NCBI GenBank assembly: GCA_017444825.1
Contig: JAFSVU010000015.1
Coordinates: forward strand, 413-64,412
Length of the DNA: 64,000 bases
DNA from: Clostridia bacterium
GTDB taxonomy: Bacteria > Bacillota > Clostridia > UBA1212
Reading direction: 5' to 3'
Shown: positions 1 to 64,000 of the stretch, in pieces
How positions within the stretch are numbered: the first letter of the stretch is position 1
Layout of the letters: the number at the start of each line of letters is the position of its first letter
The notes under the pieces: generated by a model
Database searches by the model: none
What the model was told of the DNA's origin: nothing
What the model saw: the letters and a program-made list of their open reading frames with translations, nothing else
Program-made: the position numbers and the translations under genes

Positions 1-95
1 TAAAAAGCGCACTTACTCGCCACCGCAGGCGGTGATACTGTGCTGAAAAAGAAAATCGAGTATCCATAACTGAAGTCCGTTATGAATACTCGATA

Positions 96-226
96 TGGTG
101 CGGATAGCAGGACTTGAACCTGTATGGAGTCGCCCCCACACGGACCTGATGGTAGCGTCTCCTTGGTGAAAAAGCGACATAGGAAGCCATCAAAGCCACT
201 AATACTTTTCCATATCAGTCCATTAT
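96..226 (-). repeat. att-like repeat copy 1: perfect 54-bp duplicate of the tRNA-Leu 3-prime end (96-149 = 957-1010) followed by a B arm (150-226) homologous to 3484-3571
   Basis: Positions 96-149 are identical to 957-1010 (reverse complement of the tRNA-Leu T-arm, acceptor and variable arm). Blocks tggtagcgtNNccttggtgaaaaa and ccactaatactNttcc..cagtcca are shared with the copy at 3484-3571. The repeat ends at the stop codon of ORF 226..621. Confidence 0.8.
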
Positions 227-956
227 TACTCCTCAAGAACGATATATCTTCCATTAACAAGCACCGAATGATATTTTTTGTAGAACGATAGTCCTGGCAT
301 CGATGAAAAATCTCCAAAATATCTATTCATACACAAGATCACTGACTGCAAAGGAAGTTTCAATTCATTACCATGTTCATTTTTGCATCTATGCCACCAT
401 TTCCAACGCAGCTCATTTGGGCATGATTCGAGATTTTGAGAGATACCAATATTCACATAGTAATCATCCTTCGACCAAGAAGAGCCTTGAACATGAATGC
501 ACAAGTAATAATCTCCCTGAGCTTTGTACCAGTATGACTTTGATTTGGAATAATCGTGTTTTTTAAGGTAAGAGTCTATTTTTTGGATAAATACAATTCT
601 ACTATTATTTTGGTCTGACATATGTTATCAACTCCCCAGTCCATCCTTCGCCAAGAATAGACAAATATCTGTTTAACTGGCTAATTCCTCTACTGACAGC
701 TGCTGGATTATTTGGCTTTAATTCATACAATGACCGATTTTTACTTACCCTAAACTTATCGCTGATTTGTTCTCCTAATCAAATGGATCCCGACAGTCTG
801 GGCTGGTACGGAAAAGTATTAGTGGTACTTCTAATCCTTATGCATACAAAATCCACTGAAATGATACTTCATCTTGAACTCTCAGTCAACCTTGAATTCT
901 TTCTCAATCAATCAAAAAAGCAACAGCCCCGGGACGTTAATCTCGAGGCTGCTTAG
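150..956 (-). mobile_element. remnant tRNA-integrated element (no integrase) bounded by tRNA-Leu and its 54-bp direct repeat; its only cargo is an orphan immunity-like gene
   Basis: Intact tRNA-Leu at 957-1043 and a perfect 54-bp direct repeat of its 3-prime end at 96-149. The enclosed 807 bp are AT-rich and carry a single small ORF. Confidence 0.45.
226..621 (-). CDS. orphan immunity-like protein of a polymorphic-toxin system (small, low-GC; resembles DUF4304-type immunity proteins)
   Basis: 131-aa ORF in an AT-rich patch. Motif ...WYKAQGDYYLCIHVQGSSWSKDDYYVNIGI. It terminates inside the B arm of the att-like repeat, exactly as the RHS immunity gene at 3571..3930 does. No homology to that immunity protein. 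Confidence 0.45.
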   Translation of the reverse strand: MSDQNNSRIVFIQKIDSYLKKHDYSKSKSYWYKAQGDYYLCIHVQGSSWSKDDYYVNIGISQNLESCPNELRWKWWHRCKNEHGNELKLPLQSVILCMNRYFGDFSSMPGLSFYKKYHSVLVNGRYIVLEE

Positions 957-1043
957 TGGTGCGGATAGCAGGACTTGAACCTGTATGGAGTCGCCCCCAC
1001 ACGGACCTGAACCGTGCGCGTCTGCCAATTCCGCCATATCCGC
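957..1043 (-). tRNA. tRNA-Leu (anticodon CAG), class II with long variable arm
   Basis: Reverse complement reads GCGGATA-TG-GCGGAATTGGCAGACGC-G-CACGG-TTCAGGT-CCGTG-TGGGGGCGACTCCATAC-AGGTTCAAGTCCTGC-TATCCGC-ACCA. The 7-bp acceptor stem pairs. Anticodon loop TT-CAG-GT. T-loop TTCAAGT. CCA is encoded. Confidence 0.8.
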
Positions 1044-1074
1044 ATTGGCAACTCGTTTTCAGACGAGCGGGGTT

Positions 1075-1103
1075 ATGGTACTCCTTTTTCTCGCCGTTGT
1101 CAA
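1075..1103 (-). promoter_or_regulatory. putative sigma-A promoter of tRNA-Leu (-35 TTGACA at 1098-1103, -10 TACCAT at 1075-1080, 17-bp spacer)
   Basis: Read on the minus strand. The same TTGACA-18-TAcagT arrangement is conserved upstream of the pseudo-tRNA copy at 10649-10678. Confidence 0.4.
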
Positions 1104-1248
1104 GCTTTATTTGATCCGGGGCGGTAACAAGGTCAACGACAATAAGGCCGAAATACCCCGGCCTCCGTTGTCCGCCTGCATTTTCTTCCGCAAGCTTGCG
1201 TTTAAATTTCCAAAATGTCCGCGGTCCCGCGGGAGCCATTGGCGCTTT

Positions 1249-2586
1249 TTAGTTGTGATATCTGTCATACAGAATTTCACCGCAAAGACTCAGCTTTTCG
1301 CGGAGCGTCAATGCCGTGTCGCTGACGTATTCATCTGCCCACGAGTAAACCTCTTCGGGAATTTTGCCTTCGGTAAGAAGCTTGCCCTCCAGCGTACTTA
1401 TGAGTATACGGCTGCCTTCGAGATAATTGTTTAGCTTTTCCGCGAAAGAGACCATCGAGTCCACCGGCAATGGATCTTTGCCGTTTCGGTCAAAGCTTAC
1501 GGACATACCGTCTGCCGCGTAAAACCCTTCAGTCTCCGAATAGGCGTAGAGCACGAAGGTGTAGTTGGAGATGCCCTGGTTGGTGTAGGGACAGTATTGG
1601 AGTATGCAATACTTGCCGTCAACGGTACAGAGGCTGAAGCTGTTCCATTGTGGATGGTAGCAGCTGAGCGACAGATCAAGTGTCTTTTCACCCGCCCCAG
1701 TGGCTTTCAGAATGAAGACCGGCAGGGAGTCTTCGGTGTCCATCTGCACGATTTCAACATTTTCTGTCTTGCCGTCGCCGTTAAAGTCTTCCGACAGCTG
1801 CTTCAGCGTTTTGTATCGGCGGTGTATACTGTCCTCGATGAGCTTGGCGTTTTCGGAATCGAGCCTGTGGGCAAATTGCCACGGGTTGATGATATGCTCG
1901 AAGTCTCCGGCGGTGCTTGACGTGCAGAACAGATATTCCTGCCCTATTGCCACTGTGCAGTCATCGTCACCGCCAACGCAGATCACCGGCGCCGACCCGT
2001 CGGCTGCAAGGCCTGAAGCTATGAGCAACTCTGCCTGCTCGGTTTCATTGTATCCCTTGAGGCCGCCGATCTTGCATATCTTTGTCTCTTCCGAGACCGT
2101 CCCCTTTCGCCTTTCTCCTACGGTCACCGTGTAGACCGTATGGAGCATGGCGGACGCAGTTCCTTCTTCCGCGGGATCTACCGTTTTCCCTGTTTTAAGG
2201 TCAATAACGGCAAAAGAGATATCCGAAACAACGCCGGTGAAAATATTGGTCGAGGCGTCGATTATCTCCTCCGCGGTTTTGTATACAGGCCAGTCTGCGT
2301 TCACAACGTTGTACAGATAGCCTTCTGACTCCTTTGAGTCGCCGTCCTCAGTCGAAAGATCCTTCGGATAATCTCCGGGGTCCACAGGGTGTTTGCCGCC
2401 AAGGAACCGGATGCCGAGAACCGCGGCGACCGACGCGATCACAAGAACCGCGGCAAGGGAGACCGCCAGCACTTTTACCCGCGCCGCAGTCTTTTCCTCC
2501 TTCGCCTTCTTTTTTTCTATCATTTCACCGTATTCCGGACTGTTGACGATGGAGGACATAGTCTTCCTGAATTCACCGTTTTCCAT
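1249..2586 (-). CDS. anti-sigma-factor-like single-pass membrane protein (short cytoplasmic N-terminus, one TM helix, roughly 390-aa extracytoplasmic domain)
   Basis: 445 aa. A hydrophobic helix VKVLAVSLAAVLVIASVAAVLGI follows a charged N-terminus. The gene overlaps the upstream regulator gene by 14 nt (2573-2586), the usual sigma/anti-sigma arrangement. Confidence 0.55.
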   Translation of the reverse strand: MENGEFRKTMSSIVNSPEYGEMIEKKKAKEEKTAARVKVLAVSLAAVLVIASVAAVLGIRFLGGKHPVDPGDYPKDLSTEDGDSKESEGYLYNVVNADWPVYKTAEEIIDASTNIFTGVVSDISFAVIDLKTGKTVDPAEEGTASAMLHTVYTVTVGERRKGTVSEETKICKIGGLKGYNETEQAELLIASGLAADGSAPVICVGGDDDCTVAIGQEYLFCTSSTAGDFEHIINPWQFAHRLDSENAKLIEDSIHRRYKTLKQLSEDFNGDGKTENVEIVQMDTEDSLPVFILKATGAGEKTLDLSLSCYHPQWNSFSLCTVDGKYCILQYCPYTNQGISNYTFVLYAYSETEGFYAADGMSVSFDRNGKDPLPVDSMVSFAEKLNNYLEGSRILISTLEGKLLTEGKIPEEVYSWADEYVSDTALTLREKLSLCGEILYDRYHN

Positions 2587-3073
2587 TTTTGTGCTCCTTC
2601 AGAAACTGCCTGAGTTTTCTTCTGAGTCTCGAAAGTCTCATCCTGACCGCAGGCTCTGTCATGTTAAGCTCGTTGGCGATAGTCTTGACCGTTTTCATAA
2701 ACGAGTACCGTCCCGTGAAGATCACGTTGTCCTTCGAATTCTGTTTCGACAGAAAATCCCGCAGCGCAGTCTCGAGCTCATGAGCCTCCCTGTTTTCCGA
2801 AGAGACATCAGATGCCATTTCTTCTATTTCGGCATCGATGATCCCGAGCTCCGCATGCGAGGCGTAGGCGTACCCTTTATCGCCAATGATATCGCTTTCA
2901 GCTACTCCGAAGAGCTTCGCCATTCCGGAAACAGAGCAGCCGTCAGGCACACGGGTGCCTGCCTCCCACATTGCCACGAGGGACCGGGACACGAAAAGGC
3001 GGTCCGCAAGATCCTGCTGTGTCAGGCCGTTATCATTTCTCAGTTTGGCGATGATCTCTTGAGTATCCTTCAT
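2573..3073 (-). CDS. two-HTH regulator: N-terminal XRE-family helix-turn-helix fused to a C-terminal sigma-70 region-4 (ECF-type) domain, with no region 2
   Basis: 166 aa. LRNDNGLTQQDLADRLFVSRSLVAMWEAGTRVP is a Cro/C1-type HTH. VIFTGRYSFMKTVKTIANELNMTEPAVRMRLSRLRRKLRQFL matches sigma-70 region 4.2. No sigma region-2 motifs lie between them. Confidence 0.6.
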   Translation of the reverse strand: MKDTQEIIAKLRNDNGLTQQDLADRLFVSRSLVAMWEAGTRVPDGCSVSGMAKLFGVAESDIIGDKGYAYASHAELGIIDAEIEEMASDVSSENREAHELETALRDFLSKQNSKDNVIFTGRYSFMKTVKTIANELNMTEPAVRMRLSRLRRKLRQFLKEHKNGKR

Positions 3074-3430
3074 TCTTTATCCCGTTGTCAAAAGCAATGC
3101 CGACAGTGCCGCAAAAGTATGACCGGTCACTTTTGCCCTTTCATTCTATCACAACCAAGGACGTATGTCTGTCACAAAAGGTAACAGGTCCAAGTTCCCT
3201 GAAACCGCGGGACGAAAGGCCTCATGCCGGGTCAAACCCCTTGCAATACTTCCGCGCGGTTCAGAAAAGCTTCAAGCCGTTTTCTCAGCTTGAGAAGCTT
3301 TATATGCAGATAAAAATCGAGAAAAAAAGCGTCGATAGCCATAAAAATCCGAAGGCAATGGCATCGAATGAGATTGGCTGGATTGATGAAAAAACAACCC
3401 CGAAGCATTGAATTTCGAGGTTGCTTCATG

Positions 3431-3571
3431 TTGCGGAACCGCCGCCTTGAACCTGTATGGAGTCGCCCCCACACGGACCTGATGGTAGCGTGACCTTGGT
3501 GAAAAATGTGTGCCAGCGAATATCTTTCCTGCGCATTATCCACTAATACTATTCCGTACCAGTCCACTATT
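3431..3571 (-). repeat. att-like repeat copy 3 (attP-like: B arm + 29-bp tRNA core + A-prime arm); its 45-bp stretch 3439-3483 is identical to 10540-10584
   Basis: The 29-bp core tgtatggagtcgcccccacacggacctga lies at 3455-3483. The B arm (3484-3571) is homologous to 150-226. The A-prime arm ccgccgccttgaacc is shared with the copy at 10540-10554. The repeat abuts the immunity-gene stop codon. Confidence 0.75.
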
Positions 3572-3930
3572 TAGGATAAATCAAAACTTGTATAACCCAA
3601 TTCAATTATTGCCCTTTCCAAGTCAAGAAATAATCTTACAGCGGATTGCCTTTTAAACAAATGCCATAACAGATTATCTCTCAAGACCACCTTAATTTTG
3701 GGTTTAGAATAAAAAATAAATGATAGACTTGTAATGTCCCTAGTAGCCACGCACAAAGAATTAGTTTTATTCTCAATAGAGTAGTTTTGAGCGCATTCTT
3801 TTAGAGAAATTAAAAGCTTTTTATTTTTGGAATGAAGAATTATACAGTCATTATTAATTTCAAATGAACGAGGACTAAATACATTAATCATTTGAAGATG
3901 TGCCTCCTTTTTATTGTGTAAGAAAAACAT
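3571..3930 (-). CDS. putative cognate immunity protein for the RHS C-terminal toxin
   Basis: 119-aa low-GC ORF immediately downstream of the RHS gene, overlapping it by 20 nt (3911-3930). This is the typical position of toxin-immunity pairs in RHS/WapA loci. Confidence 0.5.
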   Translation of the reverse strand: MFFLHNKKEAHLQMINVFSPRSFEINNDCIILHSKNKKLLISLKECAQNYSIENKTNSLCVATRDITSLSFIFYSKPKIKVVLRDNLLWHLFKRQSAVRLFLDLERAIIELGYTSFDLS

Positions 3931-6900
3931 TAATTATTTCATAGCCAAGCGCTCTTAATGCAGCTATTCTATGATGACCATCTGCGATTTGATACAACCC
4001 TTCTCCTATTTCTGAAACAAAAATTTTCCCGTATCCATCTTGAGGGATAGATTTGATATAATTTTCTATGACACCTTCTGCTGGTCCAACAGTGACAAAA
4101 TCGTCTGATGGATTGTTAACTATTCTATCAAGTTTTACTTTAGTTGGCACTATACCTGATTTTTGCAACAATTTTCTAATCTCGAATATAGCTGCACCGA
4201 TTATAGCACCGCCTGCTGTAGCGACAACTGTACCGCTGTTTCCTTTCTCATTAAACTCCTCTACTGAATTCGAAGTGGAAGCAGCTGACAAAACCGCCAT
4301 GCCATAAACAGCGGCCGAGCCTATAAACGCTCCAGCTGCAATAGTTGACGCTGTTGTAACACCAGCAATTCCAGAGGCAACTAAACCAACAGTAGTTGCT
4401 GCTGCAGCAAATCCTCCACAAGTAATAACAGTCGCAGCAGCACAAGCCACAACAATAGCCGCGCCTATAGCCCAATGCCACCATGCTTTTCCGCTAGGAT
4501 CAATATGGTTTACCGGATCATTCCCGCAATAACAGAACAGGTTCGTTCCAAGCGGTCCGTCCTGCAGATTCAGTTGCGAATCTGGATTTATGAATCTTCC
4601 CATTACAGGATCATAATATCTGCTCTGCAGATAATAAAAGCCGGTCTCTTTATCGTAATAATAGCCGCGGTATCTGATAGGATTGATGTAACCTATGCTC
4701 GTTGTGTCATTCGTGATGTCATTGCCGCTGCCATCTTTAATCGATACGACAGAGCCCCATGTATCGTAGGTATAAACAGCAACGACCGCGCCTGAACTGT
4801 TAATTATGTGAGTTACATCCCCCTGAATATTTCTCACATATCTGTAATGCGATGTCCCCGATCCGTTCTGATAATATGAAAACCCGCATACGCGTCCCGC
4901 TCCGTCGAAATCATAGACGATCTCATAAGAGCCGTCCGTTGCCCACTCTGATCTAAGTCTGTTGCCGATCCAACAGTACTTAATAGTTGTCAAATTTAGA
5001 GTATTGGAAATGTGGGATTTTTGCGTTCTGAGACCGTCAGCGTCATACACGTAATTGTACGGAAATGTGACTCCGTAGCCTTTGGCTGAAGCAAGTCTGT
5101 TCCCCTGCGTCCATGTTAGATCTCTTAGGAAATATTTTGTCGGATTGTATATCGCATCATAGCCGAAATATGTAGAAGTTCCGTAATATGTGGTCAAAAG
5201 ATCGCTGTACGAGTTCAAATACCCGCTGACAGCAAAGGCAACATGCTGAACGCTTGACTCGAGATTTTGTGTTAACACGGTCGGGCTGTACGGAAATGTA
5301 ATCTTTGCGGTTCTGTTTCCTCGATTATCGTAGTAGTATTTGATCGTGTATCCGTTCCCGCTATTCAGCTTTTTGTTGTCTTCACGAATGAGCTGCCCCA
5401 ATGAATCGTATTCAAAGTTGTGGGTTTGAACACCTTTTTCCGAAATCGTCTTGATCTTTCCGTTTTCATAATAGGTGTATGTCAAAGTCGGTACGGATGA
5501 TATTGAACATGTTTCCGAGGAAACAAGAGCAGTCTCATTCGAAACGCTATAGAAATGATCATTGTACAAGACGCTGCTTGTTTTTGTAAGATACGTATAT
5601 GATTTGGTTAACGGAGTGCTTGAATTGCCGTAACTCGATGATGTGATCCTTCCGAAATTATCGAATGTAATAACCTTTTTCGCAAAAGTACCGGTCCCGG
5701 TTATTGTCTTATTGCCTTCGTCAACTGTTGTTATCGACCTGTACTCCAATCCTGTAAAAGCTGTTGTAAAACGTTCGTATTCCGTATTCGTGCCCGTAGA
5801 GTAATGATAGGTCACTTCATTGCCGTCGCTCGAAAGGATATATACAAGTTTTCCTTCCTGATCGTAACTGTATTCTTTTGTGACAGTACCGGCGGAATTC
5901 GACCGGTCGATATATTTAACAACGTTCCCTTTCTGGTCATAAAACCATGCGAAAGTCGCATTGTCCACAGTTGCGTTTGCCGAAAAAGCTATGAATTTAA
6001 GATTTCCCTGAGCATCGTAACTGTAATACTTTGTCTGACCGTTTCCATAATCCAGCCTTGTCAATAAACCGTATACTCCGTATGTGTAGGAGGCCATGTT
6101 TCGAAGCAGGCTTGCATTGCTGTCTAAAATGGAAAATGAAGTCTTTTTACCCTCATTGTTTCTATCAAAACAATAGGAAATAGTATCTCCGGTGACACTT
6201 ATGCTGTCCGCGGAATAGCTCATTCCGAACGAAGCAGTTCCGACGGTTTCCGAAGACAAGCGTCCGTATGAATCGTACGTGTAGTAAGTGACCGTTCCGT
6301 CTCCGTCAGTAACAGACAGGAGATCCTGCGTTGTCAAAGAATAGGAATATGTGATATATCTTCCCGAATCGTCTGTTTCCTTTTCAAGCAAAGATCCGTC
6401 AGACGAATAAATAAAGAACCGGTGAGATGTCTCATTGCCGTTTGTATCCACTTCTATTTCGGTTACGCTTCCGTGCGAGTTATACGCATAATACGTTTGC
6501 GTGCAAATGTCAGAGCTACCTGCGGCGCTCGGAACGAACAATTCGGTGACTGACGTGATCTGTGTCGGAATCAGACTGTTGTACTCATATGTTACCGTTG
6601 TCTCGTTGTTTCTTCGATCATTTGAAACCGTTTCGGTAAGCAGTGAAGGGATATACGGATCATACGAGTATTCGGTCCATATGCCCGAAAAAGTCCTCTC
6701 TTTTTCAATTCGCCCTAACAGATCATAATAGTATAAACTTCTGTCCGAATAGTCGCCTATCTTGTTAACATATTCCACCGTAACACCGCCGAACAGAACG
6801 TCGGTATAGTTGTAGTCATTTACGAGACTGACGGTGACGTAGCCCGAATAGCTTTCTACGGGGATTATTACACTAAAAAACTGCCAGTCCTTCGTCGCAG

Positions 6901-9900
6901 AAGAAAACAGGAATTCTTCATCCGGGACATTTCCGTTGCCAAAATGCAGAACTATTCCGAATCTTCCTGTGGTGACAGCTTTGCCTTTACCGAATCCGCT
7001 GACAACAAGATACGCTCCGGAATATACGGGTGTAGACAGCACCTGGCTGACACTCCTCGTTTGACCTATGTTTCCCGGAACCGATATACTTCTGATACGT
7101 TCGTTTGTGACAACGGTCGGAGTAAACGATCCGCTCACTGTCCATGCGGATAACCCGTTATAGAACCCGCTGTCGGAGATCTGATTTGCCGGTCTTGAAT
7201 TTGCACCCTCAGTGAGCGAAACAAGGTCGAAATATAGATTGCCGCTGAGATTTTTGACGCCAATGAGTATGTATATGCTCCCTGCCGTTGCCGAATCCGG
7301 TATTTCAAATGTGTACTGGGCAGTCGCGTCGAGATCATAATTGAGACAAGGAGAAAGCAATCTTACGTTCGAAGTAGAAGCAGTGTTGTACATTATCCCA
7401 AGGACAACTCCTCCGAATCCGTTTAATGATGCAACATCTACATCGGCAGACAGAGTGTATGTTTTCCCGGGCACTGCGGCCGACACCGGATACTTTGCGT
7501 AGACTTCCGAAGACTGACTCGACGAATACAGTCTGAAACAATCACTTCCGTGTTTTGACGATAAAAAATGACCGCTGGTATCCGCGGAATAAAGACCTCC
7601 TGACCCGGACACGGAATACAAAACCCACGAACTGGTTTTTTCCGAGAAATCTTTTACAAGATTGCTGTCGACCATCAAAGACGAAGTCTTACCGGTAACG
7701 AGATGCATATTCGACAGATCTTCGCCGTCATATTCACTCCCGGAAACGTTTCCGTAGCTGTCAAATACCGAGGATGTCCGTCCGTTTCTGTCAAAATATA
7801 TGTACTCTGTCCAGATAGCGTCAATGGACAGAAAACCATACCTGTAACCATATTCGGTATGGTCTCCATACGTGATATATGCTATCTCACTCATACCATA
7901 AACGCCTTCGTCGTCTGCAGCGTATTTAATGATATATGATACCCGGTTTATTCCGTTAGTTGCGCCCGAGGTGTATCCAAACTGAACATATTGTCTGTCA
8001 TAGGTCTCGGCAGATGTTTTTCTGTACCCGAATCGGGATATGGTTCCGTTTGTGTTGTATGCAAATGTGCTACTTTCCCCAGAAGATGTGTTTATTGCTG
8101 TAAGATAATTGCCGGTATATGAGAAAGAAATACCGCGCAGAGGACAATCCGCGTTTTCGACTGTCGTAAGTCGCGAGCCGCTATAGACAAAATCGATCTC
8201 CAAACCGCTTCCGTCAAAAACACAATTAATTTGAGAAGATGATCCTGAATAACAGATTATATAGCTATCACCGTATTCATTTTCGAATTCGCAAAGATAA
8301 CCGTAAGAATTGAAATATGCCTTACTTCCATCGCTGAATTCGATCATCCTTGCTGCCGGATCGTAGAGATCGAACGGATTTTCTTCGGAGAAATAAAAAT
8401 AGCCCGACCCGGGGACAAAGTAGTGTTTTGCTCCGGTTCCGTCTGTAAGGACATAATAGGTGTATGTGTCGTCGTTGATATCCGTGACTGTCTCTGCCTT
8501 CATCGTCTGCATTATCGAAGGTCTCCAGCCTGTTCCGTAATATGTATCCGTCGCCGTGCCGATAAATGAAGAATTAAACACCAGATCAACGGACACAGGC
8601 AATATCTCACCTTTAGTGGAAATCCCCGGATGAATGAATGTCAAATCACCATTTATGTCTTTGATACATGCCGTTCCTGAACCGTCAATGGAAATTCTGT
8701 GAGTGGACTGATATGAATTAAGTCCTGAGTGATCCGCATAAGTAATTTGAAGTGCAGTAAGGACACTATGTGCAAAAGACGGCATTGTTCCGTAAAGGCA
8801 TTCCGCTCCAAACATGAATCCATTGTTTGCGCCTGAAAAAGTGTGGCGCATTACATTGGTGATATCAAGATCAAAATAGATATTTGCATAAGGTAGGAAA
8901 ATATACTGGTTCCTGCAGGAATCCGTCAGTCCCTCAAAAGCGGAAGGAACCGAAGGCAGTGTTCCTCCCGCCAGGACTGCCTGTGGAGACCACGTATCAC
9001 TGATCATTTCAGACCGAAACGCATAGGTGCCGGTGTAAGTGACCGGGGATGAATTATTGACACTAAATGATGCTACTGCATGCGTGATAACTGCACTGTC
9101 GGGAATTCCGTTTAAAATACAGTCATCAAATTTGATGTAAGAAACCGTGTTTGCGCCCACTGCGATCGTATTCCACCGCGTTGAGCCGTTGACATATACT
9201 GCCTCATAAGCGTAATCATCATCCGGATACGAAATGCTGATCGTAGGATCGATTTTGACGGGAAATTCCCTGTTCTCATCATTTATCCACTCTGCATCGG
9301 CAATGACAGTGATAAGATAACCGTTTTCGGTTTCAACAAGAGTGAGAAAGACTTGATCCGAACATTCGTCCTTGGCGTCTTTCATATACTCTGCGGTCAA
9401 TTTGTAAACTGCGTTTCCGGATTCATCATATATGAAAACACAGTTGTCTTTTAGCAAAGCACTGCTGTTATTTACTGAAAGAATAAACGGGTATACGTAC
9501 TGTTCGAAACCGCCCTCGTTTACGACAATATTTTCTTTTATCTCATAGGGCTTTATCGAATATTCAAGAGAAGCGGAAGGAGAAGTGTCAGAACCTGAAA
9601 ACAAATTATTGTAAACAACAGTCCCGTTCTCACAGGGGTTTTCGGTCAGCAGTTCATCATCGGTGTGAGTAGCCGATTCATACCGTGCCTCAGAAGGTTC
9701 TGCTAAAGAAGTAACGGGAGTAAGAGAAAGAGATACACCGTTGTAATCAAGATCAATTAGTTCATTGGCGTCTTCCGAAGAAGCAGCAAACGAGAGTGTA
9801 TAGGGAGCATCGGTAGTTGAAAGTCGTCCCTCCTGCTCGTGAAGAGTAAGGTTGATCTTCTTCCATACTCCCTCACCGGTTTTGTAATTGACCGGGCTGC

Positions 9901-10357
9901 CGAACACTAAACGTGTATGGTTACCGTTTCTAAGAGCATAATCTCTCGTAAAAGCACTGTTAAGATCCGGTTTCTGATAGCTGACATCGGAGCGTTTGTA
10001 GGGATCAATGTTCTCGACAGTCGCAGGTTGCCCGAGTTTTTCCAGCGCAAGCTGTTCATATTCCGATAATTTGTCAGGATATGATATCTCACCGGGTACA
10101 GGATCACCTTCGGGCGTTTCAGGATATTTGGGCAATGCGGTATAGTCAGGATCAAGAAGCGTTGCGGGTGATTCTTCAGCATAAACATTTGAAAAGATCC
10201 TTGTCGGTATCAACGTGGCAAATATTGCCAAAACAAGGACAATCGCAACAGTTTTGATACCTATGCTGAAATGCCTAATGTTGTTATCCATTATTAACAC
10301 TCCGAAATGAGCCGATGCATACGATGCATACTTTCTTTTTATGCTTTGATTATACAT
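3911..10357 (-). CDS. RHS/YD-repeat polymorphic toxin (WapA-like, secreted) with a C-terminal ParB/Srx-like nuclease toxin domain
   Basis: 2148 aa. An alternative start at 10291 (GGAG ribosome-binding site) gives MDNNIRHF...SNVYA|EE, a signal peptide. There are dozens of YD repeats (YTYDSYGRL, YSYDAQGNL, YSYDQEGKL, YVYDADGLRTQK, YTYDTWGSV). The RHS core ends YYLQSRYYDPVMGRFINPD and is followed by LFCYCGNDPVNHIDPSGK, a DPxG-type autoproteolysis motif. The C-terminal region (about 200 aa) has a Gly/Ala-rich hydrophobic segment followed by KIFVSEIGEGLYQIADGHHRIAALRALG, a ParB-type GxHRxxA box. GC content is lower than the flanks. Confidence 0.85.
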   Translation of the reverse strand: MYNQSIKRKYASYASAHFGVLIMDNNIRHFSIGIKTVAIVLVLAIFATLIPTRIFSNVYAEESPATLLDPDYTALPKYPETPEGDPVPGEISYPDKLSEYEQLALEKLGQPATVENIDPYKRSDVSYQKPDLNSAFTRDYALRNGNHTRLVFGSPVNYKTGEGVWKKINLTLHEQEGRLSTTDAPYTLSFAASSEDANELIDLDYNGVSLSLTPVTSLAEPSEARYESATHTDDELLTENPCENGTVVYNNLFSGSDTSPSASLEYSIKPYEIKENIVVNEGGFEQYVYPFILSVNNSSALLKDNCVFIYDESGNAVYKLTAEYMKDAKDECSDQVFLTLVETENGYLITVIADAEWINDENREFPVKIDPTISISYPDDDYAYEAVYVNGSTRWNTIAVGANTVSYIKFDDCILNGIPDSAVITHAVASFSVNNSSPVTYTGTYAFRSEMISDTWSPQAVLAGGTLPSVPSAFEGLTDSCRNQYIFLPYANIYFDLDITNVMRHTFSGANNGFMFGAECLYGTMPSFAHSVLTALQITYADHSGLNSYQSTHRISIDGSGTACIKDINGDLTFIHPGISTKGEILPVSVDLVFNSSFIGTATDTYYGTGWRPSIMQTMKAETVTDINDDTYTYYVLTDGTGAKHYFVPGSGYFYFSEENPFDLYDPAARMIEFSDGSKAYFNSYGYLCEFENEYGDSYIICYSGSSSQINCVFDGSGLEIDFVYSGSRLTTVENADCPLRGISFSYTGNYLTAINTSSGESSTFAYNTNGTISRFGYRKTSAETYDRQYVQFGYTSGATNGINRVSYIIKYAADDEGVYGMSEIAYITYGDHTEYGYRYGFLSIDAIWTEYIYFDRNGRTSSVFDSYGNVSGSEYDGEDLSNMHLVTGKTSSLMVDSNLVKDFSEKTSSWVLYSVSGSGGLYSADTSGHFLSSKHGSDCFRLYSSSQSSEVYAKYPVSAAVPGKTYTLSADVDVASLNGFGGVVLGIMYNTASTSNVRLLSPCLNYDLDATAQYTFEIPDSATAGSIYILIGVKNLSGNLYFDLVSLTEGANSRPANQISDSGFYNGLSAWTVSGSFTPTVVTNERIRSISVPGNIGQTRSVSQVLSTPVYSGAYLVVSGFGKGKAVTTGRFGIVLHFGNGNVPDEEFLFSSATKDWQFFSVIIPVESYSGYVTVSLVNDYNYTDVLFGGVTVEYVNKIGDYSDRSLYYYDLLGRIEKERTFSGIWTEYSYDPYIPSLLTETVSNDRRNNETTVTYEYNSLIPTQITSVTELFVPSAAGSSDICTQTYYAYNSHGSVTEIEVDTNGNETSHRFFIYSSDGSLLEKETDDSGRYITYSYSLTTQDLLSVTDGDGTVTYYTYDSYGRLSSETVGTASFGMSYSADSISVTGDTISYCFDRNNEGKKTSFSILDSNASLLRNMASYTYGVYGLLTRLDYGNGQTKYYSYDAQGNLKFIAFSANATVDNATFAWFYDQKGNVVKYIDRSNSAGTVTKEYSYDQEGKLVYILSSDGNEVTYHYSTGTNTEYERFTTAFTGLEYRSITTVDEGNKTITGTGTFAKKVITFDNFGRITSSSYGNSSTPLTKSYTYLTKTSSVLYNDHFYSVSNETALVSSETCSISSVPTLTYTYYENGKIKTISEKGVQTHNFEYDSLGQLIREDNKKLNSGNGYTIKYYYDNRGNRTAKITFPYSPTVLTQNLESSVQHVAFAVSGYLNSYSDLLTTYYGTSTYFGYDAIYNPTKYFLRDLTWTQGNRLASAKGYGVTFPYNYVYDADGLRTQKSHISNTLNLTTIKYCWIGNRLRSEWATDGSYEIVYDFDGAGRVCGFSYYQNGSGTSHYRYVRNIQGDVTHIINSSGAVVAVYTYDTWGSVVSIKDGSGNDITNDTTSIGYINPIRYRGYYYDKETGFYYLQSRYYDPVMGRFINPDSQLNLQDGPLGTNLFCYCGNDPVNHIDPSGKAWWHWAIGAAIVVACAAATVITCGGFAAAATTVGLVASGIAGVTTASTIAAGAFIGSAAVYGMAVLSAASTSNSVEEFNEKGNSGTVVATAGGAIIGAAIFEIRKLLQKSGIVPTKVKLDRIVNNPSDDFVTVGPAEGVIENYIKSIPQDGYGKIFVSEIGEGLYQIADGHHRIAALRALGYEIINVFLTQ

Positions 10358-10529
10358 CGTTTCCGACGGTCAAATCAATTGATTTTAAGCAGTTCATCGT
10401 AAGAGCAAGCGTCGCCTTTGGCTTGCCGATAAAGCGCAAGACCTTCGGCAAATGAACGGGCGGAAGCCCTGACCCACTTGCAAAAAACAATACAACCCCG
10501 AGAAAACGGTGATTCCCGAGGTTGTTTAA

Positions 10530-10620
10530 TGGTGCGCGGCCGCCGCCTTGAACCTGTATGGAGTCGCCCCCACACGGACCTGATACCTAAGCGCGTCTGC
10601 CAATTCCGCCATATCCGCAT
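10530..10620 (-). pseudogene. tRNA-Leu-derived pseudo-tRNA (attL-like: authentic 5-prime acceptor and D-arm, 29-bp core, foreign A-prime 3-prime end; anticodon and T stems no longer pair)
   Basis: The reverse complement begins GCGGATATGGCGGAATTGGCAGACGCGC, identical to the intact tRNA through the D-arm. It continues TTAGGTA-TCAGGTCCGTG...GGTTCAAGGCGGCGGCCGCGCACCA, which cannot form the anticodon stem, T stem or acceptor stem. Confidence 0.7.
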
Positions 10621-10648
10621 TGGCAATTCGTTTAAAACGAGCGGGGTC

Positions 10649-10678
10649 ACTGTACTCTTTTTGTCATACCCTTGTCAA
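10649..10678 (-). promoter_or_regulatory. retained tRNA-type promoter (-35 TTGACA at 10673-10678, -10 TACAGT at 10649-10654) upstream of the pseudo-tRNA, co-oriented with the RHS gene
   Basis: It has the same architecture as the promoter of the intact tRNA-Leu (1075-1103), and 55 bp of upstream sequence are conserved between the two loci. Confidence 0.35.
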
Positions 10679-10692
10679 GCACTGTTTGATTC

Positions 10693-10729
10693 GCGGCCGC
10701 CCCTCGGGGGAGAGGCGGCGCATTTTTTA
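10693..10729. terminator. GC-rich hairpin (gcggccgcccctc/gggggagaggcggc) flanked by an A6/T6 tract; terminator-like, orientation ambiguous
   Basis: The hairpin is followed by TTTTTT on the plus strand. The T-run overlaps the stop codon of the minus-strand gene 10727..15910. No U-tract follows the hairpin on the minus strand. Confidence 0.3.
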
Positions 10730-13700
10730 CTCAAACTTCCATTTGTCTTTTTCGTTGATCGTCACCCTGATCCTGTCTGTCAGGCTGAACGCTCCTGTGC
10801 GTGGGTTCCTGATGTACGCGCTCTCCGCCGTAAACGTTCCCTCCACAGCGCCGCGTATCACGTAGGATACCGAGATCTCAAAGCCGTATTCGGGGCAGTC
10901 CTGTCTGAACCAGTTATTCTCGTTTTCGTAGATGCGGTTGTGCAGCGAGACGCCTCCCGTCATATTCTGGCCGCTGCTGTTATAAATGTAAGCGTATGCC
11001 GCCACCGTTCCGGACTCATACCGGGAGGAGGAGCTCGAGTCGATCGAGAGGAATCTGGCACCCGACGGTATCAGATCATAGAGTTCAAAGTACTCGTTTA
11101 CTCTGGTCGATCTTCCGCTGATTCGGAGAGTCACCAGGCAGTTGCCGTGGGAGTCATTGGTCATTGCCTTGGTTATCGAGACACGGCCGTCAGACTTTTG
11201 TCCGTCCAAAAGGGCCTCCTCCATGGTTCCCCTGTAATACACTCCCACCTTTGTGTCTCCTGGCAGACTCGTCTTCAACGAGTCAAGCTCCTGCTTTGAA
11301 AGAGTCAACGTAAAACTGCATCCCGGTTCGATCTTTACCGTCTCGGACGATTCGCCGATAGTATAGGTAAATTCGAGAGCATCAGCGGCTTCCCGGGGCA
11401 GGAAATGCTTGATATACGCGGCAAGTGCTATTCTGTCAGACACCGAATTCGTTCTGTTTTCGGAAAGCCAAAGCGCCAGCTTCGCGGCATCTTCCCGGTC
11501 GATCCTTGCGGCGCTCATGAGGGCAAGGCAGGACAGCTGAACAGTCGTGTCAAAATCACCGGCTTCGAACTTCAGCGAGCCGTATTCGCTGTCTTCAACG
11601 CCAATTTCAGACTTTACAAGAGCATAGACGTCATGTGCCGCGGGGTAGTCGCCGCAGACGGCAAAACCAAGTGCCAGCAGGAGCTTCGCCTCCGGAGAGT
11701 AGTTGCCCGCTTTGTCTGCGATCACGTAAAGTGTATCCAGAACGGGTTCTCCCAGCGCCGCCAGTGACACGACATTCGAGATCAGTTTCTCGGGCGACTC
11801 CTGATCGGTCGAGTTGACCGACGTACTGCAGGCTGATGCTATGTAATTCAAGGTTTGAGTGTCAAACGGCAGCCCGAGAGTCAGTACCAGAGCAGTCAGT
11901 TCGGGATCCGGCTCCGAATAGGGGAATACCCGGAACTGTCCGTCCGAAGCCGAGAAGTTGTCCTTCGTCAGCCTCATGAGCCTTTCCTGCTCCTGATCCG
12001 CCTTGATTCCGTAGAGGGCTTCCCTTGCCGCGGCTGCCGCGTAAAGACCCGCATATTCATCGGTCCTGCCGCTTCCCCTGTCGTTTGACAGCAGGCTTGT
12101 TATCCTTTCGTAGAAAGCGTAGGACGGCGTTCTGTTCGCAAACACAACTTTAACGGGATAGTACACAGGCGTGATGGTCTTGAGTTCGGAAACAGCCAAT
12201 GATCTTCCCACATCCGCGGCAACGGCACTCGTCACGAGGGTGAAGTCCGTTGTCGCAGCATCTTTGTTTTCTCCGCATTCCGCGTACACGGTCACGTGGT
12301 ACTGTCCCGGCTCCGACAGCTCGAATTTCAGCCAGCACCTCTCCTTTGAGTCTGCGCTGCCCGACGTTCTTCCTTTTTCATTGCCGAGAGCATCCGTAAG
12401 CACCGCGGTGTAGTTGACCGTTCCCGTAGCTTCCGATCCGTAGGATCTTGCGCTGAGGGATATTGTATCGCCAACGATATACTGCTCGCATATTCCTACA
12501 TTTACGAAGAAAGGCAGGGTGCAGATCACGTCCGAGACCGATGCGCCGATCTTCAGCTTTCCGTTTTCGGAGCCCGTGCCGCAAAGCGCATATGTCGAGA
12601 TCCTCCATGAAGTGATGTTGTCGGGGACGGTGAAGACCAGTGTCCCGCAGCCGTCACTGTCGAGTTCCACCACGTCATAGACCGGATTGTCCGCGAAATA
12701 CTTTCTTATATACCAGTCCGAGCTGCCGATGCCGCCGTCGCTGAGCCCTTCTGATTCGGGAGCCGCGCCCGGCCTTTCATCTGATAACGACAGAGAGTTA
12801 TCGGAACCGCCCTTTGAGCTCTTGGAGCCATTACTGTATGAAAGATCTCCGTAATCAACGTCCGAGTTTGTAAATGCCGGTTTAAACCTTGCGTTCATGA
12901 GAAACGTCGCTGCGCTCGACCGCTGTTTCGAGAAAATGCTCAAGGGCTCTATCTCCTGATCGCCGAGGGCAAAGCAGGCTTCATCGACGATGCTGACCAC
13001 AGCAACTCCGCCTCCTGCTCCGGGCACCTGAATCTTAATAATGGCTTTGTCCCCGGGCTTGTACGTATCCGAAGACGGGGTGATCACGGGTTTCAGCGTC
13101 GCATTGGCGGTGTCGTACCTGATCTCTTCGCCGGGTATCAGATACTCTCCGGTGGAGGAGTCGAAGACCACGGCGTAGAGATATCCGTCCGCTATCATAC
13201 TGTCGGTAAACGAAAACCGTACTTTTGACCCGTATTCCACCCCATAGATCCCGTTTGATCTTATAACAAACAGCGCTTTCCTCTTCTCCGGCGCAGTCCA
13301 GATCTCCGCCTCCACAGTGTCGCTTACCGAGTAGGTTTCGTCATTGAACAGGATCTCGGCCGTCAGGGATTGGTTGCTGCCGGAATAACCGGTGCCCGTC
13401 TTGCCCGCGGTACCGTTTAACGTATAGGTGTAAGTGTTGTTGCTCGTGTCATCGTAGAATGACACTTCGTAGGTGTAATATCCCTCAAACCCGCTGACCT
13501 CAAGGAGCGGGAACTCCGCAACACCGTTGACAAAGGACTTGACGTCGCTTTCGACCTGACTCTTGCGTACCTCGCAGGTATAATATTTAACGTTTTTCTT
13601 GGTGTATGAGTCGTACCTGGTCTTTTCGGTCCTCACTATGACGTTCTTCCAGAGCGTATAGGAAAGCGCATTTGCGGCTGACAGAGGCTCGCCAACGGTA

Positions 13701-15910
13701 TTCTCCGGGAACACACGCCAAAGCATGTCCTCCGGGGTCTTAAGGCCCGAAGTATCCCTCCGGTTCAAGGTGACGACAGCATTGGTTTTGTCCTGCCTCG
13801 TTGCCACGCAATAGTCGGAATGGAAATAGGGCACGCTATCCTGAACATACAGGTACTGCGTCTCGAAATTTGTGAGCTCGGCCGCAAAATACAGCGTGAC
13901 CGGGTTCGTTCCCCTGACCTCCCGATCGGTAAGATTCCGGGATTTATATACGATCTTCGCCTCGCCTTTTTCATCGGTCCTGACCGTCTGATGAGCATCG
14001 CCAAAGTAAGACAGCATGCAGTAAAACTCAAGGCCCTCCGCGGGGGTTCCGTCAAAGAACGATGCCGTAAGAGTCACTGTTATCTGTTCGCCTCTGCGGT
14101 AGAAAAGCTTGTCGAAGCTTATCGAGGCTGTGTACTGGGGCTTTTGTTCCTCTGTGATCCTGAAGGTGCCTGAAGTCAGGATGCGCCCGCTTTCATCGCT
14201 GAATTTCAGCTGATAATAGCCCTGGGAGCAGCGGGAATACGTGAACGATCCCCGGAAAAATCCGTTCTTGTCCACTTCCACCCTGGTCTTCAGCGTCGAA
14301 AGACCGGTCTCCAGATAAAGATGGTCGGGAACCGTTCCACCGAAGGAAGGCGTGATATATCCGCTGAAGTTGATGGTGTCGTCGGAAAAATAGACTTCTC
14401 TGTCGGTATAGACGTAGCTGAGATAGTAGTCGTATGTGTCTTCGGGTCTCACCGCTGCGCAGACGACGATCCCGTCCGAGCCTTTTTCAGCAATGATCAC
14501 GGCGGAATAAGCTTCGCTGCTGTCAAACTCGGCGATTCCCGATGCGTCTGTTTTTACTTTCTGCTGCTTGCCGACAATTTCAGCGTTCCACCCTTCATTC
14601 CTGCTGAGCAGGCTCACCGTCACGTCGGCACCTTCCACAGGGCCTTCGGCATTGGCTATGCTGTTGATCCAGATGATGGACTTGCCGTTTGACGATACGG
14701 TGTACGGACGGAGATTGGACACCTGGATGATGACCGACTTTGTGTCCTTGAGGGTCTTTCCGAATCCGTAAGAAACGGAAGCTGTGATCTTTGCGACGTA
14801 AACACCCTTGGCAAGACCTGTGCCGAGATCCAGATAACAGTTTGTCGTATACCTGTCTTTTTCCGTTTGAGGGGTAAAGGTCCCTACCTTGGTCAGCCCG
14901 GAAAGATCGGGTCCGGAGCCGGTATCGTCCCCCGCCCGTGTCTCGAAGTCGATTATCGTGTCGGCGGCCTCCTTTGCGGATCCGAAGGAATACAGATCGC
15001 AGGTGACGTTCGGGGTCTCGGTTATACTGGTGTATACAGTAAACCTCATGACTGCGTCCGACCTTGGCGAGAAGATGTTGTCCCATCCGTCGTTGGATGT
15101 CGTCAGTATCCGTATAAACTCTCTGGAGTCTGAGCCGAGTGCGCTTTCGTAGGCTTTTGTGCAGGTTCTGAAGGTCGCCGTTTTACCGCTCTCCAAAGTC
15201 CTGCCCGATATGCCCTTTATCCCACTGTTTACGGTGACGGTATATACGGTGTTGTACAAGAGCTTCGATGACGGGCGGAACAGCACGGTCCTTCCGTTCG
15301 GATAAACGGAAAACTCGCCCTTGACCTCAGGCGACACCGTGAAATACTTCATGCCCGGTTCGGAGACGACGGCCTCGGAAAAAGTCACCTCTATGCCCGT
15401 GTCCACAGGCACGTTCAGCGTCTTGTCTCCGGGGAACATCGAAGTGACCACCATATCGTTCTGAGTCTGGAATGCATACGACGCGGCGGGATTCTCCGGA
15501 TCGCCGAGGGTCAGTCTATATATCTGCCCCGGCACCAGTTTACCCGACGAGGGGACGATCCTGAATTTATTTGAAGACAGCCTGGTAACGGAAGTCGCGA
15601 TGGCCGGCGTCATCGTCAGATAATTCGCAAGGGTCTCCACGTCGGTCTCCCCTGAAGTCTCGACAATAAACGCGCCGTCAACGGGTATCACGCCTGAGCT
15701 GACCCCGTCCGCGGTGATCTTAACGCTTGAAAGCTCCGAGGGAAGCACCGGGCTCTTGCCCGAATAGTCTCCGCCCGTAAAAACAATTGGCTCGGGATCG
15801 GGGAAACCACTCCCTCCCGTATTTCTGCAGCCGCTGAGCAGGCCTCCCATGGGGAGCGCCGAAACAAGCATCACAGCGGCAATGATAATAGAGATAACAC
15901 GTTTTTTCAT
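10727..15910 (-). CDS. giant lipoprotein built of tandem Ig-like/MG-type beta-sandwich domains; possibly alpha-2-macroglobulin family, thioester-less
   Basis: 1727 aa. Lipobox MKKRVISIIIAAVMLVSALPMGGLLSGC. Repetitive beta-rich modules are followed by an alpha-helical domain near residues 1200-1400. No CxEQ thioester motif was found. Confidence 0.55.
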   Translation of the reverse strand: MKKRVISIIIAAVMLVSALPMGGLLSGCRNTGGSGFPDPEPIVFTGGDYSGKSPVLPSELSSVKITADGVSSGVIPVDGAFIVETSGETDVETLANYLTMTPAIATSVTRLSSNKFRIVPSSGKLVPGQIYRLTLGDPENPAASYAFQTQNDMVVTSMFPGDKTLNVPVDTGIEVTFSEAVVSEPGMKYFTVSPEVKGEFSVYPNGRTVLFRPSSKLLYNTVYTVTVNSGIKGISGRTLESGKTATFRTCTKAYESALGSDSREFIRILTTSNDGWDNIFSPRSDAVMRFTVYTSITETPNVTCDLYSFGSAKEAADTIIDFETRAGDDTGSGPDLSGLTKVGTFTPQTEKDRYTTNCYLDLGTGLAKGVYVAKITASVSYGFGKTLKDTKSVIIQVSNLRPYTVSSNGKSIIWINSIANAEGPVEGADVTVSLLSRNEGWNAEIVGKQQKVKTDASGIAEFDSSEAYSAVIIAEKGSDGIVVCAAVRPEDTYDYYLSYVYTDREVYFSDDTINFSGYITPSFGGTVPDHLYLETGLSTLKTRVEVDKNGFFRGSFTYSRCSQGYYQLKFSDESGRILTSGTFRITEEQKPQYTASISFDKLFYRRGEQITVTLTASFFDGTPAEGLEFYCMLSYFGDAHQTVRTDEKGEAKIVYKSRNLTDREVRGTNPVTLYFAAELTNFETQYLYVQDSVPYFHSDYCVATRQDKTNAVVTLNRRDTSGLKTPEDMLWRVFPENTVGEPLSAANALSYTLWKNVIVRTEKTRYDSYTKKNVKYYTCEVRKSQVESDVKSFVNGVAEFPLLEVSGFEGYYTYEVSFYDDTSNNTYTYTLNGTAGKTGTGYSGSNQSLTAEILFNDETYSVSDTVEAEIWTAPEKRKALFVIRSNGIYGVEYGSKVRFSFTDSMIADGYLYAVVFDSSTGEYLIPGEEIRYDTANATLKPVITPSSDTYKPGDKAIIKIQVPGAGGGVAVVSIVDEACFALGDQEIEPLSIFSKQRSSAATFLMNARFKPAFTNSDVDYGDLSYSNGSKSSKGGSDNSLSLSDERPGAAPESEGLSDGGIGSSDWYIRKYFADNPVYDVVELDSDGCGTLVFTVPDNITSWRISTYALCGTGSENGKLKIGASVSDVICTLPFFVNVGICEQYIVGDTISLSARSYGSEATGTVNYTAVLTDALGNEKGRTSGSADSKERCWLKFELSEPGQYHVTVYAECGENKDAATTDFTLVTSAVAADVGRSLAVSELKTITPVYYPVKVVFANRTPSYAFYERITSLLSNDRGSGRTDEYAGLYAAAAAREALYGIKADQEQERLMRLTKDNFSASDGQFRVFPYSEPDPELTALVLTLGLPFDTQTLNYIASACSTSVNSTDQESPEKLISNVVSLAALGEPVLDTLYVIADKAGNYSPEAKLLLALGFAVCGDYPAAHDVYALVKSEIGVEDSEYGSLKFEAGDFDTTVQLSCLALMSAARIDREDAAKLALWLSENRTNSVSDRIALAAYIKHFLPREAADALEFTYTIGESSETVKIEPGCSFTLTLSKQELDSLKTSLPGDTKVGVYYRGTMEEALLDGQKSDGRVSITKAMTNDSHGNCLVTLRISGRSTRVNEYFELYDLIPSGARFLSIDSSSSSRYESGTVAAYAYIYNSSGQNMTGGVSLHNRIYENENNWFRQDCPEYGFEISVSYVIRGAVEGTFTAESAYIRNPRTGAFSLTDRIRVTINEKDKWKFE

Positions 15911-16139
15911 TAAAACCGGCCCCCTTCTCGGTAACTTTGCCTACATTGTAGCACATAGCGGCCTGTTTTTGCTGTTACAATTCTTGTCACATATTTTTTA
16001 AGACGGTTTTCAGCTTTATGTTATGCCTTGAAATGCCGCATTTCCGTGGGGTAAAATATACGTAAAATATACCAGGAAATTTTGCGGTGTGCCCGCGGAC
16101 CCGCTGTCCCGGAGCACTATTCACAACAGGAGCATAAAA

Positions 16140-19100
16140 ATGAAAAGATCTTCGCTATTGATTTTGGGTGTTTTGGCGATCGCATTGGTTTGTACGGTCT
16201 CGGGCTGCAGAACGTCGCCCGGAAAAGTCGATCTCGATCCCTATGCGGTGTACAAGGAGGAAGTGACCGAGTACAAGGACAAATACACCGGCGCCAATGC
16301 GGAAACGGTTTATGCCGCAAGGGACCTTGCCAATGGCGTCAACGTCTATTACCTGAACGGCGAGCGGAACGGCATACGGGTGGCCAACGGGCACCTGCAG
16401 CTAAACTACAATACCGGCAGCGCAAACGGAGCGAAGCAGATCTCATCGATCACCGACCCTTCCGGCAAGGTCTACGTGGAGAACACGGGGGATGCTTTCA
16501 TAGAGCTTTCGGACGGCGCCCTTTACTCGACAGCGGAGGGCATTGAATCGCCGGAGCTTAATTCCTACAGGCACGGCAGTTACTACTACGATACCCACAT
16601 CATAAACAACGGCTTCGGGCGCATCAGCGAGGTGTCCGACATTTACGAGATGCCCATCGTCACCCCCGACATGACCAATATGGTCTCCGGCATCACCGTC
16701 AGCGGCGGCGTTCTTTCCTTCATGATCGACGACCCGGAGGACCCCTACGTGGGCTGGACCGGCCTTGACGTCAACGCGGACAAATACACAGCCCTCCGCA
16801 TAACGATGAAAAATAAAGCCTCCATGCTCTGCGAGGTATATGCCGCGGCGGGCAGCTTCGGTTCCATCAACAGCGACCAGAGGACATCCTTCGCCCTCTC
16901 CCCCGACGGGGAAGAGCACACCTACACCGTCCTGCTGGAGCGGATCATGGGCTACAAGGGCACCCTGAAGCAGCTGCGCATTGATTTTGACAACGCAAAA
17001 GGCGACGCCATAGAGATATCGAAGATCGAATTCCTCGAGAAGGACACCTCCCGCCCGGACGCCCTGGTGGACAGAGCCTTCAGCGTATACACCGATAAGA
17101 TAAATTCCATCGACAGATTCGTTGTGACCGGAAAAACGGAAGACGTGGCGGCGATAGGCCTTCTGACCAACGTCCCCAAGGACCGGGTGGAAAAGCTCAT
17201 CGTGAAGGACAAAAACGGCACCCACAACTCCCTTGACGGGATCGATTGGGACAGCGCAGAGTGCATTGGTTTCGATATCAAAGACACCGGAATTTTCGGA
17301 TATATTTTGCTCACCGGAAAATACTGCGGCACCCTCTCGGTATACGAGGAAGGCGATAACTACGTGATCAGACAACAGTACGAGCCTGAGGACGGTGTCC
17401 TTCGCAAAAAGATCTTTTACGAGGTGGGGCGGCGCATCTACACCGACGGTCAGCACGACTTTGACGGTCTTCTCAGGGAGACCTCCTTTGAGCGCAATCC
17501 TCTCGAAAACGTCACCGTGACGGGCGATCCTTCCCTCGGGCGGTTCCTCGGCTACGATCCCCTCGGCGGCTACTACAAGTTTTCCATCAAAGAGCTGGGC
17601 GGCTTCCACGACGCTTACTACAACAGGCCCGACGACCACACCTCTCTGCCCATCAGCTTCACCGGCGATGATTCAGGCAGGATCGTATACGTGTGCACGG
17701 CTTCGGGCGGCGGCTCTCTTGAGTGCGCGGCTCTGCTGGATGACACCAATGTGATGCTTCCCGTGGAAATGGAGGTCTGCAAAAACTTCGGCGGCGACGA
17801 CAATCCATCCACATTCTACCCGGAGGACACCCCCTTCAGCGAGACATTCTTCCCCCTTGCAGTCGAGGCAGGCAAAGAGACTAAGGTCACCGTCCTCAAC
17901 ATGTTCCAGAATTGGGGCCTATACCCGTTAAAGCAGATCTCCTCGATCCGCTTCTTCACCACCTACTACCACCTGTCGACGGGCTCCACCGAAACCAATT
18001 GCATCGCCCCGGCATTCGTGTACGGCAAGGACTTCTGGACCATCCCGGACTTCCGTCCCATGTCCGCGCCCCTCTGGGCAAGCCAGCCCCAGCACACCAG
18101 CGGAGGCTGCCCCAGGGTACTCCAGTTCACATCCTCCGACAAGGGCTTCTCGGGCCTCGAGTTCACCACCAAGTACCTGGACAGCACCGGCCCGATCTAC
18201 GCCGACGTCCGCATGAACTATCTTTCCGACGACGGACGCATTGCCGCCGCCTACCGGCACGTTGAGATGCCCCAGACCGACGAAAGCCGCGCCTACTACG
18301 ACATCGAATTCACCGTCCTCGAGGACGTGCCCATCGAGAATTTCAAAAACGACTTCACCATCTTCAGCATGGACGGCCGCTTCATATTCTACGAAAACCT
18401 TGGTTATCTCGACGAAAACAACAAGCCCGCCGTTGCAAAAACCAATGCCTCCGGCGACAAAGTGTACTATAAGCTGGGCAGTCAGTGCCCCTACATATCC
18501 ATTTTTGACTGCGACTCCACCGACTACACCAATATGGCCATTGCCGTTGCAAGCAGCGACATCACCATTGGCGGCAGAAAATACACCGGCTCCTTCCTGG
18601 CCTCCGACTACGCCTCATGGAGCCTCAACCGCACAGGCCTCACTCTCGACCTCGGCAAGGTCACCCTCCGGGCAGGCGATAAGATCAAGCTCCGGGTCAT
18701 CATCTTCCCCTTCGGCTCTCAGGATCTCAAGGGCGACGACCGTGTCCGCCTGGTCCGCGAAAACACCTGCCTGAACCCCGTGATCGCCACCTCAGAGACC
18801 GACACAGTCCTTTCCGATGATCTTCTTCCCAAGGTCATGAGCAATGACGGCCGCACCTGCGAATTCACGATCTCCGGCGGAGCCCCCAACGTGCCTGCCC
18901 TCAACGAGGCGTATTACCGCACCTGCGACTATAACGTTGCCGTCCGCGCCTACGGCTTCTCCTCCTTCGGCGTCCCCGAGATATACGAGAAGGTAAACGG
19001 CGAGTGGGTGCCCTATCAGGTGGCATCCGCCAATGGCTACGACGGCTACGCCTGCTACACCGACGACGACAATTCCTTCTCCTACGCCTTCATCGTCACC

Positions 19101-19145
19101 ATGAACGATGCGACGCCAAGGACATTCAAAATAGTCGCCGGATAA
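16140..19145 (+). CDS. large hypothetical lipoprotein (about 1000 aa)
   Basis: ATG at 16140 preceded by AGGAG. Signal peptide plus lipobox MKRSSLLILGVLAIALVCTVSGC. Transcribed divergently from the 1727-aa lipoprotein gene. Confidence 0.7.
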   Translation: MKRSSLLILGVLAIALVCTVSGCRTSPGKVDLDPYAVYKEEVTEYKDKYTGANAETVYAARDLANGVNVYYLNGERNGIRVANGHLQLNYNTGSANGAKQISSITDPSGKVYVENTGDAFIELSDGALYSTAEGIESPELNSYRHGSYYYDTHIINNGFGRISEVSDIYEMPIVTPDMTNMVSGITVSGGVLSFMIDDPEDPYVGWTGLDVNADKYTALRITMKNKASMLCEVYAAAGSFGSINSDQRTSFALSPDGEEHTYTVLLERIMGYKGTLKQLRIDFDNAKGDAIEISKIEFLEKDTSRPDALVDRAFSVYTDKINSIDRFVVTGKTEDVAAIGLLTNVPKDRVEKLIVKDKNGTHNSLDGIDWDSAECIGFDIKDTGIFGYILLTGKYCGTLSVYEEGDNYVIRQQYEPEDGVLRKKIFYEVGRRIYTDGQHDFDGLLRETSFERNPLENVTVTGDPSLGRFLGYDPLGGYYKFSIKELGGFHDAYYNRPDDHTSLPISFTGDDSGRIVYVCTASGGGSLECAALLDDTNVMLPVEMEVCKNFGGDDNPSTFYPEDTPFSETFFPLAVEAGKETKVTVLNMFQNWGLYPLKQISSIRFFTTYYHLSTGSTETNCIAPAFVYGKDFWTIPDFRPMSAPLWASQPQHTSGGCPRVLQFTSSDKGFSGLEFTTKYLDSTGPIYADVRMNYLSDDGRIAAAYRHVEMPQTDESRAYYDIEFTVLEDVPIENFKNDFTIFSMDGRFIFYENLGYLDENNKPAVAKTNASGDKVYYKLGSQCPYISIFDCDSTDYTNMAIAVASSDITIGGRKYTGSFLASDYASWSLNRTGLTLDLGKVTLRAGDKIKLRVIIFPFGSQDLKGDDRVRLVRENTCLNPVIATSETDTVLSDDLLPKVMSNDGRTCEFTISGGAPNVPALNEAYYRTCDYNVAVRAYGFSSFGVPEIYEKVNGEWVPYQVASANGYDGYACYTDDDNSFSYAFIVTMNDATPRTFKIVAG

Positions 19146-19230
19146 TCACGTCTCGCACATTGCATCTCGTCACTTGGCTTCACTTCGTGAAGAATCGTTC
19201 CTCGATGAAATGTGGTCGACGTGGGCCCCT

Positions 19231-19259
19231 ATTACTTCTTACCTGTTACTTATTACTTT
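19231..19259. repeat. heptad TTAC repeat (TTACttcTTACctgTTACttaTTAC); 28-mer identical to 20383-20410
   Basis: Perfect 28-bp direct repeat flanking the HD-domain gene. Four TTAC units at 7-bp spacing. Confidence 0.8.
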
Positions 19260-19340
19260 TCGGCTGCATTTCTGACAATATGTTTGATAGGGCATAGCCG
19301 CGGGAGAAAAAAATAAGACGTTCTTAAGATCTTGGCAGGT

Positions 19341-20309
19341 TCAGATCAGACACACTTTAACTTCCCGCTGGGTGATCTCAAAAGGCGTGCGGCCGTTGAC
19401 CGCCTGCCGGCAGATATCCAGCGTTTTTTGCATTTTTACGACCGTTTTGCAGAGCAGATCGTTGACGACGGGGTCGTTGCCGTCGACCGTGAGAGTGAAC
19501 GCGTCCTTTTCGATCCTGAGTTCCCGCACAGCCCTGTGCATTTTGTGGTGAAGCAGCTGCAAGTCATTCGAAATGGATCCCAGGTCGTAGAGAAGTACGG
19601 GGCTACGCTCGGCAGTCACGTCAATTTCATCCGCCAGGCGTACGAGCGACGCAAGATAGGGCAGACATACCTTTTCACCGTCGGGCATAGCCATAGCCGC
19701 AGGGTAGCTGTTTTCATCCATAAGATCTGTTTTTCTGTGGCCCCTGGAGATCTGAAAGACGGCGTCCAGGTGGGCTTTACTTGGAAACTCGAACAGTTCC
19801 GCGTATTTCCGGACGAACAATCCGGAGTACTCGTTGTGGAAGTCGCGTATCTGTTCAGACATCGACGCGCCGGGATGTTTCTCAAAATAATCGCCAAAGT
19901 CGATCTGCCGCGAGAAAGCCTCAAAGTCTTTTTCGGTGATTCCCATGCCTGTGTCGTGAAAATAACACCCCAGCAGCAATACGTAAAGCTCGTTCCTGTT
20001 GAGACGGCTCAGCTGGTCGCCGATCAGCTTGTTGCAGAACTGTATCACGGTTATGGTATGGAGCTCGGTGTGATCGGTGTATTCGGGGAATATGAGTTTA
20101 TAGTTTGAAAGGATGCGCTGAAGCGCGAAAACACAGTCGGTAAATCTCTTGTGAAGGCCGCCGTCAAGTTCGCGGAGCCTGTATTCGAGAGCAAAGCTGT
20201 TTGAATCGTCCAACACTGTTTTTTCACCCGCCTTAACGACTGATCTTCCCGCGGGAGTGTAGCAGAAAGAAGCCTTATTGTCAATGCGGGAACCCTTCTC
20301 GCAGAGCAC
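19341..20309 (-). CDS. HD-domain phosphohydrolase
   Basis: 322 aa. H..H (HTELHTITV) and HD (YFHDTGM) motifs of the HD superfamily. Confidence 0.7.
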   Translation of the reverse strand: MLCEKGSRIDNKASFCYTPAGRSVVKAGEKTVLDDSNSFALEYRLRELDGGLHKRFTDCVFALQRILSNYKLIFPEYTDHTELHTITVIQFCNKLIGDQLSRLNRNELYVLLLGCYFHDTGMGITEKDFEAFSRQIDFGDYFEKHPGASMSEQIRDFHNEYSGLFVRKYAELFEFPSKAHLDAVFQISRGHRKTDLMDENSYPAAMAMPDGEKVCLPYLASLVRLADEIDVTAERSPVLLYDLGSISNDLQLLHHKMHRAVRELRIEKDAFTLTVDGNDPVVNDLLCKTVVKMQKTLDICRQAVNGRTPFEITQREVKVCLI

Positions 20310-20310
20310 C

Positions 20311-20410
20311 TTTTACTTATTACCTGAGCGGCACTCCTTCACGCAGTGACCTCTTACCTTTTACCTCTTACCTTGGCGCCTGTTACTTCTTACCTGTTAC
20401 TTATTACTTT
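20311..20410. repeat. intergenic heptad-repeat element with 7 or more TTAC units in 7-bp phase plus a GAGCGGCACTCC block; inverted copy at 26433-26515
   Basis: ttttacttattacctgagcggcactcc ... ctcTTACcttTTACctcTTACcttggcgcctgTTACttcTTACctgTTACttaTTACttt. Confidence 0.75.
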
Positions 20411-20422
20411 GGGCGGCACCCC

Positions 20423-22804
20423 TTAAACAGTCCTTTTCCACCCTTCCGGCAGCGACACCCTGACCTCAAGCTCTCCGCCCCTGTCGACCCACGACACCGC
20501 AATGAGCCCTTCCGGGGTCATGACCGAGCCCCTTGCCCAGCGGAGCCCGCAGGGATGAGGGTCGATCTTTACGGTCTTGGTGCGTGCATCCGGGATGCCG
20601 ATGCCCAGGATATCGCGTAGGAGCTGGACCGCCGCAAAGGACGTGAACCCGTGGCAATAGCTGGTGCACCTGATGTCGGGGTTTTCCCAGAGGGTGCCCG
20701 GGCCCTCGCGGAGCTGGGCGCCGTAGAAAGTGTTCAGCTCACGGAAAAGAGTGTCGTATTCGCCCAGCTTTGCCAGCATGTCGAACCTGTACTGGAGTCC
20801 GATAAAGAGGCCCGCACGGCCCACCCTCGGATGGGGGTTGAACTCCGGGCAGGGACCCATGGCCCTCACTATGTTGAACAGCGTGAGGGGGGCATTGGTT
20901 TTATCTATTATGCCGGACCAGACCGTAAGGTAGGCGCAGCTTTCCGTGAACCGCTCCTTGGGCACAAGCCTGCCGTCCGCAATGTTAAACGCGTCGGGGA
21001 TGAAGGCCGGGCCCTTGCCGGGCGTGCCGCCCCGGAGGATCGCTTCCCTGAGTATCAGGCACATATTATCGCCAAGCTCCTTCCAGTCATCGCGGCCGTA
21101 AAGCTCACCTAAGTTCCTCATCATTTTTGAGGCGAGGGCATTGGCGGCGGTCGAGACAGGTGTCAAATATTCGCCCTCGTTTGAAAGTGACCAGTCGATA
21201 AAGCACCAAGGCAGGTTCTCCAGGAGACCCGTGGGGCCTATAAGCGTTTTGAAGCCGTCGACGAAGGCCTCTATCCTTTGGCGGTGTTTTTCGGCAAATT
21301 CAATGTCATTGGTTTCTTTTGCGTACTCGCAGAGCTCCAGCATGAGCCAGAAGGACCAGGTGGTGATGCCGGCGCACTCACTAAAGCTGCTCTTGTTTGA
21401 GGGGTAGCACTCCGGGAAGAAGCCCCGCCACATCATTGACGCGTCGGTCAGAAGGAAGTTTTCGATGAAGTCCCGCTCGACCTTGTGTCCGCCCGGGATC
21501 ATTCTTTCAGCGCGGCCGGTCCAGTAAGAGTCGCAGAGCCAGCCTCCACGTTCGCGCTCGGGGCAGTCCATAAATATGTCGAGGGTGTTGAGCCTGAAGG
21601 TCAGGGCCGCCGCTTCGAAGAGACGGTTGACGTTGTCGTCGCTTGTAAGGAAACCGCAGGTTCGAGTTTCCGGCGTGGTGTACTGCCTCACGGCCAGCTT
21701 CAGCAGCTTTGCGGATGCGCAGCCACGGAAAATAACCTTGAAATAGCGGCCGATCATGGGCTCCATTGACGTGAAGGATATCCTGCCGCCCTGAACACGG
21801 ATCCTGGTGACGGGATTGGCGCCGCCTGAGATCTCGTCCTTTCCGCAGTAGACGTACTGCGACTCGAGATGGATGATATCAACCGTGCAGGGGTCCGAAG
21901 TCTCGAGAGTGACGTCGATAAACCCCACCTCCTGGGTGCCCAGGTCGTATTCGAAATAAAATGATGCGGGCTCGCCGTCTTCAGCGGAGAAAGAAGCCGC
22001 GCCATTTTCGGTAAACGAGAACCTGTCGCCGGGTCTCAGGGGCTGTTCCACCGTTCTGACGTAGTCGCGAAGAGGCCTTTCGGCGAGGTCCTTGTAAAAA
22101 CCAATGGACCGCTCGAACCAGTTGTCCTCAAAAGGCACGTTGTCGTCGATCTCCGCCCTTCCCGCGGTGACAAAACGGGTGATCTTTTTCCGTTTAAGCG
22201 TCGGAAGAGGCGACCCCCTGCCTATGAGAACAGATCCGTCAGGGACAGCCGCGACCTTATCTGCGCAAAGAGACCTGTCTGTCCGCCAGGCTGTGTATGC
22301 ATCGTCAAGGTCGTATATCTCGGTCATGGCCCTGCAGTGTGATATCCGCTCGGCGTACTGCACCCGCTGGGTGAGCCTGATACCCGCGAAGGTCGCAGGC
22401 GAGGAAAGCACCTCTTTTTCTCCGGATATTATTGCGGCACGGAGAAGCCCCGGTCCCAGGACGGTGTCATTGGCGTATCCGCCGAAAGGATTCCCATAGG
22501 ACGTGACCTCGAAAGCAAACACGTTCGGGCCCTCTTTGACATACTTTGTCACGTCGATATCGTCAATGCGCAAATATCCCGATGCGGCCCTCGCAGGTCC
22601 GTGAGCACAGAGGCGGCCGTTTACGTAAAGCCGGTAGAAGCTGCGGGCGGCGACGAGCACATTGGTTTTGGGGTGTGGAAGCGCAAGATCCTCCTTCGCA
22701 AGGGTCAGTTCGCATATAAAGCCTGCCTGCACATTGGTGTCGTTTTCAAGTCCCTCAAGGAATATCGACTGCGCGTTTTCCAGTATTTTTACGTTATTTT
22801 TCAC
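20423..22804 (-). CDS. alpha-L-rhamnosidase, glycoside hydrolase family 78 (cytoplasmic)
   Basis: 793 aa. MDCPERERGGWLCDSYW matches the GH78 DCPxRER signature. No signal peptide. Confidence 0.75.
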   Translation of the reverse strand: MKNNVKILENAQSIFLEGLENDTNVQAGFICELTLAKEDLALPHPKTNVLVAARSFYRLYVNGRLCAHGPARAASGYLRIDDIDVTKYVKEGPNVFAFEVTSYGNPFGGYANDTVLGPGLLRAAIISGEKEVLSSPATFAGIRLTQRVQYAERISHCRAMTEIYDLDDAYTAWRTDRSLCADKVAAVPDGSVLIGRGSPLPTLKRKKITRFVTAGRAEIDDNVPFEDNWFERSIGFYKDLAERPLRDYVRTVEQPLRPGDRFSFTENGAASFSAEDGEPASFYFEYDLGTQEVGFIDVTLETSDPCTVDIIHLESQYVYCGKDEISGGANPVTRIRVQGGRISFTSMEPMIGRYFKVIFRGCASAKLLKLAVRQYTTPETRTCGFLTSDDNVNRLFEAAALTFRLNTLDIFMDCPERERGGWLCDSYWTGRAERMIPGGHKVERDFIENFLLTDASMMWRGFFPECYPSNKSSFSECAGITTWSFWLMLELCEYAKETNDIEFAEKHRQRIEAFVDGFKTLIGPTGLLENLPWCFIDWSLSNEGEYLTPVSTAANALASKMMRNLGELYGRDDWKELGDNMCLILREAILRGGTPGKGPAFIPDAFNIADGRLVPKERFTESCAYLTVWSGIIDKTNAPLTLFNIVRAMGPCPEFNPHPRVGRAGLFIGLQYRFDMLAKLGEYDTLFRELNTFYGAQLREGPGTLWENPDIRCTSYCHGFTSFAAVQLLRDILGIGIPDARTKTVKIDPHPCGLRWARGSVMTPEGLIAVSWVDRGGELEVRVSLPEGWKRTV

Positions 22805-25800
22805 TTAGTTTCCTCCGTAAACCGATAATTCGTAGATCGAGCACCAGCCTGCAGTCTCAGGGACGGATACCCTTATGAACCTTGCATTCGCTTTTATGTC
22901 GATCCTGTCGAGATCCCAATCCAGCATGTCCGTTTCAAGAACCGTTGTCCAGGTGACCCCGGAAGGTATGTTTTTCGTGCCGGGTTTGCCCTTCTCCTCA
23001 GGGTCGTCGGCGGATATCTCAACTTTGTAACTGTATGCCGAATTTGACTCCCAGAGTATGGTGATGTCGCTGACGTTTCTGACCTCGCCAAGGTCAACCA
23101 CCACCCATTTTTCGCCGGAAGTGCCCGCCGCGCTCCAGCGGGTCGTTTTCTCGCCGTCCACCATGTTCTTCGATACGTGGCCGCCTTCGACGCCGTTGCA
23201 GTAGGTGTCGCAATCCTTGGCAATATTCGTCCTCGTCTCCTCGTATGGTGCGATCTGCCCGGGTTCGATAACGTCAACGTCCTTGCCCGGATTCAGCTTC
23301 TCTTCGACCTGCCTTGTGGTCTTTGTCTCCGTGACCGCCACTTTTGAAGACGCTCTCACGTCGGAAGACGACGCAGCGGCCATAAACTCATATTCTCCGG
23401 AAATTACCTTCCAGGACATGTCGGAGGTAAAGAAGGACTCCAGCTCGTAATTTGTGACTATGGCGCTTATCGTCGCGCGCTCCCCGGGCTTCAGCGTCGC
23501 AGTTTTATCGAAACCGCAAAGCTCTTTTTTAAGGCTCAGCAGTTCCTCCGAATCCGGCTTTGTCACGTAGAACTGCACCACCTCACGGCCCTCTCTGTCG
23601 CCTGTGTTTTTAACTGTTACGCTGAGGGTGCAGCTGCCGTCGGCATTGGCGTGTGCGGTGAAATCCGAGTATTCGAACCTGGTATACGTAAAGCCGTGGC
23701 CGAAGGGATAGGCCACGTTTACCCCGAATTTTTCGTAAAATCTGTAGCCGACGTAAACGTCGTCCCTGTACCGGGTCACGGATCCGGTGCCGGGGAAATC
23801 GTAATAGTACGGCGTGCTTTCATAGGTCTCCGGCCAGGTGCAGGTAAGTTTTCCCGACGGTGCGGTCTTTCCGGAAATGATATTCGCAAGAGCGGTGCCG
23901 AAGGACTCCCCGGGGTAGCCTGTCCAGAGGATCGCGTCAACGCTGTCCCTCCAGGAGACTGTCTCCACCGGATCTCCGGTATTTAAGAGAACGATTACTT
24001 TTTTCCCTTTTTCATGGAAAACTTCGGACACCCTCCCGATCATTGCTTTTTCGTTCTCGTCCAGCAGGAAGCCGCCCTCGCCCGATGGATTGTCTTCACC
24101 TTCGGAGGATCTTCTTGAGATTGCGATCACCGCCGCCTCGCAGGTCTCGGCCCAGTTCGGAGCCTCTTCGTCAAATTCCTTGCGGATCTTGTTGGAGTAT
24201 GCAAACCACAGGGCCGCCTTGGTTTCGATGAAATATCCCGCTTCCAGAAGCCCCGTCTCGATGCTCTTGCTGCATGACGTAGAGACCCCTCCGGAGCCGG
24301 CCCCGCCGTAAACGGGATCATACGCGGCCATGCCTATAAGCGCAAGTTTTGACTGTTCTTTAACGGGGAGCGCATTTCCTTCGTTTTTCAGAAGCACCAT
24401 TCCACTCTCCGCGGCCTCAAGGGCAGCCTCACGGCTCTTTTCAAAATCGGGCTCTTCGGACGTTCTCTTTTTGCCTCCCAGCATCTTCTCATAAGCCTTC
24501 GACCGCGCAACCACCGAGAGTATCCTTTTGCAGCACTCGATGCATTCAGCCTTCGTTTCCGTCGACGTCTTCATGGCTGCAAGTATTTCGCTGTACTGGT
24601 CTGCAGTGCCCGGTTCGGTGAGGTCGTTTCCGGCATTCACCTTATCTGTCACGGCCCCGCCGGAGCCCCAGTCGGACATTACAAGGCCTCTAAAGCCAAA
24701 CTCGTTTCGCAGCACGTTCAGCAGCGGCCTGTTCACCGATGTATAAGTGCCGTTCAGTCTGTTGTAGGAAGACATTATGGTGAGCGGATCCGCTTTTCTC
24801 ACAAGATAGCCAAAGCCCCTGAGATATATCTCCCGGACGGCTCTCTCGTTGATCCTGGCGGAGACTACTCCTCTGGCTGACTCTTGATTGTTTGCGGCAT
24901 AGTGTTTTCCGGAAACGCCAATGCCCTCCGACTGTACGCCCGAGGCGTAAGCCGCCGCCGCTATTCCCGTAAGGTAGGGGTCTTCCGAATAGTATTCGAA
25001 GTTTCTTCCGCCCAGCACCACTCTCTGGATGTTCATGCCGGGTCCCAGAATGACGTCCGCACCCATGGCGTCACAGTCGCGGCCGATAGCCTTTCCCACG
25101 TTGTATATATTCTGGCGGTCCCATGAGGAGGCAATGTTCGCACCGCAGGGATACCAGACGGTAGGTGTCGCAAGCCGCACGCCCTGAGGACCGTCCGCCA
25201 ATGAAACAAGAGGTATCCCAAGCCTTGCTATCGGCGTTGTCGCTCCCGCAGAGCCGGGGACCGGATTTTCGCCGTAATAACCCACCACCAGCGAGGCCAT
25301 TTCTTCGTCGGTCATTTCCTCAAGCACCTTGCCGATGCCCATCTCCGTTAAGAGCACCACTCCGTCCCTTATGAGCAACGTGCTTTCACCCACGGTCCCG
25401 GACGTTTTGTCCCTCACGGATATCGTTACCATGCGGGTCTTTCCGTCCGCCGCAGCGCCATTCTCGACGTGAAAACTGTGGCCCTTTGCGGGGATCTCGA
25501 TATTTTCGGTCTTTTTACCCTGCAGCTTTGTCTTGCCCGTATAGCAGATCACATCGCCCGCGTCCCTGTACTCCGCCTCTTCAAGAAGCTCGGTCTTTAA
25601 GGTAACGGTCGCATTGGTTATTTTATCGTTCGTAATGTCCACCGCCAGCGTCACGTCGTCCGAATCCACGGTAAACATTGCCAGGCTCAGCTCGATTTCC
25701 GATCTCTTTACCGAATCCACTTCGATCTTCTCCTCATACTTTTCGTCAATTTTCTTATTCCCGCAACCGCCGAGGACCGCCCCGCAAAGAACGGCCGCAA

Positions 25801-25843
25801 GCGTCAATGAAACCACCGCAGCAAGTCCTAAATTTTTCAACAT
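22805..25843 (-). CDS. GH3 beta-glucosidase/beta-xylosidase-type lipoprotein with a C-terminal F5/8 type C (discoidin) domain
   Basis: Start at 25843 (MLKNLGLAAVVSLTLAAVLCGAVLGGC, lipobox) with a GGAGGG ribosome-binding site. GH3 N-terminal domain motifs: GPGMNIQRVVLGGRNFEYYSEDPYL, KHYAANNQE, VMSDWG. C-terminal WSAAGTSGEKWVVVDLGE is discoidin-like. Confidence 0.75.
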   Translation of the reverse strand: MLKNLGLAAVVSLTLAAVLCGAVLGGCGNKKIDEKYEEKIEVDSVKRSEIELSLAMFTVDSDDVTLAVDITNDKITNATVTLKTELLEEAEYRDAGDVICYTGKTKLQGKKTENIEIPAKGHSFHVENGAAADGKTRMVTISVRDKTSGTVGESTLLIRDGVVLLTEMGIGKVLEEMTDEEMASLVVGYYGENPVPGSAGATTPIARLGIPLVSLADGPQGVRLATPTVWYPCGANIASSWDRQNIYNVGKAIGRDCDAMGADVILGPGMNIQRVVLGGRNFEYYSEDPYLTGIAAAAYASGVQSEGIGVSGKHYAANNQESARGVVSARINERAVREIYLRGFGYLVRKADPLTIMSSYNRLNGTYTSVNRPLLNVLRNEFGFRGLVMSDWGSGGAVTDKVNAGNDLTEPGTADQYSEILAAMKTSTETKAECIECCKRILSVVARSKAYEKMLGGKKRTSEEPDFEKSREAALEAAESGMVLLKNEGNALPVKEQSKLALIGMAAYDPVYGGAGSGGVSTSCSKSIETGLLEAGYFIETKAALWFAYSNKIRKEFDEEAPNWAETCEAAVIAISRRSSEGEDNPSGEGGFLLDENEKAMIGRVSEVFHEKGKKVIVLLNTGDPVETVSWRDSVDAILWTGYPGESFGTALANIISGKTAPSGKLTCTWPETYESTPYYYDFPGTGSVTRYRDDVYVGYRFYEKFGVNVAYPFGHGFTYTRFEYSDFTAHANADGSCTLSVTVKNTGDREGREVVQFYVTKPDSEELLSLKKELCGFDKTATLKPGERATISAIVTNYELESFFTSDMSWKVISGEYEFMAAASSSDVRASSKVAVTETKTTRQVEEKLNPGKDVDVIEPGQIAPYEETRTNIAKDCDTYCNGVEGGHVSKNMVDGEKTTRWSAAGTSGEKWVVVDLGEVRNVSDITILWESNSAYSYKVEISADDPEEKGKPGTKNIPSGVTWTTVLETDMLDWDLDRIDIKANARFIRVSVPETAGWCSIYELSVYGGN

Positions 25844-25909
25844 GGCGTCCCTCCGGATCGGCAATAAAAGTCACTTCATTATACCATTTTACAGATTATA
25901 TTCAATCTG

Positions 25910-25937
25910 TTGACATGTTCCGCAGGTGTGATATAAT
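25910..25937 (+). promoter_or_regulatory. sigma-A promoter of the fur/zur-like gene (-35 TTGACA at 25910-25915; extended -10 TGaTATAAT at 25929-25937)
   Basis: Consensus hexamers with a 16-bp spacer. Confidence 0.55.
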
Positions 25938-25944
25938 GAGTCCT

Positions 25945-25967
25945 AATTTGCGATGGATTCGCAAATT
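25945..25967. promoter_or_regulatory. perfect 9-5-9 palindrome AATTTGCGA-TGGAT-TCGCAAATT; putative Fur/Zur-family operator (autoregulation)
   Basis: It lies between the -10 element and the fur-family start codon. AT-rich inverted repeat typical of Fur-family boxes. Confidence 0.5.
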
Positions 25968-26021
25968 CGCCAATGTCATGCATGGCCAAAACCAGTATTC
26001 CCGTTCCGAAAGGACTTAAAA

Positions 26022-26417
26022 ATGAGCACATATGCCACAAAACAACGAAAAATATTGACGGACTACCTTGAGGCCCATCCGGATACGATGGTCACCGCCG
26101 ACGAGATCGGAGACGCCCTCGAGAGCTTCGGCATCAGCAGGAGCGCCATCTACCGCAACCTGGCGGAGCTGGAGTCGGAGGGCAGGATAAGGCGGTCTGT
26201 GCGCGAGGGAACCAGGAAGGTGTTCTTCCAGTACGTGGACGCGGAGCATTGCCGCGGAGAGCTTCACCTTTCCTGCAAAAAATGCGGAAGAACGATCCAT
26301 ATGGACCACGAGGCTGCGGAGGCGCTGGTGGCCGACATAGCCGGGAAGCAGGCCTTTGAGATCGACAAGGCGGAGACAGTGCTGTTCGGGGTCTGCGGGG
26401 ACTGCCGGAATAAATAG
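26022..26417 (+). CDS. Fur-family metalloregulator (Zur-like, given the adjacent ZnuC/ZnuB-type transporter genes)
   Basis: 131 aa from the ATG at 26022. C-terminal CxxC...CxxC motifs (CKKCGRTIHMDH ... CGDC), Fur-like. Confidence 0.7.
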   Translation: MSTYATKQRKILTDYLEAHPDTMVTADEIGDALESFGISRSAIYRNLAELESEGRIRRSVREGTRKVFFQYVDAEHCRGELHLSCKKCGRTIHMDHEAAEALVADIAGKQAFEIDKAETVLFGVCGDCRNK

Positions 26418-26432
26418 AAGCGGTGCCGGACA

Positions 26433-26515
26433 AAGTAATAGTTAAAGGGAGTGCCGCTCAAGTAGTAAGTAAAAGGTAAGAAGTAAGAGTTACCAGGTAG
26501 GAAGTAATAGGTGCG
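26433..26515. repeat. inverted copy of the heptad TTAC/GTAA repeat element
   Basis: The reverse complement reads cacctatTACttccTACctggTAACtcTTACttcTTACcttTTACttacTACttgagcggcactccc, matching 20311-20410. Confidence 0.7.
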
Positions 26516-26520
26516 ATGAA

Positions 26521-27267
26521 ATGGAATTGATTTCGTGTGTAAATCTCTCGGTGGGTTACGAGGGACGGAGGCTGGTTTCCGGGATAAGCTTCAGGGTGTG
26601 CGAGGGGGATTACCTCTGCATTCTCGGGCCCAACGGGGCAGGCAAAACAACTTTGATGAAGACCATACTGGGGCTTCTGCCGCCGGTAGCGGGGCTGGTG
26701 TCCTATGGCGACGGGTTCAGCGCAAGGCAGATCGGGTATTTGCCCCAGCAGAGCCTTGTGCAGCGTGACTTTCCCGCCTCGGTCAGGGAGATAGTTCTCT
26801 CGGGCTGCACCGGAAGGATGGGCTTCAGGATATTTTACGGAAAAGAAGAGAAAAAGAGAGCTGACTCGGCAATGAACGCCCTCGGCATAGCATCTCTCAA
26901 AGACCGGTGCTACAGGGAGCTGTCGGGCGGTCAGCAGCAGAGAGTCCTCATCGCCAGGGCCCTTTGCGCCACCGAAAAGGTGATCCTTCTGGACGAGCCT
27001 GCGGCGGGTCTTGACCCCCAGGCCACGGACGAGCTTTATAAGACATTGGCGGCGCTGAACCGGGAACAGGGGACGGCCATCATCATGATCTCCCACGACA
27101 TCGGGGCGGCCAAGAGGTACGCCTCCCACGTGCTTTACGTCGGGGACAATCCCTTCTTCGGGAGCGCGGCGGAGTATGCGGCGCTTGAGTCATTGTCGGC
27201 GGGACCGGGACTTCAGACGGCGGGGTCTGCTTCCTCTGCACACAAGGGGGTGAAGCGGAATGCGTGA
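26521..27267 (+). CDS. znuC: metal (zinc/manganese-type) ABC transporter ATP-binding protein
   Basis: Walker A GPNGAGKTT. ABC signature LSGGQQQRVLIARAL. Overlaps the downstream permease gene. Confidence 0.7.
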   Translation: MELISCVNLSVGYEGRRLVSGISFRVCEGDYLCILGPNGAGKTTLMKTILGLLPPVAGLVSYGDGFSARQIGYLPQQSLVQRDFPASVREIVLSGCTGRMGFRIFYGKEEKKRADSAMNALGIASLKDRCYRELSGGQQQRVLIARALCATEKVILLDEPAAGLDPQATDELYKTLAALNREQGTAIIMISHDIGAAKRYASHVLYVGDNPFFGSAAEYAALESLSAGPGLQTAGSASSAHKGVKRNA

Positions 27268-28105
27268 CATACTGGCTCTTCTTGCGGATTTTTTCTCCTA
27301 CCCATTCGTCATTTATGCGCTGATCTGCGAGACATTGGTGTCGCTGTGCGCATCGCTGCTGGGGACCACATTGGTTTTAAAGAGGTTCTCGTTCATCGGG
27401 GACGGTCTCTCCCACGTGGCCTTCGGGGCGCTTGCCATTGCCACCGTTCTCAAAGTCACATCCAGCCTGCCTGTGGTGCTCCCTATAACCGCCGTGTGCG
27501 CGATACTGCTTCTGAGGCTCGGCCAAAATACCAAGGTCAAGGGGGACGCCGCCATCGCGATGATCTCCGTTACGGCCCTCGCCTTCGGGTATCTGCTTCT
27601 CAACAAGTTTCCCGCGACGAATAACATTGCCGGGGACGTGTGCTCGGCCCTTTTCGGATCGACTCTCATCATAACCCTTTCGCCCGCAGATGTAATAATC
27701 TCGCTGGTGATGTGCGCGGTTACGGTCGCGTTTTTCGTGGTGTTTTACAACAGAATTTTCGCTGTGACCTTCGACGAGAACTTTGCCGCCGCCACAGGAA
27801 CCAATGTGAAACTCATCAATACCGCCATGGCTGTCATCATTGCCGTGGTCATAGTGCTTGCCATGAATCTCGTGGGGTCGCTGCTGATCTCCGCATTGGT
27901 GGTGTTTCCCGCCCTCTCGGCAATGCGTGTGTGCAAAAGCTTCAGGGGCGTCACCCTCTGCTCCGCGGGTATTGCCGTCTCCACATCGGTCTTCGGCATA
28001 CTGCTTTCCATCGTGATCGACACTCCCGTCGGCGCCACCATCGTCGGGGTGCAGGCATTGGTGTTTGCGGTCTTCTTCGTCATCGGGAAGCTCGCAAAAA
28101 GATAG
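27260..28105 (+). CDS. znuB: metal ABC transporter permease (ZnuB/MntB family)
   Basis: 281 aa, about 8 TM helices, translationally coupled to the ATPase gene. Confidence 0.65.
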   Translation: MRDILALLADFFSYPFVIYALICETLVSLCASLLGTTLVLKRFSFIGDGLSHVAFGALAIATVLKVTSSLPVVLPITAVCAILLLRLGQNTKVKGDAAIAMISVTALAFGYLLLNKFPATNNIAGDVCSALFGSTLIITLSPADVIISLVMCAVTVAFFVVFYNRIFAVTFDENFAAATGTNVKLINTAMAVIIAVVIVLAMNLVGSLLISALVVFPALSAMRVCKSFRGVTLCSAGIAVSTSVFGILLSIVIDTPVGATIVGVQALVFAVFFVIGKLAKR

Positions 28106-28190
28106 ACACTTGTTTATTATTTAAAAATATCGTAGAATATTTGTGATTTTCGTATTTTGAGGTTCCGGTTTGCCGGCAGTGAGGAAAAGG

Positions 28191-28658
28191 ATGAGCATGA
28201 ATATTTCGACGCCAATACCCGAAGAAGCTCCGCAGACTGTCAAAGTAACTGCCATCGAGCTCACCGAGAGAAATACCGAAAAGAACAGATTTTCGTGCAT
28301 CAGGCTGGCCTTCGACGCCTGGCTCACAAGAACGGGGGCGCTTACCTCGAGAGTGACCTACACCAGAAGGTATGACCTCGACGCCGAATTCGATTCCGTA
28401 AGCAACTATTTCCAAATCTCGGATACGGTGGTGAGCGGGTGCAGAAATTTTATTGAAAAATACCGGCTGCTCGAAGATTTTCCGGCGAAGAAGCCGGGGA
28501 AAAAGCCGGGCACGTATTCGGAGATAAAAGTGTTCTCCGGTAGAAAAGTCGTTTCGCGGGTGTTCAAAAAAGGGCCCGTTTCACAGGATGCCCCCGGCGG
28601 AACGGTGGATGAGATGTTTGTCGAGCTGTCCCGTCTTCTTCAGAGAAGCCTGGGGTGA
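28191..28658 (+). CDS. hypothetical protein
   Basis: ATG at 28191 with a GAGGAAAAGG ribosome-binding site. No recognisable motifs. Confidence 0.45.
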   Translation: MSMNISTPIPEEAPQTVKVTAIELTERNTEKNRFSCIRLAFDAWLTRTGALTSRVTYTRRYDLDAEFDSVSNYFQISDTVVSGCRNFIEKYRLLEDFPAKKPGKKPGTYSEIKVFSGRKVVSRVFKKGPVSQDAPGGTVDEMFVELSRLLQRSLG

Positions 28659-28761
28659 CGCAATCAAAAGCAGTTTCTTAAAAGCGATTTTACAATTGTT
28701 TTTACGTCCCGTCAGTTGATTACTGTTACACGAAAAACGGGACGCGATAAGGAGGTTAAAA

Positions 28762-30186
28762 ATGTTGAAAAACCGCAGATTTTTTTTGTACTTGATCTTT
28801 GCAGTGATGGTTCTCGCCATGCTGGCGGGGTGCGTTCCTGCCGAACCGGCAGACCCGAAGCCCACTGAGAATGCAGCAACCGACACAAGCGCTCCCGAGG
28901 ACGGCACCGGTTCTCCCGATGCAACACCCGGTGAAGATGCAACCGCGGCTCCCACTCTTGCCCCCGGCGAGACGGCCACTCCCACTCCGGCACCGACCGA
29001 TACACCTACGCCGGAACCCACGGACACGCCGACCCCCACACCCACACCCACTCCGGAGCCTACCGATACGCCTACGCCAGAGCCCACAGATACTCCGACT
29101 CCCACGCCGACCGCGACTCCTACCGCTGAAGCTACGCCTACACCGACGCCCACTCCGGCACCTCAGGGCGCAACGTCAGCGTTTCAGTTCCCCGCAAGCA
29201 ACACGACCTATGACAACAACTTTGCGAAGGAAGTTATAAAGCTTAACAACTCCCAGGCAAAGGCCGACACAAAGGCCGCTCTTGAGGCCATTGGTTTCAA
29301 CGTCCTGCCCAGGAACCAATACAACTACGAGAAGGCGGCAGACGACAAGTCCCACACGTCCGCGTTCACCATCGGAACTGCGAAGGTGAGTTATAACGGC
29401 GCCGTTCGCGACGCGGCCATCGTAGTCATCAGAGGAACCTCAGGCGGCGAGTGGTATTCGAACTTTGATTTTGTTCCTTCCCACGATAACAACGCACAGT
29501 ACGCCGAGAACTTCCTGGCTGCTTCCCAGCAGATCATCTCGAAGCTCACGTCGGCCATTTCTTACATGGACAACCCGCTGGTGCTCTTCACGGGCCACAG
29601 CCGCGGTGCCGCCTGCGCAGATCTTTGCGGCCTGCTCTACAACAACTCCGTAGGTGCTGCAAGCTGCTTCGTTTACTCATTTGCAACGCCGACCTGTATC
29701 CGAAGTGAGGCTGTAAACCAAAACTCAGCAAATATCTTTAATATCATCAATAAAGCTGACTTTGTCACCTGGTTACCTCCCGCCGAGCTTGGTTTCTTCA
29801 GGCCGGGGACAGACATTTTGCTCCCTGATACGAACAATCTCGTGCCTACGCTGACCAATATTTACTCGCCTATCAAGGGCCTTCTCACGGGAATGACTAT
29901 TCAGCAATATTATGAGGAAAAACACTCACTCACAGGTCCAGGACTTGATCCGGTTAACGGCAAGTCAGTAAACGAAGTGTTTACCGGTGTCGCTCTCGCT
30001 GCTGCAGGAACCGGTAATATAAACTCTGTTCTCGGCACTCTTAGCGAAATTGACTCAAAATCGGATCTCTATCCGATTTCCACCTTTGCGGTGAGAGCTA
30101 TGATGAACTATAACAAGCTGACCAAGATACAGCAGCAGCACGAGGTGGCGACCTACACGCAGCTCCTCGCGGCATATAACGGATAA
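28762..30186 (+). CDS. lipoprotein with Pro/Thr-rich linker and a class-3 lipase / alpha-beta hydrolase domain
   Basis: AAGGAGG ribosome-binding site. Lipobox LAMLAGC. (TPTPEPTD)n linker. Nucleophile elbow TGHSRGAA. Confidence 0.65.
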   Translation: MLKNRRFFLYLIFAVMVLAMLAGCVPAEPADPKPTENAATDTSAPEDGTGSPDATPGEDATAAPTLAPGETATPTPAPTDTPTPEPTDTPTPTPTPTPEPTDTPTPEPTDTPTPTPTATPTAEATPTPTPTPAPQGATSAFQFPASNTTYDNNFAKEVIKLNNSQAKADTKAALEAIGFNVLPRNQYNYEKAADDKSHTSAFTIGTAKVSYNGAVRDAAIVVIRGTSGGEWYSNFDFVPSHDNNAQYAENFLAASQQIISKLTSAISYMDNPLVLFTGHSRGAACADLCGLLYNNSVGAASCFVYSFATPTCIRSEAVNQNSANIFNIINKADFVTWLPPAELGFFRPGTDILLPDTNNLVPTLTNIYSPIKGLLTGMTIQQYYEEKHSLTGPGLDPVNGKSVNEVFTGVALAAAGTGNINSVLGTLSEIDSKSDLYPISTFAVRAMMNYNKLTKIQQQHEVATYTQLLAAYNG

Positions 30187-30338
30187 TACATTGCTCAAAA
30201 GCTGACACAAAGGCGCGGGTCACGGATCGGCTGCCGGGGAAGCCGCCTGGTTTCCGCCGAAGGCCAAAGGTGATTCGCGCCGAGTGTTTTAACAGCGTTT
30301 AATAACGTCAAACAAAACAATACGAAAGGCATTCGCTC

Positions 30339-31112
30339 ATGAGCCCGGAAAAAGAAAACCAGTACTCAAAGTATTTTACGTTGAGCTTTGACGATGGCAT
30401 CACCCAGGACCTCCGCATGATCGGGATCCTGAAAAAATACGGCGTGTCCTGCACGTTCAACCTCAACACCGGCCTCTTTGGCGCCAATTGGACCTGGGTC
30501 GCAGACGCAGTCGGAAAGCCCGGCCTCTCCCACCTCCGCTTTACAGAGGAGGAGATCCGCACAGGCATATACGACGGCTTTGACGTGGAAGTTCACACAC
30601 TCTGCCACCCTTCCCTCGCGGGAAACTACGGGGACAACAAGGAGCAGATAATCAGGGAGGTCGCGGAAGACGCCAAAAACATCGAGGCGCTCACAGGCAT
30701 CGCTCCGGTGGGCATGGCCTACCCCGGCGGCAGGGAGTGCGACACCTCGCCCTTCATTATAAAGACCATCGTGGAGAACACGCCCGTCAGGTTCGCAAGG
30801 CTTGCCGTCTCCCAGGAGCACCCCGAGGAGTTTCCTCTCCCGGACTGTTTCATGAAATGGTACCCGTCCCTGCACGTTAACGACGTGGCAAAGTGGCGGG
30901 AGCTGGGGGCGAAGTTCATTGGCGCCAAACCCAAGGAAAGAGACCTTCTTTTCTACGTCTGGGGACACAGCTACGACCTTGACAGCGCGGATACCTGGAA
31001 TGAGTTTGAGGAGCTGGTTAAAATGATGGCCGAAGCACCGGACGTTAAATTCGTGACCAATGCCGAATTCTACCACATATTCAAAGACCGGATACCGCCG
31101 GTTAATTTCTGA
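30339..31112 (+). CDS. polysaccharide deacetylase (NodB/CE4 family), cytoplasmic paralogue
   Basis: FTLSFDDGITQD NodB motif. 60% identical in the core to the next gene. Confidence 0.7.
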   Translation: MSPEKENQYSKYFTLSFDDGITQDLRMIGILKKYGVSCTFNLNTGLFGANWTWVADAVGKPGLSHLRFTEEEIRTGIYDGFDVEVHTLCHPSLAGNYGDNKEQIIREVAEDAKNIEALTGIAPVGMAYPGGRECDTSPFIIKTIVENTPVRFARLAVSQEHPEEFPLPDCFMKWYPSLHVNDVAKWRELGAKFIGAKPKERDLLFYVWGHSYDLDSADTWNEFEELVKMMAEAPDVKFVTNAEFYHIFKDRIPPVNF

Positions 31113-31128
31113 TACAAAGGTGACCGAA

Positions 31129-32052
31129 ATGAAGTTTAAAAGATTTTTTGTTTTCATTCTTATCCCGGTGATACTCATTGGCGTCCTGTTTTCCGGATGC
31201 ACAAACGACCCGGGTGCAAAGCCGACCTCTGCTCCCACTGCGGAGCCTACCCCCACCCCCACGGAGGCGCCTCCCACGCCGGAACCCACGCCCCGTCCGC
31301 CCATGAAATATTTCACCATGAGCTTCGACGATGGCATCACCCAGGACGAGAGGATAATCGAGATCCTGAAAAAATACAACATGCCCTGCACGTTTAACAT
31401 AAACACCGGGCTCTACGGCGTTCGCTGGGACTGGGTCGCTGAGGCTGTGGGAAAGCCGGGGCTCCTTCACCAGAGATTTACAAAGGCTCAGATGGAGTCG
31501 GGAATCTACGACGGGTTTGACGTGGAGGTCCACACACTGAACCATCCGTCACTGGCGGGAAACTACGGAAACGACAAGAGCTCCATCATCAGAGAGGTGG
31601 GCGACGACGCGAAGAACATCGAAGCTCTCACAGGCGTTCAGCCCTGCGGCATGGCATACCCGGGCGGACTTGAAAGCGACACCTCCGACTACGTCATCAA
31701 AACCATACTTGAAAACACACCGGTGAGGTTCGCGAGACTTGCCGTAAGCCACAAAAAGGCTTCGCAGTTCCTCCTCCCCGAGTACTGGATGATGTGGTAT
31801 CCGACCTGCAACATTTGCAACATCGCCACCGCCAAGCTTTTCCTCAAGAAATTCATCAAGGCTGAGGTCACCGACCGCGACCTGCTCTTCTACGGCTGGG
31901 GCCACGGCTACGAGCTGGACCAGACAGATTCCTGGGATGAATTCGAGGAACTGATCAAGATGATCTCCGAGGCTGACGACATCGTGTGCGTAACCAATGC
32001 CGAATTTTACAACATATTCAAGGACCGGATCCCTTCGTGGAAAGACGACTGA
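31129..32052 (+). CDS. polysaccharide deacetylase (NodB/CE4) lipoprotein paralogue with Pro/Thr linker
   Basis: Lipobox LFSGC. PT linker. FTMSFDDGITQDE. Confidence 0.7.
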   Translation: MKFKRFFVFILIPVILIGVLFSGCTNDPGAKPTSAPTAEPTPTPTEAPPTPEPTPRPPMKYFTMSFDDGITQDERIIEILKKYNMPCTFNINTGLYGVRWDWVAEAVGKPGLLHQRFTKAQMESGIYDGFDVEVHTLNHPSLAGNYGNDKSSIIREVGDDAKNIEALTGVQPCGMAYPGGLESDTSDYVIKTILENTPVRFARLAVSHKKASQFLLPEYWMMWYPTCNICNIATAKLFLKKFIKAEVTDRDLLFYGWGHGYELDQTDSWDEFEELIKMISEADDIVCVTNAEFYNIFKDRIPSWKDD

Positions 32053-32084
32053 AAAAAACTGATTCGAAATAGAAAGGCTGAAAA

Positions 32085-33689
32085 GTGAAAGCAGGAACAA
32101 GATTCGCAGCGGTAATTGTTTTTATCCTGGCGGCCGCACTTACCATGTCCGGCTGCATTGGCGTTTTTGTGGATCCGCCGGAGCACACCGTCGCCCCGCC
32201 GCCCGCAAACACTGAAGGCGCAGAGGAGACTGCACCCGCTGAGAAAACTGCGCAGGGCAACGACCCGTCAGAAACACCTGACTCCGAAACGTCGGCGACG
32301 CCGGGAGGAGCTTCCGCAACTGCCGGAAATGCGACCGAAGGCGCTACCGGAGCGACCTCCGGTATAGGCGGAGAAAACACCCCGGACACGGAGACCGCCT
32401 CGCAGGATCCCGGCCAGTCGCCATCTCCCAAGGAGGGCGAGGATACGGCATCCCCTGCCCAAAGCGCAGATCCCACTGCGGGGAACCCCGGCACAAGCCC
32501 CTCCCCCACGGCCACAGCTTCATCGGGAGCGACGAACACCGCGACACCTACGCCCACACCCACACCAACTCCTACGCCGACACCCGTATCCTACACGGCC
32601 TATGAGCCCGGTTACGGTTCGACTCCGGTCAGGATAAACAAGTCGGCCACGCCCCAATATCACTACTTATCAAAGCTCACGGATTCAAGACAGATCAGCT
32701 TCTACCACAATCTGGAGGCCATGGCCGCGGAGTTCGGCAACGTCATCCACCCGAACACGAACATCACCCCTAACGATGCGTTCCTGGTCTACAAGCTTTT
32801 CATGCTGGACCACCCCGAGGTGTTCTGGCTGGGTCAGACCATCAGCGGCGAGACCGAGGGCGACGTACTCACAACGATATCCATCGAGAGGACCTACACC
32901 GTCGACCAGGCAAGGTCGATGATGGCCGAGATCGACGCGGTGGCGGCCCAGGTCATAGCTTCGATACCAAGCAATTCCATTGATTTCGACGCGGAGCTGG
33001 CAATATTCAAGTGGCTCGCCGCCAATATCAGCTACGTGGACGACGGGCGCGACTGCTATACTCTTTACGGGGCATTGGTCAAGAAGGCCTGCGTGTGCGA
33101 GGGCTACGCCGAAGCTTTCCAGTATCTTTGCGGAAAAGTAGGTATTTTCGCCACGTCTGTCTCAGGCAGTGCGAACAACGGCAGAACCACTGCGGCTCAC
33201 AAATGGAATCTTGCTCTCATTGGCGGCAAGTGGTACCAGGTGGAACCCACATGGGCAAACCTGTCCACAAACCACTACGTGCTCTATTTCAACAACAACG
33301 CGTATATCACGCCCACCCACTTTGTCGATTCCGAATTTGCCGGATTCCTGCCGGATCTGACAGCGACGGACGCGGACTACCTCCATTACTACGGTCTCTG
33401 CGTCGATCCCTCGGCGCCTGATGACGGGACGTTCTCCCTGAAGAACGTGCTCCAGAGGGCCCTTGTGCATTTTAAAGGATCTCTCACGAATGAAAGATCC
33501 TACAACATCGGTTTTATTTACGCGCCAAGCGCCTCCGCTGCGTCAAGCGCCTCCTCCACCATAAAGAGCAAGCCCCAGTGGGTGAGGGACGTGGCCGCCT
33601 CGGCATCCCTTGGCGACGGTTACACCTACGACATTTACGATTCGAGTGTCGATACGAACCTGTTCGTAACCTTCTCGTTCCACAGATAA
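32085..33689 (+). CDS. lipoprotein with a transglutaminase-like cysteine-protease domain
   Basis: GTG start with ribosome-binding site. Lipobox LTMSGC. Long Ser/Thr/Pro/Ala low-complexity linker. CVCEGYAEAFQYLCGKVGI...AAHKWNLALIGGKWYQVEPT matches the transglutaminase-core C/H/D arrangement. Confidence 0.6.
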   Translation: MKAGTRFAAVIVFILAAALTMSGCIGVFVDPPEHTVAPPPANTEGAEETAPAEKTAQGNDPSETPDSETSATPGGASATAGNATEGATGATSGIGGENTPDTETASQDPGQSPSPKEGEDTASPAQSADPTAGNPGTSPSPTATASSGATNTATPTPTPTPTPTPTPVSYTAYEPGYGSTPVRINKSATPQYHYLSKLTDSRQISFYHNLEAMAAEFGNVIHPNTNITPNDAFLVYKLFMLDHPEVFWLGQTISGETEGDVLTTISIERTYTVDQARSMMAEIDAVAAQVIASIPSNSIDFDAELAIFKWLAANISYVDDGRDCYTLYGALVKKACVCEGYAEAFQYLCGKVGIFATSVSGSANNGRTTAAHKWNLALIGGKWYQVEPTWANLSTNHYVLYFNNNAYITPTHFVDSEFAGFLPDLTATDADYLHYYGLCVDPSAPDDGTFSLKNVLQRALVHFKGSLTNERSYNIGFIYAPSASAASSASSTIKSKPQWVRDVAASASLGDGYTYDIYDSSVDTNLFVTFSFHR

Positions 33690-33692
33690 CAG

Positions 33693-33725
33693 GCATGCCC
33701 GGGTTTCGGAATTCGGGCCCGTGGT
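33693..33725. terminator. hairpin GCCCGGGTTTCGGAATTCGGGC between convergent genes (bidirectional terminator candidate)
   Basis: Inverted repeat followed by a T-rich tract. Confidence 0.35.
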
Positions 33726-33729
33726 TTAT

Positions 33730-34218
33730 TCAAACTTCGGCTTCTTTTATGACGTTATCGGTCCCGTTTAAGACCGCCTCCAGGAGGTTTCCCCGGCTGT
33801 CGTATACCAGCTTCAGCGTAAAGAAGTTGCAGCCGTTTTCGATCCTGCGGAGAAATATGCGGTCCCCGGCCCAGAGGTCGAGGCCGTAAAGCTCCGTCTT
33901 GGGCACCCACTCGAGCACGCCCTCATCGCAATCCGAAAGCGTCCCCTCAAAATCAAAGCTCTTAAAGAGGAACATCTGCTCCGTCTCGGCCCCCTCGCAA
34001 ACGAAGGTGACCACGGAAAGAAGCTTCGGATCCTTAAGGACCAGGCCCGTCTCCTCAAGAGCCTCCCGGCGCACGCAGTCCTCCGGCGACTCATCGTCAA
34101 GGAACCCGCCTCCCACGCCGATCCACTTGTCTTTATTTATATCTTTTTCCTTCTTAACGCGGTGCATCATCAGATAGCACCCGTCTTTTTCTATGTAGCA
34201 AAGGGTCGAATTTCTCAT
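33730..34218 (-). CDS. NUDIX hydrolase
   Basis: ATG at 34218 with an AAGGAG ribosome-binding site. Nudix box GGGFLDDESPEDCVRREALEETGL. Confidence 0.75.
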   Translation of the reverse strand: MRNSTLCYIEKDGCYLMMHRVKKEKDINKDKWIGVGGGFLDDESPEDCVRREALEETGLVLKDPKLLSVVTFVCEGAETEQMFLFKSFDFEGTLSDCDEGVLEWVPKTELYGLDLWAGDRIFLRRIENGCNFFTLKLVYDSRGNLLEAVLNGTDNVIKEAEV

Positions 34219-34402
34219 AAAGATCTCCTTGCGGGCCGTGGCTTTTCCGCGGGGCAGCGGTTTTTCAGCGCCGGGCACCGTCTTAAAACGCTGAACGCAG
34301 AATACCATTTTTGCGCCTGTTTTTCAATTTGAGTTTTTCCTTCCCCGGTTGTATAATTTCTCCCGCAAAGCCGCAAAAGCGGATCAAAATTTCGGAGGTC
34401 CT

Positions 34403-35578
34403 ATGCCATACCGGGTCGTACTCAAAAAAAACGAAGAAAAACGGATCTATCAGGGGCATCCCTGGGTATACGCCAATGAAGTCCTCGAGATAACAGGGGA
34501 AGGCAAAAACGGCGACCTGGCGGAGGTATTCACCTGCGAAGGCGCTTTTGTGGGAAAAGGCTACGTCAACCACCTTTCCAAGATACTTGTGAGGATATTC
34601 ATCCGGGACGACAGCGTTCCCGACATTGGTTATTACGTGAAAAAGATCACCGCCTCGGACGAGCGCAGGCGGAGGCTTGGTTATACTGCGGAAGGCGGCT
34701 ACAGGGCGGTTTTCGGCGAGAGCGACGGCATTCCGGGACTCATTGTGGACAGATACGGTGACCTGCTCTGCGTTCAGCTGCTGACCCTGGGCATCGACAA
34801 ACACCGGGACGTCATCGTTGAGGCACTGAAAAAAGTGTACAGCCCCCGGGGGATATACGCGAGAAACGACGCGGCGGTGCGGGAGAAGGAAGGTCTCAAA
34901 CTGACCAAGGAGCCCCTCTTCGGAGAGTTCAGCCCCGTTACAACTATCACCGAGAACGGCCTCAAAATGCGTGTGGACCTGGAAAACGGCCAGAAGACAG
35001 GCTATTTCCTTGACCAGAAGGAGAACCGGCTGGCGATAAGGCGCTACGCAAAAGGCTCCGTGCTCGACTGTTTTTCCAACGTGGGTGGCTTTTCCGTCAA
35101 TGCGGCTTTCGCGGGAGCGGAGGACGTGACGGCTGTGGACATTTCCCGGAGAGCCCTTGACGAGGTGAACCTCAACGCGGAGTTGAACGGCCTTGGCGAT
35201 AAAGTCGGCACCCTTTGCGGCGACGTTTTCGACGTTCTCAGAAATTACCGTAAAGAAGGCAGATCCTTCGATCTTGTGATCCTGGACCCGCCCGCTTTCT
35301 GCAAGAGCAGGGAGGATGTGAAAAACGCTCTTCGGGGCTACAGAGACATCAATGCCGCAGGGCTGAGGCTCGTAAAGGCCGGCGGATACCTTGTGACTTC
35401 GTCCTGCTCCCATTTTGTTTCCTTCGACATGTTCGAGAACATGCTTCGCGAGGCTGCGGCAATGACCGGAAGACCGGTGAGAGTCGTTGAGACCAGGACC
35501 CAGGCTCCTGACCACGGAGCCCTTCTTGCGGGAGACGAGAGCACCTACCTCAAGTTTTTCGTGCTGGCGGTGGATTGA
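34403..35578 (+). CDS. class I SAM-dependent rRNA methyltransferase with N-terminal PUA-like domain (RlmI/RlmK-like)
   Basis: GGAGG ribosome-binding site. N-terminus KRIYQGHPWVYANEV (PUA-like). Methyltransferase motifs LDCFSNVGGFS, DPP. Confidence 0.65.
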   Translation: MPYRVVLKKNEEKRIYQGHPWVYANEVLEITGEGKNGDLAEVFTCEGAFVGKGYVNHLSKILVRIFIRDDSVPDIGYYVKKITASDERRRRLGYTAEGGYRAVFGESDGIPGLIVDRYGDLLCVQLLTLGIDKHRDVIVEALKKVYSPRGIYARNDAAVREKEGLKLTKEPLFGEFSPVTTITENGLKMRVDLENGQKTGYFLDQKENRLAIRRYAKGSVLDCFSNVGGFSVNAAFAGAEDVTAVDISRRALDEVNLNAELNGLGDKVGTLCGDVFDVLRNYRKEGRSFDLVILDPPAFCKSREDVKNALRGYRDINAAGLRLVKAGGYLVTSSCSHFVSFDMFENMLREAAAMTGRPVRVVETRTQAPDHGALLAGDESTYLKFFVLAVD

Positions 35579-35595
35579 CGCCAATTTCAGGTAAA

Positions 35596-36891
35596 ATGAG
35601 CAAAAGACCGGGACAGACCATAAAAGAACGCTTTGCCTCCATAGGGAAGCCTTACTTCGCATTCCTTCGCATGGACACCTGCATCCTTGCGATCGTGGCA
35701 TTGCTGTCAATATTTATCAACTCGTTCATTCTCAGGGCGGCGGACGGTGCCGGAAACGGCGTCGACACGGCCCTCATTTACAATATGGTCACCTACGGGT
35801 CCCAGCCCTTTTTCATGGTGTTCGCGGTGCTGGTAGTGAGGAAGGTGTCCCCCGGGCACTCGCAGCGCATTGGTTTTTTGTTCTTCGCGCTCCTCTTTTT
35901 ATTCATCATTATCACGGGGGAGAAGGCCGCTACGGATTATTTCATCGTGCCCGCGCTCTTAAGATCCGCCGGGGCAGGCTTTTACTACGTCACCTACAGT
36001 TTTCAGATCATTGAATATACTACGGACGAGAACCGGGACGCGGCGTCGGGCATCAGCGGCACCATCAGCTCGGTGATCGCATTGCTGTTTCCTTTTCTGG
36101 CGGGGCTGTTTTTGTCCTCCTTTGAGGGAAGCTTCACGGGCTACCGCATATTCTTCGGCTTCCTGCTGGGAATAACCCTTCTCGCCTTCATATTCAGCCT
36201 CAAGCTGACGCCCCTTTCAAAGGTGATCGACAAATGCGACAAAAAAACACATCTTGCCGGCGCTTTCAAGGGCCTCATGAAGGAAAAGGCGGGCAGGTCA
36301 ATTCTGCTCATGACCTTCTTTAAAGGCGTGCGCTCCGGCGCCATGGCTTTCTTCATCGAGCTGCTCATATTCAACGCCATCAAGGACGAGGCGATAGTGG
36401 GCTTAAATTCCACCACCGGAAAGATCGCAGCCATAGTCGGGGCGATCCTCTACGGATTTATCGTGACTCCCCGCAGGAGGGCCAAGTCCGTGGCAGTCGC
36501 CTCTTCGCTTATCATTGCCGCTGCGGTCGTGCTTTTCTTCAGGGCAGACTGGATATTCCTCATCATTTTCAGCGTTTTTAACAGCGGCCTCAACATATTC
36601 ATCACAGACCCTGAGCTGACGCTTTATTTCACGGTCATCGATTCCATTGGCGAGCTCAAGGGAAAAGCGGGAGAGGTGCACACGGTGAACGAGGTGTTCC
36701 TGGCATCCGGGGAGGTCATCGGCATCGGTCTTACACTGGCCGCAAACCTGCTGTTTCCGGGGAACAGTATCGCCGCAACGGCAGCAGTCATCCTTCTCAC
36801 CGGGTCCCAGTTTTTCTGCGCAGGGCTCATATCAAAAATAACCAAAGCGCTCGCCTCCGACTCAAGCTCATCGCCCTCCTCAGAGGCCTGA
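35596..36891 (+). CDS. polytopic membrane protein, MFS-like transporter (tentative)
   Basis: About 12 predicted TM helices over 430 aa. Confidence 0.45.
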   Translation: MSKRPGQTIKERFASIGKPYFAFLRMDTCILAIVALLSIFINSFILRAADGAGNGVDTALIYNMVTYGSQPFFMVFAVLVVRKVSPGHSQRIGFLFFALLFLFIIITGEKAATDYFIVPALLRSAGAGFYYVTYSFQIIEYTTDENRDAASGISGTISSVIALLFPFLAGLFLSSFEGSFTGYRIFFGFLLGITLLAFIFSLKLTPLSKVIDKCDKKTHLAGAFKGLMKEKAGRSILLMTFFKGVRSGAMAFFIELLIFNAIKDEAIVGLNSTTGKIAAIVGAILYGFIVTPRRRAKSVAVASSLIIAAAVVLFFRADWIFLIIFSVFNSGLNIFITDPELTLYFTVIDSIGELKGKAGEVHTVNEVFLASGEVIGIGLTLAANLLFPGNSIAATAAVILLTGSQFFCAGLISKITKALASDSSSSPSSEA

Positions 36892-37017
36892 GACTCATGT
36901 ATGGCAGGCCTGAGCCGGGGTCCGAGCTCAATTGACTTTTCGGCCCTCCGGGCCTATAATTATCGGGCAGACAAACGAATAAAAACAGGTCATTTTTCAA
37001 AAAAAGAGGTTTTTCAC

Positions 37018-39531
37018 ATGCTGGAGATCAGACAGATATCTATAGACGGTCAGGATCTGTATTCACCCGTTATCACAGACAACCCCGCGCCGGTTTTCCG
37101 CTGGAAGCTGGCTTCTGACGCGGAGAGCGATTCCCAGCGCGCGTATAAGGTGCTGGTGACTGACGGCTCCAAAGTCTACTGGGATTCGGGTCTGGTAAAG
37201 ACCGGGGACCAGTTCGCGGTGTATAAAGGCGATCCGCTGCCGGAGCTGGAGCAGCTGTCCGCAGAGCTTTTCGTGTATTCAACGTCCGGCGGGTATGCCT
37301 GGGACGAGTGCAGCTTTTCCTGCTATCTTTCGGGACTTAAGAGCCCCTGGATCACATCCGGCAATACGATCCCCCGCAGGGTCGTGAGATTCGTAAAGGA
37401 CATTGCCGTGGACCAGTCAAAAGAGGTGGCCTCGGCGTTTGTAATATATTGCGGTCTTGGTTATTGCAGCCTGTTTGTGAACAGAGAACGGACCAACCCC
37501 GACATCGAGCTGGACCCCGCCTTCTCGGACTACTCAAAGACCGCCTATTTCGTGATCGACGACATATATGAAAAGGCCACGGGCAGCAAGGTTCTGAAGC
37601 TGGCTTTTGAGGTGGCGGACGGCTGGAGATGCTTTGACAGCCCCTTCCTGAAATCAATGGGCGTCAGAGAGCCCTCCTTTGCAGGACCCAACGTTCTCTC
37701 CGCCAGGATCATCATAAAGTATTCCGACGGAACGGTCTCCGAGACCGAAACGGGGCCCGACTGGCAGTGGACCTACTCCAACACGGTCACATCCAGCATA
37801 TACGACGGCACCGTTTTCGACGCGGGACTCACCCGCTTTACCAGAAAGCCGGTGAAGCTCGCCAATGCCCCCTGCGACAACGTTCGCCTCATGACCATAC
37901 CGCCTGTGATGCGCCGTGAAAAATATGCGCCGGTCGACATATTCAGAGCGGAAAACGGGGATTATATCGTAGATTTCGGGAAAAACATTGCCGGCGTCAT
38001 CCAGCTGGAGATACCCGACGAGCAGGAGCCCGGCAGCGTCATTACCATTGGTTATGCGGAGGAGCTTTCGGAGGACGGAACCATATTCACCGACACCTTG
38101 AGAAGCGCCAAGGCCACCGATCAGTACATCTGCGGCGAGCCTGCGGGCATGCCCGTGTTCTGGACCCCGTCTTACACTTACCACGGCTTCCGCTACATTT
38201 CGGTGAAAGGCTACGCCAGCCCTCTCTCCGAAACCAACGTCCTCGCCATCGCCCTCTACACCGCCCTTGCGGAAACAGGCGATTTTTACTGCGGCAGCCC
38301 CGTCCTCAACGCCATCCACGAGGCCTGCGTTGCCACCGAAAGGTCGAACATACACTCCATATTGACTGACTGCCCCCAGCGTGACGAGCGCATGGGCTGG
38401 ATGAACGATGCCACCGTAAGGTTCGGCGCGTTCCCGTACAATTTTGACATTTCCCGCATTTTCCCGAAAATAGTGCAGGACATCAGGGACGTTCAGACCC
38501 CCGACGGCGCCATCACGTGCACCGCCCCCTTCCTCATCGGAGGACGGCCTGCGGATCCGGTCTGCTCCTCGTATCTCGTGGCGGGCTACGAATACTATAT
38601 GCAGAGCGGCGACCGGGATTTCCTCAAAAGAACGTTTGACGGTTTCGCGGCCTGGGAGGAATGTCTCCTCGCACACTCCGAAAACTATATCGTAACCTAT
38701 TCCTACTACGGAGACTGGGCAGGGCCTAAGGATGCCTGCATGAGCCCCGAGGACGCCCGTTCAAAGGTGACCCCCGGAGAGTTTATGTCGACGGGCTTCT
38801 CATATTACAACTGTAAGCTGCTGTCCTTCTTTGCGGAGGAGACCGGAAACAAAAAAGCCGCCGCGGAATACGCCGAAAAGGCCGCGAAGATAAGAGCCGC
38901 ATTCCTGAAAAAATGGTTCGATAAGGACTCTTTGACTGTCGCGGGAAACTCCCAGGGTGCTTTTGCCTTCGCCCTCTATCTCGGCATACTTCCCGAAGAA
39001 TGCGAGGCGGCCGCGGCGGAAAAGCTCTGCGCCACCGTGAGAGAAAACGGCCACAAGATCACTACCGGAAACATCACCACCAGGTACCTTCTCGAGGTCC
39101 TCACCAGGTTCGGCTACGTGGACGACGTGTATAAGATCATGACCTCCGAGACGTACCCGGGCTACGGCTACATGCTTCAGAACGAGGCCACCACCATCTG
39201 GGAGCGCTTCGAGCTCAAGAAGGACCCCTCCATGAACTCCCACAACCACCCAATGTTCGGCGCCTGTGACATATGGTTCTACAAATATCTGCTGGGTATC
39301 TCGCCCCTGACTCCGGGGTGGAAAAAATGCGCCGTCACCCCCTACCTTCCGACAGACCTTCTCTCGGCAAGGGGCTCCCTCGACACGCCCTTCGGAAAAC
39401 TTTACGTAAGATGGTCCAAGCGCTACGGCAAGAGACTTCTGATGATAACCGTGCCCTTCGGCATGGAGTGCGAAGTAAACTTTGAAGGAATCAAAAAAAC
39501 TGTAACGGGAAGCTGCGTATTAGAGGTTTGA
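37018..39531 (+). CDS. alpha-L-rhamnosidase, GH78 (RhaB-type)
   Basis: ATG at 37018 with ribosome-binding site. LTDCPQRDERMGWMNDA GH78 signature. Confidence 0.8.
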   Translation: MLEIRQISIDGQDLYSPVITDNPAPVFRWKLASDAESDSQRAYKVLVTDGSKVYWDSGLVKTGDQFAVYKGDPLPELEQLSAELFVYSTSGGYAWDECSFSCYLSGLKSPWITSGNTIPRRVVRFVKDIAVDQSKEVASAFVIYCGLGYCSLFVNRERTNPDIELDPAFSDYSKTAYFVIDDIYEKATGSKVLKLAFEVADGWRCFDSPFLKSMGVREPSFAGPNVLSARIIIKYSDGTVSETETGPDWQWTYSNTVTSSIYDGTVFDAGLTRFTRKPVKLANAPCDNVRLMTIPPVMRREKYAPVDIFRAENGDYIVDFGKNIAGVIQLEIPDEQEPGSVITIGYAEELSEDGTIFTDTLRSAKATDQYICGEPAGMPVFWTPSYTYHGFRYISVKGYASPLSETNVLAIALYTALAETGDFYCGSPVLNAIHEACVATERSNIHSILTDCPQRDERMGWMNDATVRFGAFPYNFDISRIFPKIVQDIRDVQTPDGAITCTAPFLIGGRPADPVCSSYLVAGYEYYMQSGDRDFLKRTFDGFAAWEECLLAHSENYIVTYSYYGDWAGPKDACMSPEDARSKVTPGEFMSTGFSYYNCKLLSFFAEETGNKKAAAEYAEKAAKIRAAFLKKWFDKDSLTVAGNSQGAFAFALYLGILPEECEAAAAEKLCATVRENGHKITTGNITTRYLLEVLTRFGYVDDVYKIMTSETYPGYGYMLQNEATTIWERFELKKDPSMNSHNHPMFGACDIWFYKYLLGISPLTPGWKKCAVTPYLPTDLLSARGSLDTPFGKLYVRWSKRYGKRLLMITVPFGMECEVNFEGIKKTVTGSCVLEV

Positions 39532-40173
39532 CTCAATTTCAAACGCCAATGCCTCCCCCGTCACGGGATGAGAAAATGAAAGCTTTACGGCGCAAAGACC
39601 GAGCTCAGACGAGCCGTCTCTTGCGCCGTATTTTTTGTCGCCGCAAAGAGGAAACCCCCTTGACGCAAACTGGACCCTTATCTGGTGAGTCCTGCCGGTG
39701 ATAAGTCTGATCCGAAGGAGCGAGGTATCTTCCCGCTCCTCTTTTACGTTATAAACAAGCCTCGCCTCCCGGACGCCCTTTCTCATCCTGTCTACCACGT
39801 AGACCTTGTTCTTTGAGCTGTCCTTGAAAAGAAGGTCGCAAAGCTCCCGCCCGCCTTCATCGCAGCCGGGATGTCCGTTCACGAGGGCCTCGTATTCCTT
39901 AACAAGCCTGCCGTTTGCGGCATCTTCGGAAAGAGCCGCTGCCGCCCTCTTCGACCGGGCAAATACCATCAGGCCCCTTGTGCCCGTGTCAAGACGGTGT
40001 ACGGGAAAAATGTCCGTATTTTCGCTTTTTTCGGAAAAATATCTTGACAAGGCAGACGGCAGCGAAGGGACATTTCCGTCCCCGCAAGCCTCGGAGATGA
40101 CCCCCGCAGGTTTTACCGCAACGACTACGTCCCTGTCCTCATATATTATCTCAAGCACAAAAGCTTCAGCCAA
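39520..40173 (-). CDS. RluA-family pseudouridine synthase
   Basis: HRLDTGTRGLMVFA and GRTHQIRVQFA motifs. Confidence 0.7.
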   Translation of the reverse strand: MAEAFVLEIIYEDRDVVVAVKPAGVISEACGDGNVPSLPSALSRYFSEKSENTDIFPVHRLDTGTRGLMVFARSKRAAAALSEDAANGRLVKEYEALVNGHPGCDEGGRELCDLLFKDSSKNKVYVVDRMRKGVREARLVYNVKEEREDTSLLRIRLITGRTHQIRVQFASRGFPLCGDKKYGARDGSSELGLCAVKLSFSHPVTGEALAFEIESNL

Positions 40174-41263
40174 GACTTCTCTCCTCCGCCGCGGCGTTAA
40201 ACATATCGATTATCTTTTCGTAGAGATCACCGTCGAGGGCATTGGTCCAAAGCCCCCTGTCAAGGTGCTCCCTCATGTATTCCGACCTTTCCGAGGCCGT
40301 CGGCGACGTCTCATTGAACCACACCTCAAAGGCTTTGTTGAACTCCTCCACGTAATCCAGGGCCTCATCCGAAAAATCCACGTAGTTGTGACCTCTGTCG
40401 TCAAACTTTACAAAAGCAAATCTTCCGTCGCCCGAAAACTCCTCTTCCAGCTTCCCGAGCCCCGCGCCAATGGGAACCGTTTCATCATCCGAGCTGTGCG
40501 CCACAAGCACCCTGCAGGAGGACTTTTTCAGCCCCGCTATAGCCCCCTCGGTGGCACTGAGGCCGAATTTGATCTTCTCAAAAAGCTTCACATAGGGAAG
40601 AAGCAAAAGGCTTACGGGTCCTGCCTTTTCCATTCCCTCCCGGACTATCATATCCGAGCTGTCGCAAAACCCCGAAAGCACCGCCACCGCAGCTACGTCA
40701 TCCCGCAGGTTCAGCACATTTAAGACGGAAAAGCCTCCCATACTGTGGCCGAAAAGCATGACCGGAAGATCCTTCAGCCTCCCGTCCTCCTTCACGTAAC
40801 CAATGGCCGCATCAAGGTCAAGTGTATACTGGGGAATGCCCTCCGTGCCGCTGCCCTCAGAAAGATCGTTTCCCGCGGCGTCAAACATGAAAACGTAATA
40901 CCCGTTCCTGGCGAACATATATGCGGAGTCCATGTACTGGTTCGCGCCGCCTCCTCCGAAGCCGTGGCATACGACCACCACGCCTTTGGGCATATCCGCC
41001 TCGTCTACGCTGTAAAGATACCCCTGAAGGCTTCTGCCGCAGCTTTTAAAAGTTAAACGTTCCTCCTTCAGTCCCTCAAACTCGGACACGTCGTAGCGCA
41101 GATAGTCCGCAGTCTCAAACCGCCCCGTAAAAACAGCCGAATACACGATCCCGGACACGCAAAAAGGCACCGCAGTCAGCAGCAGCACCGCCGCTACGGC
41201 AATGAGAACGATCCTCCGTATTATTGTCTTTTTCGGGATTTGGCGGCTTTTCATATTGGTCAA
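40166..41263 (-). CDS. membrane-anchored alpha/beta hydrolase
   Basis: N-terminal TM helix. GHSMGG nucleophile elbow. Confidence 0.6.
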   Translation of the reverse strand: MTNMKSRQIPKKTIIRRIVLIAVAAVLLLTAVPFCVSGIVYSAVFTGRFETADYLRYDVSEFEGLKEERLTFKSCGRSLQGYLYSVDEADMPKGVVVVCHGFGGGGANQYMDSAYMFARNGYYVFMFDAAGNDLSEGSGTEGIPQYTLDLDAAIGYVKEDGRLKDLPVMLFGHSMGGFSVLNVLNLRDDVAAVAVLSGFCDSSDMIVREGMEKAGPVSLLLLPYVKLFEKIKFGLSATEGAIAGLKKSSCRVLVAHSSDDETVPIGAGLGKLEEEFSGDGRFAFVKFDDRGHNYVDFSDEALDYVEEFNKAFEVWFNETSPTASERSEYMREHLDRGLWTNALDGDLYEKIIDMFNAAAEERSLG

Positions 41264-41272
41264 TGTGACGGT

Positions 41273-42031
41273 TTATTTAAATATCCAGGCCAGGACCTCC
41301 TGAATGTATTTGTCCCAGAAGCCCCAGTCGTGGGTCCCTTCGGACTCCATGTACGTAAAATCGTAATCGAATTTCCCGATCTCCTCCTTGAGCCGCTGAC
41401 ATTCGCCGTAGAGGGCGTCACTGTAACCAATGGCCATGAACATTCTGGGCTTCACCGCATCATTTGCCTTCATTTTTACGAGCTTGAACAGGTCGTCCGT
41501 CTCCTTCACGACTCTCTCGGGGCCGAAAACAGGCTCAAAAAAGCCCTGGTCCACCCATGCCTTTATGTCGGTAAGAGGCGAAAGCCCCGCGCAGGCGGCG
41601 AATCTGTCGCTTTCCCGGAGGCCTATTTTAAGCGCGCCGTAGCCGCCCATCGAGAGTCCCGCAACGAAATTGTCCTCTCTTTTCGACGAAACGTTGAACG
41701 TGTCCTGGATCCTGGCGGGAAGCTCCTTGGCTACGTAGGTGTAAAAATCCGAGCCGTAGCGCATATCGGTGTAAAAACTTTTCTCGCCAAAGGGCATGAC
41801 CACGGCAATACCGTACTGATCTGCATAACGCTCTATGGAGGTCCTGCGCATCCAGATGGTGTGATCGTCGCTGAGCCCGTGAAGCAGATAAAGGCATTTA
41901 AACTTGCCCTGAGCCACCTCGCCTCCTGCGTCGCCGATCCTGCCGGCAGTCCCCCGCTGAGGGATCAAAACATTGGCCTCGGTGTGCATACCCAAGGCCT
42001 CGCTGAAAAAATCAATTTTGCAAAAAATCAT
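41273..42031 (-). CDS. esterase (esterase D / putative esterase family, PF00756-like)
   Basis: Real start at 42031 (GGAGGTGG ribosome-binding site; MIFCKIDFF...). HGLSDDHTIWM and GLSMGGYGAL. The 118-aa N-terminal extension in the six-frame track looks like translated intergenic DNA. Confidence 0.65.
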   Translation of the reverse strand: MIFCKIDFFSEALGMHTEANVLIPQRGTAGRIGDAGGEVAQGKFKCLYLLHGLSDDHTIWMRRTSIERYADQYGIAVVMPFGEKSFYTDMRYGSDFYTYVAKELPARIQDTFNVSSKREDNFVAGLSMGGYGALKIGLRESDRFAACAGLSPLTDIKAWVDQGFFEPVFGPERVVKETDDLFKLVKMKANDAVKPRMFMAIGYSDALYGECQRLKEEIGKFDYDFTYMESEGTHDWGFWDKYIQEVLAWIFK

Positions 42032-42179
42032 TCCGCCACCTCCGTACCGGTTTGCCTGTATTATATTCTTTCGGGTGTCTCTTTTCAATTGCGGAAGGAG
42101 TGCAAAAATGGTAGAATAAAAACCTGACCGGCACAAAGCGGTAAACATATAAATATAAATAAAAGGAAGTTCAGGCAAT

Positions 42180-43037
42180 ATGAAAAAGGGTTTTTGTTTG
42201 GTTCTGACTGTATTGATCATTGCGGTGCTTGCGGGCTGCACCCCGAAGTATCTGCCGCAGATCTGCGGTATTACGGGCACGGAAAGCTCTATGACCGCGG
42301 AGGTTGAGTTCGACAGATGGATCTCGGTCCCGCTGATCCTTGAGACCCAGGAGAAAACGAAAACCGTTGATTTTGACGGAAACACCTATGAGTGCGCTTA
42401 TAAGGAGTCTTCGTATATGCGCTTCACCCCCTCTCTCAAACACACCTACAACGCGGAGACGGGAGAGGAATTCGGCATCGATTCGGCAGGGAAGCTGATC
42501 TATTTCGTAAGCCCGGAGACTCTTGTAAAGCCCGAGGAGCCCATTGCAGAGGATGCCGCCATCGCAAAGGCCAAAGAGACCATAAAAGCCCACTACCCGG
42601 ACATCGATCTTTCGGCGTATAAAGAGTCTATCTATTTCTCGGAGGCCGACGGCTCATACTCGTTTTCATACATCAAGTATCTTGGCGAGCAGATAACCTT
42701 CGACCACTTTGAGATGAGGATCTCGGGGACGGGCAAGGTCGTGATTTTCGCGGCGTATCTCATTGGCAAGGTCCGGACAGAGATGGCAGACACGATAAAT
42801 CTTCAGAACGTCAAAAAGAGGCTTTACGCAAAGTGCGACGCCCTCACCTCAAAATCAAAAAAGAGTTACGATAAGGTCTATTACGACGACTATTCCTACA
42901 TTCTGACCGTGGACGAGGACGGAAACCCGGCTATGGTCGTGCTCACCACGATGGTTTTTCAGAACACCTTCGACCAGCTGGCGTCGACCCACGAGGTGGA
43001 TATTCAGTTCTACTTCACCGGCGAAGGGGTGAAATAA
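42180..43037 (+). CDS. hypothetical lipoprotein
   Basis: AAAGGAAG ribosome-binding site. Lipobox LAGC. Confidence 0.55.
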   Translation: MKKGFCLVLTVLIIAVLAGCTPKYLPQICGITGTESSMTAEVEFDRWISVPLILETQEKTKTVDFDGNTYECAYKESSYMRFTPSLKHTYNAETGEEFGIDSAGKLIYFVSPETLVKPEEPIAEDAAIAKAKETIKAHYPDIDLSAYKESIYFSEADGSYSFSYIKYLGEQITFDHFEMRISGTGKVVIFAAYLIGKVRTEMADTINLQNVKKRLYAKCDALTSKSKKSYDKVYYDDYSYILTVDEDGNPAMVVLTTMVFQNTFDQLASTHEVDIQFYFTGEGVK

Positions 43038-43075
43038 AGCCCTGCGATGCACTCGCCAATGTTTGACACATAATT

Positions 43076-44653
43076 ATGACTGAGCTTTCAAAAAAACTGT
43101 TTGTCAGGATAGCGGGATTGCTCCTTGCCGTGATGCTTTTTGCGGCGGTCACCCCCTTCCGTTCTTATGCGGCCGAAGTGCCCTCAAGAAAGCAGGTTGA
43201 AGCGTCCGGTCTTCCGGTTCTTGACATCACCCTTGACGGGTACGGCGAGGACGACATCCACCGCAGCGCCTGGCAGCCGGCGTACTGCAGACTGGACATG
43301 AACGGGGAGGTGCTGGAGACCGGGGCACAGATCAAAGGCCGAGGGAATTACACCTGGGCGCAGGAAAAAAGGCCCTATGCGATAAAGCTCGACGTTAAGC
43401 AGAAGTGGTTCGGTTTCAGCGGCGCCAGAGACTGGGTGCTCCTTGCAGATTACACCGACGAGACCCATCTCAGGAACTATTTTGCGTTCACATTGGCGTC
43501 CGGTTTCAGGTTTTCTTTCACGCCGAAGGTTCAGCACGCCCACGTCTATATCAACGGGGAATACAAGGGCCTCTACCTCATCGCAGAGAAGGTGGAGATC
43601 GACGCTAAGAGGGTCGACATTGACGTGACAAGGGGCGACCTCCTTCTGGAGTTGGACAATAACTACGGATACAGCGAGCCGGAGCAGATATCAACGCCAA
43701 TGGGGAACCTTCTTGTGGTGAAGGATCCGGACTCCGAGGAATACCGCAGGAAGGCAGAAGAGGCAGGCTCAAAGCTGTCCTTTGCCGCCGCCAAGCGCTT
43801 CGTCAAAAAATGCATATCCGCGTTTGAGAACGGGCTCCTTGAAAACGCGCCCCTTGATGAGCTTGGCAATTACATCGATCTTACGTCCCTCGTGGACTGG
43901 TATATTTTCAACGAGATCATGAAGAACGATGACTCGGTGTTCAATTCCAGCATATACCTCTACAGCCGCTTTGACGATAAGCTCTATATGGGGCCTGTCT
44001 GGGACTACGACATTTCGCTGGCGGGAATAGACCGCTACACGAACCTTAACCCCACGGGACTTCAGTATCTCGACAACCCCTGGGAGCGGCAGGGAAACTG
44101 GTTTTTGTATCTTTTAAACAGAGACGACTTCGTTAGCATGGTCAAGGCCCGCTGGACGGAGCTCTACGGCAGCACTCTTTTTTCGGACAGCCTGAAAAAG
44201 CTCAACGACACCGCAAGTGCCATCAGAAAGGACGTGTCCTACGATTATGCGCTCTACGACAACCGGGGCGTATTCGTTAACATGGCGGACTATAGCGAAG
44301 CCTGCAATTATCTCATGAATTATATAACGGAGCGCATCACCTGGCTGAACTCCGAATGGGGAGACGGATCATCGGGAGAGCTTCATTACGAAACGCCAAA
44401 GCCTGAGGAGACCCAAGAGCCTGAACCCACACCCGGTGAACCCGAAATCACGGAAGCTCCAAAGAACCAAACGCCGGGCCCCGAAGTCACAGCCGAGCCC
44501 TTCCCTCAAAACGAAGACGCCCCCACGTGGCCTGCGCTCATCATCGCCTCCGTTGTTTCGTTTGCCTTAGGCGCAGGAGCGGCTGTTCTCGTAATGATCA
44601 TCGTTAAAAAACAGCGCACAAAGAAAGAAAACAGTCCGGAGGACAAAGCATGA
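43076..44653 (+). CDS. CotH kinase-family protein with C-terminal TM anchor
   Basis: IKGRGNYTWAQEKRPYAIKLD matches the CotH (RGNS..PKKSYK) motif. Signal peptide. C-terminal PT-rich segment followed by TM and a basic tail. Confidence 0.65.
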   Translation: MTELSKKLFVRIAGLLLAVMLFAAVTPFRSYAAEVPSRKQVEASGLPVLDITLDGYGEDDIHRSAWQPAYCRLDMNGEVLETGAQIKGRGNYTWAQEKRPYAIKLDVKQKWFGFSGARDWVLLADYTDETHLRNYFAFTLASGFRFSFTPKVQHAHVYINGEYKGLYLIAEKVEIDAKRVDIDVTRGDLLLELDNNYGYSEPEQISTPMGNLLVVKDPDSEEYRRKAEEAGSKLSFAAAKRFVKKCISAFENGLLENAPLDELGNYIDLTSLVDWYIFNEIMKNDDSVFNSSIYLYSRFDDKLYMGPVWDYDISLAGIDRYTNLNPTGLQYLDNPWERQGNWFLYLLNRDDFVSMVKARWTELYGSTLFSDSLKKLNDTASAIRKDVSYDYALYDNRGVFVNMADYSEACNYLMNYITERITWLNSEWGDGSSGELHYETPKPEETQEPEPTPGEPEITEAPKNQTPGPEVTAEPFPQNEDAPTWPALIIASVVSFALGAGAAVLVMIIVKKQRTKKENSPEDKA

Positions 44654-45843
44654 CAGGATCATTCAGCGGCCTTCCGCTCACGGAAAAAATATATGAAACA
44701 GAGGGCCTCACCCTCACCTTTGACGCCAACGTCCTTTCCTGCGAGCCCTATAATGGCGGCTTCGGCGTCGTACTTGACAGGACAGCGTTCTTTCCGGGAG
44801 GCGGCGGTCAGGAATTCGACACAGGCTCCATAGGAAAAGCCTCAGTGACGCTCGTTGAGGATATCGACGGGGTCGTGGTCCACGTGACCGACGGGCCCAT
44901 TGGCGTGGGAGAGGCCGTGACCTGCCGGGTGGAAGAAAAAGAGCGTATGCGAAGGATGGAGCACCACACCGCAGAGCACATATTCTCGGGAACGGTGCAC
45001 AAGTATTTCGGGCTTGAGAACGTGGGATTTCACCTGGGCTCCGAATTCGTGACGATAGATACGAGCGGGCCCCTTACGCCGGAGCAGCTGGCCGAGGCCG
45101 AAAGGCTCGCAAACGAAGCGGTGAGGAAGAACGACAGGATCGAGATCCTTTTCCCCACCGAGGAGGAGCTTAAAGACATCGAGTACAGAAGCAAAAAGGA
45201 GCTCTCCGGAAAGATCAGGATCGTAAAAATAGGCGAAACAGACACCTGCGCCTGCTGCGCGCCCCACCTTGAAAGGACGGGGCAGGTGGGCGCCATAACC
45301 ATCATCTCGGCAATGCCCTACAAAGGCGGAATGAGACTCTCCATGCTGGCGGGAGATGAGGCGATAAAGGAGCTTCGCAGGCGCCAGAACTCCCTCAAAG
45401 CCTGCGGCGAGATGCTGTCCGTAAAGCCTAACGAGGTCCCGGAGGCGCTTAGAAAGGTCCTTGAAGGCCGCGAGGAAGCCGCCAGGGAAAAAATCGCACT
45501 CATAACAGAGCTCTGCGAGATGAAGCTGAAGGAAGACAAAGATCAGGGCAGGGACTTCAGCCTCCTCGTTTATGAAAAAGCGGATCAGCGGATCGCAAAC
45601 CGTCTGGGCGACACATACATGAAGGGCGTGCTCTTCTTCCTGGCCATCACGGGCGGAGAAGGTTCATTAAGATACATAATGAAGTCAGAAAAGCTGGACC
45701 TTCGCGCCGCTGCCCCCGTTGTAAACGGGATCTTGAAAGGCCGGGGCGGCGGAAAAAGCGGCGAGATCAGCGGCTCCTGCGGCGTCACCCTTTCAGACAT
45801 TGAAGCCTGCGCTTCCGAATTATACGAAAAGCTGAAACCTTGA
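44650..45843 (+). CDS. AlaX-type alanyl-tRNA editing protein (AlaRS second additional domain)
   Basis: HxxxH (HTAEHIF) and CxxxH (CCAPH) zinc motifs. About 400 aa. Confidence 0.6.
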   Translation: MTGSFSGLPLTEKIYETEGLTLTFDANVLSCEPYNGGFGVVLDRTAFFPGGGGQEFDTGSIGKASVTLVEDIDGVVVHVTDGPIGVGEAVTCRVEEKERMRRMEHHTAEHIFSGTVHKYFGLENVGFHLGSEFVTIDTSGPLTPEQLAEAERLANEAVRKNDRIEILFPTEEELKDIEYRSKKELSGKIRIVKIGETDTCACCAPHLERTGQVGAITIISAMPYKGGMRLSMLAGDEAIKELRRRQNSLKACGEMLSVKPNEVPEALRKVLEGREEAAREKIALITELCEMKLKEDKDQGRDFSLLVYEKADQRIANRLGDTYMKGVLFFLAITGGEGSLRYIMKSEKLDLRAAAPVVNGILKGRGGGKSGEISGSCGVTLSDIEACASELYEKLKP

Positions 45844-45870
45844 GGGGCTTCAGCTTTTCGTGTTTGTAAT
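45826..45870 (+). terminator. rho-independent terminator (stem GAAAAGCTGAA/TTCAGCTTTTC followed by a T-rich tail)
   Basis: 11-bp perfect inverted repeat spanning the alaX-like stop codon, followed by GTGTTTGTAATT. Confidence 0.5.
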
Positions 45871-45888
45871 TACATTGGCGATGTTATA

Positions 45889-46833
45889 TCAGTTCGCGTC
45901 CTCCGGAGTCTTCTCCGTCTCCACTCTTATGGTCGTTCCGTCGCTGTAGAAAACAACTGTTCCGTGGATGTCATTGCGGTAGACCTCAGCCCCGGTGTTC
46001 TCAAGCCTTTTTATAGTCGATTTGTCGGGGTAACCGAGCTTGTTCTCCGTTCCCACCTGAACACAGATGTAGCTGGGAGCGACCGCCTCCAGGAATTTCT
46101 TTATGTTTCCCGCCGAACTTGCGTGGTGGTCCGCCTTGAACACGTCAGCCTTCAGGTCTACGCCTTCAGCTTTCAGAAGCTGGGACTCAACGGGCTGCTG
46201 GGAATCGCCCAGGAGCAGGAATGTCTTTTCGCCGTAAGTGAACTTAATCCCGATGGAGTTGTTGTTAAGGTTCGATTTGTCTTCTTTAAGAGGAGTCATG
46301 ATCCGGAAGGAACCGCCGCCAAGGGTATACACCGCCCCAAGCTCCGGATTCACAGGCTGAATGCCTTTCTCTTCAATGATCGCCAACAGGTTCTTGTAGG
46401 GCTCCTCGGTGCAGAGCTGCTCCACGTTTATGAACATGGTCTCGAAGGGGAAGGCCTCGATTATCTCAGGCATGCCGCCCACGTGGTCTGCGTGTCCGTG
46501 GGTAACCATCAGGTATTTCAACTTTTCGACGCCTTTACTCTTAACGTAATTGACCATTGTCTCGCCGCGGCCTACATTGCCGGAATCTATGATCATGGCC
46601 TCGCCGTCACAAATGATAAGCATGCCGTCGCCGGTCCCGATATCGATGAAGTGGAGCTCAAAGCCCTTCGGCTCAGGTGTGGGCTCGGGAGTGGGCTCTT
46701 CCGTGGGCTCAGCTGTGACCGGTTCCTCCGTGGGTTCCGTTTTTCCCGGTTCGTTTGAAACGCAGCCCGCCGCAAACGCGAGGAACATCAAAACAGCCGT
46801 TATCAGTGTTGCGATCCTGAGATATTTTTTCAT
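45889..46833 (-). CDS. MBL-fold metallo-hydrolase lipoprotein (ComEC C-terminal-like)
   Basis: GGAGG ribosome-binding site. Lipobox AFAAGC. PT linker. HGHADHVGG. Confidence 0.65.
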   Translation of the reverse strand: MKKYLRIATLITAVLMFLAFAAGCVSNEPGKTEPTEEPVTAEPTEEPTPEPTPEPKGFELHFIDIGTGDGMLIICDGEAMIIDSGNVGRGETMVNYVKSKGVEKLKYLMVTHGHADHVGGMPEIIEAFPFETMFINVEQLCTEEPYKNLLAIIEEKGIQPVNPELGAVYTLGGGSFRIMTPLKEDKSNLNNNSIGIKFTYGEKTFLLLGDSQQPVESQLLKAEGVDLKADVFKADHHASSAGNIKKFLEAVAPSYICVQVGTENKLGYPDKSTIKRLENTGAEVYRNDIHGTVVFYSDGTTIRVETEKTPEDAN

Positions 46834-46993
46834 TTCATAACCTCCGCCCGGACATTCCCCCGGGTCTTTTGTTGAAATCACGTGCCCCCATTATACACTC
46901 TTCTCTAAAATGAGTCAAAAGTATCCCTTGCCGCTTCTCCGTATTTTGTGCTATCATTCACTGTACTATAAAGAGGCGAACGGACACTTGCCA

Positions 46994-49420
46994 ATGACTC
47001 CCGAAGAAATTCTTAACCAAATGACTCCGGAGGAAAAAGTCCTCCTGGTTACGGGCACGAAGTTTATGTACACAAACTCCCTGCCCCGTCTTTCTGTGCC
47101 CTCCCTCCGTTTTTCCGACGGCCCCCACGGCCTCAGGGTCCAGAAAAGACCCGATCAGCCGGAAAACGGCGTGGCGGGAGACCTGCCCGCCACTGCATTC
47201 CCCACGGCGGTGACAGTGGCGTCCTCCTGGGATCCGGAAAACGCCCGCCTTGTGGGCGACGCCATCGCAAAGGAAGCCCTTTACTACGGCATCAACGTGG
47301 TCCTGGGTCCCGGCGCCAACATAAAGAGGAACCCCCGCTGCGGCAGGAATTTCGAGTATTTTTCCGAGGACCCGCTACTTTCGGGAAAAATGGCGGCTGC
47401 GGAGATACGGGGTCTGGAAGAAAATAACGTTGGCGCGTGCGTTAAGCATTTTGCCATGAACAATGCCGAAAATTTCCGGTTTATAGGCGATTCCATCGTG
47501 GATAAGCGGGCTGCCCGGGAGATATATCTCAAGTCTTTTGAAATTGCCGTGAAGGAGGGCAGGCCCCGCACGGTCATGAGCGCATATAACAAAGTCGACG
47601 GCCGGTTCTGTGCGGAAAACAGCTGGCTTCTTCGTGACGTTCTCAGAAAAGAGTGGGGCTTTGACGGCATCGTGATGACCGACTGGGGCGGAATCTCCGA
47701 CAAGGTGGAGGCGATAAAAGCCGGCAACGACATCGATATGCCGGGTGATGCGGTCATATGCCGCAGGCACCTTTACGACGCGGTGAAAAACGGAGCTCTC
47801 AGCGAGGATATCCTCGACGGGGCTGTCCTCAGGATACTTAAGACCATCGGTTCATTTGAAAACACTGTCCCCGCGGAGGATCCATGCTTCAAGGACCACA
47901 ACGCCCTTGCGGCGGATATTGCCGCGGACTCTGCGGTGCTTCTTAAAAACAGCGGCGCCCTGCCCCTTGAAAAAGGAAAGCCTTTGATGGTGGTGGGGGA
48001 CCTTTTCAGGAACATGCGCTACCAGGGCTCCGGAAGCTCCATGATAACGCCCGCCTTTCTCGTCACACCGGAGGATGCGTTTAAGGCAAAGGGCATTGGT
48101 TATGACTTTGCGCCGGGGTATAACGAGTACGAGGAAAACCCGAACGAGGACGACATCGCCTTTGCGCTTAAGAAAGCGGAGCCTTACGAGAGGGTGCTGG
48201 TCTTTGCAGGGCTCACAGACTACGTTGAAGGTGAGGCGGGAGACCGGGAGCATCTTCTCCTGCCGGAAAACCAATTGGCGATGATCGCGGCACTTATCAA
48301 TGCGGGGAAAAAGATAGACCTTGTGCTTTTCTGCGGCTCACCGGTGGAGCTTCCATTCATCGAAAGCATCGACTCCCTTCTACTGATGTACCTTCCGGGG
48401 CAAAGCGGCGGTGAAGCGGTGTGCAGGCTGCTCTTTGGCGATGTGTCACCCTGCGGGCGTCTTGCGGAGACTTGGCCGCTAAGCTATGAAGACGTCCCCT
48501 ATGCATTCGATTATTCCAGCTCAGGTATCGAGGTTTACAAGGAAAGCATATTCGTGGGCTACAGGTACTATTCCACCTTCGGAAAAAAGACCCTGTTCCC
48601 ATTCGGCTACGGCCTCTCCTACTCGAAGTTCAGGTATGATAACATTGGTTTGTCCGAAAAAGAAGGCAAATTGTGCGTGTCCTGCGAGGTGAGCAACATT
48701 GGCGATTGCGGCGCAAAAGAAGTGGTGGAAATTTACGTCTCCGGGCCCTCCTCAGACGTTTTCAAGCCCCTTCGGGAACTCAAAGCATTCGCCAAGGTGT
48801 TTATCGCCCCGGGGGAGACCGTGACTGTCGCAAAGGAGATCCCCCTTGATGATCTCAAATTTTTTGACCCTGCGGAGGACCGCTTCGTACTTGAGGGCGG
48901 CACATACAGGGTGGAGATCTGCCAGGACTCCGAGACCCCTCTACTTTCGGCGCCCATCGACATAAAAGGGGAGACTTACAGGTCCCCCTACAACGAAAAA
49001 GCCCACGAAGTGTACGGCCGAGGCATCTTCCGGCACGTCTCCGATGAGCTTTATGAAGAAATATTCGGCATCAAGCTGCCCGAGCCCCCGCCGACCCTGC
49101 CTCTTACCATCGAGAGCAGGCTGTGCGATTTCAGGAAAACGTTTTTCGGGCGTATGATCGTCCGGTGCGCCATGATCTACTTGAACGGAGAGATCAAAAA
49201 GGCCCGCAGAACGAAGGATCCGGCGGAACGGAGCAGCAGGCTCAAGGGCGCCCTTTTCATCCGCATGATGTTTGAAACAAATTCTCTCCGCTCCCTCTCC
49301 ATGTCCTCATCGGGGAAGCTCCCGCTTAACGCGGCGGAGGGCATTGTCCATATCGCCAACGGCCACATATTTAAAGGCCTTCGCGAAATATTCAGAAAGA
49401 TCAAAGACCCGTCCCGGTGA
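46994..49420 (+). CDS. glycoside hydrolase family 3 (beta-glucosidase-like), cytoplasmic
   Basis: VLGPGANIKRNPRCGRNFEYFSEDPLL, KHFAMNNAE, VMTDWGG. Confidence 0.75.
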   Translation: MTPEEILNQMTPEEKVLLVTGTKFMYTNSLPRLSVPSLRFSDGPHGLRVQKRPDQPENGVAGDLPATAFPTAVTVASSWDPENARLVGDAIAKEALYYGINVVLGPGANIKRNPRCGRNFEYFSEDPLLSGKMAAAEIRGLEENNVGACVKHFAMNNAENFRFIGDSIVDKRAAREIYLKSFEIAVKEGRPRTVMSAYNKVDGRFCAENSWLLRDVLRKEWGFDGIVMTDWGGISDKVEAIKAGNDIDMPGDAVICRRHLYDAVKNGALSEDILDGAVLRILKTIGSFENTVPAEDPCFKDHNALAADIAADSAVLLKNSGALPLEKGKPLMVVGDLFRNMRYQGSGSSMITPAFLVTPEDAFKAKGIGYDFAPGYNEYEENPNEDDIAFALKKAEPYERVLVFAGLTDYVEGEAGDREHLLLPENQLAMIAALINAGKKIDLVLFCGSPVELPFIESIDSLLLMYLPGQSGGEAVCRLLFGDVSPCGRLAETWPLSYEDVPYAFDYSSSGIEVYKESIFVGYRYYSTFGKKTLFPFGYGLSYSKFRYDNIGLSEKEGKLCVSCEVSNIGDCGAKEVVEIYVSGPSSDVFKPLRELKAFAKVFIAPGETVTVAKEIPLDDLKFFDPAEDRFVLEGGTYRVEICQDSETPLLSAPIDIKGETYRSPYNEKAHEVYGRGIFRHVSDELYEEIFGIKLPEPPPTLPLTIESRLCDFRKTFFGRMIVRCAMIYLNGEIKKARRTKDPAERSSRLKGALFIRMMFETNSLRSLSMSSSGKLPLNAAEGIVHIANGHIFKGLREIFRKIKDPSR

Positions 49421-49622
49421 TTTTTACCTTCTTAACACGCCAATGGCGGTCCACCTGATTTTATCACTTTGGCGACGGTTTTGTAACCCTGGAATCTGCA
49501 ACTTACCACCGTTTTTCTACCACTTACCTTCGCGGGATTGACAATCCCCTGCGAGTCTTTTACAATCATCCTGCAGGCAGCCGAAAACCTGCCCCGCAAA
49601 CTGATAACGGAGGTGCAAAAAA

Positions 49623-50120
49623 GTGGAAGACGCGACCGGAAACGGAACGACAAAGAGAATAAAGATCGAAGTCGATCCCGAAGGGCCCGAGGAAGTGATC
49701 ATCCGCTGCAAAAAGCTTACCCCCGACATTCTTAAACTGCAGGAACTGCTTGAGACAGGGACCGCCGAAAGGACCGTTCGTAAACTGGCGCTTAACATTG
49801 GCGATGAAGAGCATCTCATCGAGCTTCGCAAAATACTGTTCTTTGAGAGCACCGGCGGGAGCATCGCGGCCCACACCGACAAGAGGATCTACTACTCCGA
49901 TCTGAAGCTCTACGAGCTGGAGGAGATCCTGCCGAAAAGCTTTATGCGTGTCTCAAAAACGTGCATCCTTAACCTGGAAGCCGTAAGCTGGCTCAAAAGG
50001 GAATTGACGGGCCTCTGCCGCGTGGGCTTTGGCGTGTCACCGAAACAGGTCTACATCTCAAGAATGTACTACAAACCGTTCCGCGAAAAACTTGAAGAAA
50101 TGAGGATGATCCTAAAATGA
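49623..50120 (+). CDS. LytTR-family DNA-binding protein (stand-alone)
   Basis: GTG start with GGAGG ribosome-binding site. FMRVSKTCILNL LytTR motif. Confidence 0.6.
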   Translation: MEDATGNGTTKRIKIEVDPEGPEEVIIRCKKLTPDILKLQELLETGTAERTVRKLALNIGDEEHLIELRKILFFESTGGSIAAHTDKRIYYSDLKLYELEEILPKSFMRVSKTCILNLEAVSWLKRELTGLCRVGFGVSPKQVYISRMYYKPFREKLEEMRMILK

Positions 50121-50863
50121 AAAAGAACAGTGCAATAATCTTTGGAATACTTGTTTTGATCGCAGGCGTAGGCCTTCTGTTATACGCATTCATGCCGGGC
50201 CTGGCGGTGTTCACCATACCGCTCTGGAAATGGTTCCTGGCTGCCGCCATTGTCTATTGGCTCGTCAAAAAGATCATATTCAGCAAAACTCTCGCAAACC
50301 GCCTCAGCGTTTTTATCCCCCTGGGCCTCGCCTTCATACTCTTTGAATCTGAGATCGGCAATGCCATTGGCAAGGGTCCCGATTTCGTGAACAACTGGTA
50401 TATTATCCTGGCGGCTGCGCTCCTTGACGGCGCTGTCTGGCTCATTTTCCGGCCAAAAATGAAGAAATTCTTTTCGGGAAGCGACTGCGGCGGCAGCAAG
50501 ACCATAACCTACGGCACCGGGGACTCAAACGGCGATCCTGTAAAGTTTAAGCTGGGCGAACACGTCTACTACATCGACGCATCGGCACAAACCAATGCCG
50601 ACCTCATCAACCAGCTGGGCGAGCTGAACGTTTACTATCAAAACACCGACACCGGCGACACGGAGACACCGCTCCACCTGAACCTTGTAAACCAGATGGG
50701 CGAAACGAGAGTACACATTCCCCGCAGCTGGCACGTAGACCTCAGCACAGACGTGTCAATGGGTGAAGTGCATTGCCGTCAGGAAGCCGAAGTCACCACG
50801 CGCACCATATACGTTCGGGTGAAAAACACCATGGGCGAGGTCAGCATTGTTTCGGACGACTAA
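50117..50863 (+). CDS. membrane protein partner of the LytTR regulator (LRS-type inhibitor candidate)
   Basis: Translationally coupled (ATGA overlap). 3-4 N-terminal TM helices plus a beta-rich C-terminus. Confidence 0.5.
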   Translation: MKKNSAIIFGILVLIAGVGLLLYAFMPGLAVFTIPLWKWFLAAAIVYWLVKKIIFSKTLANRLSVFIPLGLAFILFESEIGNAIGKGPDFVNNWYIILAAALLDGAVWLIFRPKMKKFFSGSDCGGSKTITYGTGDSNGDPVKFKLGEHVYYIDASAQTNADLINQLGELNVYYQNTDTGDTETPLHLNLVNQMGETRVHIPRSWHVDLSTDVSMGEVHCRQEAEVTTRTIYVRVKNTMGEVSIVSDD

Positions 50864-50911
50864 ATTTGTGAAGCAGCAGCGCGCCTGCCATGAAGCCAAC
50901 GAAAATGAAAG

Positions 50912-51050
50912 TTCACGTGAACACCGTCACCGGGTAAAGCTTGGGCTCTTTCGTAGGTTTGGGCGACTCGCTCTGATCGCAGGCCGCAAAAATGAAAATG
51001 CACGCCAATATCGCCAATACAGCCATCATCTTGATTATAGTTTTCTTCAT
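50912..51050 (-). CDS. small lipoprotein (45 aa), below the length cutoff of the six-frame ORF track
   Basis: Translates as MKKTIIKMMAVLAILACIFIFAAC|DQSESPKPTKEPKLYPVTVFT. GGAG ribosome-binding site 9 nt upstream. At the edge of the low-GC islet. Confidence 0.3.
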
Positions 51051-51275
51051 GTAGGGCCATCTCCAATTCATGGTATTTAGACTTTTCAGTGACTACAGAT
51101 AGATAAAATAAGGGGAGAATTGTCAAGTGTTTTTGCGGCAGGCAGGTTTGGCCCGAGGTGTGAGTTTGTTTGGTGCCAGTTTGGCACCTTATTGCAGTAT
51201 TTCTCGTGCCATTTTGGCATTAAAGCAGTTGATTTTATGGTGCCAAAACTGTACAATATTGGCGAGGTGATAAAA

Positions 51276-51746
51276 ATGTCTGTACGACAGCTACGCGAAT
51301 CAAAAGGATTGACGCAGATTCAATGCGCTGAATACCTGCAGATCCCCATCCGGACATACAGGCGATATGAATCCGACGAGAACAAGATCAACCGGATCAA
51401 ATATCAGTACATTATCGATCGACTTAATGCATACGGCCTGATTGATGAAACACACGGAAAGCTGACGATTGACCGGATCAAGGAAGTCTGCAGCCAAATT
51501 TTTCCTTCATATTCAGTGGAGTATTGTTTCCTGTTCGGTTCCTACGCCAAGGGGACAGCGACGGAGACCAGCGACGTTGACCTGCTTGTTTCCGTACCGG
51601 TCAACGGGCTGAAGTTTTTTGAATTGATAGAGCTGCTTCGTGAAAACCTGAAGAAAAAAGTGGATCTTCTGGATGTGGCACAGCTAAACAACAATCCAAC
51701 GCTGGTGCAGGAAATACTAAGAGATGGGGTCAAAATATATGGATAG
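51276..51746 (+). CDS. mnt: MNT-type nucleotidyltransferase antitoxin with N-terminal XRE helix-turn-helix
   Basis: GGCGAGGTG ribosome-binding site. HTH LRESKGLTQIQCAEYLQIPIRTYRRYE. Nucleotidyltransferase motif LFGSYAKGTATETSDVDLLV. Confidence 0.7.
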   Translation: MSVRQLRESKGLTQIQCAEYLQIPIRTYRRYESDENKINRIKYQYIIDRLNAYGLIDETHGKLTIDRIKEVCSQIFPSYSVEYCFLFGSYAKGTATETSDVDLLVSVPVNGLKFFELIELLRENLKKKVDLLDVAQLNNNPTLVQEILRDGVKIYG

Positions 51747-52077
51747 CGCAAAGAATGATGAATACTATGTTGAAAAGATAAAATCCGACTTGAAGTTTGT
51801 GATCGATCACACTGCCGGAAAATCGAGAGAAAAAATCGAATCCGACGAGCTACTCGTTGATTCTATCATGTTCCGTATTATTCAAATTTCAGAGAATAAC
51901 GGAAACCTCACAGAGGATTTCAAAGCCGCACACACCAATGTCCCTTGGATTGCCATCAAGGGCATGCGCAACAAAATCGTACACAATTACGGTCATGTTG
52001 ACTTTGCCATTGTATACGACACAGTTATTCGCGGAATACCTGAGATGCTAAAACAACTAGAAACACTGTCTGATTGA
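51739..52077 (+). CDS. hepT: HepT (DUF86) RNase toxin
   Basis: 8-bp overlap with mnt. Rx4HxY motif MRNKIVHNY. Confidence 0.7.
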   Translation: MDSAKNDEYYVEKIKSDLKFVIDHTAGKSREKIESDELLVDSIMFRIIQISENNGNLTEDFKAAHTNVPWIAIKGMRNKIVHNYGHVDFAIVYDTVIRGIPEMLKQLETLSD

Positions 52078-52111
52078 GTGAAACCCTGTGTGTAAGGGAT
52101 GGCCGTTCCGG

Positions 52112-52936
52112 TCATTTTGCAACTACATAGAATTTAATATATAACATAATCAAAACAAGAAACACATTGCTCAAAACAACTATAATCGGGGTAAGCAGCA
52201 TTGGCTTGACCTTTTTAGCGCTGGCCTTTTGATTCCTTCTAAAACCGTCAAGTCTAAACAATACCGAGGAAAACAGCGCCGAATTCGCAACAATCAGTAT
52301 ACATATGTATCCCAAAATCGACCACTTATCTTCAGGAACGATCAGCAAATAATAAATCAATGCCATAGCGGGAACAGAAAAATAGACACCCCATTTTGCT
52401 ATGAATTTATTATACTTTGCATTCCTGTCATTGCGTTTTCTGGTTTTTTCATCTTCGTTATTCCAATTGGAACTTGCTTCATCCTCAACGCCGTTTAAAT
52501 AATTGTTGAATACCGAACCGCTCAGAAGTTCATTTACAGCGTCCTCAAAATACGTCCGTCTGTATGGATAAAACGATTGGACGTGTCCCAACTGCATGTG
52601 CAGACCATCGTCTAGTTTCGCTTTTTCGTTCAAAAAAACAACTATGCATCTTTTATTTTTACTCTGTGCAAAAGTAACCTCTCCCTTGCTGAGGCTTGAC
52701 TCAACAAAATCTTTTGAAATGAAAAAAATAACGAGTGCGCTGTTCTTCAGTCGTTCAGCCTTAACCGCCACTGTTTCAGACGTCGGCTCACCTTCAGTCT
52801 CGTCGAACCAATTATTGATCAGGCGCTCATTCATGGCTTGAGCGTATTTTCTTATCACATCTATATCTTTTGAATTAAAGCTCAGATAAACATATCTCTC
52901 GGCACTTAACGCTTCCGCCTGTTCGTTTTCCATCAT
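52112..52936 (-). CDS. TIR-like domain protein fused to 3 C-terminal transmembrane helices
   Basis: GGAGGAG ribosome-binding site. N-terminus YVYLSFNSKDIDVIRKYAQAM ... ALVIFFISKDFVESSLSKGE has TIR-like spacing. C-terminal hydrophobic helices WGVYFSVPAMALIYYLLIV, WSILGYICILIVANSALFSSVLF, LLTPIIVVLSNVFLVLIMLYIKF. Confidence 0.5.
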   Translation of the reverse strand: MMENEQAEALSAERYVYLSFNSKDIDVIRKYAQAMNERLINNWFDETEGEPTSETVAVKAERLKNSALVIFFISKDFVESSLSKGEVTFAQSKNKRCIVVFLNEKAKLDDGLHMQLGHVQSFYPYRRTYFEDAVNELLSGSVFNNYLNGVEDEASSNWNNEDEKTRKRNDRNAKYNKFIAKWGVYFSVPAMALIYYLLIVPEDKWSILGYICILIVANSALFSSVLFRLDGFRRNQKASAKKVKPMLLTPIIVVLSNVFLVLIMLYIKFYVVAK

Positions 52937-52968
52937 ACTCCTCCGTGGTCCATCCTGTTCTTTCAGCC

Positions 52969-53748
52969 TTATACTGCAAGCTTGATCATAAAAAGAATTC
53001 CCGTTATTAAAGCTATCGCTATAGTCATAATGATAAGCGCAGCCATAATTGATTTTGTCAAGGTATACCCTTTTTTCGTTCTTCTCAGGAATCTATCAGT
53101 GTAATAAAATATGCCTGCGCCAAGCAGCGGGTATCCGGGTATTGCCAAAATCCAATAGAGAGGCCCCCAGTCACCTCTGAAAATCCTGAAATACTCGGCA
53201 GCTAAGATCGGAACTAAGCTCGGTACAATTCCAAACCTCATTAAGTACTTTAAAAATTTTGGTTTTATGGTCAGATCCTGTGTGGTGTCTGCGTAATCAA
53301 AACTGCCGTCAGTACAGTCACTGAGCGCCTCGATCTTGCAAATACGTTCTACAATGTGATCCGGGTCGCTGTCCTGCCACGCTAGGATAGTGTTTTCCTC
53401 TCTTTGATCAAGTTCAATATCATCCGGAATGACTACATCCTCTTCAAGAAATACATTGACCGTCTCCACTCCGTAACCAATGCTCTCCACAACCTCGCGC
53501 TTGCAGTTGTGAGATTTTACATACTCTTTTGTGATGAAGAATATCGCCGCAGCGCACCTTTTTATGTGCACTCCAATTCTGGCAGGCCATTCGGTTCCAA
53601 CCTCGATCCCTGCATCGAACCAGATCCTGAATCCCTTTTCCTGCAGCTTCGAAAGTATCTGCAACACAATATCCGTGTCCCGGTGACTGTAACTGATAAA
53701 CACGAACGGTTCGTTGCCTCTATAAACACTGATATTCTGCCCTGCCAT
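52969..53748 (-). CDS. TIR-domain protein fused to 2-3 C-terminal transmembrane helices
   Basis: GGAAG ribosome-binding site. Canonical bacterial TIR start PFVFISYSHRDTDIV..., W.D, AAIFFITKEYVKSHNCKREVVES (a Glu at the position of the catalytic Glu of TIR NADases). TM helices LYWILAIPGYPLLGAGIFYY and IMAALIIMTIAIALITGILFMIKLAV. Confidence 0.65.
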   Translation of the reverse strand: MAGQNISVYRGNEPFVFISYSHRDTDIVLQILSKLQEKGFRIWFDAGIEVGTEWPARIGVHIKRCAAAIFFITKEYVKSHNCKREVVESIGYGVETVNVFLEEDVVIPDDIELDQREENTILAWQDSDPDHIVERICKIEALSDCTDGSFDYADTTQDLTIKPKFLKYLMRFGIVPSLVPILAAEYFRIFRGDWGPLYWILAIPGYPLLGAGIFYYTDRFLRRTKKGYTLTKSIMAALIIMTIAIALITGILFMIKLAV

Positions 53749-54141
53749 TTTAAAGCTTCCTTTGATCCATGCTAACCGGTATCACCGCTATTATTGTAAT
53801 GCGAAACACTCACTCTTTCCGCTTTTTTTCAGCAATAAACGTAATGAATACAACTCCGGCGCAAAGCACCGCCAGAGCCTGCCACAGCAGAACACCTGCT
53901 CTGTCCCCGGTGGGCGGGTTAGAGGCACGGACAGTGAGGGTGACTATGTTGCTTGAGTGAAGTATAGCATATGCCGGAGCGGCTGACAACATTGGCTTTT
54001 TTATTTATTTAACGTAGATGGAAAACCGTTTGGTAATGTGATATAATATTCCCCGATCAATAAAGAATGAACAACTGCGGGATGATGCACTGCTCGCGTG
54101 TGAATGCGGGATGCGTCACTTTAACTTGAGGAGGCTTGAGG

Positions 54142-57100
54142 ATGGATCCCACAGAGAGGTTTTGTTTTGATAAAAAGACGCAAGAGATCCTGGAACACCT
54201 GACGATCCCTTTTGCGGTCTATCAATACATCGATAACCGTATCGTTACAATTGCGCTCTCCCGGGGGTTCTGCGACGAATTCGGATTTAAAAAGCTCGAG
54301 GACGCCTACGCGGTCATGGACAATGACATGTACCGGGCCACCCATCCGGATGACAAGACCCGTGTGGCTGACGCATCGTACCGGTTCGCCGCCTTTGACG
54401 TTCCCTACGACATCGTTTACCGCACCCGCACGCTGAAGGACCCGGACTATATCATCCTTCACGCTTACGGCAGGAGCCTCTACCCGAAACCGGGGGTGCG
54501 CCTCTGCCTGACCTGGTATGCCCACGAGGGCCATTTTTCAGAGGAACAGGGGACTTATGAGAGCGTTCTTAACCAGACACTGAGCCGCTTCCTTACGGAG
54601 GAGAGCAGGTATCTCGGCACGTATTACGACTACATGACCGGCCTTCCCAATATGGCCTATTTCTACGAGCTTGCCGAAGCAGGCTGTAAAAAGATGCAGG
54701 AGCAGAATATCGATTCCGCGATCCTCTTCTTCGACCTTACGGGGTTTAAACGCTTCAACCGGAAATACGGCTTTGAGGAAGGAAACCGTCTGATCCGTGC
54801 CGTCGCGGCTATATTGGCCAGACATTTCAGCAACGAAAACTGTGCCCGTTTCGCTCAGGACCAGTTCGCCGCATTTGCCCCGGAAGAGGGCCTGAAGGAG
54901 CGCCTTGACGCGGTGATCGCGGAGTGTGCCGACGCCAATGACGGAAAAACGCTTCCTCTTCGAATAGGCGTCTACCCGAACCGGATCGAGCCGGTGCAGA
55001 TCGGCACCGCCTGTGACCGTGCCAAGCTGGCGGGAAATATACGGAGAAAACTCAACGTATCCCACTACTCATATTTCGACACGGAAAGGATGGCCGAAGA
55101 GAAAAACCGCCAGGAGATCATCGATAATCTTGACAAGGCTATCGAGGAGGAATGGATACAGGTGTATTACCAGCCCATAGTCCGCACCACCAACGGCAAG
55201 GTCTGCAGCCTTGAGGCCCTGGCCCGCTGGAACGATCCCGTGCGGGGACTGCTGCCGCCTTCGGCTTTTATTCCGGTCCTGGAGGAGTCCATGCTCATTC
55301 ACAAGCTGGATATGTGCGTGGTCCGTCAGGTTCTGAAAACTCTGAAAACCAATGAGGCCGCAGGAAATCAGAACCTGCCCGTCTCGATCAATTTTTCCAG
55401 GGCGGACTTTGACGCCTGCGACCTGGTGGAGGAGATCAGCAGGCTGGTGGATGAGGCACAGGTCAACAGAAGACTTATCAACATAGAGATCACGGAAAGC
55501 CTGGTGGGCAGCGACTTCAATTATATGAAGGATCAGATCGAGCGTTTCCGGGCCCACGGTTTTCAGGTATGGATGGACGATTTCGGCAGCGGGTATTCCT
55601 CTCTGGATGTCCTTCAAAGCATTAAGTTCGACCTGATCAAGTTCGACATGGGCTTTATGCGGCGGCTTGATGAGGGGAACGCCGGAAAGATCATCCTTCA
55701 GGAGATGATGAAAATGGCCACTGCTCTCGGGATCGATACGATCTGCGAGGGCGTGGAGACAGCGAGCCAGGTCCGTTTCCTTCAGGAGATCGCCTGCTCA
55801 AAGCTTCAGGGATACTATTTCATGAAGCCGGTGCCCCTTGAGCAGATACTGGAAAAGTATAGTGTGGAAATAAAGGACGGCTTCGAAGACCCGAACCAGT
55901 CCGCTTATTATGACGTTCTGGGATCCGTTAACCTCTATGATCTTTCATTCATTGCGACCCGGGACAAAGACGTCATAAAGAACACCTTCGACACTGTGCC
56001 CATTGGCGTTATTGAATTCAACGGCAAGGGCGACAAAGTAAAGTACGTACGCACCAATCACTCCTTCCGCGTGTTTATGAGGCGCACTTTCGGATTTGAT
56101 CTTATCGATCCCGAAAAAGAGTATACCTTCCCGAAGGAGGGGCCGGGCTCTTCATTTGCGAAAGCAGTCGAGCAGTGCAGGAACAACGGCAGCAGGGCTT
56201 TTGTGGATGAGATGCTGGAGAACGGCTCTATCGTGCGCTCTTTTGTGAGGTTGATCGCAGGGAACCGGGTCACAGGTGCGGAAGCGGTCGCTGTTGCGGT
56301 ACTTTACGTCACGGATCCTGATGAAAGCACCACTTATGCGGACATAGCCATGGCGCTTGCGGCCGACTACTACAATCTGTTTGTGATCGATATGGATACA
56401 AACGACTATACGGAGTACTCTTCCCGGGTAGGAAACGAGGAGTTGTCAACTGTGCGCCAGGGCAGAGATTTCTTCGAATCCGCCAAGCGAGACACGCTGA
56501 CACGAATCTATGAAGCCGACCGCGAGCCCTTCCTGAAGCTGTTCACAAAGGAAAACGTCATCGCCGATCTGGACACTCAGGGGGTCTTTACGACCACGTA
56601 CCGGCTTATAGACACCGGAACGCCCGTATACGTTAACATGAAGGTCACGAGGCTCCGGGGCGGCAACCGCATCATCCTGGGTGTAAGCGTCATTGATTCT
56701 CACATGAAACAGAAGGAGGAATATGAGGCGCTGCAAAGAGAGCGTGAGACATTGGTTAGAGTTATGGCCCTCTCCGACGGGTATCTCTCCCTGTTCACGG
56801 TCGACCCAAAGACGGAAAAATACGTGGAATACAGTTCCACGGAGGATTTTGACAGCCTTGGCGTGGATAAGAGCGGCGACGATTTCTTCTCTAAGTCTCA
56901 GGCGGACGCAGCCATATGTTTCCACAAGGAGGATATCAAAAGATTTCAGGAGCAGTTCACAAAGGAGAACGTTCTGCAGGTGATCAGAGAGAAGGGGAAA
57001 TTCAGCATCGACTACCGCCTCATGATAAGGGGCGAACCCAGACCGGTCACCCTGAAAGCGGCTCTGTTCAAAGACAAAAACGAGGACAAGCTGGTCGTGG

Positions 57101-57159
57101 GGGTAAGAGCCTGGAAGGACAGCCGTAAACCCGACGAAAGAAACAGGACCTGGTCATAA
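54142..57159 (+). CDS. PAS - degenerate GGDEF - EAL c-di-GMP phosphodiesterase with about 450-aa C-terminal PAS/sensor-like extension
   Basis: ATG at 54142 with GAGGAGG ribosome-binding site. N-terminal PAS. GGDEF region carries RFAQDQFAAF instead of GGDEF. EAL motifs EALARW, DDFGSGYSSL. Two repeated about 200-aa modules follow the EAL domain. Confidence 0.7.
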   Translation: MDPTERFCFDKKTQEILEHLTIPFAVYQYIDNRIVTIALSRGFCDEFGFKKLEDAYAVMDNDMYRATHPDDKTRVADASYRFAAFDVPYDIVYRTRTLKDPDYIILHAYGRSLYPKPGVRLCLTWYAHEGHFSEEQGTYESVLNQTLSRFLTEESRYLGTYYDYMTGLPNMAYFYELAEAGCKKMQEQNIDSAILFFDLTGFKRFNRKYGFEEGNRLIRAVAAILARHFSNENCARFAQDQFAAFAPEEGLKERLDAVIAECADANDGKTLPLRIGVYPNRIEPVQIGTACDRAKLAGNIRRKLNVSHYSYFDTERMAEEKNRQEIIDNLDKAIEEEWIQVYYQPIVRTTNGKVCSLEALARWNDPVRGLLPPSAFIPVLEESMLIHKLDMCVVRQVLKTLKTNEAAGNQNLPVSINFSRADFDACDLVEEISRLVDEAQVNRRLINIEITESLVGSDFNYMKDQIERFRAHGFQVWMDDFGSGYSSLDVLQSIKFDLIKFDMGFMRRLDEGNAGKIILQEMMKMATALGIDTICEGVETASQVRFLQEIACSKLQGYYFMKPVPLEQILEKYSVEIKDGFEDPNQSAYYDVLGSVNLYDLSFIATRDKDVIKNTFDTVPIGVIEFNGKGDKVKYVRTNHSFRVFMRRTFGFDLIDPEKEYTFPKEGPGSSFAKAVEQCRNNGSRAFVDEMLENGSIVRSFVRLIAGNRVTGAEAVAVAVLYVTDPDESTTYADIAMALAADYYNLFVIDMDTNDYTEYSSRVGNEELSTVRQGRDFFESAKRDTLTRIYEADREPFLKLFTKENVIADLDTQGVFTTTYRLIDTGTPVYVNMKVTRLRGGNRIILGVSVIDSHMKQKEEYEALQRERETLVRVMALSDGYLSLFTVDPKTEKYVEYSSTEDFDSLGVDKSGDDFFSKSQADAAICFHKEDIKRFQEQFTKENVLQVIREKGKFSIDYRLMIRGEPRPVTLKAALFKDKNEDKLVVGVRAWKDSRKPDERNRTWS

Positions 57160-57237
57160 GAGGAAAACTCATATACAAAAAACAATGCGGCATTATATAA
57201 CATGCCTGAGCCTAAAAGACGCTATAGGAAGGTAAAA

Positions 57238-59397
57238 ATGTATCAGAAGAAAAAAACGCACACTGCCACACGGATCACATTGCTGTTTCTCTCTGTTTTG
57301 ACAGTATTGACAATGGCAGCCATCGCTGGACCGGTTCCCTCCGTTGCACAGGAGACCGGCGAGACTATTCGTGTCGGCTGGCACGAAGAACCGTATTTCA
57401 TTACAGACGAGTACGGACGGCGCTCGGGCTACTCCTACGAGTATCAGTGCAAGCTGGCCGCTTATACAGGCTGGAACTATGAGTACGTGAAAGGCACCTG
57501 GTCCGAGCTTCTTCAGATGCTTAAAGACGGCGAGATCGACATGATGAGCAACGTCTCCTATTCGGAAGCGCGCACAAAAGACATGCTGTTTTCGTCAATG
57601 GCCATGGGTACGGAGTCATATTATATCTTTGTCTCCCCCGAGAATACGGAGATCACCACCGACGATTATTCCTCTCTGGAAGGGAAAAAAGTGGGCGTCA
57701 CAAGGGGCTCCATACAAGGCGATCTCTTTAAAAAATGGGCCAAGATGCATAACATCACCGTGCTGCTTTACGAGATGTCCATCCCCGAGGAGGAGGCTCG
57801 AAAACTGATAGGCTCGAAGCTTGATGCTTTTGTCACGGTCGACGTGTACGGCGACTCGAATACCGCCGTCCCCCTCTGCAAGATCGGCTCCTCCGATTAC
57901 TATTTTGCCGTAAGTAAAAACAGACCCGATCTGCTGCCGGTCCTCGATGCCGCCATGAACAGCATTCAGGATGAGAACAAGTATTACAACGAGCAGCTGT
58001 CTGCAAAATATCTCGACAACCTTGACGCCGAACATTATCTCACCGCAAAAGAAAAGCAGTGGCTTTTGGAGCACGGGACCATTCGCGTTGGCTACCAGGA
58101 CAATTACCTGGCATTCTGCGCCTCGGATCCCGAAACGGGAGAACTGACCGGCGCTCTTAAGACCTATCTGGAATACGCCGCCGACGCCCTCAAAAACGCG
58201 CACATCTCCTTTAAAGCGATCGCATATCCTACAGCCTCCGCCGCGATAGCGGCGATGAAAAACGGAGAGGTGGACTGTGTCTTCCCCGCCAATCTGACTG
58301 ATTACGCCAGTGAGGAGATCAACGTCGTGACGACGACGCCATTGATGCGTACGGAAATGGACGCCGTAGTAAAAGCCTCTGAAAAGAAGGAGTTTATCGT
58401 AAAAGAGGACGTTACCGTCGCAGTTAACGAGGGCAACACAAACTACGACATGTGGCTGTCCGACAATTTCCCGACCTGGGCCCGTACATACTACGAAGAC
58501 ACCTCTGCCTGTCTGGAGGCGGTTGCCGCCGGTAAAGCGGACTGCGTAATCATCAGCAGCTACCGTTACAGCAATATTTCAAAGCAGTGCGAAAAGCTTC
58601 ATCTGTCGTCAGTCTACACAGGCGTAGACATGGATTACAGCTTTGCCCTTCGCAAGGGCGATACGATGCTCTACACCATTATAACCAAGGTCAACAACGC
58701 AGTGCCCGGCGCTCTGATCCACACGGCCCTGACCTACTATTCCACAGAGGACGTTAAGACCACCTTTGCCGATTTTATCAAGGACAACCTGTTTATCGTG
58801 CTTACAATCATTGCCGCGATACTGGTCGTGATCCTTTTGCTTCTGCTTCACAGTATCCGGGCGGAAAGAAAGCTGCTCAAGGAGGAGCGCCTGGTCAAGT
58901 CTCTTAACAAACGTGTTTTCGTTGACCCTCTCACATCCGTGCGTAACAAAGGTGCTTTTTATGACTACATAGAGTCTCTCCAGGAGCGGATCAATCAGGA
59001 GGAAAAGTTCGACTTTGCCATTGGCGTTTTCGACTGCAATAACCTTAAACAGATCAACGACCGTTACGGCCACGACAGAGGCGACGAATACATTAAGGGC
59101 ACAAGCCGGCTGATCTGCCAGACTTTCCAGCACAGTCCCGTTTTCAGGATCGGAGGCGACGAGTTTGCAGTCATTCTGGAGAATGACGATTTCAAAAAAC
59201 GGGATGAGATCGTGCAAAAATTTGAAGAAAGGCAGCATGAGACCTGCGCCTCGGAAGAGAACCCGTGGGACCAGGTTCAGGTGGCAATGGGACTTGCAGT
59301 TTACGACCCGAACCACGACCGTACCGTGAACGAAACGGCCCGCCGCGCAGACAAGATCATGTACGAGAACAAGCGACTCGGGAAAGCAATACATTAA
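57238..59397 (+). CDS. diguanylate cyclase with a tandem periplasmic solute-binding (SBP_bac_3-like) sensor, TM helix and GGDEF domain
   Basis: ATG at 57238 with ribosome-binding site. Signal/TM. Two about 230-aa amino-acid-SBP-like repeats. TM helix IVLTIIAAILVVILLLLL. RIGGDEFAV. Confidence 0.7.
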   Translation: MYQKKKTHTATRITLLFLSVLTVLTMAAIAGPVPSVAQETGETIRVGWHEEPYFITDEYGRRSGYSYEYQCKLAAYTGWNYEYVKGTWSELLQMLKDGEIDMMSNVSYSEARTKDMLFSSMAMGTESYYIFVSPENTEITTDDYSSLEGKKVGVTRGSIQGDLFKKWAKMHNITVLLYEMSIPEEEARKLIGSKLDAFVTVDVYGDSNTAVPLCKIGSSDYYFAVSKNRPDLLPVLDAAMNSIQDENKYYNEQLSAKYLDNLDAEHYLTAKEKQWLLEHGTIRVGYQDNYLAFCASDPETGELTGALKTYLEYAADALKNAHISFKAIAYPTASAAIAAMKNGEVDCVFPANLTDYASEEINVVTTTPLMRTEMDAVVKASEKKEFIVKEDVTVAVNEGNTNYDMWLSDNFPTWARTYYEDTSACLEAVAAGKADCVIISSYRYSNISKQCEKLHLSSVYTGVDMDYSFALRKGDTMLYTIITKVNNAVPGALIHTALTYYSTEDVKTTFADFIKDNLFIVLTIIAAILVVILLLLLHSIRAERKLLKEERLVKSLNKRVFVDPLTSVRNKGAFYDYIESLQERINQEEKFDFAIGVFDCNNLKQINDRYGHDRGDEYIKGTSRLICQTFQHSPVFRIGGDEFAVILENDDFKKRDEIVQKFEERQHETCASEENPWDQVQVAMGLAVYDPNHDRTVNETARRADKIMYENKRLGKAIH

Positions 59398-59537
59398 AGA
59401 TCATAACCAATGCCGAAGGCCGCGTCAGAGGTTCACCCAATGACGCGGCCTTTTCTTTGTGTGCCGGGCACGGCACACTGAACCAAAATGCCGGCTGATT
59501 TTTACGTTCAGCCGGCATTATATCATTGTTGCCCGTT

Positions 59538-61319
59538 TCAATCTTTTTTCTTCCTGAAAGACATCGAAAGCATCGCGGCAGCGCCGGTTGCGATGACCGC
59601 GATTGTCGATAAGGCGGTCCCGCCGCAGCCTTTTTTGTTCCCGGAAGGAGCGTCCGTCGGGTCTTCGTTCGTATTCTCTGCCGTAGGCTGCTCCGTAGCT
59701 TCTGCCGTGGCTGCAGGCTCCTCAGTGGGGTCCTCAGCAGGAGGCTCGGTCGGGTCGGGCGAGGATGAGGGTTCCTCTGTTTCGGAGACCTCACTTGTCT
59801 CCAAGAGCTCGCCGTACTCGATAAAGATGTCGTCGAACAGGACCTCGCTTCCCGTGCCCTCGAGGTCGAAACGCAGAGCGCTGATACCGCTGAAGGTCTC
59901 CGGGTAAAGCGACATGCTGTCCTGCAGCATCTTGCCGTCAAGGAAGATCACGTAGTTCTGCGTATCCATAAAGAAAGCAGCTCCGATGGTGACCGTTTTA
60001 TCCTTTTCAAACGTGCCGACATGCTGGCGGGCGGCGTTCATCACCGTTATCTTGCCGTCCTGACCGGGTTCGAGCCTGATCACCATGCCGCCCCTGTCCG
60101 TGCTGTCGGTGGAGGTTTCCCCCTCGGTTCTGTTTGTGACGCAGAGGTCAAAGCACCCCGCAAGGTCCTTAACTTTTACCGTAAAATAGACAAAAACATC
60201 TGCTTCTGTATCAAGGGGCGGAATGATCATCCAGAATCTCATGTCCAGAAAATCCTTGGCGGCAAGAGCCACGCCGTCGAAGTCCCCGTCGGAATCCGTG
60301 GGCATCACGTAAGAGAAAGAATTGACGAAGGGAGTTCCGGAGGATTTCAGGAACGGAAGCTCGCTGTTGTAGGAGAAAATCTCCGACTCCTGGTTCGGCT
60401 GCTCATATTCGCTTTGCGCAAGCACGTTCTCGAAATCATCATAGAAGCAGTAGTCCTCACTCCTGAATCTGTACGTTTTACCGGTCTGTTCCGAAGCCTG
60501 TCCCATTGGCGTCGCAGCGAGTCTGATATCGTCAAAATATATCTCGTTGACGTGGGAGCTGCCCTTCTGCGAGCGCGAAATGTCGTTCTCCTCAGCCCAG
60601 TCGTGGCAGTCAAATCTGATGGCCGTGACGTTCGTCATTTTCCCGATGTACTTGAAATCGCCAATGCGCTCACCGTTGACAAAAATAACGAATTCGTCGC
60701 TGCACTTCGTAAAAACAGCCTCTACGGTGTACTCGGTGTCCGGATGAAGGTCGTCCGTCACCACAAGCGTTCCGCCCTCTGGGTTCACAACGTAGAGCAC
60801 ATCCTTTCCGGTCGCGTCGTCGGTCCCCGATGAGAAAATGTTCCTGACCCCTCCGCCGTAGTCCTCAACGTGGGTGGACTCCGGAATGCCTGCCAGGAGC
60901 ACGGAAAAGCCGTAATTTCCCAGCGTTTTGTACATAAACTTAAATGAGAAAGATATCTTGGAGCCATCGCCAAGAGACCCGAGACCGAGCCCCGTTATAC
61001 GCATGTCGGCCACTCCGCCGTCGTAACGCATGAATCTCAGCGACTTCGTTCCGCCGATCCTGTTTGCACTTACGAGCGCGCCGCTCCTTTCACCGTCTCC
61101 GATGAACTCGCTGAAGCCTGCGGGCTTGTTTCCTTTGGCGTCGTTGAAAACGAACTCCTCTGTCTCGCCTGCAGATGCCTCAAACCCTTCAAAGTTTTGG
61201 GAGTAGAACGTTTTCTCCTCCGCTCCGTCTCCTTCCGCAAAAGCGCCGAAGCCGGAAAAAGAAAAAGCCGTCAGAATGGCGATAAGAATAGCCGCAAAAG
61301 CGGAAAAGCTTTTCTTCAT
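59538..61319 (-). CDS. secreted/cell-surface hypothetical protein with C-terminal Pro/Thr/Glu linker and TM anchor
   Basis: Start at 61319 (MKKSFSAF... signal peptide). C-terminus PT-rich followed by GCGGTALSTIAVIATGAAAMLSMSF-RKKKD. Confidence 0.6.
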   Translation of the reverse strand: MKKSFSAFAAILIAILTAFSFSGFGAFAEGDGAEEKTFYSQNFEGFEASAGETEEFVFNDAKGNKPAGFSEFIGDGERSGALVSANRIGGTKSLRFMRYDGGVADMRITGLGLGSLGDGSKISFSFKFMYKTLGNYGFSVLLAGIPESTHVEDYGGGVRNIFSSGTDDATGKDVLYVVNPEGGTLVVTDDLHPDTEYTVEAVFTKCSDEFVIFVNGERIGDFKYIGKMTNVTAIRFDCHDWAEENDISRSQKGSSHVNEIYFDDIRLAATPMGQASEQTGKTYRFRSEDYCFYDDFENVLAQSEYEQPNQESEIFSYNSELPFLKSSGTPFVNSFSYVMPTDSDGDFDGVALAAKDFLDMRFWMIIPPLDTEADVFVYFTVKVKDLAGCFDLCVTNRTEGETSTDSTDRGGMVIRLEPGQDGKITVMNAARQHVGTFEKDKTVTIGAAFFMDTQNYVIFLDGKMLQDSMSLYPETFSGISALRFDLEGTGSEVLFDDIFIEYGELLETSEVSETEEPSSSPDPTEPPAEDPTEEPAATAEATEQPTAENTNEDPTDAPSGNKKGCGGTALSTIAVIATGAAAMLSMSFRKKKD

Positions 61320-61558
61320 GATAAAAATCTCTCCTTTTTTATAAAGCACGCCCCGAGTCGGGGATGCACTGCTGAAAGTCTTCGTTTATCATACCAAAAT
61401 TATCAGCCGTTTTCAATTACTTCGTGTTTGCAGGCTCCCGGGGTACGGGCCACGCCAATGTAACCCCTTGACGCATTTATCAAAAACGCATATAATGTGT
61501 GTGGGCAAATCGGCAGTAAATCAAAAAAACTGCCGAAATACCAGAAGGCAGGGTACGC

Positions 61559-62299
61559 ATGGCAGATACATCGGTTATTTTGAACAGAATTGGCAATAGG
61601 CGTCCTTTTGCACGTTATGACCTGCAGAAGGTCATGACAGAATGCGGTTATCAAACCAATGGAAGCATCACAAACCACATGATCACAAGAATGCTTTCTG
61701 CAGGAGAGATCGTAAAGATCGGGCGTAACAAATACTGCGTATCGGATTCCCTGAAGGCATATCGCTTTTCACACTCTGAACTTGCGGTCTCATTGGCAAA
61801 TGAGATCATTGGCGCTCATCCGTATCTGGATTTTCGCATATTTGAACTTATTCAACTTAACGAGTTTGTTAATCACCAGATAGCGCAAAACATAGTCTTT
61901 GTGTCTGTGGAAGCTCCGCTGGAGGAAGATGTTTTTAATACCCTTTGGGAAAAGCATAAAGGCTCGGTTCTGATCAAGCCGGATGCTGACGAGCTGTTCC
62001 GTTACATGAATGATGAAATGATCGTGATAGCTAAGCTTCCGACCGAAAGTCCGAAAGGGATAAATGTTTTCTGGGATACACGGATAGAGAAATGGCTTGT
62101 AGACATTGCTGTCGATAAACTTATCAGTAAAGTCGTTTATTCGGGAGAGTACCCGGCCATATATCAGGATGCGTTCGCCAAGTACGCCATTGACAAAAAC
62201 ACTATGTTCAGATATGCAAAGCGAAAAGGTGCATCAAACAAGTATATGGATTTTCTTGTGAACGACGCCGGGATAAATCGGGAGGACCTCAACATATGA
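61559..62299 (+). CDS. abiEi: AbiEi-family type IV antitoxin / transcriptional regulator
   Basis: N-terminal winged-HTH-like segment ending in the KIGRNKYCV (RGxY-type) motif. 4-bp overlap with the downstream nucleotidyltransferase gene. Confidence 0.55.
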   Translation: MADTSVILNRIGNRRPFARYDLQKVMTECGYQTNGSITNHMITRMLSAGEIVKIGRNKYCVSDSLKAYRFSHSELAVSLANEIIGAHPYLDFRIFELIQLNEFVNHQIAQNIVFVSVEAPLEEDVFNTLWEKHKGSVLIKPDADELFRYMNDEMIVIAKLPTESPKGINVFWDTRIEKWLVDIAVDKLISKVVYSGEYPAIYQDAFAKYAIDKNTMFRYAKRKGASNKYMDFLVNDAGINREDLNI

Positions 62300-63345
62300 T
62301 AATCAGGGAAAACTTTGGCGAAGAGCACATCCGGGAATTGCAAGGCAAAAGCAGGATGGATCCACAGCTTATAGAGCGTGCTTTGTATGCTCTGGGGTTG
62401 CTGGAGGCATTGGCGCAAACAGGCATGAGTTTTATTTTTAAGGGCGGAAGTTGCCTGATGCTCCTGCTCCCGCATATTATGCGATTGTCCACAGATATTG
62501 ATATTATTGTTCGTCCCGGAACAGATGTTAAAGACTATATCAAAAAGGCTGCTGAAATCTTTCCGTTCGTTTCCTTTGAGGAACAGGTACGTGTCGGAAA
62601 GAACAAAATCGAAAAAAGACACTTCAAATTTACATATTATTCTCCGGTCAGACACGGTACGTTTTATATCCTGCTTGACATTCTTTACGAAGAGGATCAT
62701 TATGCGGCTCTGGTTGAGAAAGAGATTCAAAATGAGTTGCTGCTTACAGAAGGTGCCAACCTTTCCGTCAGTGTTCCGTCTATAGATTGTATCCTTGGCG
62801 ACAAGTTTACTGCGTTTGCGCCTTACACTACCGGAATTCCGCTGCGAGCCAAAAAGGATCTTGAAGTAATGAAACAGTTTTACGACATCGGAACTCTGAT
62901 CGATGGACACAGAAACTTCAGAAATGTGATGGAAACATATAAAGAAATCGTTCTGTCTGAAATCAGTTATCGTGGACTAAATATCACTGCCAGGGACGTG
63001 CTTGAGGATACGATATCTGCTGCCATAGTGATCGCTTCCCGCGGCAAGGTTGGAAAAGAAGACTACCCGCTTTATGTTGAAGGAATACGGAGTCTCGGAA
63101 CCCATGTGTTTGGAGAGCGTTTCTCCGGTGAAATTGCTTCTTACCGGGCGGCTAACCTGATCTACATGGCAGCTTGCCTGATGACAGAGACGCCGTATGG
63201 ATCTGTAAGCAGTTATGAAGAATACGCCAATGAGCCGCTGACGCAGGCGGATCTGAGAGTGCTTTCAAAAATGAGAAAAGCTCAGCCCATACAGTATGCA
63301 TATCTGGTAAAAGCTGACAGACTGCTAAGCGAATTCCGAGAGTAA
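62296..63345 (+). CDS. abiEii: AbiEii/AbiGii-family nucleotidyltransferase toxin (DUF1814)
   Basis: GGGAGG ribosome-binding site. FKGGSCLMLLLPHIMRLSTDIDIIV matches the KGGTAL...RfSeDiD signature. Confidence 0.6.
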   Translation: MIIRENFGEEHIRELQGKSRMDPQLIERALYALGLLEALAQTGMSFIFKGGSCLMLLLPHIMRLSTDIDIIVRPGTDVKDYIKKAAEIFPFVSFEEQVRVGKNKIEKRHFKFTYYSPVRHGTFYILLDILYEEDHYAALVEKEIQNELLLTEGANLSVSVPSIDCILGDKFTAFAPYTTGIPLRAKKDLEVMKQFYDIGTLIDGHRNFRNVMETYKEIVLSEISYRGLNITARDVLEDTISAAIVIASRGKVGKEDYPLYVEGIRSLGTHVFGERFSGEIASYRAANLIYMAACLMTETPYGSVSSYEEYANEPLTQADLRVLSKMRKAQPIQYAYLVKADRLLSEFRE

Positions 63346-63505
63346 TGGCCTCAATATTCAAGGATTTTCATTGATATATTGGTGTTGTCTTCCGTTTGGA
63401 ACAGAAATTGTCTGAACGTATTTTTGCCATCATTTCAAAGCATGTAATGATTCGTTAAGGGGTTATCGAGGGATTATCAGGAGGTTATAAAGTCTTTTCC
63501 CGAGG

Positions 63506-64000
63506 TCAAGGCAGCTCTATTTCCGAGATCTCAATACGGGTTTTGTACACTTCTTCCATCCACCCGTCATGGTAAACAAAATCATACACGTCAAAGGAAT
63601 CGCCGTTTATCGCAAATCTGTACATATCAGTTTCGGCGTCCGGGTCATTCGGAAAGATCTCTGAGTCGCGCCACACCTTTTCCATGGACGGGAGCGCATA
63701 GATCACGGTTTCCGAACTTCGGATGCCCTGATGGCCGTAGTAATACTCAACGGCAAGGTATTGCTTTTCATCGCGCTCAATGATCTTGTGTGGCCAAGCT
63801 GTCCCTTTAAAAAGCGGAGTGCCCGAGAAGACGTCGGACGTCAAAGCATAGTTTTCATCAAACACGCCAAATCTGAACTCCCCTTTTTCTCCGGTCGTCT
63901 GAATAAAAGCGCAAACGTTAAAATCGTCGCTCTGATAAATAATGGTTTTGCCGGTCACCGCAGGGTAGTAGGCGTAAAACCACTCCTCCGGAACGAAGAA
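63506..64000 (-). CDS. hypothetical protein, 5-prime end truncated by the window edge
   Basis: The open frame continues to position 64000. The track start is a GTG. Confidence 0.4.
   Translation of the reverse strand, partial: FFVPEEWFYAYYPAVTGKTIIYQSDDFNVCAFIQTTGEKGEFRFGVFDENYALTSDVFSGTPLFKGTAWPHKIIERDEKQYLAVEYYYGHQGIRSSETVIYALPSMEKVWRDSEIFPNDPDAETDMYRFAINGDSFDVYDFVYHDGWMEEVYKTRIEISEIELP

Follow-up and report, generated by a model that had tools for sequence, protein, structure and literature searches.

The repeated pieces of a tRNA-Leu gene that border toxin and immunity-type cargo at this locus raise the question of how they came to lie there and what moves, or has moved, the DNA between them. 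Within the window, i.e. the whole 64,000-nt stretch analysed here (Clostridia bacterium, contig JAFSVU010000015.1; features lie on the minus strand unless stated otherwise, and compared loci are numbered with an L), a 29-nt core of this tRNA occurs four times with zero mismatches, with starts at 121, 982, 3454 and 10555, all on the plus strand, against an expectation of 0 from 100 shuffles. We put the probability at about 60% that the units between these copies lack a recombinase of their own and derive, in the manner of CIMEs, from serine-recombinase elements with the tRNA-Leu anticodon as target.

The same orientation of the copies had been described in the initial annotation, as had the arms around them (C and C' on the tRNA 5' side, A and A' on the 3' side, and B in place of a 5' half) and the perfect direct repeats of 54 nt (96-149 = 957-1010) and 45 nt (3439-3483 = 10540-10584), all of which were confirmed, the repeats by exact extension. 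The shared block proved to be longer than the 29 bp given there, as the four copies have 37 nt in common (113-149, 974-1010, 3446-3482 and 10547-10583). Read on the tRNA strand, its first base is U33 of the anticodon loop (TCAG), from which it runs through the 3' anticodon stem and the variable arm into the T loop, and identity among all copies begins exactly at U33-CAG. The cargo segments 150-956 and 3484-10539 were found to be disjoint and in series rather than nested, and in place of one nested attL/attP/attB/attR system there is a serial array of at least six sites in this strain. The window edge interrupts this array: L001, from the same strain (99.99% identical to window 1-13073), carries two more B-core-A' sites 1.9 and 3.4 kb past position 1.

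The only tRNA found by ARAGORN and Rfam is tRNA-Leu(CAG) at 957-1043 (46.5 bits in Rfam; C 1011-1043, core 982-1010, A 957-981), an attB-type site with a promoter-like sequence at 1075-1103 (TTGACA-17-TACCAT) and a terminator hairpin at 915-956 (CAGCCTCGAG...GGGGCTG, then a T run). Site 4 (10530-10618) is, by sequence comparison, a pseudo-tRNA of the form C'-core-A' in which the stem of the anticodon, the T arm and the acceptor stem are all broken; it gave no tRNA call in ARAGORN or Rfam even at E<=1, and one intact gene and one dead copy thus stand as annotated earlier. It too has a TTGACA-type promoter match (10649-10678, TTGACA-18-TACAGT) and, in the terminator scan, a terminator behind it (10492-10525). 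Identity between C and C' is 98% across 43 nt and 81% across the promoter region, and an unexplained substitution of 8-9 nt at the C' junction counts against the favoured reading. Site 1 (96-149), a 54-nt copy of the tRNA 3' half that starts at U33-CAG (A 96-120, core 121-149) and is identical to 957-1010, is followed by a hairpin terminator with a 16-bp stem and a T run (55-94, terminator scan). Likewise, site 3 (3430-3482), which consists of the core (3454-3482) and a non-functional 3' end, A'2 (3430-3453), has a hairpin and T run downstream (3386-3429, read from the sequence). Most sites are followed by such a repeated tRNA-type terminator hairpin, and, as a further point against that reading, many 3' halves are non-functional in common ways, with A' ends or GGGGG T loops. 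Among the 3' halves the variable arm changes from copy to copy but always retains a hairpin, which is expected if each was once part of a working tRNA. Between site 3 and the tRNA (1249-3073) lie genes for a 445-aa protein with no Pfam hit and a 166-aa protein with HTH_3 and sigma-70 region 4 domains; these are probably host backbone, and in another species (L074) the same pair is followed by tRNA-Leu and adjoins gyrBA.

The cargo itself is of low GC content (0.31-0.45 vs 0.53 in the backbone). The smaller unit, of 0.8 kb, carries as its sole gene a 131-aa DUF4304 ORF (226-621; PF14137, E=3.5e-10; GC 0.35 vs 0.53), a putative immunity-like gene. The larger, of ~7.1 kb between crossover points, encodes an RHS protein of 2148 aa (3911-10357; Pfam RHS_repeat, TEN_YD-shell in precomputed hits), the C-terminal toxin region of which begins after ...NHIDPSGK in the translation, and an immunity-like ORF of 119 aa (3571-3930; called as 106 aa; no Pfam hit) that forms a toxin-free cassette in L022 and L053. 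The RHS-gene leader (10403-10481) is conserved upstream of an RHS gene or its remnant in L019, L021, L028, L036, L042, L047 and L066, and in L009 it occurs with no RHS gene behind it.

Both units end in the B arm, which is composite: a 24-nt proximal block (B-prox), a spacer of 22 or 33 nt, and a 27-mer abutting the stop codon of the cargo gene. B-prox of site 1 (150-173; TTTTTCACCAAGGAGACGCTACCA on the tRNA strand) and of site 3 (3483-3506) are identical at 22/24 positions, and sequence comparison gave 24/27 for the 27-mers right behind the cassette gene (196-222) and the immunity-like gene (3540-3566). An inverted copy of the 27-mer (799-825, plus strand) marks the outer end of a conserved tRNA 3'-flank, the 'P' arm', and two segments of L001, 14943-15153 and 16438-16648, match window 799-1010 at 92% identity. 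B-prox, the proposed recombinase half-site, is present at ~60 sites of other loci, and a 22-24-nt arm joined to the tRNA 3' half bounds varied cargo, including RHS toxins, immunity-like genes and AbiE, in ~50 rumen Clostridia loci. It precedes every fragment copy with an intact junction, a conservation that is partly ascertainment as most loci were retrieved by a pattern demanding B-prox; it also occurs at sites outside this demand (four in L001, those of L066 and L075, and second sites on contigs). Across 41 sites with distinct upstream sequence, the information content rises from ~0.2 bits (-90 to -31) to ~1.8 bits (-20 to -1). The B arm recurs with sharp limits at the end of cargo of very different kinds, and it is not an ordinary 3' UTR, the alternative named in the initial annotation.

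The core has more than one kind of neighbour at its boundary. A second half-site, B2, is found in inverted orientation (TTTTTCACYGAGGTAAC plus 5 nt) and forms a 17-nt inverted repeat with B-prox. It is joined to the tRNA 5' half directly after TTCAG in L033, L045 and L076/L077, and after TCAGGTCCT in L057. In L042, B and inverted B2 are joined via a single TCAG in a 50-bp quasi-palindrome, the size and symmetry of which are those expected of a serine-integrase attP. A module of inverted B2, 75 nt and a tRNA stands behind C in L076 and behind B in L042, and unrelated DNA follows B-TCAG in L014, L020 and L030. Four kinds of partner are thus seen at the TCAG junction (C, B, inverted B2 and unrelated DNA). 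The C-TCAG-B2 and B-TCAG-B2 junctions, with B2 inverted, pin the crossover to TCAG, and the start of identity at TCAG and the alternative partners support the earlier proposal that the copies act as att-type sites with crossover within the tRNA-derived core. Recombination might be dispensed with altogether if the copies had arisen by duplication of tRNA-Leu genes, some now pseudogenes, or if they were a tRNA-like 3' RNA module, for processing or termination, that selection favours where toxin/immunity operons end; the terminator-like hairpin behind each site and the promoters of the two 5' halves would suit this. However, the fragments have no 5' half and are unable to fold as tRNA, Rfam detects the real tRNA alone, T loops and acceptor ends are often destroyed with B-prox and TCAG retained, and neither the inverted B2 junctions nor the recombinase linkage described below fits, which leaves this explanation highly improbable.

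No recombinase was found in the 64-kb window or 7.4 kb beyond it by Pfam on 36 ORFs, motif regexes and tblastn with a serine recombinase, and tyrosine and serine recombinase HMMs gave only E>0.3 over all six translated frames of the window and of L001. This absence agrees with the initial annotation and counts against the favoured reading. The search it proposed for a recombinase beside a B-core site elsewhere was fruitful. In related genomes (L075, L066, L021 and L076), B-core/tRNA-Leu sites are adjoined by large serine recombinases of one TnpX-like clade (with Resolvase, Recombinase and Zn_ribbon_recom domains; closest solved relative TnpX, in the catalytic domain). The four members tested are 71 to 100% identical to the 588-aa query, and in 4/4 lineages a terminator and tRNA-Leu 3' sequence lie right past the recombinase stop codon. 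The tRNA fragment belongs to a complete B-core-A in L075 and is truncated to 38, 23 and 12 nt in the other three. Homologs of 64-65% identity are located elsewhere, for example beside guaA, and the adjacency is clade-specific (4/4 vs 0/2). In two lineages (L066 and L021/L036/L047) the recombinase lies upstream of the RHS leader and the RHS gene or its remnant, within one unit that the B arm terminates; the element of L076 additionally has MobC and a relaxase, and L082 has a relaxase beside the recombinase. The truncation of three of the four fragments, and the fact that adjacency only links the clade to the sites, count against the favoured reading, in which the clade probably acts on them.

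The strain comparison proposed earlier revealed that near-identical backbones bear alternative cargo, switching at site boundaries (L001, L066 and L070). L001 and the L066 contig group, possibly of different species, match over only 2.55 kb plus the RHS leader, with 99.0% identity solely from B-prox of site 3 to the tRNA 3' end (window 3506 to 957). Similarly, L066 and L070 share 99.86% identity over 6.9 kb, with divergence setting in immediately behind CCA. These data bear on whether the array is a fossil island, that is, inert scars of tyrosine-integrase elements (phages, ICEs) that integrated serially at the anticodon-loop sublocation of tRNA-Leu and decayed, with the nearby serine recombinases as unrelated hotspot elements. 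Direct repeats of the tRNA 3' part from anticodon loop to CCA are a classical tyrosine-integrase signature, dead T loops, A' ends and the pseudo-tRNA speak of decay, and tycheposon islands are already known for scattered partial tRNAs. At L056 one site is followed by a tyrosine recombinase instead, its C-terminus ~60 nt past B-core-A. Yet this is just 1 of ~50 loci, and the nearest relative of this enzyme to lie on a longer contig is only a remnant, beside tRNA-Pro. Moreover, B-prox is kept across species over 22-24 nt and the sequence upstream of it is not, the inverted B2 and 50-bp palindrome suit a serine-recombinase site rather than arm-type tyrosine sites, and the serine-recombinase adjacency is clade-specific. 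Together with the recent activity indicated by cassettes of 90-95% identity in different arrays and by polymorphism on 99% identical backbones, this makes a fossil island unlikely.

Cassette modules retain 90-95% nucleotide identity across different arrays and positions, and 3' modules (immunity gene plus B arm) occur behind different upstream genes. The breakpoints lie within cassettes, hence homologous recombination also reshuffles the 3' modules, and the first suggestion, that a site-specific route takes its place, is not supported. Could RecA-dependent exchange after DNA uptake, as in RHS orphan arrays, account for everything, with the module of B-prox, tRNA 3' half and terminator (up to ~300 bp) as portable homology and no dedicated recombinase? 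Site modules are 85-100% identical over 54-214 nt, shared-module breakpoints fall just upstream of the immunity-type gene and away from the sites, the RHS gene of L066 is cut to ~20 codons, and the window holds no recombinase. Left unaccounted for, however, are the origin of the first B-TCAG-tRNA fusions, the constant TCAG junction with its four partner kinds, the 17-nt inverted repeat of B-prox and B2, and the tie of one recombinase clade to the site, and we consider homologous recombination alone quite unlikely.

Several known systems resemble the array in part. CIMEs and their tandem accretion with ICEs and IMEs (PMC5704250) share att-flanked units without integration or transfer genes, in tandem at a target gene, and related autonomous elements with a recombinase (in L076 also MobC and relaxase) that use the same sites. 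The units here differ in being small (0.8-2 kb) and numerous, with a serine rather than tyrosine recombinase, a tRNA anticodon as target and a presumed mobilisation; all tRNA-targeting IMEs in the list of Guedon et al. (2017) have tyrosine integrases (PMC5704250). Tn4451/Tn4453 (TnpX) and Tn5397 (TndX) of Clostridia likewise combine a large serine recombinase with short crossover identity and, as in L076 and L082, a neighbouring relaxase. In contrast to Tn4451, which shows little target specificity and disrupts the sequences it enters, the present clade is associated with one tRNA gene alone, and most units bring a replacement tRNA 3' half or whole tRNA. The Prochlorococcus tycheposon islands (bioRxiv 10.1101/2020.12.28.424599) also have a proximal intact tRNA, cargo blocks separated by partial tRNAs, degenerate integrase-less elements and strain heterogeneity beside the tRNA. 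The present array lacks their replication and integrase modules, keeps an element-side arm across species, belongs to another host clade and carries mainly polymorphic toxin/immunity and abortive-infection genes. The rAID-1 orphan-immunity arrays of Bacteroidales and integrons (Ross et al., bioRxiv 10.1101/471110) share co-oriented small low-GC immunity-type genes, a repeated intergenic element and a suspected dedicated recombinase; however, a tyrosine recombinase gene heads those arrays and their repeats are non-tRNA, whereas here tRNA halves form the repeats, full toxin genes are included and no recombinase is adjacent. As in the tRNA-dependent lysogeny of mycobacteriophages (Guerrero-Bustamante and Hatfull, 2024; PMC10865867), the host tRNA is destroyed (C-TTCAG followed by inverted B2) in L076, L042, L045 and L033, and L076 and L042 have an intact same-isotype tRNA-Leu ~60-75 nt inside the element end. 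The phages rely on tyrosine integrases and a common core of ~10 bp, whereas the elements here are non-phage and the window's units restore the tRNA via a 3' half. RHS orphan toxin/immunity arrays, which form by homologous recombination, similarly place a full RHS and immunity gene near extra small immunity-type genes and share modules between loci, but the orphan units here have tRNA-derived boundaries and no rhs core-coding sequence, and units also carry AbiE, ATPases and LRR proteins.

Under the favoured reading of recombinase-less derivatives, the sites would be attachment-type sites of an integrative-element family of rumen Clostridia that recombines at U33-C-A-G of tRNA-Leu(CAG), most likely by the TnpX-like large serine recombinase. 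The B arm (TTTTTCACCRAGGTNAC and a further 7 nt) would be the element-side half-site and the tRNA an attB-type site, and insertion would leave B joined to a tRNA 3' half at each unit's distal end. An autonomous element would read, in tRNA orientation, tRNA 3' half, terminator, opposite-strand recombinase, regulators, RHS leader, RHS, immunity gene, 27-mer and B arm. For a canonical serine integrase the B-TCAG-tRNA half is formally attR, which counts against this reading, and an array of attR behind one attB needs a bidirectional TnpX-like enzyme or extra steps of homologous recombination. Tn4451-type serine recombinases both integrate and excise without a directionality factor, with 2 bp of identity being enough (PMC5704250); such short crossover identity and RDF-independence would explain arrays of B-type junctions. 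Of the integrase-less cassettes first envisaged, the att-type sites and the missing recombinase stand and the nested att system does not; trans-mobilisation found no backing, as the window's units yielded no excised circle, no empty site and no identical cassette elsewhere. Their movement would need a recombinase in trans, or reshuffling by homologous recombination with the repeated site modules (~100 to 300 bp) as substrate, and further recombinase-less units would lie past position 1. Arriving units would supply either a tRNA 3' half or a complete tRNA-Leu gene; the intact tRNA would therefore be kept or regenerated beside the most recent unit, and earlier ones, their 3' halves displaced, would accumulate downstream.

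The att-like sites at the tRNA-Leu gene are real and larger in extent than first reported. They are best explained, with a probability of about 0.6, as att-type sites that arose by crossover in a tRNA-derived core and that bound recombinase-less toxin/immunity cassettes of the kind of CIMEs (cis-mobilizable elements). The 29-nt core is present on the forward strand in four copies (starts 121, 982, 3454, and 10555; 0 mismatches, 0 copies expected), and exact extension gives a perfect repeat of 54 nt between 96-149 (site 1) and 957-1010, which spans U33 to CCA, and one of 45 nt between 3439-3483 (at site 3, 3430-3482) and 10540-10584. The block common to all four copies is 37 nt by exact extension, not the 29 nt given in the initial annotation. 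The sole tRNA detected is tRNA-Leu(CAG) at 957-1043 on the minus strand, and Rfam returned nothing else in 1-11000. The copy at 10530-10618 carries the tRNA-Leu 5' half with its promoter (98% identity over 43 nt). It is a pseudo-tRNA with breaks in the anticodon stem, T arm, and acceptor stem, and neither ARAGORN nor Rfam scores it. Its promoter is flanked by a gene for a 1727-aa alpha-2-macroglobulin-like protein (Big_5, A2M_BRD, A2M, MG2; 10727-15910, minus strand).

On the tRNA strand, the shared block begins at U33 with TCAG, which is U33 followed by the anticodon CAG. Left of the block stands either the tRNA 5' half (C, or C' with an 8-9-nt substitution beside the crossover) or the B arm, and right of it the genuine 3' end (A) or one that is GC-rich and non-functional (A'). 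Three parts make up the B arm: 24 nt next to the core (B-prox), a spacer, and a 27-mer abutting the stop codon; the 27-mer has an additional inverted copy at 799-825. The window units, bounded by B-core-A and C-core-A sites, hold cargo of GC 0.31-0.45 against a backbone of ~0.53. The earlier description of four core copies, perfect repeats, and exchanged arms is correct save for 'nested': the two cargo segments do not overlap and lie in series, and neither the four-site nested scheme nor actual trans-mobilisation has support in the data.

The array extends past the window. A contig of the same strain (L001, ENA ERZ28019070; 1 mismatch in 13,073 nt) runs 7.4 kb beyond window position 1 and adds two sites with B-prox, core, A', and terminator, giving six sites in total, all co-oriented. 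In the direction of the tRNA, the array begins with pseudo-tRNA, RHS, 119 aa, site, 166 aa, 445 aa, and tRNA, followed by DUF4304, site, HTH (117 aa), 182 aa, 119 aa, and site, and then by 266 aa, 110 aa, and site, behind which SLFN/AlbA_2 and UvrD-like genes lie on the opposite strand. The stretch of tRNA 3' half, terminator, and inverted 27-mer (window 799-1010) is repeated at 92% identity behind both extra sites. The genes adjoining the tRNA in the window encode regulator-like proteins of 445 and 166 aa; in another species (L074) this pair and tRNA-Leu adjoin gyrBA without such a site, whereas the window has B-core-A'2 (A'2 being the 3' end of site 3) upstream of the pair. Clustering shows no RHS-homologous ORF in L001 besides the full-length gene. 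Protein look-up knows the DUF4304 ORF only from the same context, and the 119-aa ORF has no exact-protein record, as the gene call begins at a later start. Far from the array, a second defence-type cluster (51120-53748 and 61559-63345) holds an HTH and nucleotidyltransferase protein, two adjoining TIR_2 proteins, and a DUF6577 and AbiEii pair.

The site module is widespread, has sharp limits, and recurs with diverse cargo. A pattern over B-prox and the anticodon loop is matched at 11 loci of MAGs from rumen Clostridia, under the names Mageeibacillus sp., Ruminococcus sp., and Clostridia bacterium, and at 39 loci in rumen metagenome contigs, in many cases with two to four sites per contig in one orientation. 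The upstream genes are co-oriented with the site in nearly all cases. For example, RHS proteins of ~2,100-2,280 aa, with one or two small ORFs behind them, occupy this position at 18 loci, while other sites follow AbiEi/AbiEii, AAA_14/DUF4143 and AAA_21 ATPases, BspA-type LRR proteins, or an HNH protein, and many small upstream ORFs have no Pfam hit. Across 41 sites with distinct upstream sequence, the information content is ~0.2 bits/position from -90 to -31, 0.57 bits at -30 to -21, ~1.8 bits at -20 to -1, and 1.9 bits across TCAGGTCCGT, the values from -19 to +12 being partly imposed by the search pattern. Sites independent of the pattern all have B-prox, namely four in L001, L066, L075, and second sites on contigs (for example L019-1886, L022-8545, L023-2856, and L027-1489). 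The 3' halves differ among copies in their variable arm, even inside one contig (L021, L035, L058), and its hairpin is kept in every copy (GGGGGCGACTCC, GAGAGTTCTCTC, GGAGGTCCCTCC, GAAGGCTACTTC, GAGGATCCCCTC), as would be expected if each half formerly belonged to a working tRNA. Recurrent families of non-functional 3' end are A' and one with the T loop changed to GGGGG.

Several neighbours of the sites also recur. A conserved leader of ~80 nt (GTGGGNCNGGGCTTCCGCCCGTTTCATTTGCCGAAGG...CAAGCCAAAGGCGAYGCT; window 10403-10481, minus strand) precedes RHS genes, or their remnant, in many loci, which besides the window include L019, L021, L028, L036, L042, L047, and L066; L009 has the leader with no RHS gene behind it. 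The leader begins directly after the site terminator and has no Rfam match; its alignment fold gives two hairpins of conserved sequence with no covariation. In the window, the terminator after A' is fused straight to the leader at GCAAGTGG, where L066 keeps a recombinase module upstream. The C-terminal region of the window RHS protein (3914-4540, minus strand) has a long Gly/Ala-rich hydrophobic stretch after ...NHIDPSGK and ends in ...LYQIADGHHRIAALRALGYEII; its DGHHR motif, in a region without a Pfam hit, recalls ParB-like nucleases by eye. A TetR-like gene of ~200 aa lies beside the site in L013, L021, L036, L037, L046, L047, L050, L022, L053, and L075, with its 3' end facing the site in every case, and in L021/L047 the recombinase-RHS element has a copy on either side, the two being diverged (88-93% identical). 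This ~200-aa protein (CL3), found beside many last sites, was considered as a small recombinase and rejected on its TetR-like sequence; it is probably flanking or cargo DNA.

The point of exchange can be placed in TCAG because two limits converge there: the left limit of identity between C and B sets the crossover at TCAG or to its right, and the remaining junction types set it at TCAG or to its left. TCAG is also the minimal sequence common to the junction types; the identity reaches 37-54 nt in the window itself because the tRNA half travels along. A second half-site, B2 (TTTTTCACYGAGGTAAC + 5 nt), lies inverted directly behind the tRNA 5' half, following ...TTCAG in L033, L045, and L076/L077 and TCAGGTCCT in L057. 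In L042 (oriented 8268-8318), a single TCAG joins B to inverted B2 (B2inv) in a 50-bp quasi-palindrome, TTTTTTCACCAATGTCAC-ACTACCA-TCAG-TTACC-GTTACCTCAGTGAAAAA. These arrangements show B and B2 as the two putative element-side half-sites. Unrelated DNA follows B-TCAG in L014, L020, and L030, and viral contigs have no B-TCAG site and a single B2-like match that is probably due to chance. An 8.6-kb unit in L045/L029 runs from C-TTCAG-B2inv through an RHS gene on the opposite strand to 27-mer-B-TCAGGTCCGTGTG and has no recombinase inside. A module of B2inv, ~75 nt, and intact tRNA-Leu is nearly alike in L076 and L042; a decayed host 5' half stands before it in L076, and in L042 an RHS cassette that ends in B. 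The decayed 5' half (GCGGAGAAAAGCGGAACTGGCAGACGCGCACGG) has the same upstream flank in L012 (4300-4400), L033 (600-745), and L076 (rc 3470-3640), and its presence in several differently named MAGs suggests an old, inherited disruption of the host tRNA.

A recombinase would, if the model is right, exchange DNA at TCAG between the tRNA anticodon arm as attB-type site and element sites whose left half would be B and whose right half would be either B2inv or a tRNA 3' half. With B2inv as the right half, the tRNA would be destroyed, and some elements would supply a whole replacement tRNA. If the right arm is a tRNA 3' half, the exchange would yield C-TCAG-half and B-TCAG-half, which have the form of the substrates, so that the intact target would persist and B-type junctions would build up downstream. 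Alternatively, elements with a whole tRNA may integrate canonically, and homologous recombination may then collapse the duplicated 5' halves to the same end state. Under crossover in the tRNA-derived core, the window units would be recombinase-less versions of the RHS element.

Near-identical backbones carry alternative cargo. Contigs L066-L073 were reached through a copy of the 445-aa protein with 98% identity; they match the window only over 3506-957 (from B-prox of site 3 to the last tRNA base; 99.0%) and over the RHS leader (88%). Left of this block, a 231-aa lipoprotein-like gene, preceded by the RHS leader and ~20 RHS codons, stands instead of the RHS and immunity genes; right of it, directly behind the CCA, are ICE-like genes (DUF4314, LPD28, D12 methylase, ArdA, YodL). 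The reading of L066 as a sibling strain of the window is weakened, as only 2.55 kb and the RHS leader match. L070 is 99.86% identical to L066 across 6.9 kb and splits right behind the CCA into a third flank, and in the RHS element of L021/L036/L047 the right flank likewise exists in two versions that switch at the tRNA half. Comparison of related genomes, which the initial annotation had proposed, did find cargo that switches at site boundaries (L001, L066, L070). The search for an empty site by way of 445-aa homologs gave the L066 group and L074 and no clean empty site. The ICE/IME-like element directly behind the CCA of tRNA-Leu (L066 11631-21338; L021 oriented 12944-12974; also with SpoVG) has a characteristic end, GTTGTATGGCCTTAATAGATCGG, and is a putative second element class located at the 3' end, not the anticodon, of the same tRNA.

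Single cassettes are likewise shared. The 119-aa gene and its B arm (L001 9123-9685) form a 95% identical toxin-less cassette in L022 and L053, placed second behind a tRNA-Leu whose upstream genes are different; the homology of this immunity cassette begins 37 nt before the RHS stop codon. The 110-aa gene and its B arm are the first unit in L022 and L053 (90-94% identical) and also stand behind AbiEi/AbiEii in L014, L017, L020, and L030. Since the 110-aa homology starts just upstream of the small gene and not at the site, homologous recombination also reshuffles the cassettes.

The window was said to lack a recombinase, and neither a recombinase nor a relaxase was found in 1-64000 or L001 by Pfam on 36 ORFs, motif regexes, tblastn, or tyrosine-/serine-recombinase HMMs on six-frame translations (best E = 0.35). 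Pfam likewise gave no recombinase among 40 proteins from the cargo or neighbourhood of the related loci, which matched RHS, AbiEi/AbiEii, AAA_14/DUF4143, AAA_21, LRR_5, HNH_5, transporters, enzymes, or nothing. A large serine recombinase, detected by precomputed Pfam hits and then tblastn, adjoins the sites of related loci. In L066 it has 588 aa (Resolvase, Recombinase, Zn_ribbon_recom; motif YYRLSRDED) and sits between the RHS leader and the terminator, after which come the last 38 nt of tRNA-Leu. A 72% identical enzyme in L021/L036/L047 lies upstream of the RHS leader, a 2,281-aa RHS, a 239-aa gene, and a B arm, with the terminator and CTATCCGCACCA past its stop codon. Twice, a single unit with the recombinase also holds an RHS gene and a B arm. 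A recombinase next to a B-core site, which the initial annotation had proposed to look for, is present in L075 (75% identical), where the stop codon is followed by the terminator and a complete A-core-B, that is, B-core-A-terminator-recombinase in the orientation of the tRNA. In L076/L077 (71% identical), MobC and relaxase stand before the enzyme, the terminator and 23 nt of tRNA 3' end after it, and an intact tRNA-Leu 6 kb further on in the same orientation. The same site type bounds the recombinase-bearing units of L066, L021/L036/L047, and L075, and the terminator and flank behind the L021 enzyme are also found behind A'-type sites of L011, L039, L040, and L054. That L021 is a circular contig was also considered and rejected, as the sites at its two ends have different variable arms and flanks.

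The serine recombinase family is very large, and the adjacency is clade-specific: homologs with 64-65% identity lie away from tRNA-Leu, one pair beside guaA. Among solved proteins, TnpX of Tn4451 and SprA of SPbeta are the closest to it, and the likely enzyme is a TnpX-like clade of serine recombinases specific for tRNA-Leu. A GA dinucleotide is the crossover point of TnpX and TndX, and the strand complementary to TCAG reads CTGA. The Tn4451 recombinase needs just 2 bp of identity and integrates and excises without a directionality factor; serine-recombinase IMEs usually disrupt dispensable genes, and the tRNA-targeting IMEs listed in the same review all have tyrosine integrases (PMC5704250).

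A tyrosine integrase as the responsible enzyme would agree with the window repeat, which equals the tRNA segment from crossover to 3' end, as in tyrosine-integrase tRNA islands of the anticodon-loop sublocation. Such an enzyme occurs at 1 of ~50 loci, the contig end of L056 (oriented 3130-3598), ~60 nt behind a B-core-A site, with a C-terminal extension that looks like an AP2/arm-binding domain (GTGGIYRLNDHLYEGRF...). However, neither the window nor L001 holds a tyrosine integrase, be it beside the tRNA or an att site, and this candidate was rejected. The family consists mostly of truncated proteins: relatives of the L056 enzyme (L059-L064) are mostly of 150-270 aa or split in two ORFs and lie beside tRNA-Pro(TGG). 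The nearest relative from a longer contig is a remnant at tRNA-Pro, and others (L061) lie there without a Leu site.

The kind of arrangement is already known from tRNA-anchored serial integration, CIMEs, and serine-recombinase IMEs; the new variant combines a serine recombinase, anticodon crossover, carried tRNA halves, very small cassettes, and toxin/immunity/defence cargo in many rumen Clostridia. As in CIMEs, the window units are flanked by att sites of the autonomous-element type and have no integration or transfer genes of their own, whereas CIMEs were described for tyrosine-integrase elements (PMC5704250) and the candidate here is of the serine type; no circle or empty-site contig was found for the window units. 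Tn4451-like IMEs have quasi-palindromic att sites of ~40-50 bp with few-bp identity; L042 has the 50-bp inverted repeat B-TCAG-B2inv, and the identity in the window itself runs over 37-54 nt. Unlike in these IMEs, the window ends have no large serine recombinase, which is present in L066, L021, L075, and L076, and the window has no relaxase/oriT module, while MobC and relaxase adjoin the recombinase in L076. Tycheposon islands share the tRNA-proximal serial integration with partial tRNAs between blocks (bioRxiv 10.1101/2020.12.28.424599) but differ in having integrase and replication modules. The B2inv elements with a replacement tRNA parallel the tRNA-dependent lysogeny of mycobacteriophages (PMC10865867). 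In contrast to RHS orphan arrays formed by homologous recombination, the orphan modules here have no preceding rhs core-coding stretch. The array recalls integrons and rAID-1 immunity arrays (bioRxiv 10.1101/471110) in its co-oriented small cassettes, each ending in a conserved site: all five B-ended units of L001 point the same way as the tRNA and finish with B-core. Against the likeness, these sites are tRNA-derived and not attC-like, and the head of the window array has no recombinase with a primary insertion site.

A more far-reaching and rather doubtful reading is integron-like, open-ended capture of cassettes on a tRNA gene, in which small circular cassettes would enter and leave at the tRNA-Leu(CAG) anticodon through the action of a TnpX-like enzyme that is resident elsewhere or sits on a visiting IME. 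Such cassettes would carry toxin/immunity, Abi, or other defence genes, each with a replacement tRNA 3' half, so that integration would again yield an intact target and a B-type site and the array could grow without limit; any stretch from tRNA to B site could leave as a circle.

Large serine recombinases are usually reported to disrupt protein-coding genes and are valued genome-engineering tools. If the model of CIME-like cassettes holds, these enzymes would gain a tRNA-specific clade, and the candidate attB (the tRNA-Leu anticodon arm) and the 50-bp attP (B-TCAG-B2inv) are defined closely enough for direct testing. B-prox with TCAG would likewise be a sequence tag with which to mine metagenomes for such cargo. 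Rumen Clostridia would then trade polymorphic-toxin, immunity, and anti-phage genes as tiny recombinase-less cassettes at one tRNA anticodon, and Firmicutes would thereby have an equivalent of integrons and of the Bacteroidales rAID-1 immunity arrays.

Follow-up and report, generated by a model that had tools for sequence, protein, structure and literature searches.

A protein that keeps region 4 of a sigma factor but has no sigma factor around it raises the question of what that region is there to do. In bacterial signal transduction, ECF sigma/anti-sigma pairs count as a third pillar. The gene pair described here, from a 64,000-nt stretch of DNA of a Clostridia bacterium (the window in what follows), appears to retain anti-sigma-like gating together with region 4, with region 2 swapped for a repressor-type helix-turn-helix (HTH), and so puts the role of region 4 without a sigma factor in question. 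Surveys of ECF sigma factors demand both a sigma-2 and a sigma-4 domain (PMC7826278), and because of this a regulator family of this kind is filtered out of them by design. A word search of the literature returned no description of an XRE/sigma-4 fusion, and the regulator/partner pair appears to be a form of transmembrane signalling pair that has not been described before. Our best reading, drawn by analogy, is that the pair may work like ECF sigma/anti-sigma pairs or the LytTR regulator/inhibitor pairs while being a member of neither family. We give even chances to its being a self-contained, self-regulating transmembrane signalling pair, i.e., a membrane-gated transcription factor.

An XRE domain joined to sigma region 4

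The sequence-only reading had described an XRE HTH fused to sigma-70 region 4 without region 2, and had named two findings that would speak against it, a cryptic region 2 and a region 4 lacking support. Both came out negative, and both open reading frames were confirmed at the positions it had given, with an overlap of 14 nt (Table 1). In Pfam, HTH_3 matched aa 8-60 of the regulator (E 1.6e-9, 38.1 bits versus a cut-off of 23) and Sigma70_r4 matched aa 118-156 (E 3.3e-8, 33.4 bits versus 24.1), with Sigma70_r4_2 also above its threshold (27.9 versus 25.7). The NCBIfam model TIGR02937 (sigma70-ECF) scored 49.1 bits versus a cut-off of 42.9, covering only model positions 92-165 of 165, i.e., the linker and region 4. 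Sigma70_r2 gave no Pfam match at E<=10, and no region 2 was recovered via NCBIfam either. Profile searches against PDB sequences led to XRE repressors with the N-terminal half and, with the C-terminal half, only to region 4 of sigma factors (SigF, SigL, RpoS, SigA and SigW). The AlphaFold model (pLDDT 90.6, pTM 0.82) has an N-terminal domain of five helices that superposes on the XRE domains of CapH-N, P22 c2 and ImmR (Foldseek, rmsd 1-2 A, target TM 0.85-0.90), so there is no space for a sigma-2 domain. A cryptic region 2 was thus found by none of Pfam, NCBIfam, PDB profiles and structure. The protein combines the HTH_3-type five-helix domain of the XRE/Cro-C1 regulators with the sigma-4 domain, and without the sigma-2 domain, of the ECF (group IV) sigma factors. 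Without region 2 it would be unable to melt promoter DNA and is therefore not a sigma factor alone.

Table 1. Features of the regulator/partner locus (window positions)
Feature	Position	Strand	Description	Basis
Intact tRNA-Leu(CAG)	957..1043	-	One module boundary	ARAGORN
Terminator-like hairpin	1144..1165	-	3' of partner gene	
Partner gene	1249..2586	-	445 aa, single-pass membrane protein	ORF, hydropathy
Partner extracytoplasmic part, aa 60-445	1252..2409	-	Two modules	Module sharing with other proteins
Partner transmembrane helix, aa 39-59	2410..2472	-		Kyte-Doolittle hydropathy
Partner cytoplasmic N-terminus, aa 1-38	2473..2586	-	Conserved amphipathic peptide (MENGEFRKTMSSIVNSPEY...), then Lys-rich stretch	N-termini of 15 partners
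Regulator gene	2573..3073	-	166 aa; XRE HTH, family-specific linker helix, sigma-70 region 4	ORF, profile matches, family alignments, AlphaFold
Sigma-70 region 4, aa ~97-162	2588..2785	-	4.1 + 4.2, ECF type, four helices	Pfam, TIGR02937, PDB profiles
XRE/Cro-C1 HTH domain, aa 8-60	2894..3052	-		HTH_3, Foldseek
Leader palindrome	3111..3136	-	GCAAAAGT-GACCGGTCAT-ACTTTTGC	Sequence
Operon promoter	3143..3186	-	Inverted repeat, TGTGAC, 22-nt spacer, TG-extended -10	Sequence, consensus scan, 14-locus alignment
-10 element	3143-3148	-	TAGAAT, TG-extended	
TGTGAC	3171-3176	-	About -40 to -35	
Inverted repeat	3170-3186	-	TGTTAC-N5-GTGACA, 17 bp, centred near -42	
Partial tRNA-Leu copy	3428..3506	-	tRNA 3' part, att-like; other module boundary	Repeat comparison
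RHS gene	3911-10357		Adjoins module	

The two-domain regulator represents a family conserved in Clostridia. We found 13 full-length homologues, and ca. 65 of the best 150 representatives (clustered at 50% identity) share the two-domain layout, matching at full length in a single stretch with sizes of 143-211 aa, plus one protein that is longer. Among 60 family members, HTH_3 was present in all and Sigma70_r4 in 59; region 2 was absent from the 25 commonest families that they matched. The alignment indicates that the XRE recognition helix is conserved family-wide, and a by-eye comparison with the promoter subtypes found that the recognition helices of both HTH modules differ between subgroups. 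Profile scans of genomes, metagenomes and viral contigs recovered mostly generic XRE proteins, with family members only at loci L007-L011 and L087-L091. None was found in phage, plasmid or IMG/VR collections, and PADLOC, PHROGs and the phage and plasmid collections gave domain-level matches only. Mageeibacillus sp. UBA1212 carries two paralogous regulator/partner pairs.

A coupled partner with a conserved cytoplasmic end

A membrane partner is coupled to the regulator in all of the 15 loci examined, its start lying from 14 nt inside to 1 nt past the regulator stop codon. In the window, the partner Shine-Dalgarno (AAGGAG) sits within the 3' end of the regulator gene. Since the architecture recurs in 15 independent loci, it is not a product of chance. 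Every partner has 28 to 62 cytoplasmic residues, one transmembrane helix and a variable C-terminus. In the window's partner, the Kyte-Doolittle profile peaks at 2.85 within aa 32-65, and the AlphaFold model (pLDDT 39.9, few homologues), unusable for the outside part, is helical, at low confidence, over aa 17-60. The translational coupling to a single-pass membrane protein proposed from the sequence was thus found throughout. The label "anti-sigma-like" held for topology and coupling but not for domain content, as no anti-sigma domain of the ASD/zf-HC2, RsgI_N, FecR or RskA classes was recognisable in the window's partner by Pfam or NCBIfam. The whole protein matched nothing in these databases at E<=10 save a weak DUF3364, and its outside part (385 aa) had no match; seven other partners matched only serpin or VWA, both in the outside part. 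Because the partner matches none of the known anti-sigma domain families, "anti-sigma" is used by analogy, on the grounds of topology and synteny, and does not denote membership.

The two ends of the partner follow different rules. Regulators were similar in 105/105 pairwise comparisons and partner outside domains in 8/105, the latter being mostly unrelated across loci (serpin, VWA or unmatched) and freely exchanged among lineages. Outside modules are also shared with other proteins: the N-module of the window's partner is common to the lipoprotein-like protein P0020, and the C-module to P0018 and P0019. Its C-terminal outside module has 62% identity with that of the L167 partner, and each of these two partners has the N-terminal peptide type that matches its own regulator subgroup. 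Over the set, peptide type tracks the regulator subgroup and not the outside domain. Shared outside modules and subgroup-specific peptides together indicate that the conserved unit is regulator, peptide and transmembrane helix. A motif-plus-transmembrane pattern matched only partners in ~1.1 Mb of locus DNA, missing some, the window's included; these loci included no pair built on a canonical ECF sigma. By analogy with anti-sigma factors, the coupling, the topology and the conserved N-terminal peptide suggest membrane gating by the partner, with aa 1-38 as the putative regulator-binding site. Co-translational or membrane-insertion constraints could be an alternative cause of the conserved gene order and N-terminal peptide. 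The family also flags unannotated sensor/effector surface proteins of rumen and gut Clostridia, including membrane-anchored serpins and VWA proteins, whose expression is probably signal-controlled.

A conserved element at the operon promoter

The anchored alignment of 14 loci, with -10 anchors picked by eye, revealed a strong -10 and, directly before the -35 position on its 5' side, TGT-N2/3-C, and an independent consensus scan of the window's promoter gave CAGACA-17-TAGAAT with TG. TGTGAC-N22-TAnAAT had 7 matches in 111 kb of subgroup loci, whereas 917 kb of unrelated loci gave a single match; at the other spacings from 15 to 28 from the -10, TGTGAC found no match in the subgroup loci. The only site in the 64-kb window is at the pair's own promoter. 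Further copies of the element were seen in L002, ahead of a SpoIID-like operon, and in L087, in a divergent position. At L003 and L087 the inverted repeat shows poor conservation of its upstream half. The -35 hexamers are poor in the window's subgroup, and several promoters of subgroups 2 and 3 have a good one (TTTACA). The -10 of the family operons (TAGAAT or TATAAT, mostly TG-extended) is, judged by sequence, of the sigma-A type, and the ECF signature of a -35 with ..AAC and a CGT-like -10 was not found. Because the predicted promoter element comes with a defined spacing, the system is open to direct testing. The leader palindrome, which includes a perfect 10-bp palindrome (TGACCGGTCA), could serve as a second operator or form an RNA hairpin; it shows no conservation, being absent from the upstream regions of the other loci compared.

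Conserved DNA next to the regulator's own operon bears on a reading in which region 4 is only a protein-binding decoy. In this reading, region 4 would titrate the membrane protein, itself the anti-sigma of an ECF sigma encoded elsewhere. Sigma-like domains serving as pure decoys are known, e.g., PhyR (PMC8103513). However, the conserved element at the operon promoter argues for DNA binding, family members have kept the XRE recognition helix, and no locus examined has a linked ECF sigma, so we consider a decoy very improbable.

Proposed mode of action and competing readings

We propose that, at rest, the N-terminal peptide of the partner would tether the regulator to the membrane, much as a sigma is held by its anti-sigma. 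Ligand binding, proteolysis of the partner or some other signal sensed by the outside domain would set the regulator free. The free regulator would then bind the family-specific element abutting the -35 of its own operon promoter; the element is observed and its binding is predicted. Binding would activate sigma-A RNA polymerase, giving positive feedback and turning on a few nearby operons, which is the least certain step. Activation seems most likely because the subgroup -35 hexamers are poor and the element occupies the position of a class II activator. The argument is weakened by the good -35 (TTTACA) of the subgroup-2 and -3 promoters mentioned above. The textbook precedent is lambda cI, which at OR2 contacts sigma region 4. 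Class II activators of the cI type and sigma appropriation by T4 MotA/AsiA offer an analogy in the XRE-type HTH, the 17-bp inverted repeat near -42, the good -10 and the non-canonical upstream element; unlike the XRE activators of the cI type, the regulator has no C-terminal oligomerisation/peptidase domain and has sigma region 4 attached instead.

Autorepression is the classical role of XRE proteins, and sites that overlap the -35 can repress. The regulator could be an ordinary autorepressor with a second HTH, its operator over the -35 silencing the operon and the membrane protein being regulated surface cargo that makes no contact with it. In favour are a canonical XRE domain with high conservation, the overlap of the site with the -35 region, a strong TG-extended -10 that could fire without an activator, and outside domains such as serpin and VWA that resemble effectors as much as sensors. 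This reading, however, leaves unexplained why unrelated outside domains carry a common cytoplasmic peptide whose type tracks the regulator subgroup, why 59/60 members retain sigma region 4 in full and why start and stop overlap in 15/15 loci. We regard it as rather unlikely.

Another reading takes region 4 at face value, as a stand-in for the part of sigma that recognises promoters. It would sit on the beta-flap where sigma-A region 4 normally does, or act with an unlinked region-2 protein, and redirect RNA polymerase to promoters of the form TGTGAC-22-nt-TATAAT. A complete ECF-type region 4, the rigid distance from element to -10 (as in sigma-type promoters) and the poor -35 hexamers of the subgroup are consistent with it. 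The precedent is SigO-RsoA, a system of split region-2 and region-4 proteins in which one polypeptide likewise has sigma region 4 without region 2 (compared through the reviews PMC7826278 and PMC8103513). The family regulator differs from it in its N-terminal XRE HTH, and the gene lists of L001-L006 and L167-L171 contain no small RsoA-like region-2 gene, the 957-3506 block of the window being just two genes, though a very divergent RsoA-like protein may be encoded elsewhere. The element, moreover, lies 5 bp upstream of the normal position of the -35 hexamer, a geometry that is not known for a flap-bound region 4. We consider a substitute of this kind quite unlikely. The same holds for a more specific proposal, a detachable "-35 reader", in which region 4 of the released regulator would replace or join that of sigma-A on the beta-flap while the XRE or the region-4 helix recognises TGTGAC at a distance of 22 nt upstream from an ordinary -10. 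If true, this doubtful scheme would be a cellular, signal-gated case of sigma appropriation, and in evolution it would stand midway from one-component repressors to ECF sigma factors.

Comparison with known signalling pairs

The gated transcription factor that we favour resembles the pairs of an ECF sigma and a single-pass anti-sigma in several respects. These are the ECF-type region 4, the co-translated downstream membrane gene (short cytoplasmic N-terminus, one transmembrane helix, variable outside domain) and the conserved element at its own operon promoter, which suggests autoregulation. Unlike an ECF sigma, the regulator has an XRE HTH in place of region 2, and thus would neither bind the beta' coiled coil nor melt the -10. 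The partner differs from ECF anti-sigmas in having no ASD, zf-HC2, RsgI_N or FecR signature, and the promoter from ECF promoters in its sigma-A type -10 (TATAAT, not CGT-like) and in an element located 5 bp beyond the -35.

A second parallel is found in the LytTR regulatory systems (HdrRM and BrsRM of Streptococcus mutans), distinct from both two-component and ECF systems, in which a regulator and a membrane inhibitor are combined with repeats just upstream of the -35 that give positive feedback (PMC6193735). Our pair shares the two-gene operon of regulator and membrane protein and the site immediately 5' of the operon's own -35. In contrast, its DNA-binding domains are XRE and sigma-4 (Pfam found no LytTR domain in the regulator), it has one TGTGAC or an inverted repeat as its element in place of direct repeats, and its partner is a single-pass protein with a large outside domain, whose inhibitory role is our proposal.

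Sigma-I/RsgI of the cellulolytic Clostridia is comparable in its related organisms, in the several paralogous pairs per genome and in the pair-specific outside domains, but Sigma-I has region 2 and RsgI a defined N-terminal domain that was not detected here (see also PMC7826278).

A tRNA-Leu hot spot

The pair was expected from the sequence to lie between an intact tRNA-Leu and an att-like copy, and it does. The 2.55-kb module (957-3506) is bounded exactly by tRNA-Leu-derived repeats: homology to L168-L170 stops at 957 and homology to L168-L171 at 3506. Direct repeats from the 3' end of the tRNA flank the module, as in tRNA islands, and the repeats occur in four copies with an identical 37-nt core. 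The att-like copy had been drawn at 3431-3571; its tRNA part stands (3428-3506), but the span had merged it with a second, unrelated repeat at 3540-3571. No integrase or recombinase gene is present inside the repeats, with only two genes between 1043 and 3428. The site is a tRNA-Leu integration hot spot, with different mobile elements inserted to the two sides of the pair.

At first sight, with the RHS gene next door and att-like tRNA-Leu repeats around it, the pair might be taken to control the tRNA-Leu island or the adjacent RHS toxin/immunity cassettes. The sequence-only reading had mentioned a relation to the toxin cassettes without asserting it, and the data speak against it. In other contigs the module recurs with 99% identity, and the genes called there include no RHS family but a serine-recombinase element and ICE-like genes instead; on this account the link to the cassettes is unsupported. 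There is no second promoter element anywhere in the window, the neighbourhoods of other family members are unrelated, varied and non-RHS, and the phage, plasmid and IMG/VR collections, as noted, yielded no members. This role is largely refuted, and we assign it hardly any probability. The serine recombinase seen in L168 is part of the neighbouring element.

A two-domain regulator without sigma region 2

Residues 8-60 of the regulator match HTH_3 (Pfam, E 1.6e-9) and residues 118-156 Sigma70_r4 (E 3.3e-8), both above the gathering score, as is the match to Sigma70_r4_2. The general ECF model of NCBIfam (TIGR02937) scores above its cut-off, with the match confined to model positions 92-165 (of 165), i.e., the linker and region 4; no region 2 model was matched in Pfam or NCBIfam. 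The same layout was found among 60 family members, with HTH_3 in all of them and Sigma70_r4 in 59; region 2 was absent from their 25 most frequently matched families. Against all PDB sequences, the N-terminal half of a family profile retrieved XRE repressors and the C-terminal half sigma factors, while a profile of the C-terminal half by itself retrieved sigma region 4 exclusively (SigF, SigL, RpoS, SigA, and SigW). AlphaFold models the protein with confidence (pLDDT 90.6, pTM 0.82) as a five-helix domain at the N-terminus, a single linker helix (residues 73-87), and a four-helix region 4. By Foldseek, the N-terminal domain superposes on CapH-N, P22 c2, ImmR, and C.AhdI at 1-2 Å, and the whole two-domain arrangement had no match among solved structures. 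The sequence-only reading had proposed a helix-turn-helix fused to region 4 with nothing resembling region 2. The C-terminal assignment is upheld by the Pfam scores and the C-half profile, and no cryptic region 2 emerged from Pfam, NCBIfam, the 60-member family, the PDB profile, or the predicted structure. It also had the coordinates of both genes right (see the table), together with their 14-nt overlap; the AAGGAG ribosome-binding site of the partner gene sits within the 3' end of the regulator gene.

A word-indexed search returned 13 full-length homologues with identical precomputed domains (alignment A1). An exhaustive profile search gave ~65 full-length single-stretch matches within the top 150 representatives (clustered at 50% identity), nearly all of 143-211 aa, and the 60 that align across both domains form the wider alignment A2. 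Judged from these alignments, XRE plus region 4 regulators are a family and more than a single occurrence. Their sources are Ruminococcus, Mageeibacillus, “Clostridia bacterium,” Bacillota MAGs, and metagenome assemblies, and they are annotated generically (“helix-turn-helix domain-containing protein” or “transcriptional regulator with XRE-family HTH domain”). No members were found in the phage, plasmid, and IMG/VR collections searched. Mageeibacillus sp. UBA1212 carries two family pairs in a single genome. Many of the top-scoring matches of the deep search are long proteins of 350-4162 aa in which the XRE-HTH is repeated 4-34 times in tandem (P0021-P0024, P0027, P0030, and others); they score high only because the N-terminal half of the profile matches them repeatedly.

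Features of the window and of compared loci (coordinates are those of the window unless a locus is named)
Feature	Position	Strand	Remarks
Partial tRNA-Leu copy	95-173		37-nt core
DUF4304 ORF	226-621	-	131 aa; equivalent position after intact tRNA
Intact tRNA-Leu	957-1043		37-nt core
Partner ORF	1249..2586	-	445 aa
Regulator ORF	2573..3073	-	166 aa
TG-extended -10, TAGAAT	3143-3148	coding strand	
-35 hexamer, CAGACA		coding strand	poor; then 17 nt to -10
Inverted repeat, TGTTAC-CTTTT-GTGACA	3170-3186	coding strand	upstream of regulator
Partial tRNA-Leu copy	3428-3506		37-nt core
119-aa ORF	3571-3930	-	follows RHS gene; no match
RHS-repeat protein	3911-10357	-	2148 aa
Pseudo-tRNA-Leu	10529-10633		tRNA 5' half and upstream flank kept; 3' acceptor strand replaced
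Alpha-2-macroglobulin-like protein	10727-15910	-	1727 aa; Big_5, A2M_BRD, A2M, MG2; adjoins pseudo-tRNA
Second element copy, TGTGAC-N22-TATAAT	L002 2148-2181		~3.9 kb upstream of regulator gene
Serpin partner	L007 5489-7039		Pfam Serpin, E 1.8e-72; conserved cytoplasmic peptide
Serpin partner	L008 2432-4006		79% identical to L007 partner across outside part; conserved cytoplasmic peptide
VWA-domain partner	L010		

The membrane partner

The coupling of the two genes, and the single-pass topology proposed for the window's partner, recur in all 15 loci compared (the window, L002, L003, L004, L007-L011, L087-L091, and L167). The start of the partner gene ranges from 14 nt inside the regulator gene to 1 nt past its stop codon. 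All the partners are built of a cytoplasmic stretch of 28-62 residues, a single, strongly hydrophobic helix, and a C-terminal part ~180 to 580 residues long. The regulators were similar in 105/105 pairs, and significant similarity among the partner C-terminal parts was found in 8 of 105, some of it in Pro/Thr-rich linkers. Outside the membrane, Pfam recognized two membrane-anchored serpins and one VWA domain, with no match in the remaining partners. No known anti-sigma domain was matched by the window's partner (Pfam, NCBIfam) or by the others searched (Pfam).

An amphipathic peptide is common to the partner N-termini in two flavours, M-x3-E-F-x2-(T/V)-(L/M)-x2-I...S-x-E-(Y/F) with the long-linker regulators (including that of the window) and (D/E)-(L/F)-x2-A-(I/F)-x2-(I/V)-D-x2-(L/Y) with the short-linker ones. 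In ~1.1 Mb of fetched DNA, every match to a regular expression for this peptide plus the transmembrane helix was a partner protein; some partners were missed, the window's among them. The window and L167 partners share their C-terminal outside module (62% identity) but differ in the N-terminal peptide, each fitting its own regulator subgroup, and therefore the conserved unit consists of regulator, peptide, and transmembrane helix, with the outside domains exchanged. Such joint travel would be expected of a peptide that contacts the regulator, and in this indirect way the sequences point to such a contact.

Promoter element and proposed regulation

A consensus scan independently calls the regulator promoter listed in the table. 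When the upstream regions of 14 loci were aligned on -10 hexamers, with anchors chosen by eye, TGT-N2/3-C lay directly 5' of the -35 position in 12 and the -10 was TG-extended in 10. The element of the window's subgroup reads TGTGAC, at a distance from TAnAAT of exactly 22 nt. The strict pattern had 7 hits within 111 kb of subgroup loci versus one within 917 kb of unrelated loci, and no other spacing (15 to 28) was found in the subgroup loci. Five of the seven are regulator promoters, and the single site in the window is at the pair's own promoter. The sixth, in L002, precedes a two-gene operon coding for a 604-aa protein (weak SpoIID match) and a 296-aa protein, a candidate regulon member; the seventh, in L087, is divergent. 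With the -10 set at -12 to -7, TGTGAC spans -40 to -35 and the centre of the 17-bp inverted repeat falls near -42, which is where class II activators bind, e.g., lambda cI at OR2.

From the two HTH modules without region 2, the obligate coupling to a single-pass membrane protein whose inner peptide is conserved and whose outer domain varies, and the family-specific, rigidly spaced element at the operon's own promoter, we infer that the regulator is a self-regulating transcription factor gated at the membrane. It would be held by the partner until a signal frees it, and the freed protein would bind next to the -35, most likely as an activator of sigma-A polymerase. Least certain here is the sign of regulation; a serious rival is an autorepressor of the XRE type for which the membrane protein is no more than cargo. 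In a further, more exotic scenario, the region 4 domain would dock on RNA polymerase, either to appropriate sigma or as part of a split sigma such as SigO-RsoA (PMC7826278, PMC8103513); against the split sigma, a region 2 partner gene was linked in none of the loci whose gene lists were inspected. The logic of a membrane-gated regulator would be that of ECF sigma/anti-sigma pairs, although sigma-2 is missing here. Closer still would be the LytTR systems, where one operon encodes both the regulator and a membrane inhibitor, and positive feedback arises from binding of the regulator to repeats directly 5' of the -35 (PMC6193735). The gene pair and the element near -35 are alike, but the regulator has no LytTR domain. 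With both defining domains absent, the pair belongs to neither class; it is a conserved and uncharacterised variant among signalling pairs made up of a regulator and a membrane partner, and the promoter element gives a concrete testable prediction for it. Overall, the sequence-only observation holds, and its interpretation is supported in part.

The predicted 5' leader also contains a 26-nt palindrome (3111-3136, minus strand) with 8-bp arms flanking GACCGGTCAT. It includes a perfect 10-bp palindrome, TGACCGGTCA, with GTGAC-like half-sites, and was not seen at other family loci.

Genomic setting

The window contains four repeats derived from tRNA-Leu, whose 37-nt core is identical. The pseudo-tRNA was not called by ARAGORN because its acceptor 3' strand is replaced; its upstream flank (10631-10697) resembles that of the intact tRNA (1057-1122). 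Four metagenome contigs (L168-L171) match the block 957-3506 at 99% identity. Similarity ends exactly at 957 and 3506 in L168-L170, and L171 terminates within the module, so that the 3506 boundary alone is visible. Both boundaries are tRNA-Leu-derived repeats, and the pair had been correctly described as sandwiched between att-like sites. Past 3506, these contigs have an element with a large serine recombinase and a tRNA-fragment copy of its own, and past the tRNA they have ICE-like genes (ArdA, DUF4314, LPD28, and YodL); the equivalent slots of the window hold the RHS gene with an immunity-like ORF and the DUF4304 ORF. The att-like flanks mark a hot spot of integration to either side of the pair and do not signify a functional link with the toxins. 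Such a link was rejected, as contigs carrying the 99% identical module have no RHS family among their called genes.

In relatives of this strain, a 4.6-kb element (L168 4451-9158, also in L169 and L171) occupies the slot of the RHS segment. Its genes are those of a 588-aa large serine recombinase and of HTH_36 and HTH_26 proteins, and tRNA-Leu fragment copies lie at both its ends, which suggests a serine-recombinase element targeting tRNA-Leu. The RHS segment itself (3507-10528) is bounded by the 3428-3506 and 10529-10633 copies, an arrangement resembling that of an island integrated into a second tRNA-Leu gene. The end of the RHS-repeat protein (...ADGHHRIAALRALGY...) looks by eye like a ParB/sulfiredoxin-type nuclease motif, with no Pfam confirmation at E<=1e-4. 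The same repeat follows both small ORFs, at 196-227 (DUF4304) and 3540-3571 (119 aa). Beyond the alpha-2-macroglobulin-like gene lie genes for a rhamnosidase-like enzyme and for a GH3 enzyme that carries an F5/8 type C domain, in keeping with a gut or rumen polysaccharide degrader.

Follow-up and report, generated by a model that had tools for sequence, protein, structure and literature searches.

A minimal ParB/Srx-fold domain as the predicted warhead of an RHS polymorphic toxin from a gut Clostridia-type bacterium

The window, that is, the whole 64,000-nucleotide stretch of Clostridia DNA analysed here, carries an RHS/YD-repeat polymorphic toxin whose last ~80 residues are supported, by family sequence profiles and by a predicted structure, as a member of the ParB/Srx superfamily, and which is directly followed by a candidate immunity gene. 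The following overall reading is held with moderate confidence. The toxin would be exported by the Sec route from a gut Bacillota (Clostridia-type) bacterium, its YD-repeat shell would enclose the C-terminal cargo, and aspartyl autoproteolysis at a DPSG/K site may free this cargo. A Gly/Ala-rich segment of ~100 aa would most likely insert in the target-cell membrane and carry the warhead across. The ~80-aa domain would then bind a nucleoside triphosphate through its NNPxD, SIxxxGY and GHHR motifs, taken as the counterparts of ParB P-motif 1, Box I and Box II, and act on a presumed cellular target. By analogy with the CdiA toxin ToxB, killing would most likely result from binding and hydrolysis of the NTP (probably ATP), or from phosphotransfer, and not from DNA cutting, while a 106-aa cytosolic protein would protect the producer by binding the warhead.

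The longest open reading frame (3911..10357, 2148 aa, stop codon TAA at 3911-3913) was confirmed with the limits and length given in the original prediction, and lies on the minus strand; all genes, domains and protein motifs described below lie on this strand. Translation probably starts at ATG 10291 (M23), giving a product of 2126 aa. This start is preferred because GGAG lies 8 nt upstream (10300-10303), because it is the annotated start in three public assemblies, and because ATG 10357 falls inside a promoter-like site on the minus strand (TTGATT-18-TATAAT, 10349..10378, a consensus match only), whose -10 box abuts and overlaps that codon. Residue numbers are those of the 2148-aa frame. From M23, a Sec-type signal peptide (10178..10291) is predicted on hydropathy and sequence, with a putative cleavage site at VYA60/EES and a hydrophobic core of 2.2-2.3 on the Kyte-Doolittle scale.

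The RHS nature of the carrier, with its canonical core end, was borne out. The YD/RHS repeats are matched by PF05593 (E 1.4e-6) and TIGR01643 (E 1.4e-9), with a weak match to PF25023 (TEN_YD-shell) in the precomputed annotation, and the RHS repeat-associated core (residues 1864-1956, 4490..4768) matches TIGR03696 over the full model length (E 8.2e-21). At its end stands a DPSG/K autoproteolysis-type motif of the form PxxxxDPxG (4487-4501), which reads NDPVNHIDPSGK, and the cargo would be cleaved off at this point, to judge from the motif. All the strings quoted in the original prediction are present: RYYDPVMGRF at 1913, DPSGK at 1953, KLDRIVNNPSD at 2075 and GHHRIAAL at 2127. The TIGR03696 match at E 8e-21 and the ~45 true homologues of the last 91 aa argue against a chance assignment; moreover, the protein shows the variable C-terminus and adjacent downstream immunity gene expected of RHS toxins. 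Searches of Pfam and NCBIfam detected no CW_binding or SLH repeats at E<=1, so that Sec-dependent export is the only part of the proposed "WapA-like" character that holds. Neither the PAAR, VgrG, LXG or WXG trafficking domains of T6SS and T7SS effectors (Pfam and NCBIfam) nor the TPS or FilH domains of a CdiA-type carrier were found, the carrier being an RHS protein with DPSG.

The last 200 residues, previously described as one variable toxin, comprise two modules: a hydrophobic one that the original prediction missed, and the ~80 C-terminal residues, which are indeed ParB-like. This minimal domain (residues 2072-2148, 3914..4144) has a predicted topology of strand, short helix, helix, strand, strand, helix and strand, and the protein ends 18 residues past the Arg of GHHR, so that Box III, the HTH and dimerisation domains and the ParA-binding motif of the canonical ParB clamp are absent. 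The sequence of the window protein alone misses every curated ParB threshold: no match to Pfam ParB_N (PF02195) was obtained at E<=1, and the 14.3 bits scored with NCBIfam parB_part fall short of its cutoff of 58. The proposed Pfam check thus failed for the single sequence and succeeded only at the level of the family, where four of 34 relatives match PF02195 (best E 4.1e-9) and the profile of the 34 matches Noc (9e-5), SerK (1.6e-4), Srx (2.4e-4), SbnI (4.5e-4) and ParB (0.01). Structure prediction of the domain by itself likewise returned the ParB/Srx fold. The 34-sequence alignment was needed for AF2 (pLDDT 92.4 and pTM 0.77, as compared with a pLDDT of 40.7 from the single sequence), and the top 50 Foldseek matches of this model in the PDB are all ParB/Srx proteins (probability 1.00, E 4e-5 to 3e-3, TMq 0.52-0.69, TMt 0.70 to the 89-residue Srx of A. 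thaliana). Membership of the superfamily, as originally predicted, is therefore supported by the family profile, the PF02195 matches and the model. A reading of "GHH" as an HNH/EndoVII Tox-GHH nuclease was ruled out by the topology, by the PDB matches and by the failure of any of the 34 members to match HNH or Tox-GHH.

The motifs of the domain follow the nucleotide pocket of the superfamily. In NNPSD (2081-2085, 4103..4117), D2085 is invariant among the 34 relatives, and equivalence to the NPxQPR of ParB is proposed from spacing. GHHR (2127-2130, 3968..3979) represents Box II, the phosphate-binding GxxR P-motif at the start of the helix after the beta-hairpin, and lines up with the GERR of Noc and the GHHR of SerK; within the longer ADGHHRIAAL (2125-2134) it gives the DGHHR of Tox-ParB on an RHS carrier. 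Its G and first H are conserved in at least 90% of the relatives, its second H in all and its R in 26, and the invariant or near-invariant positions (N2082, D2085, I2104, G2127, H2128 and H2129) coincide with motifs that, in ParB and ToxB, lie along the nucleotide. In the eight relatives that lack the P-motif Arg, a Lys occupies position 2100 in seven, and it is never found there otherwise. Since this Lys appears only where the Arg has been lost, the relocation suggests that the nucleotide pocket is under selection.

The family is rare. An exhaustive HMMER search with the last 91 aa among 1.84 billion representatives, needed because a word-index search found no homologue, yielded ~45 true homologues (best E 4e-30), all terminating at the same position and with the motifs conserved. 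About 200 of the 252 matches were rejected, as residues ~2084-2130 had aligned, in multiple stretches, with the Reg_prop/Y_Y_Y beta-propeller repeats of hybrid sensor kinases through a convergent, repeat-like similarity. Among 185,579 species genomes the family occurs in 20, all of them Bacillota MAGs, a count that excludes Arg-less variants, the survey having used a 7-sequence alignment and a pattern requiring GHHR. No match was found on plasmids by tblastn.

Upstream of the warhead lies a Gly/Ala-rich pre-toxin module of 103 aa (residues 1958-2060, 4178..4486), made up of 71 residues free of D, E, K and R, a polar loop and a fourth hydrophobic helix. The same linker is found in Tox-REase-9 proteins (E 6.5e-21) and in proteins with other unrelated toxin domains, and because it precedes such different domains it is probably a membrane-entry module. 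It is not obligatory, since the linkers of two relatives (P0148 and P0161) are polar. The label "glycine zipper" was dropped, the 22 [GAS]xxx[GAS] motifs being no more than composition predicts (23 +/- 2.6).

The downstream gene, which encodes a 106-aa protein of immunity family A (3574-3891, 3571..3891 with the stop codon), is supported as the immunity gene by its sequence relationships. It starts 19 nt downstream of the toxin, and a strong Shine-Dalgarno sequence, AAAGGAGG (3903..3910, minus strand), begins directly after the toxin stop codon. The original prediction had correctly pointed to this gene but gave it 119 aa; the Shine-Dalgarno sequence and the length of the homologues (106-107 aa) set the shorter length. 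The protein has no transmembrane segment. Family A lies directly downstream of the toxin, with a gap of 12-17 nt, in seven of 20 related loci (E 1e-24 to 1e-27), the remainder carrying an unrelated family B, and neither family matches Pfam at E<=0.1 beyond sub-threshold noise. The immunity family co-varies with the clade of the ParB-like domain and not with the linker type (the window protein combines a type II-like linker with immunity A), and natural toxin-immunity fusions occur in P0067 and L010.

Both genes belong to a low-GC island. Its upstream boundary is a degenerate tRNA-Leu-like sequence (10529..10633, minus strand), followed by a terminator-like hairpin (10492-10525), and its downstream boundary lies where the 3' half of the tRNA-Leu recurs as a direct repeat (3428..3506, minus strand). 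The island lacks an integrase, and no general association with tRNA genes was found across the related loci. The 111-aa frame at 3232-3567 is not taken for a further immunity gene: like the frame at 937-1239, it is a read-through of tRNA-Leu-derived repeats.

The original prediction took the ParB-like domain for a DNase-type effector, with the GHHR/Asp site coordinating a metal and hydrolysing the phosphodiester bonds of target-cell DNA. Nucleases do dominate among polymorphic toxins, the PDB relatives carry the annotation "ParB-like nuclease", and the same linker bears a REase-fold nuclease in other proteins. Moreover, a metal site at DGHHR with possible nuclease activity was predicted by Zhang et al. 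in 2012 (PMC3482391), and DNase activity from the ParB/Srx site has been reported for Osa and for the Srx of A. thaliana (PMC4619093). However, the same 2012 study traces the nuclease label to erroneous assumptions, the modelled 80-aa domain has no HTH or other DNA-binding surface, and ToxB, the only ParB-fold polymorphic toxin tested, is an ATPase that left genomic DNA intact and caused no SOS response (Kaljevic et al., bioRxiv 10.64898/2026.05.05.722872). The DNase assignment is thus unsupported and is considered unlikely. It is much less probable that the hydrophobic segment is the true toxin, forming pores or depolarising the membrane as Tse5-CT or EsxX do, with the ParB-like domain as an accessory. 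The 71 uncharged residues would suffice for about three membrane crossings, depolarisation of membranes is known from glycine-zipper toxins such as EsxX, and the cargo of the Rhs protein Tse5 is a pore-forming fragment (PMC10684867); but the segment precedes several unrelated catalytic toxin domains, as expected of a delivery module, and is missing from P0148 and P0161, and the immunity proteins are soluble, track the ParB-like clade and not the linker, and are fused to the ParB-like domain in P0067 and L010.

Lowest of all is placed the view that the locus is decaying or inactive and the domain a truncated ParB fragment. It can draw on the missing Box III and everything beyond, on the missing integrase and on the clear remnants among the related loci (L010, L019 and L015). 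Against it stand the intact 2148-codon frame, with its promoter-like site, ribosome-binding site and signal peptide, the common end and conserved motifs of the ~45 homologues, and the recovery of the identical locus in at least four of the eight independent metagenome contigs that bear the immunity gene; furthermore, Srx is equally short and ToxB likewise does without Box III. The preferred reading remains that of a Sec-exported RHS toxin with an NTP-dependent warhead and a cognate immunity protein. A bolder version of it is put forward tentatively: with its ~80 aa, the domain may represent the smallest ParB/Srx enzyme known so far, an ATP-dependent phosphotransferase (like SerK, SbnI and Srx) acting on a conserved cellular substrate and not a simple ATPase or DNase, and the hydrophobic segment a self-sufficient device for membrane translocation, common to many RHS toxins that Gram-positive gut bacteria export by the Sec route. 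Were this true, the locus would offer a minimal system for studying both how ParB-fold toxins act and how Gram-positive RHS cargo enters cells. In any case, the 80-aa toxin and 106-aa immunity protein make a small system for finding the target of a ParB-fold toxin, and the default annotation as "ParB-like nuclease" is shifted towards an NTP-dependent mechanism. The family also provides a natural Arg-to-Lys relocation in a nucleotide pocket, a hydrophobic pre-toxin segment shared with nuclease toxins, and two unrelated, undescribed immunity families paired with a ParB-like warhead.

As regards known systems, the protein shares its signal peptide, RHS shell, variable C-terminus and downstream immunity gene with WapA of B. 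subtilis and other Sec-dependent RHS toxins of Gram-positive bacteria, but the wall-binding repeats of WapA were not detected and the class of warhead differs. The C-terminal domains of WapA are tRNases. A hydrophobic, Gly-rich segment is also found in two Gram-negative T6SS effectors, namely Tse5, whose pore-forming hydrophobic cargo is shielded in the Rhs cage (PMC10684867), and Tde1, whose N-terminal glycine zipper permeabilises the target membrane for effector entry (PMC10240207); here, in contrast, it constitutes a pre-toxin module ahead of a predicted enzyme, with zipper-type motifs not enriched above composition.

The toxin is not a new kind of system: it belongs to the Tox-ParB kind defined by Zhang, de Souza, Anantharaman, Iyer & Aravind in 2012, who also regarded the nuclease label for ParB as weakly grounded (PMC3482391). 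It has in common with Tox-ParB the C-terminal ParB fold with DGHHR on RHS or filamentous-haemagglutinin carriers, the occurrence in Firmicutes, Sec (T2SS) export and a downstream immunity gene. It differs in that Imm20, Imm27 and Imm-SuFu were not found, their place being taken by families A and B, and in that NGHHR takes the place of DGHHR in most members of the window clade, the Arg being absent from a quarter of them. With the ParB, Noc and KorB clamps it shares the N-terminal fold and the order and spacing of NPxQPR, SIxxxG and GxxR, but not the HTH, Box III (ENxxR), dimerisation domain or ParA-binding motif. The best sequence and structure matches are the phosphotransferases Srx, SerK (an ADP-dependent serine kinase) and SbnI, in all of which the GxHR helix is the binding site for adenine nucleotides; SerK and SbnI also have DGHHR, and Srx is comparably minimal (89-110 aa). 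Unlike the toxin, to which they are ~15-25% identical, these enzymes have housekeeping roles and defined substrates; extra C-terminal domains are present in SerK and SbnI, and a catalytic Cys (GCHR) in Srx.

The closest functional parallel would be the CdiA-CT pair ToxB/iToxB, in which monomeric ToxB, itself without Box III, specifically binds and hydrolyses ATP through GNHR, D75, Y81 and R82, and iToxB occludes the ATP site (10.64898/2026.05.05.722872). Both are C-terminal warheads of the ParB-CTPase fold that keep Box I and Box II (GxxR) and dispense with Box III, HTH and dimerisation domain, with an entry segment before the core and a small immunity protein downstream. ToxB is carried by T5SS CdiA proteins (VENN, cdiBAI operon) of Enterobacterales and has GNHR and a single entry helix, whereas the window toxin has a Sec-exported RHS cage (DPSG/K) in Bacillota, GHHR and a ~100-aa hydrophobic module. 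The kinship is set at the superfamily level, and S2103 and Y2109 are guessed from spacing alone as equivalents of the adenine-stacking residues of ToxB; that the domain works like ToxB is thus proposed by analogy, from shared fold and motifs. CdiA ToxB of Enterobacterales was characterised for the first time in 2026 and described as rare, in a survey that dealt with CdiA-borne ToxB only and nowhere mentioned Rhs (10.64898/2026.05.05.722872). The family described here adds a distinct and equally rare clade of ParB-fold toxins, borne by RHS proteins that Bacillota of gut and rumen export through Sec, with a warhead smaller still than ToxB.

The reading frame at 3911-10357, originally described as a 2148-aa protein, is present and lies on the minus strand, although its start at ATG 10357 is less likely than ATG 10291 (M23, giving 2126 aa), since the latter has GGAG 8 nt upstream and the same start is called in three public metagenome assemblies. 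A promoter-like site, TTGATT-18-TATAAT, has its TATAAT abutting ATG 10357. From M23 (residues are numbered here from the longest frame), the N-terminus has the sequence of a Sec signal peptide, with a basic n-region, a hydrophobic core and a VYA/EES boundary. The RHS-associated core model TIGR03696 matches residues 1864-1956 over its full length (E 8.2e-21), and repeat models match as well (TIGR01643, E 1.4e-9; Pfam RHS_repeat, E 1.4e-6), which establishes the predicted product as an RHS toxin; its core terminates in the cleavage-type motif NDPVNHIDPSG/K. All the strings quoted in the original prediction were found (RYYDPVMGRF at 1913, DPSGK at 1953, KLDRIVNNPSD at 2075 and GHHRIAAL at 2127). 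No PAAR, LXG, WXG, TPS or wall-binding domain was found with Pfam and NCBIfam, so that export via Sec alone is predicted; the label WapA-like holds loosely, for Sec export only. Over its first 1100 residues the protein shares 22-29% identity with the corresponding region of RHS proteins from related loci.

The last 200 residues, previously regarded as one variable toxin, are in fact made up of two parts, the ParB-like domain being confined to residues ~2072-2148. A word-indexed search with the last 91 aa gave no match; exhaustive HMMER with the same segment against 1.84 billion representatives gave 252, about 45 of which are genuine, each a single stretch at the very C-terminal end of an RHS protein or fragment (best homologue 62% identical, E 4e-30). 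The remaining ~200 match in several stretches to the Reg_prop/Y_Y_Y beta-propeller repeats found in hybrid sensor kinases (cf. PDB 3v9f) and were judged spurious or convergent. These repeat-like matches arise from residues ~2084-2130 (3968-4108), VIENYIKSIPQDGYGKIFVSEIGEGLYQI, and contaminate single-sequence searches. In an alignment of 34 domain sequences D2085, H2129 and G2138 are invariant, while conservation is 90% or more at N2082, P2092, I2104, G2127, H2128, A2133 and L2134. The C-termini of all family members coincide (...FLTK or ...FLVP), so this short domain is complete rather than truncated.

As regards its fold, the Pfam check proposed in the original prediction left ParB_N unmatched at E<=1 by the window sequence alone, and NCBIfam returned sub-threshold matches only (SerK 4e-4, SbnI 0.014, parB_part 0.026). 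The family profile, searched against PDB sequences, matched Noc (9e-5), SerK (1.6e-4), plant sulfiredoxin (2.4e-4), SbnI (4.5e-4) and ParB (0.01), this one superfamily accounting for nearly all the significant matches. Moreover, PF02195 is matched singly by 4 of the 34 members (best 4.1e-9), and appears in the precomputed annotation of one sub-branch (P0148, P0155-P0162). AlphaFold2 with the alignment (pLDDT 92.4, pTM 0.77) predicted a leading helix belonging to the linker, followed by strand, short helix, helix, strand, strand, helix and strand. The Foldseek top 50 in the PDB were ParB/Srx structures only (SbnI, Noc, SerK, Srx, ParB, KorB, PadC), with probability 1.00 and query-normalised TM of 0.52-0.69; with A. 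thaliana Srx (89 residues) as the reference length, TM was 0.70. Thus, while a single sequence is insufficient, profile, PF02195 and structure prediction together support the ParB/Srx fold originally claimed, and the assignment is considered secure. A Tox-GHH/HNH reading was matched by none of the 34 members.

Ahead of this domain lies a hydrophobic linker, the 103-aa stretch 1958-2060 (Gly+Ala 41%), in which hydrophobic sequence long enough for three helices is separated by a polar loop (VEEFNEKGNSG) from a fourth helix of this kind; D, E, K and R are absent throughout 1958-2028. The family has two linker types, and the window toxin is a mosaic, since a type II-like linker is joined to a toxin domain of a clade that otherwise carries type I. 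A linker profile search found the same segment ahead of Tox-REase-9 (P0192, E 6.5e-21), another ParB-like variant with GNHR (P0193) and three or more further domains unrelated to these (P0170, P0189, P0198); some relatives have polar linkers instead (P0148, P0161). Its presence upstream of several different toxin domains indicates a separable module, behaving as a delivery or pre-toxin module. A role in membrane entry would follow by analogy with the Tse5 cargo (PMC10684867) and the Tde1 glycine zipper (PMC10240207); small-xxx-small motifs in the linker are not enriched over composition.

Directly after the toxin TAA starts AAAGGAGG, followed by the ATG at 3891 of a 106-aa soluble putative immunity protein (3574-3891), which has the same length in public gene calls. 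A survey of 185,579 species genomes gave 20 related loci, all in Bacillota MAGs (Oscillospiraceae, Acutalibacteraceae, Christensenellaceae, Eubacteriales, Acholeplasmatales, Anaeroplasmatales, Coprobacillus), the named sample sources being all gut (Hadza human gut, water-deer cecum). Seven of the 20 encode a homologue of the window protein (family A, 106-107 aa, E 1e-24 to 1e-27) 12-17 nt past the toxin stop, and 11 an unrelated protein of 129-166 aa starting MG[MVI][AE][SD][FY]Y (family B). Within one clade, with toxin domains 56-77% identical, the partner may be of either family. Neither family has a Pfam match, which excludes Imm20, Imm27 and SuFu identities. Furthermore, relative P0067 and locus L010 are in-frame toxin-immunity fusions or remnants.

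Both genes sit in a 7-kb island of low GC (43-46% vs ~54% elsewhere), bounded by a degenerate, near full-length tRNA-Leu-like sequence (10529-10633) and a tRNA-Leu 3' half repeat (3428-3506). A further such repeat lies at 95-173, and an intact tRNA-Leu(CAG) at 957-1043 (minus); the 3' half recurs three times with a 37-nt identical core. By sequence these repeats look like att sites; no integrase is present at the island. A public 7095-bp contig corresponds exactly to this island and ends roughly at the repeats, which also flank a second mini-island with a DUF4304 gene (226-621). Two minus-strand ORFs sharing the peptide VWGRLHTGS were rejected as read-through of tRNA-Leu-derived repeat: one of 111 aa (3232-3567), considered as a second immunity gene, and one of 100 aa (937-1239).

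Past the immunity gene, two overlapping genes at 1249-3073 (minus) encode a 166-aa protein that combines HTH_3 with sigma-70 region 4, and a protein of 445 aa that has a single TM segment and matches nothing in Pfam. Both accompany the immunity gene in three independent metagenome contigs and may be a regulatory pair of the sigma/anti-sigma kind. On its upstream side the island is directly adjoined, at host-like GC, by the gene for a 1727-aa bacterial alpha-2-macroglobulin-like protein (10727-15910, minus; Big_5, MG2, A2M_BRD, A2M), which is probably unrelated to the toxin. Elsewhere, a second low-GC patch (51120-53748, 43-47%) has the appearance of a defence or TA locus: a tandem pair of TIR-domain genes (52112-52936 and 52969-53748, minus) is adjoined by an HTH and nucleotidyltransferase (MNT-like) gene with a small ORF downstream. 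A DUF6577 gene and, after it, an AbiEii nucleotidyltransferase toxin gene (61559-63345) form an AbiE-type type IV TA or abortive-infection pair, and 19341-20309 (minus) encodes a 322-aa HD-CE protein (PF24391, E 8e-36).

Returning to the ParB-like domain, motif order and spacing suggest that NNPSD(D)F (2081-2087) is the counterpart of ParB NPxQPR, S2103-I2104-x3-G2108-Y2109 that of Box I (SIxxxG), and G2127-H-H-R2130 that of Box II (GxxR); HMMER aligns this last motif with Noc GERR and SerK GHHR. Unlike ParB, the window protein has no Box III, HTH or dimerisation domain, since it stops 18 residues past R2130. R2130 (codon 3968-3970, minus) is replaced by T, L or N in 8 of the 34 sequences, seven of which have Lys at the position of Y2100 (codon 4058-4060, minus). 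The 26 sequences that keep Arg at 2130 have Y, H or W at 2100, and none combines Lys 2100 with Arg 2130, in counts that ignore kinship. Position 2100 lies three residues ahead of the Box I Ser and matches by spacing L71 in the base pocket of C. crescentus ParB. The covariation suggests a relocated positive, phosphate-binding charge; Lys substituting where Arg is lost argues for a functional nucleotide pocket across the family.

The domain would most likely act as does ToxB, a CdiA-CT toxin with the ParB-CTPase fold (Kaljevic et al., bioRxiv 10.64898/2026.05.05.722872), binding and hydrolysing ATP and not cutting DNA; this analogy draws on the fold, the retained motifs and the architecture. ToxB itself, devoid of Box III and the dimerisation domain, binds ATP with a Kd of ~87 uM, hydrolysing ~300 molecules per hour; its immunity dimer blocks the ATP site, and a phosphotransfer product may also be formed (same source). 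The nucleoid is compacted, while genomic DNA stays intact and the SOS response is absent, which leaves the DNase-type effector of the original prediction unsupported. The domain may still, less probably, be a DNase, such activity having been reported for Osa and A. thaliana Srx (PMC4619093).

Zhang et al. 2012 (PMC3482391), who defined Tox-ParB by a conserved DGHHR with RHS and FilH carriers, Firmicutes included, tentatively predicted nuclease activity for it; they also traced the "nuclease" label of ParB to erroneous assumptions, Srx being a phosphotransferase. The window toxin belongs to this known kind; what is new here is a distinct Gram-positive RHS clade of Tox-ParB, with new immunity families.
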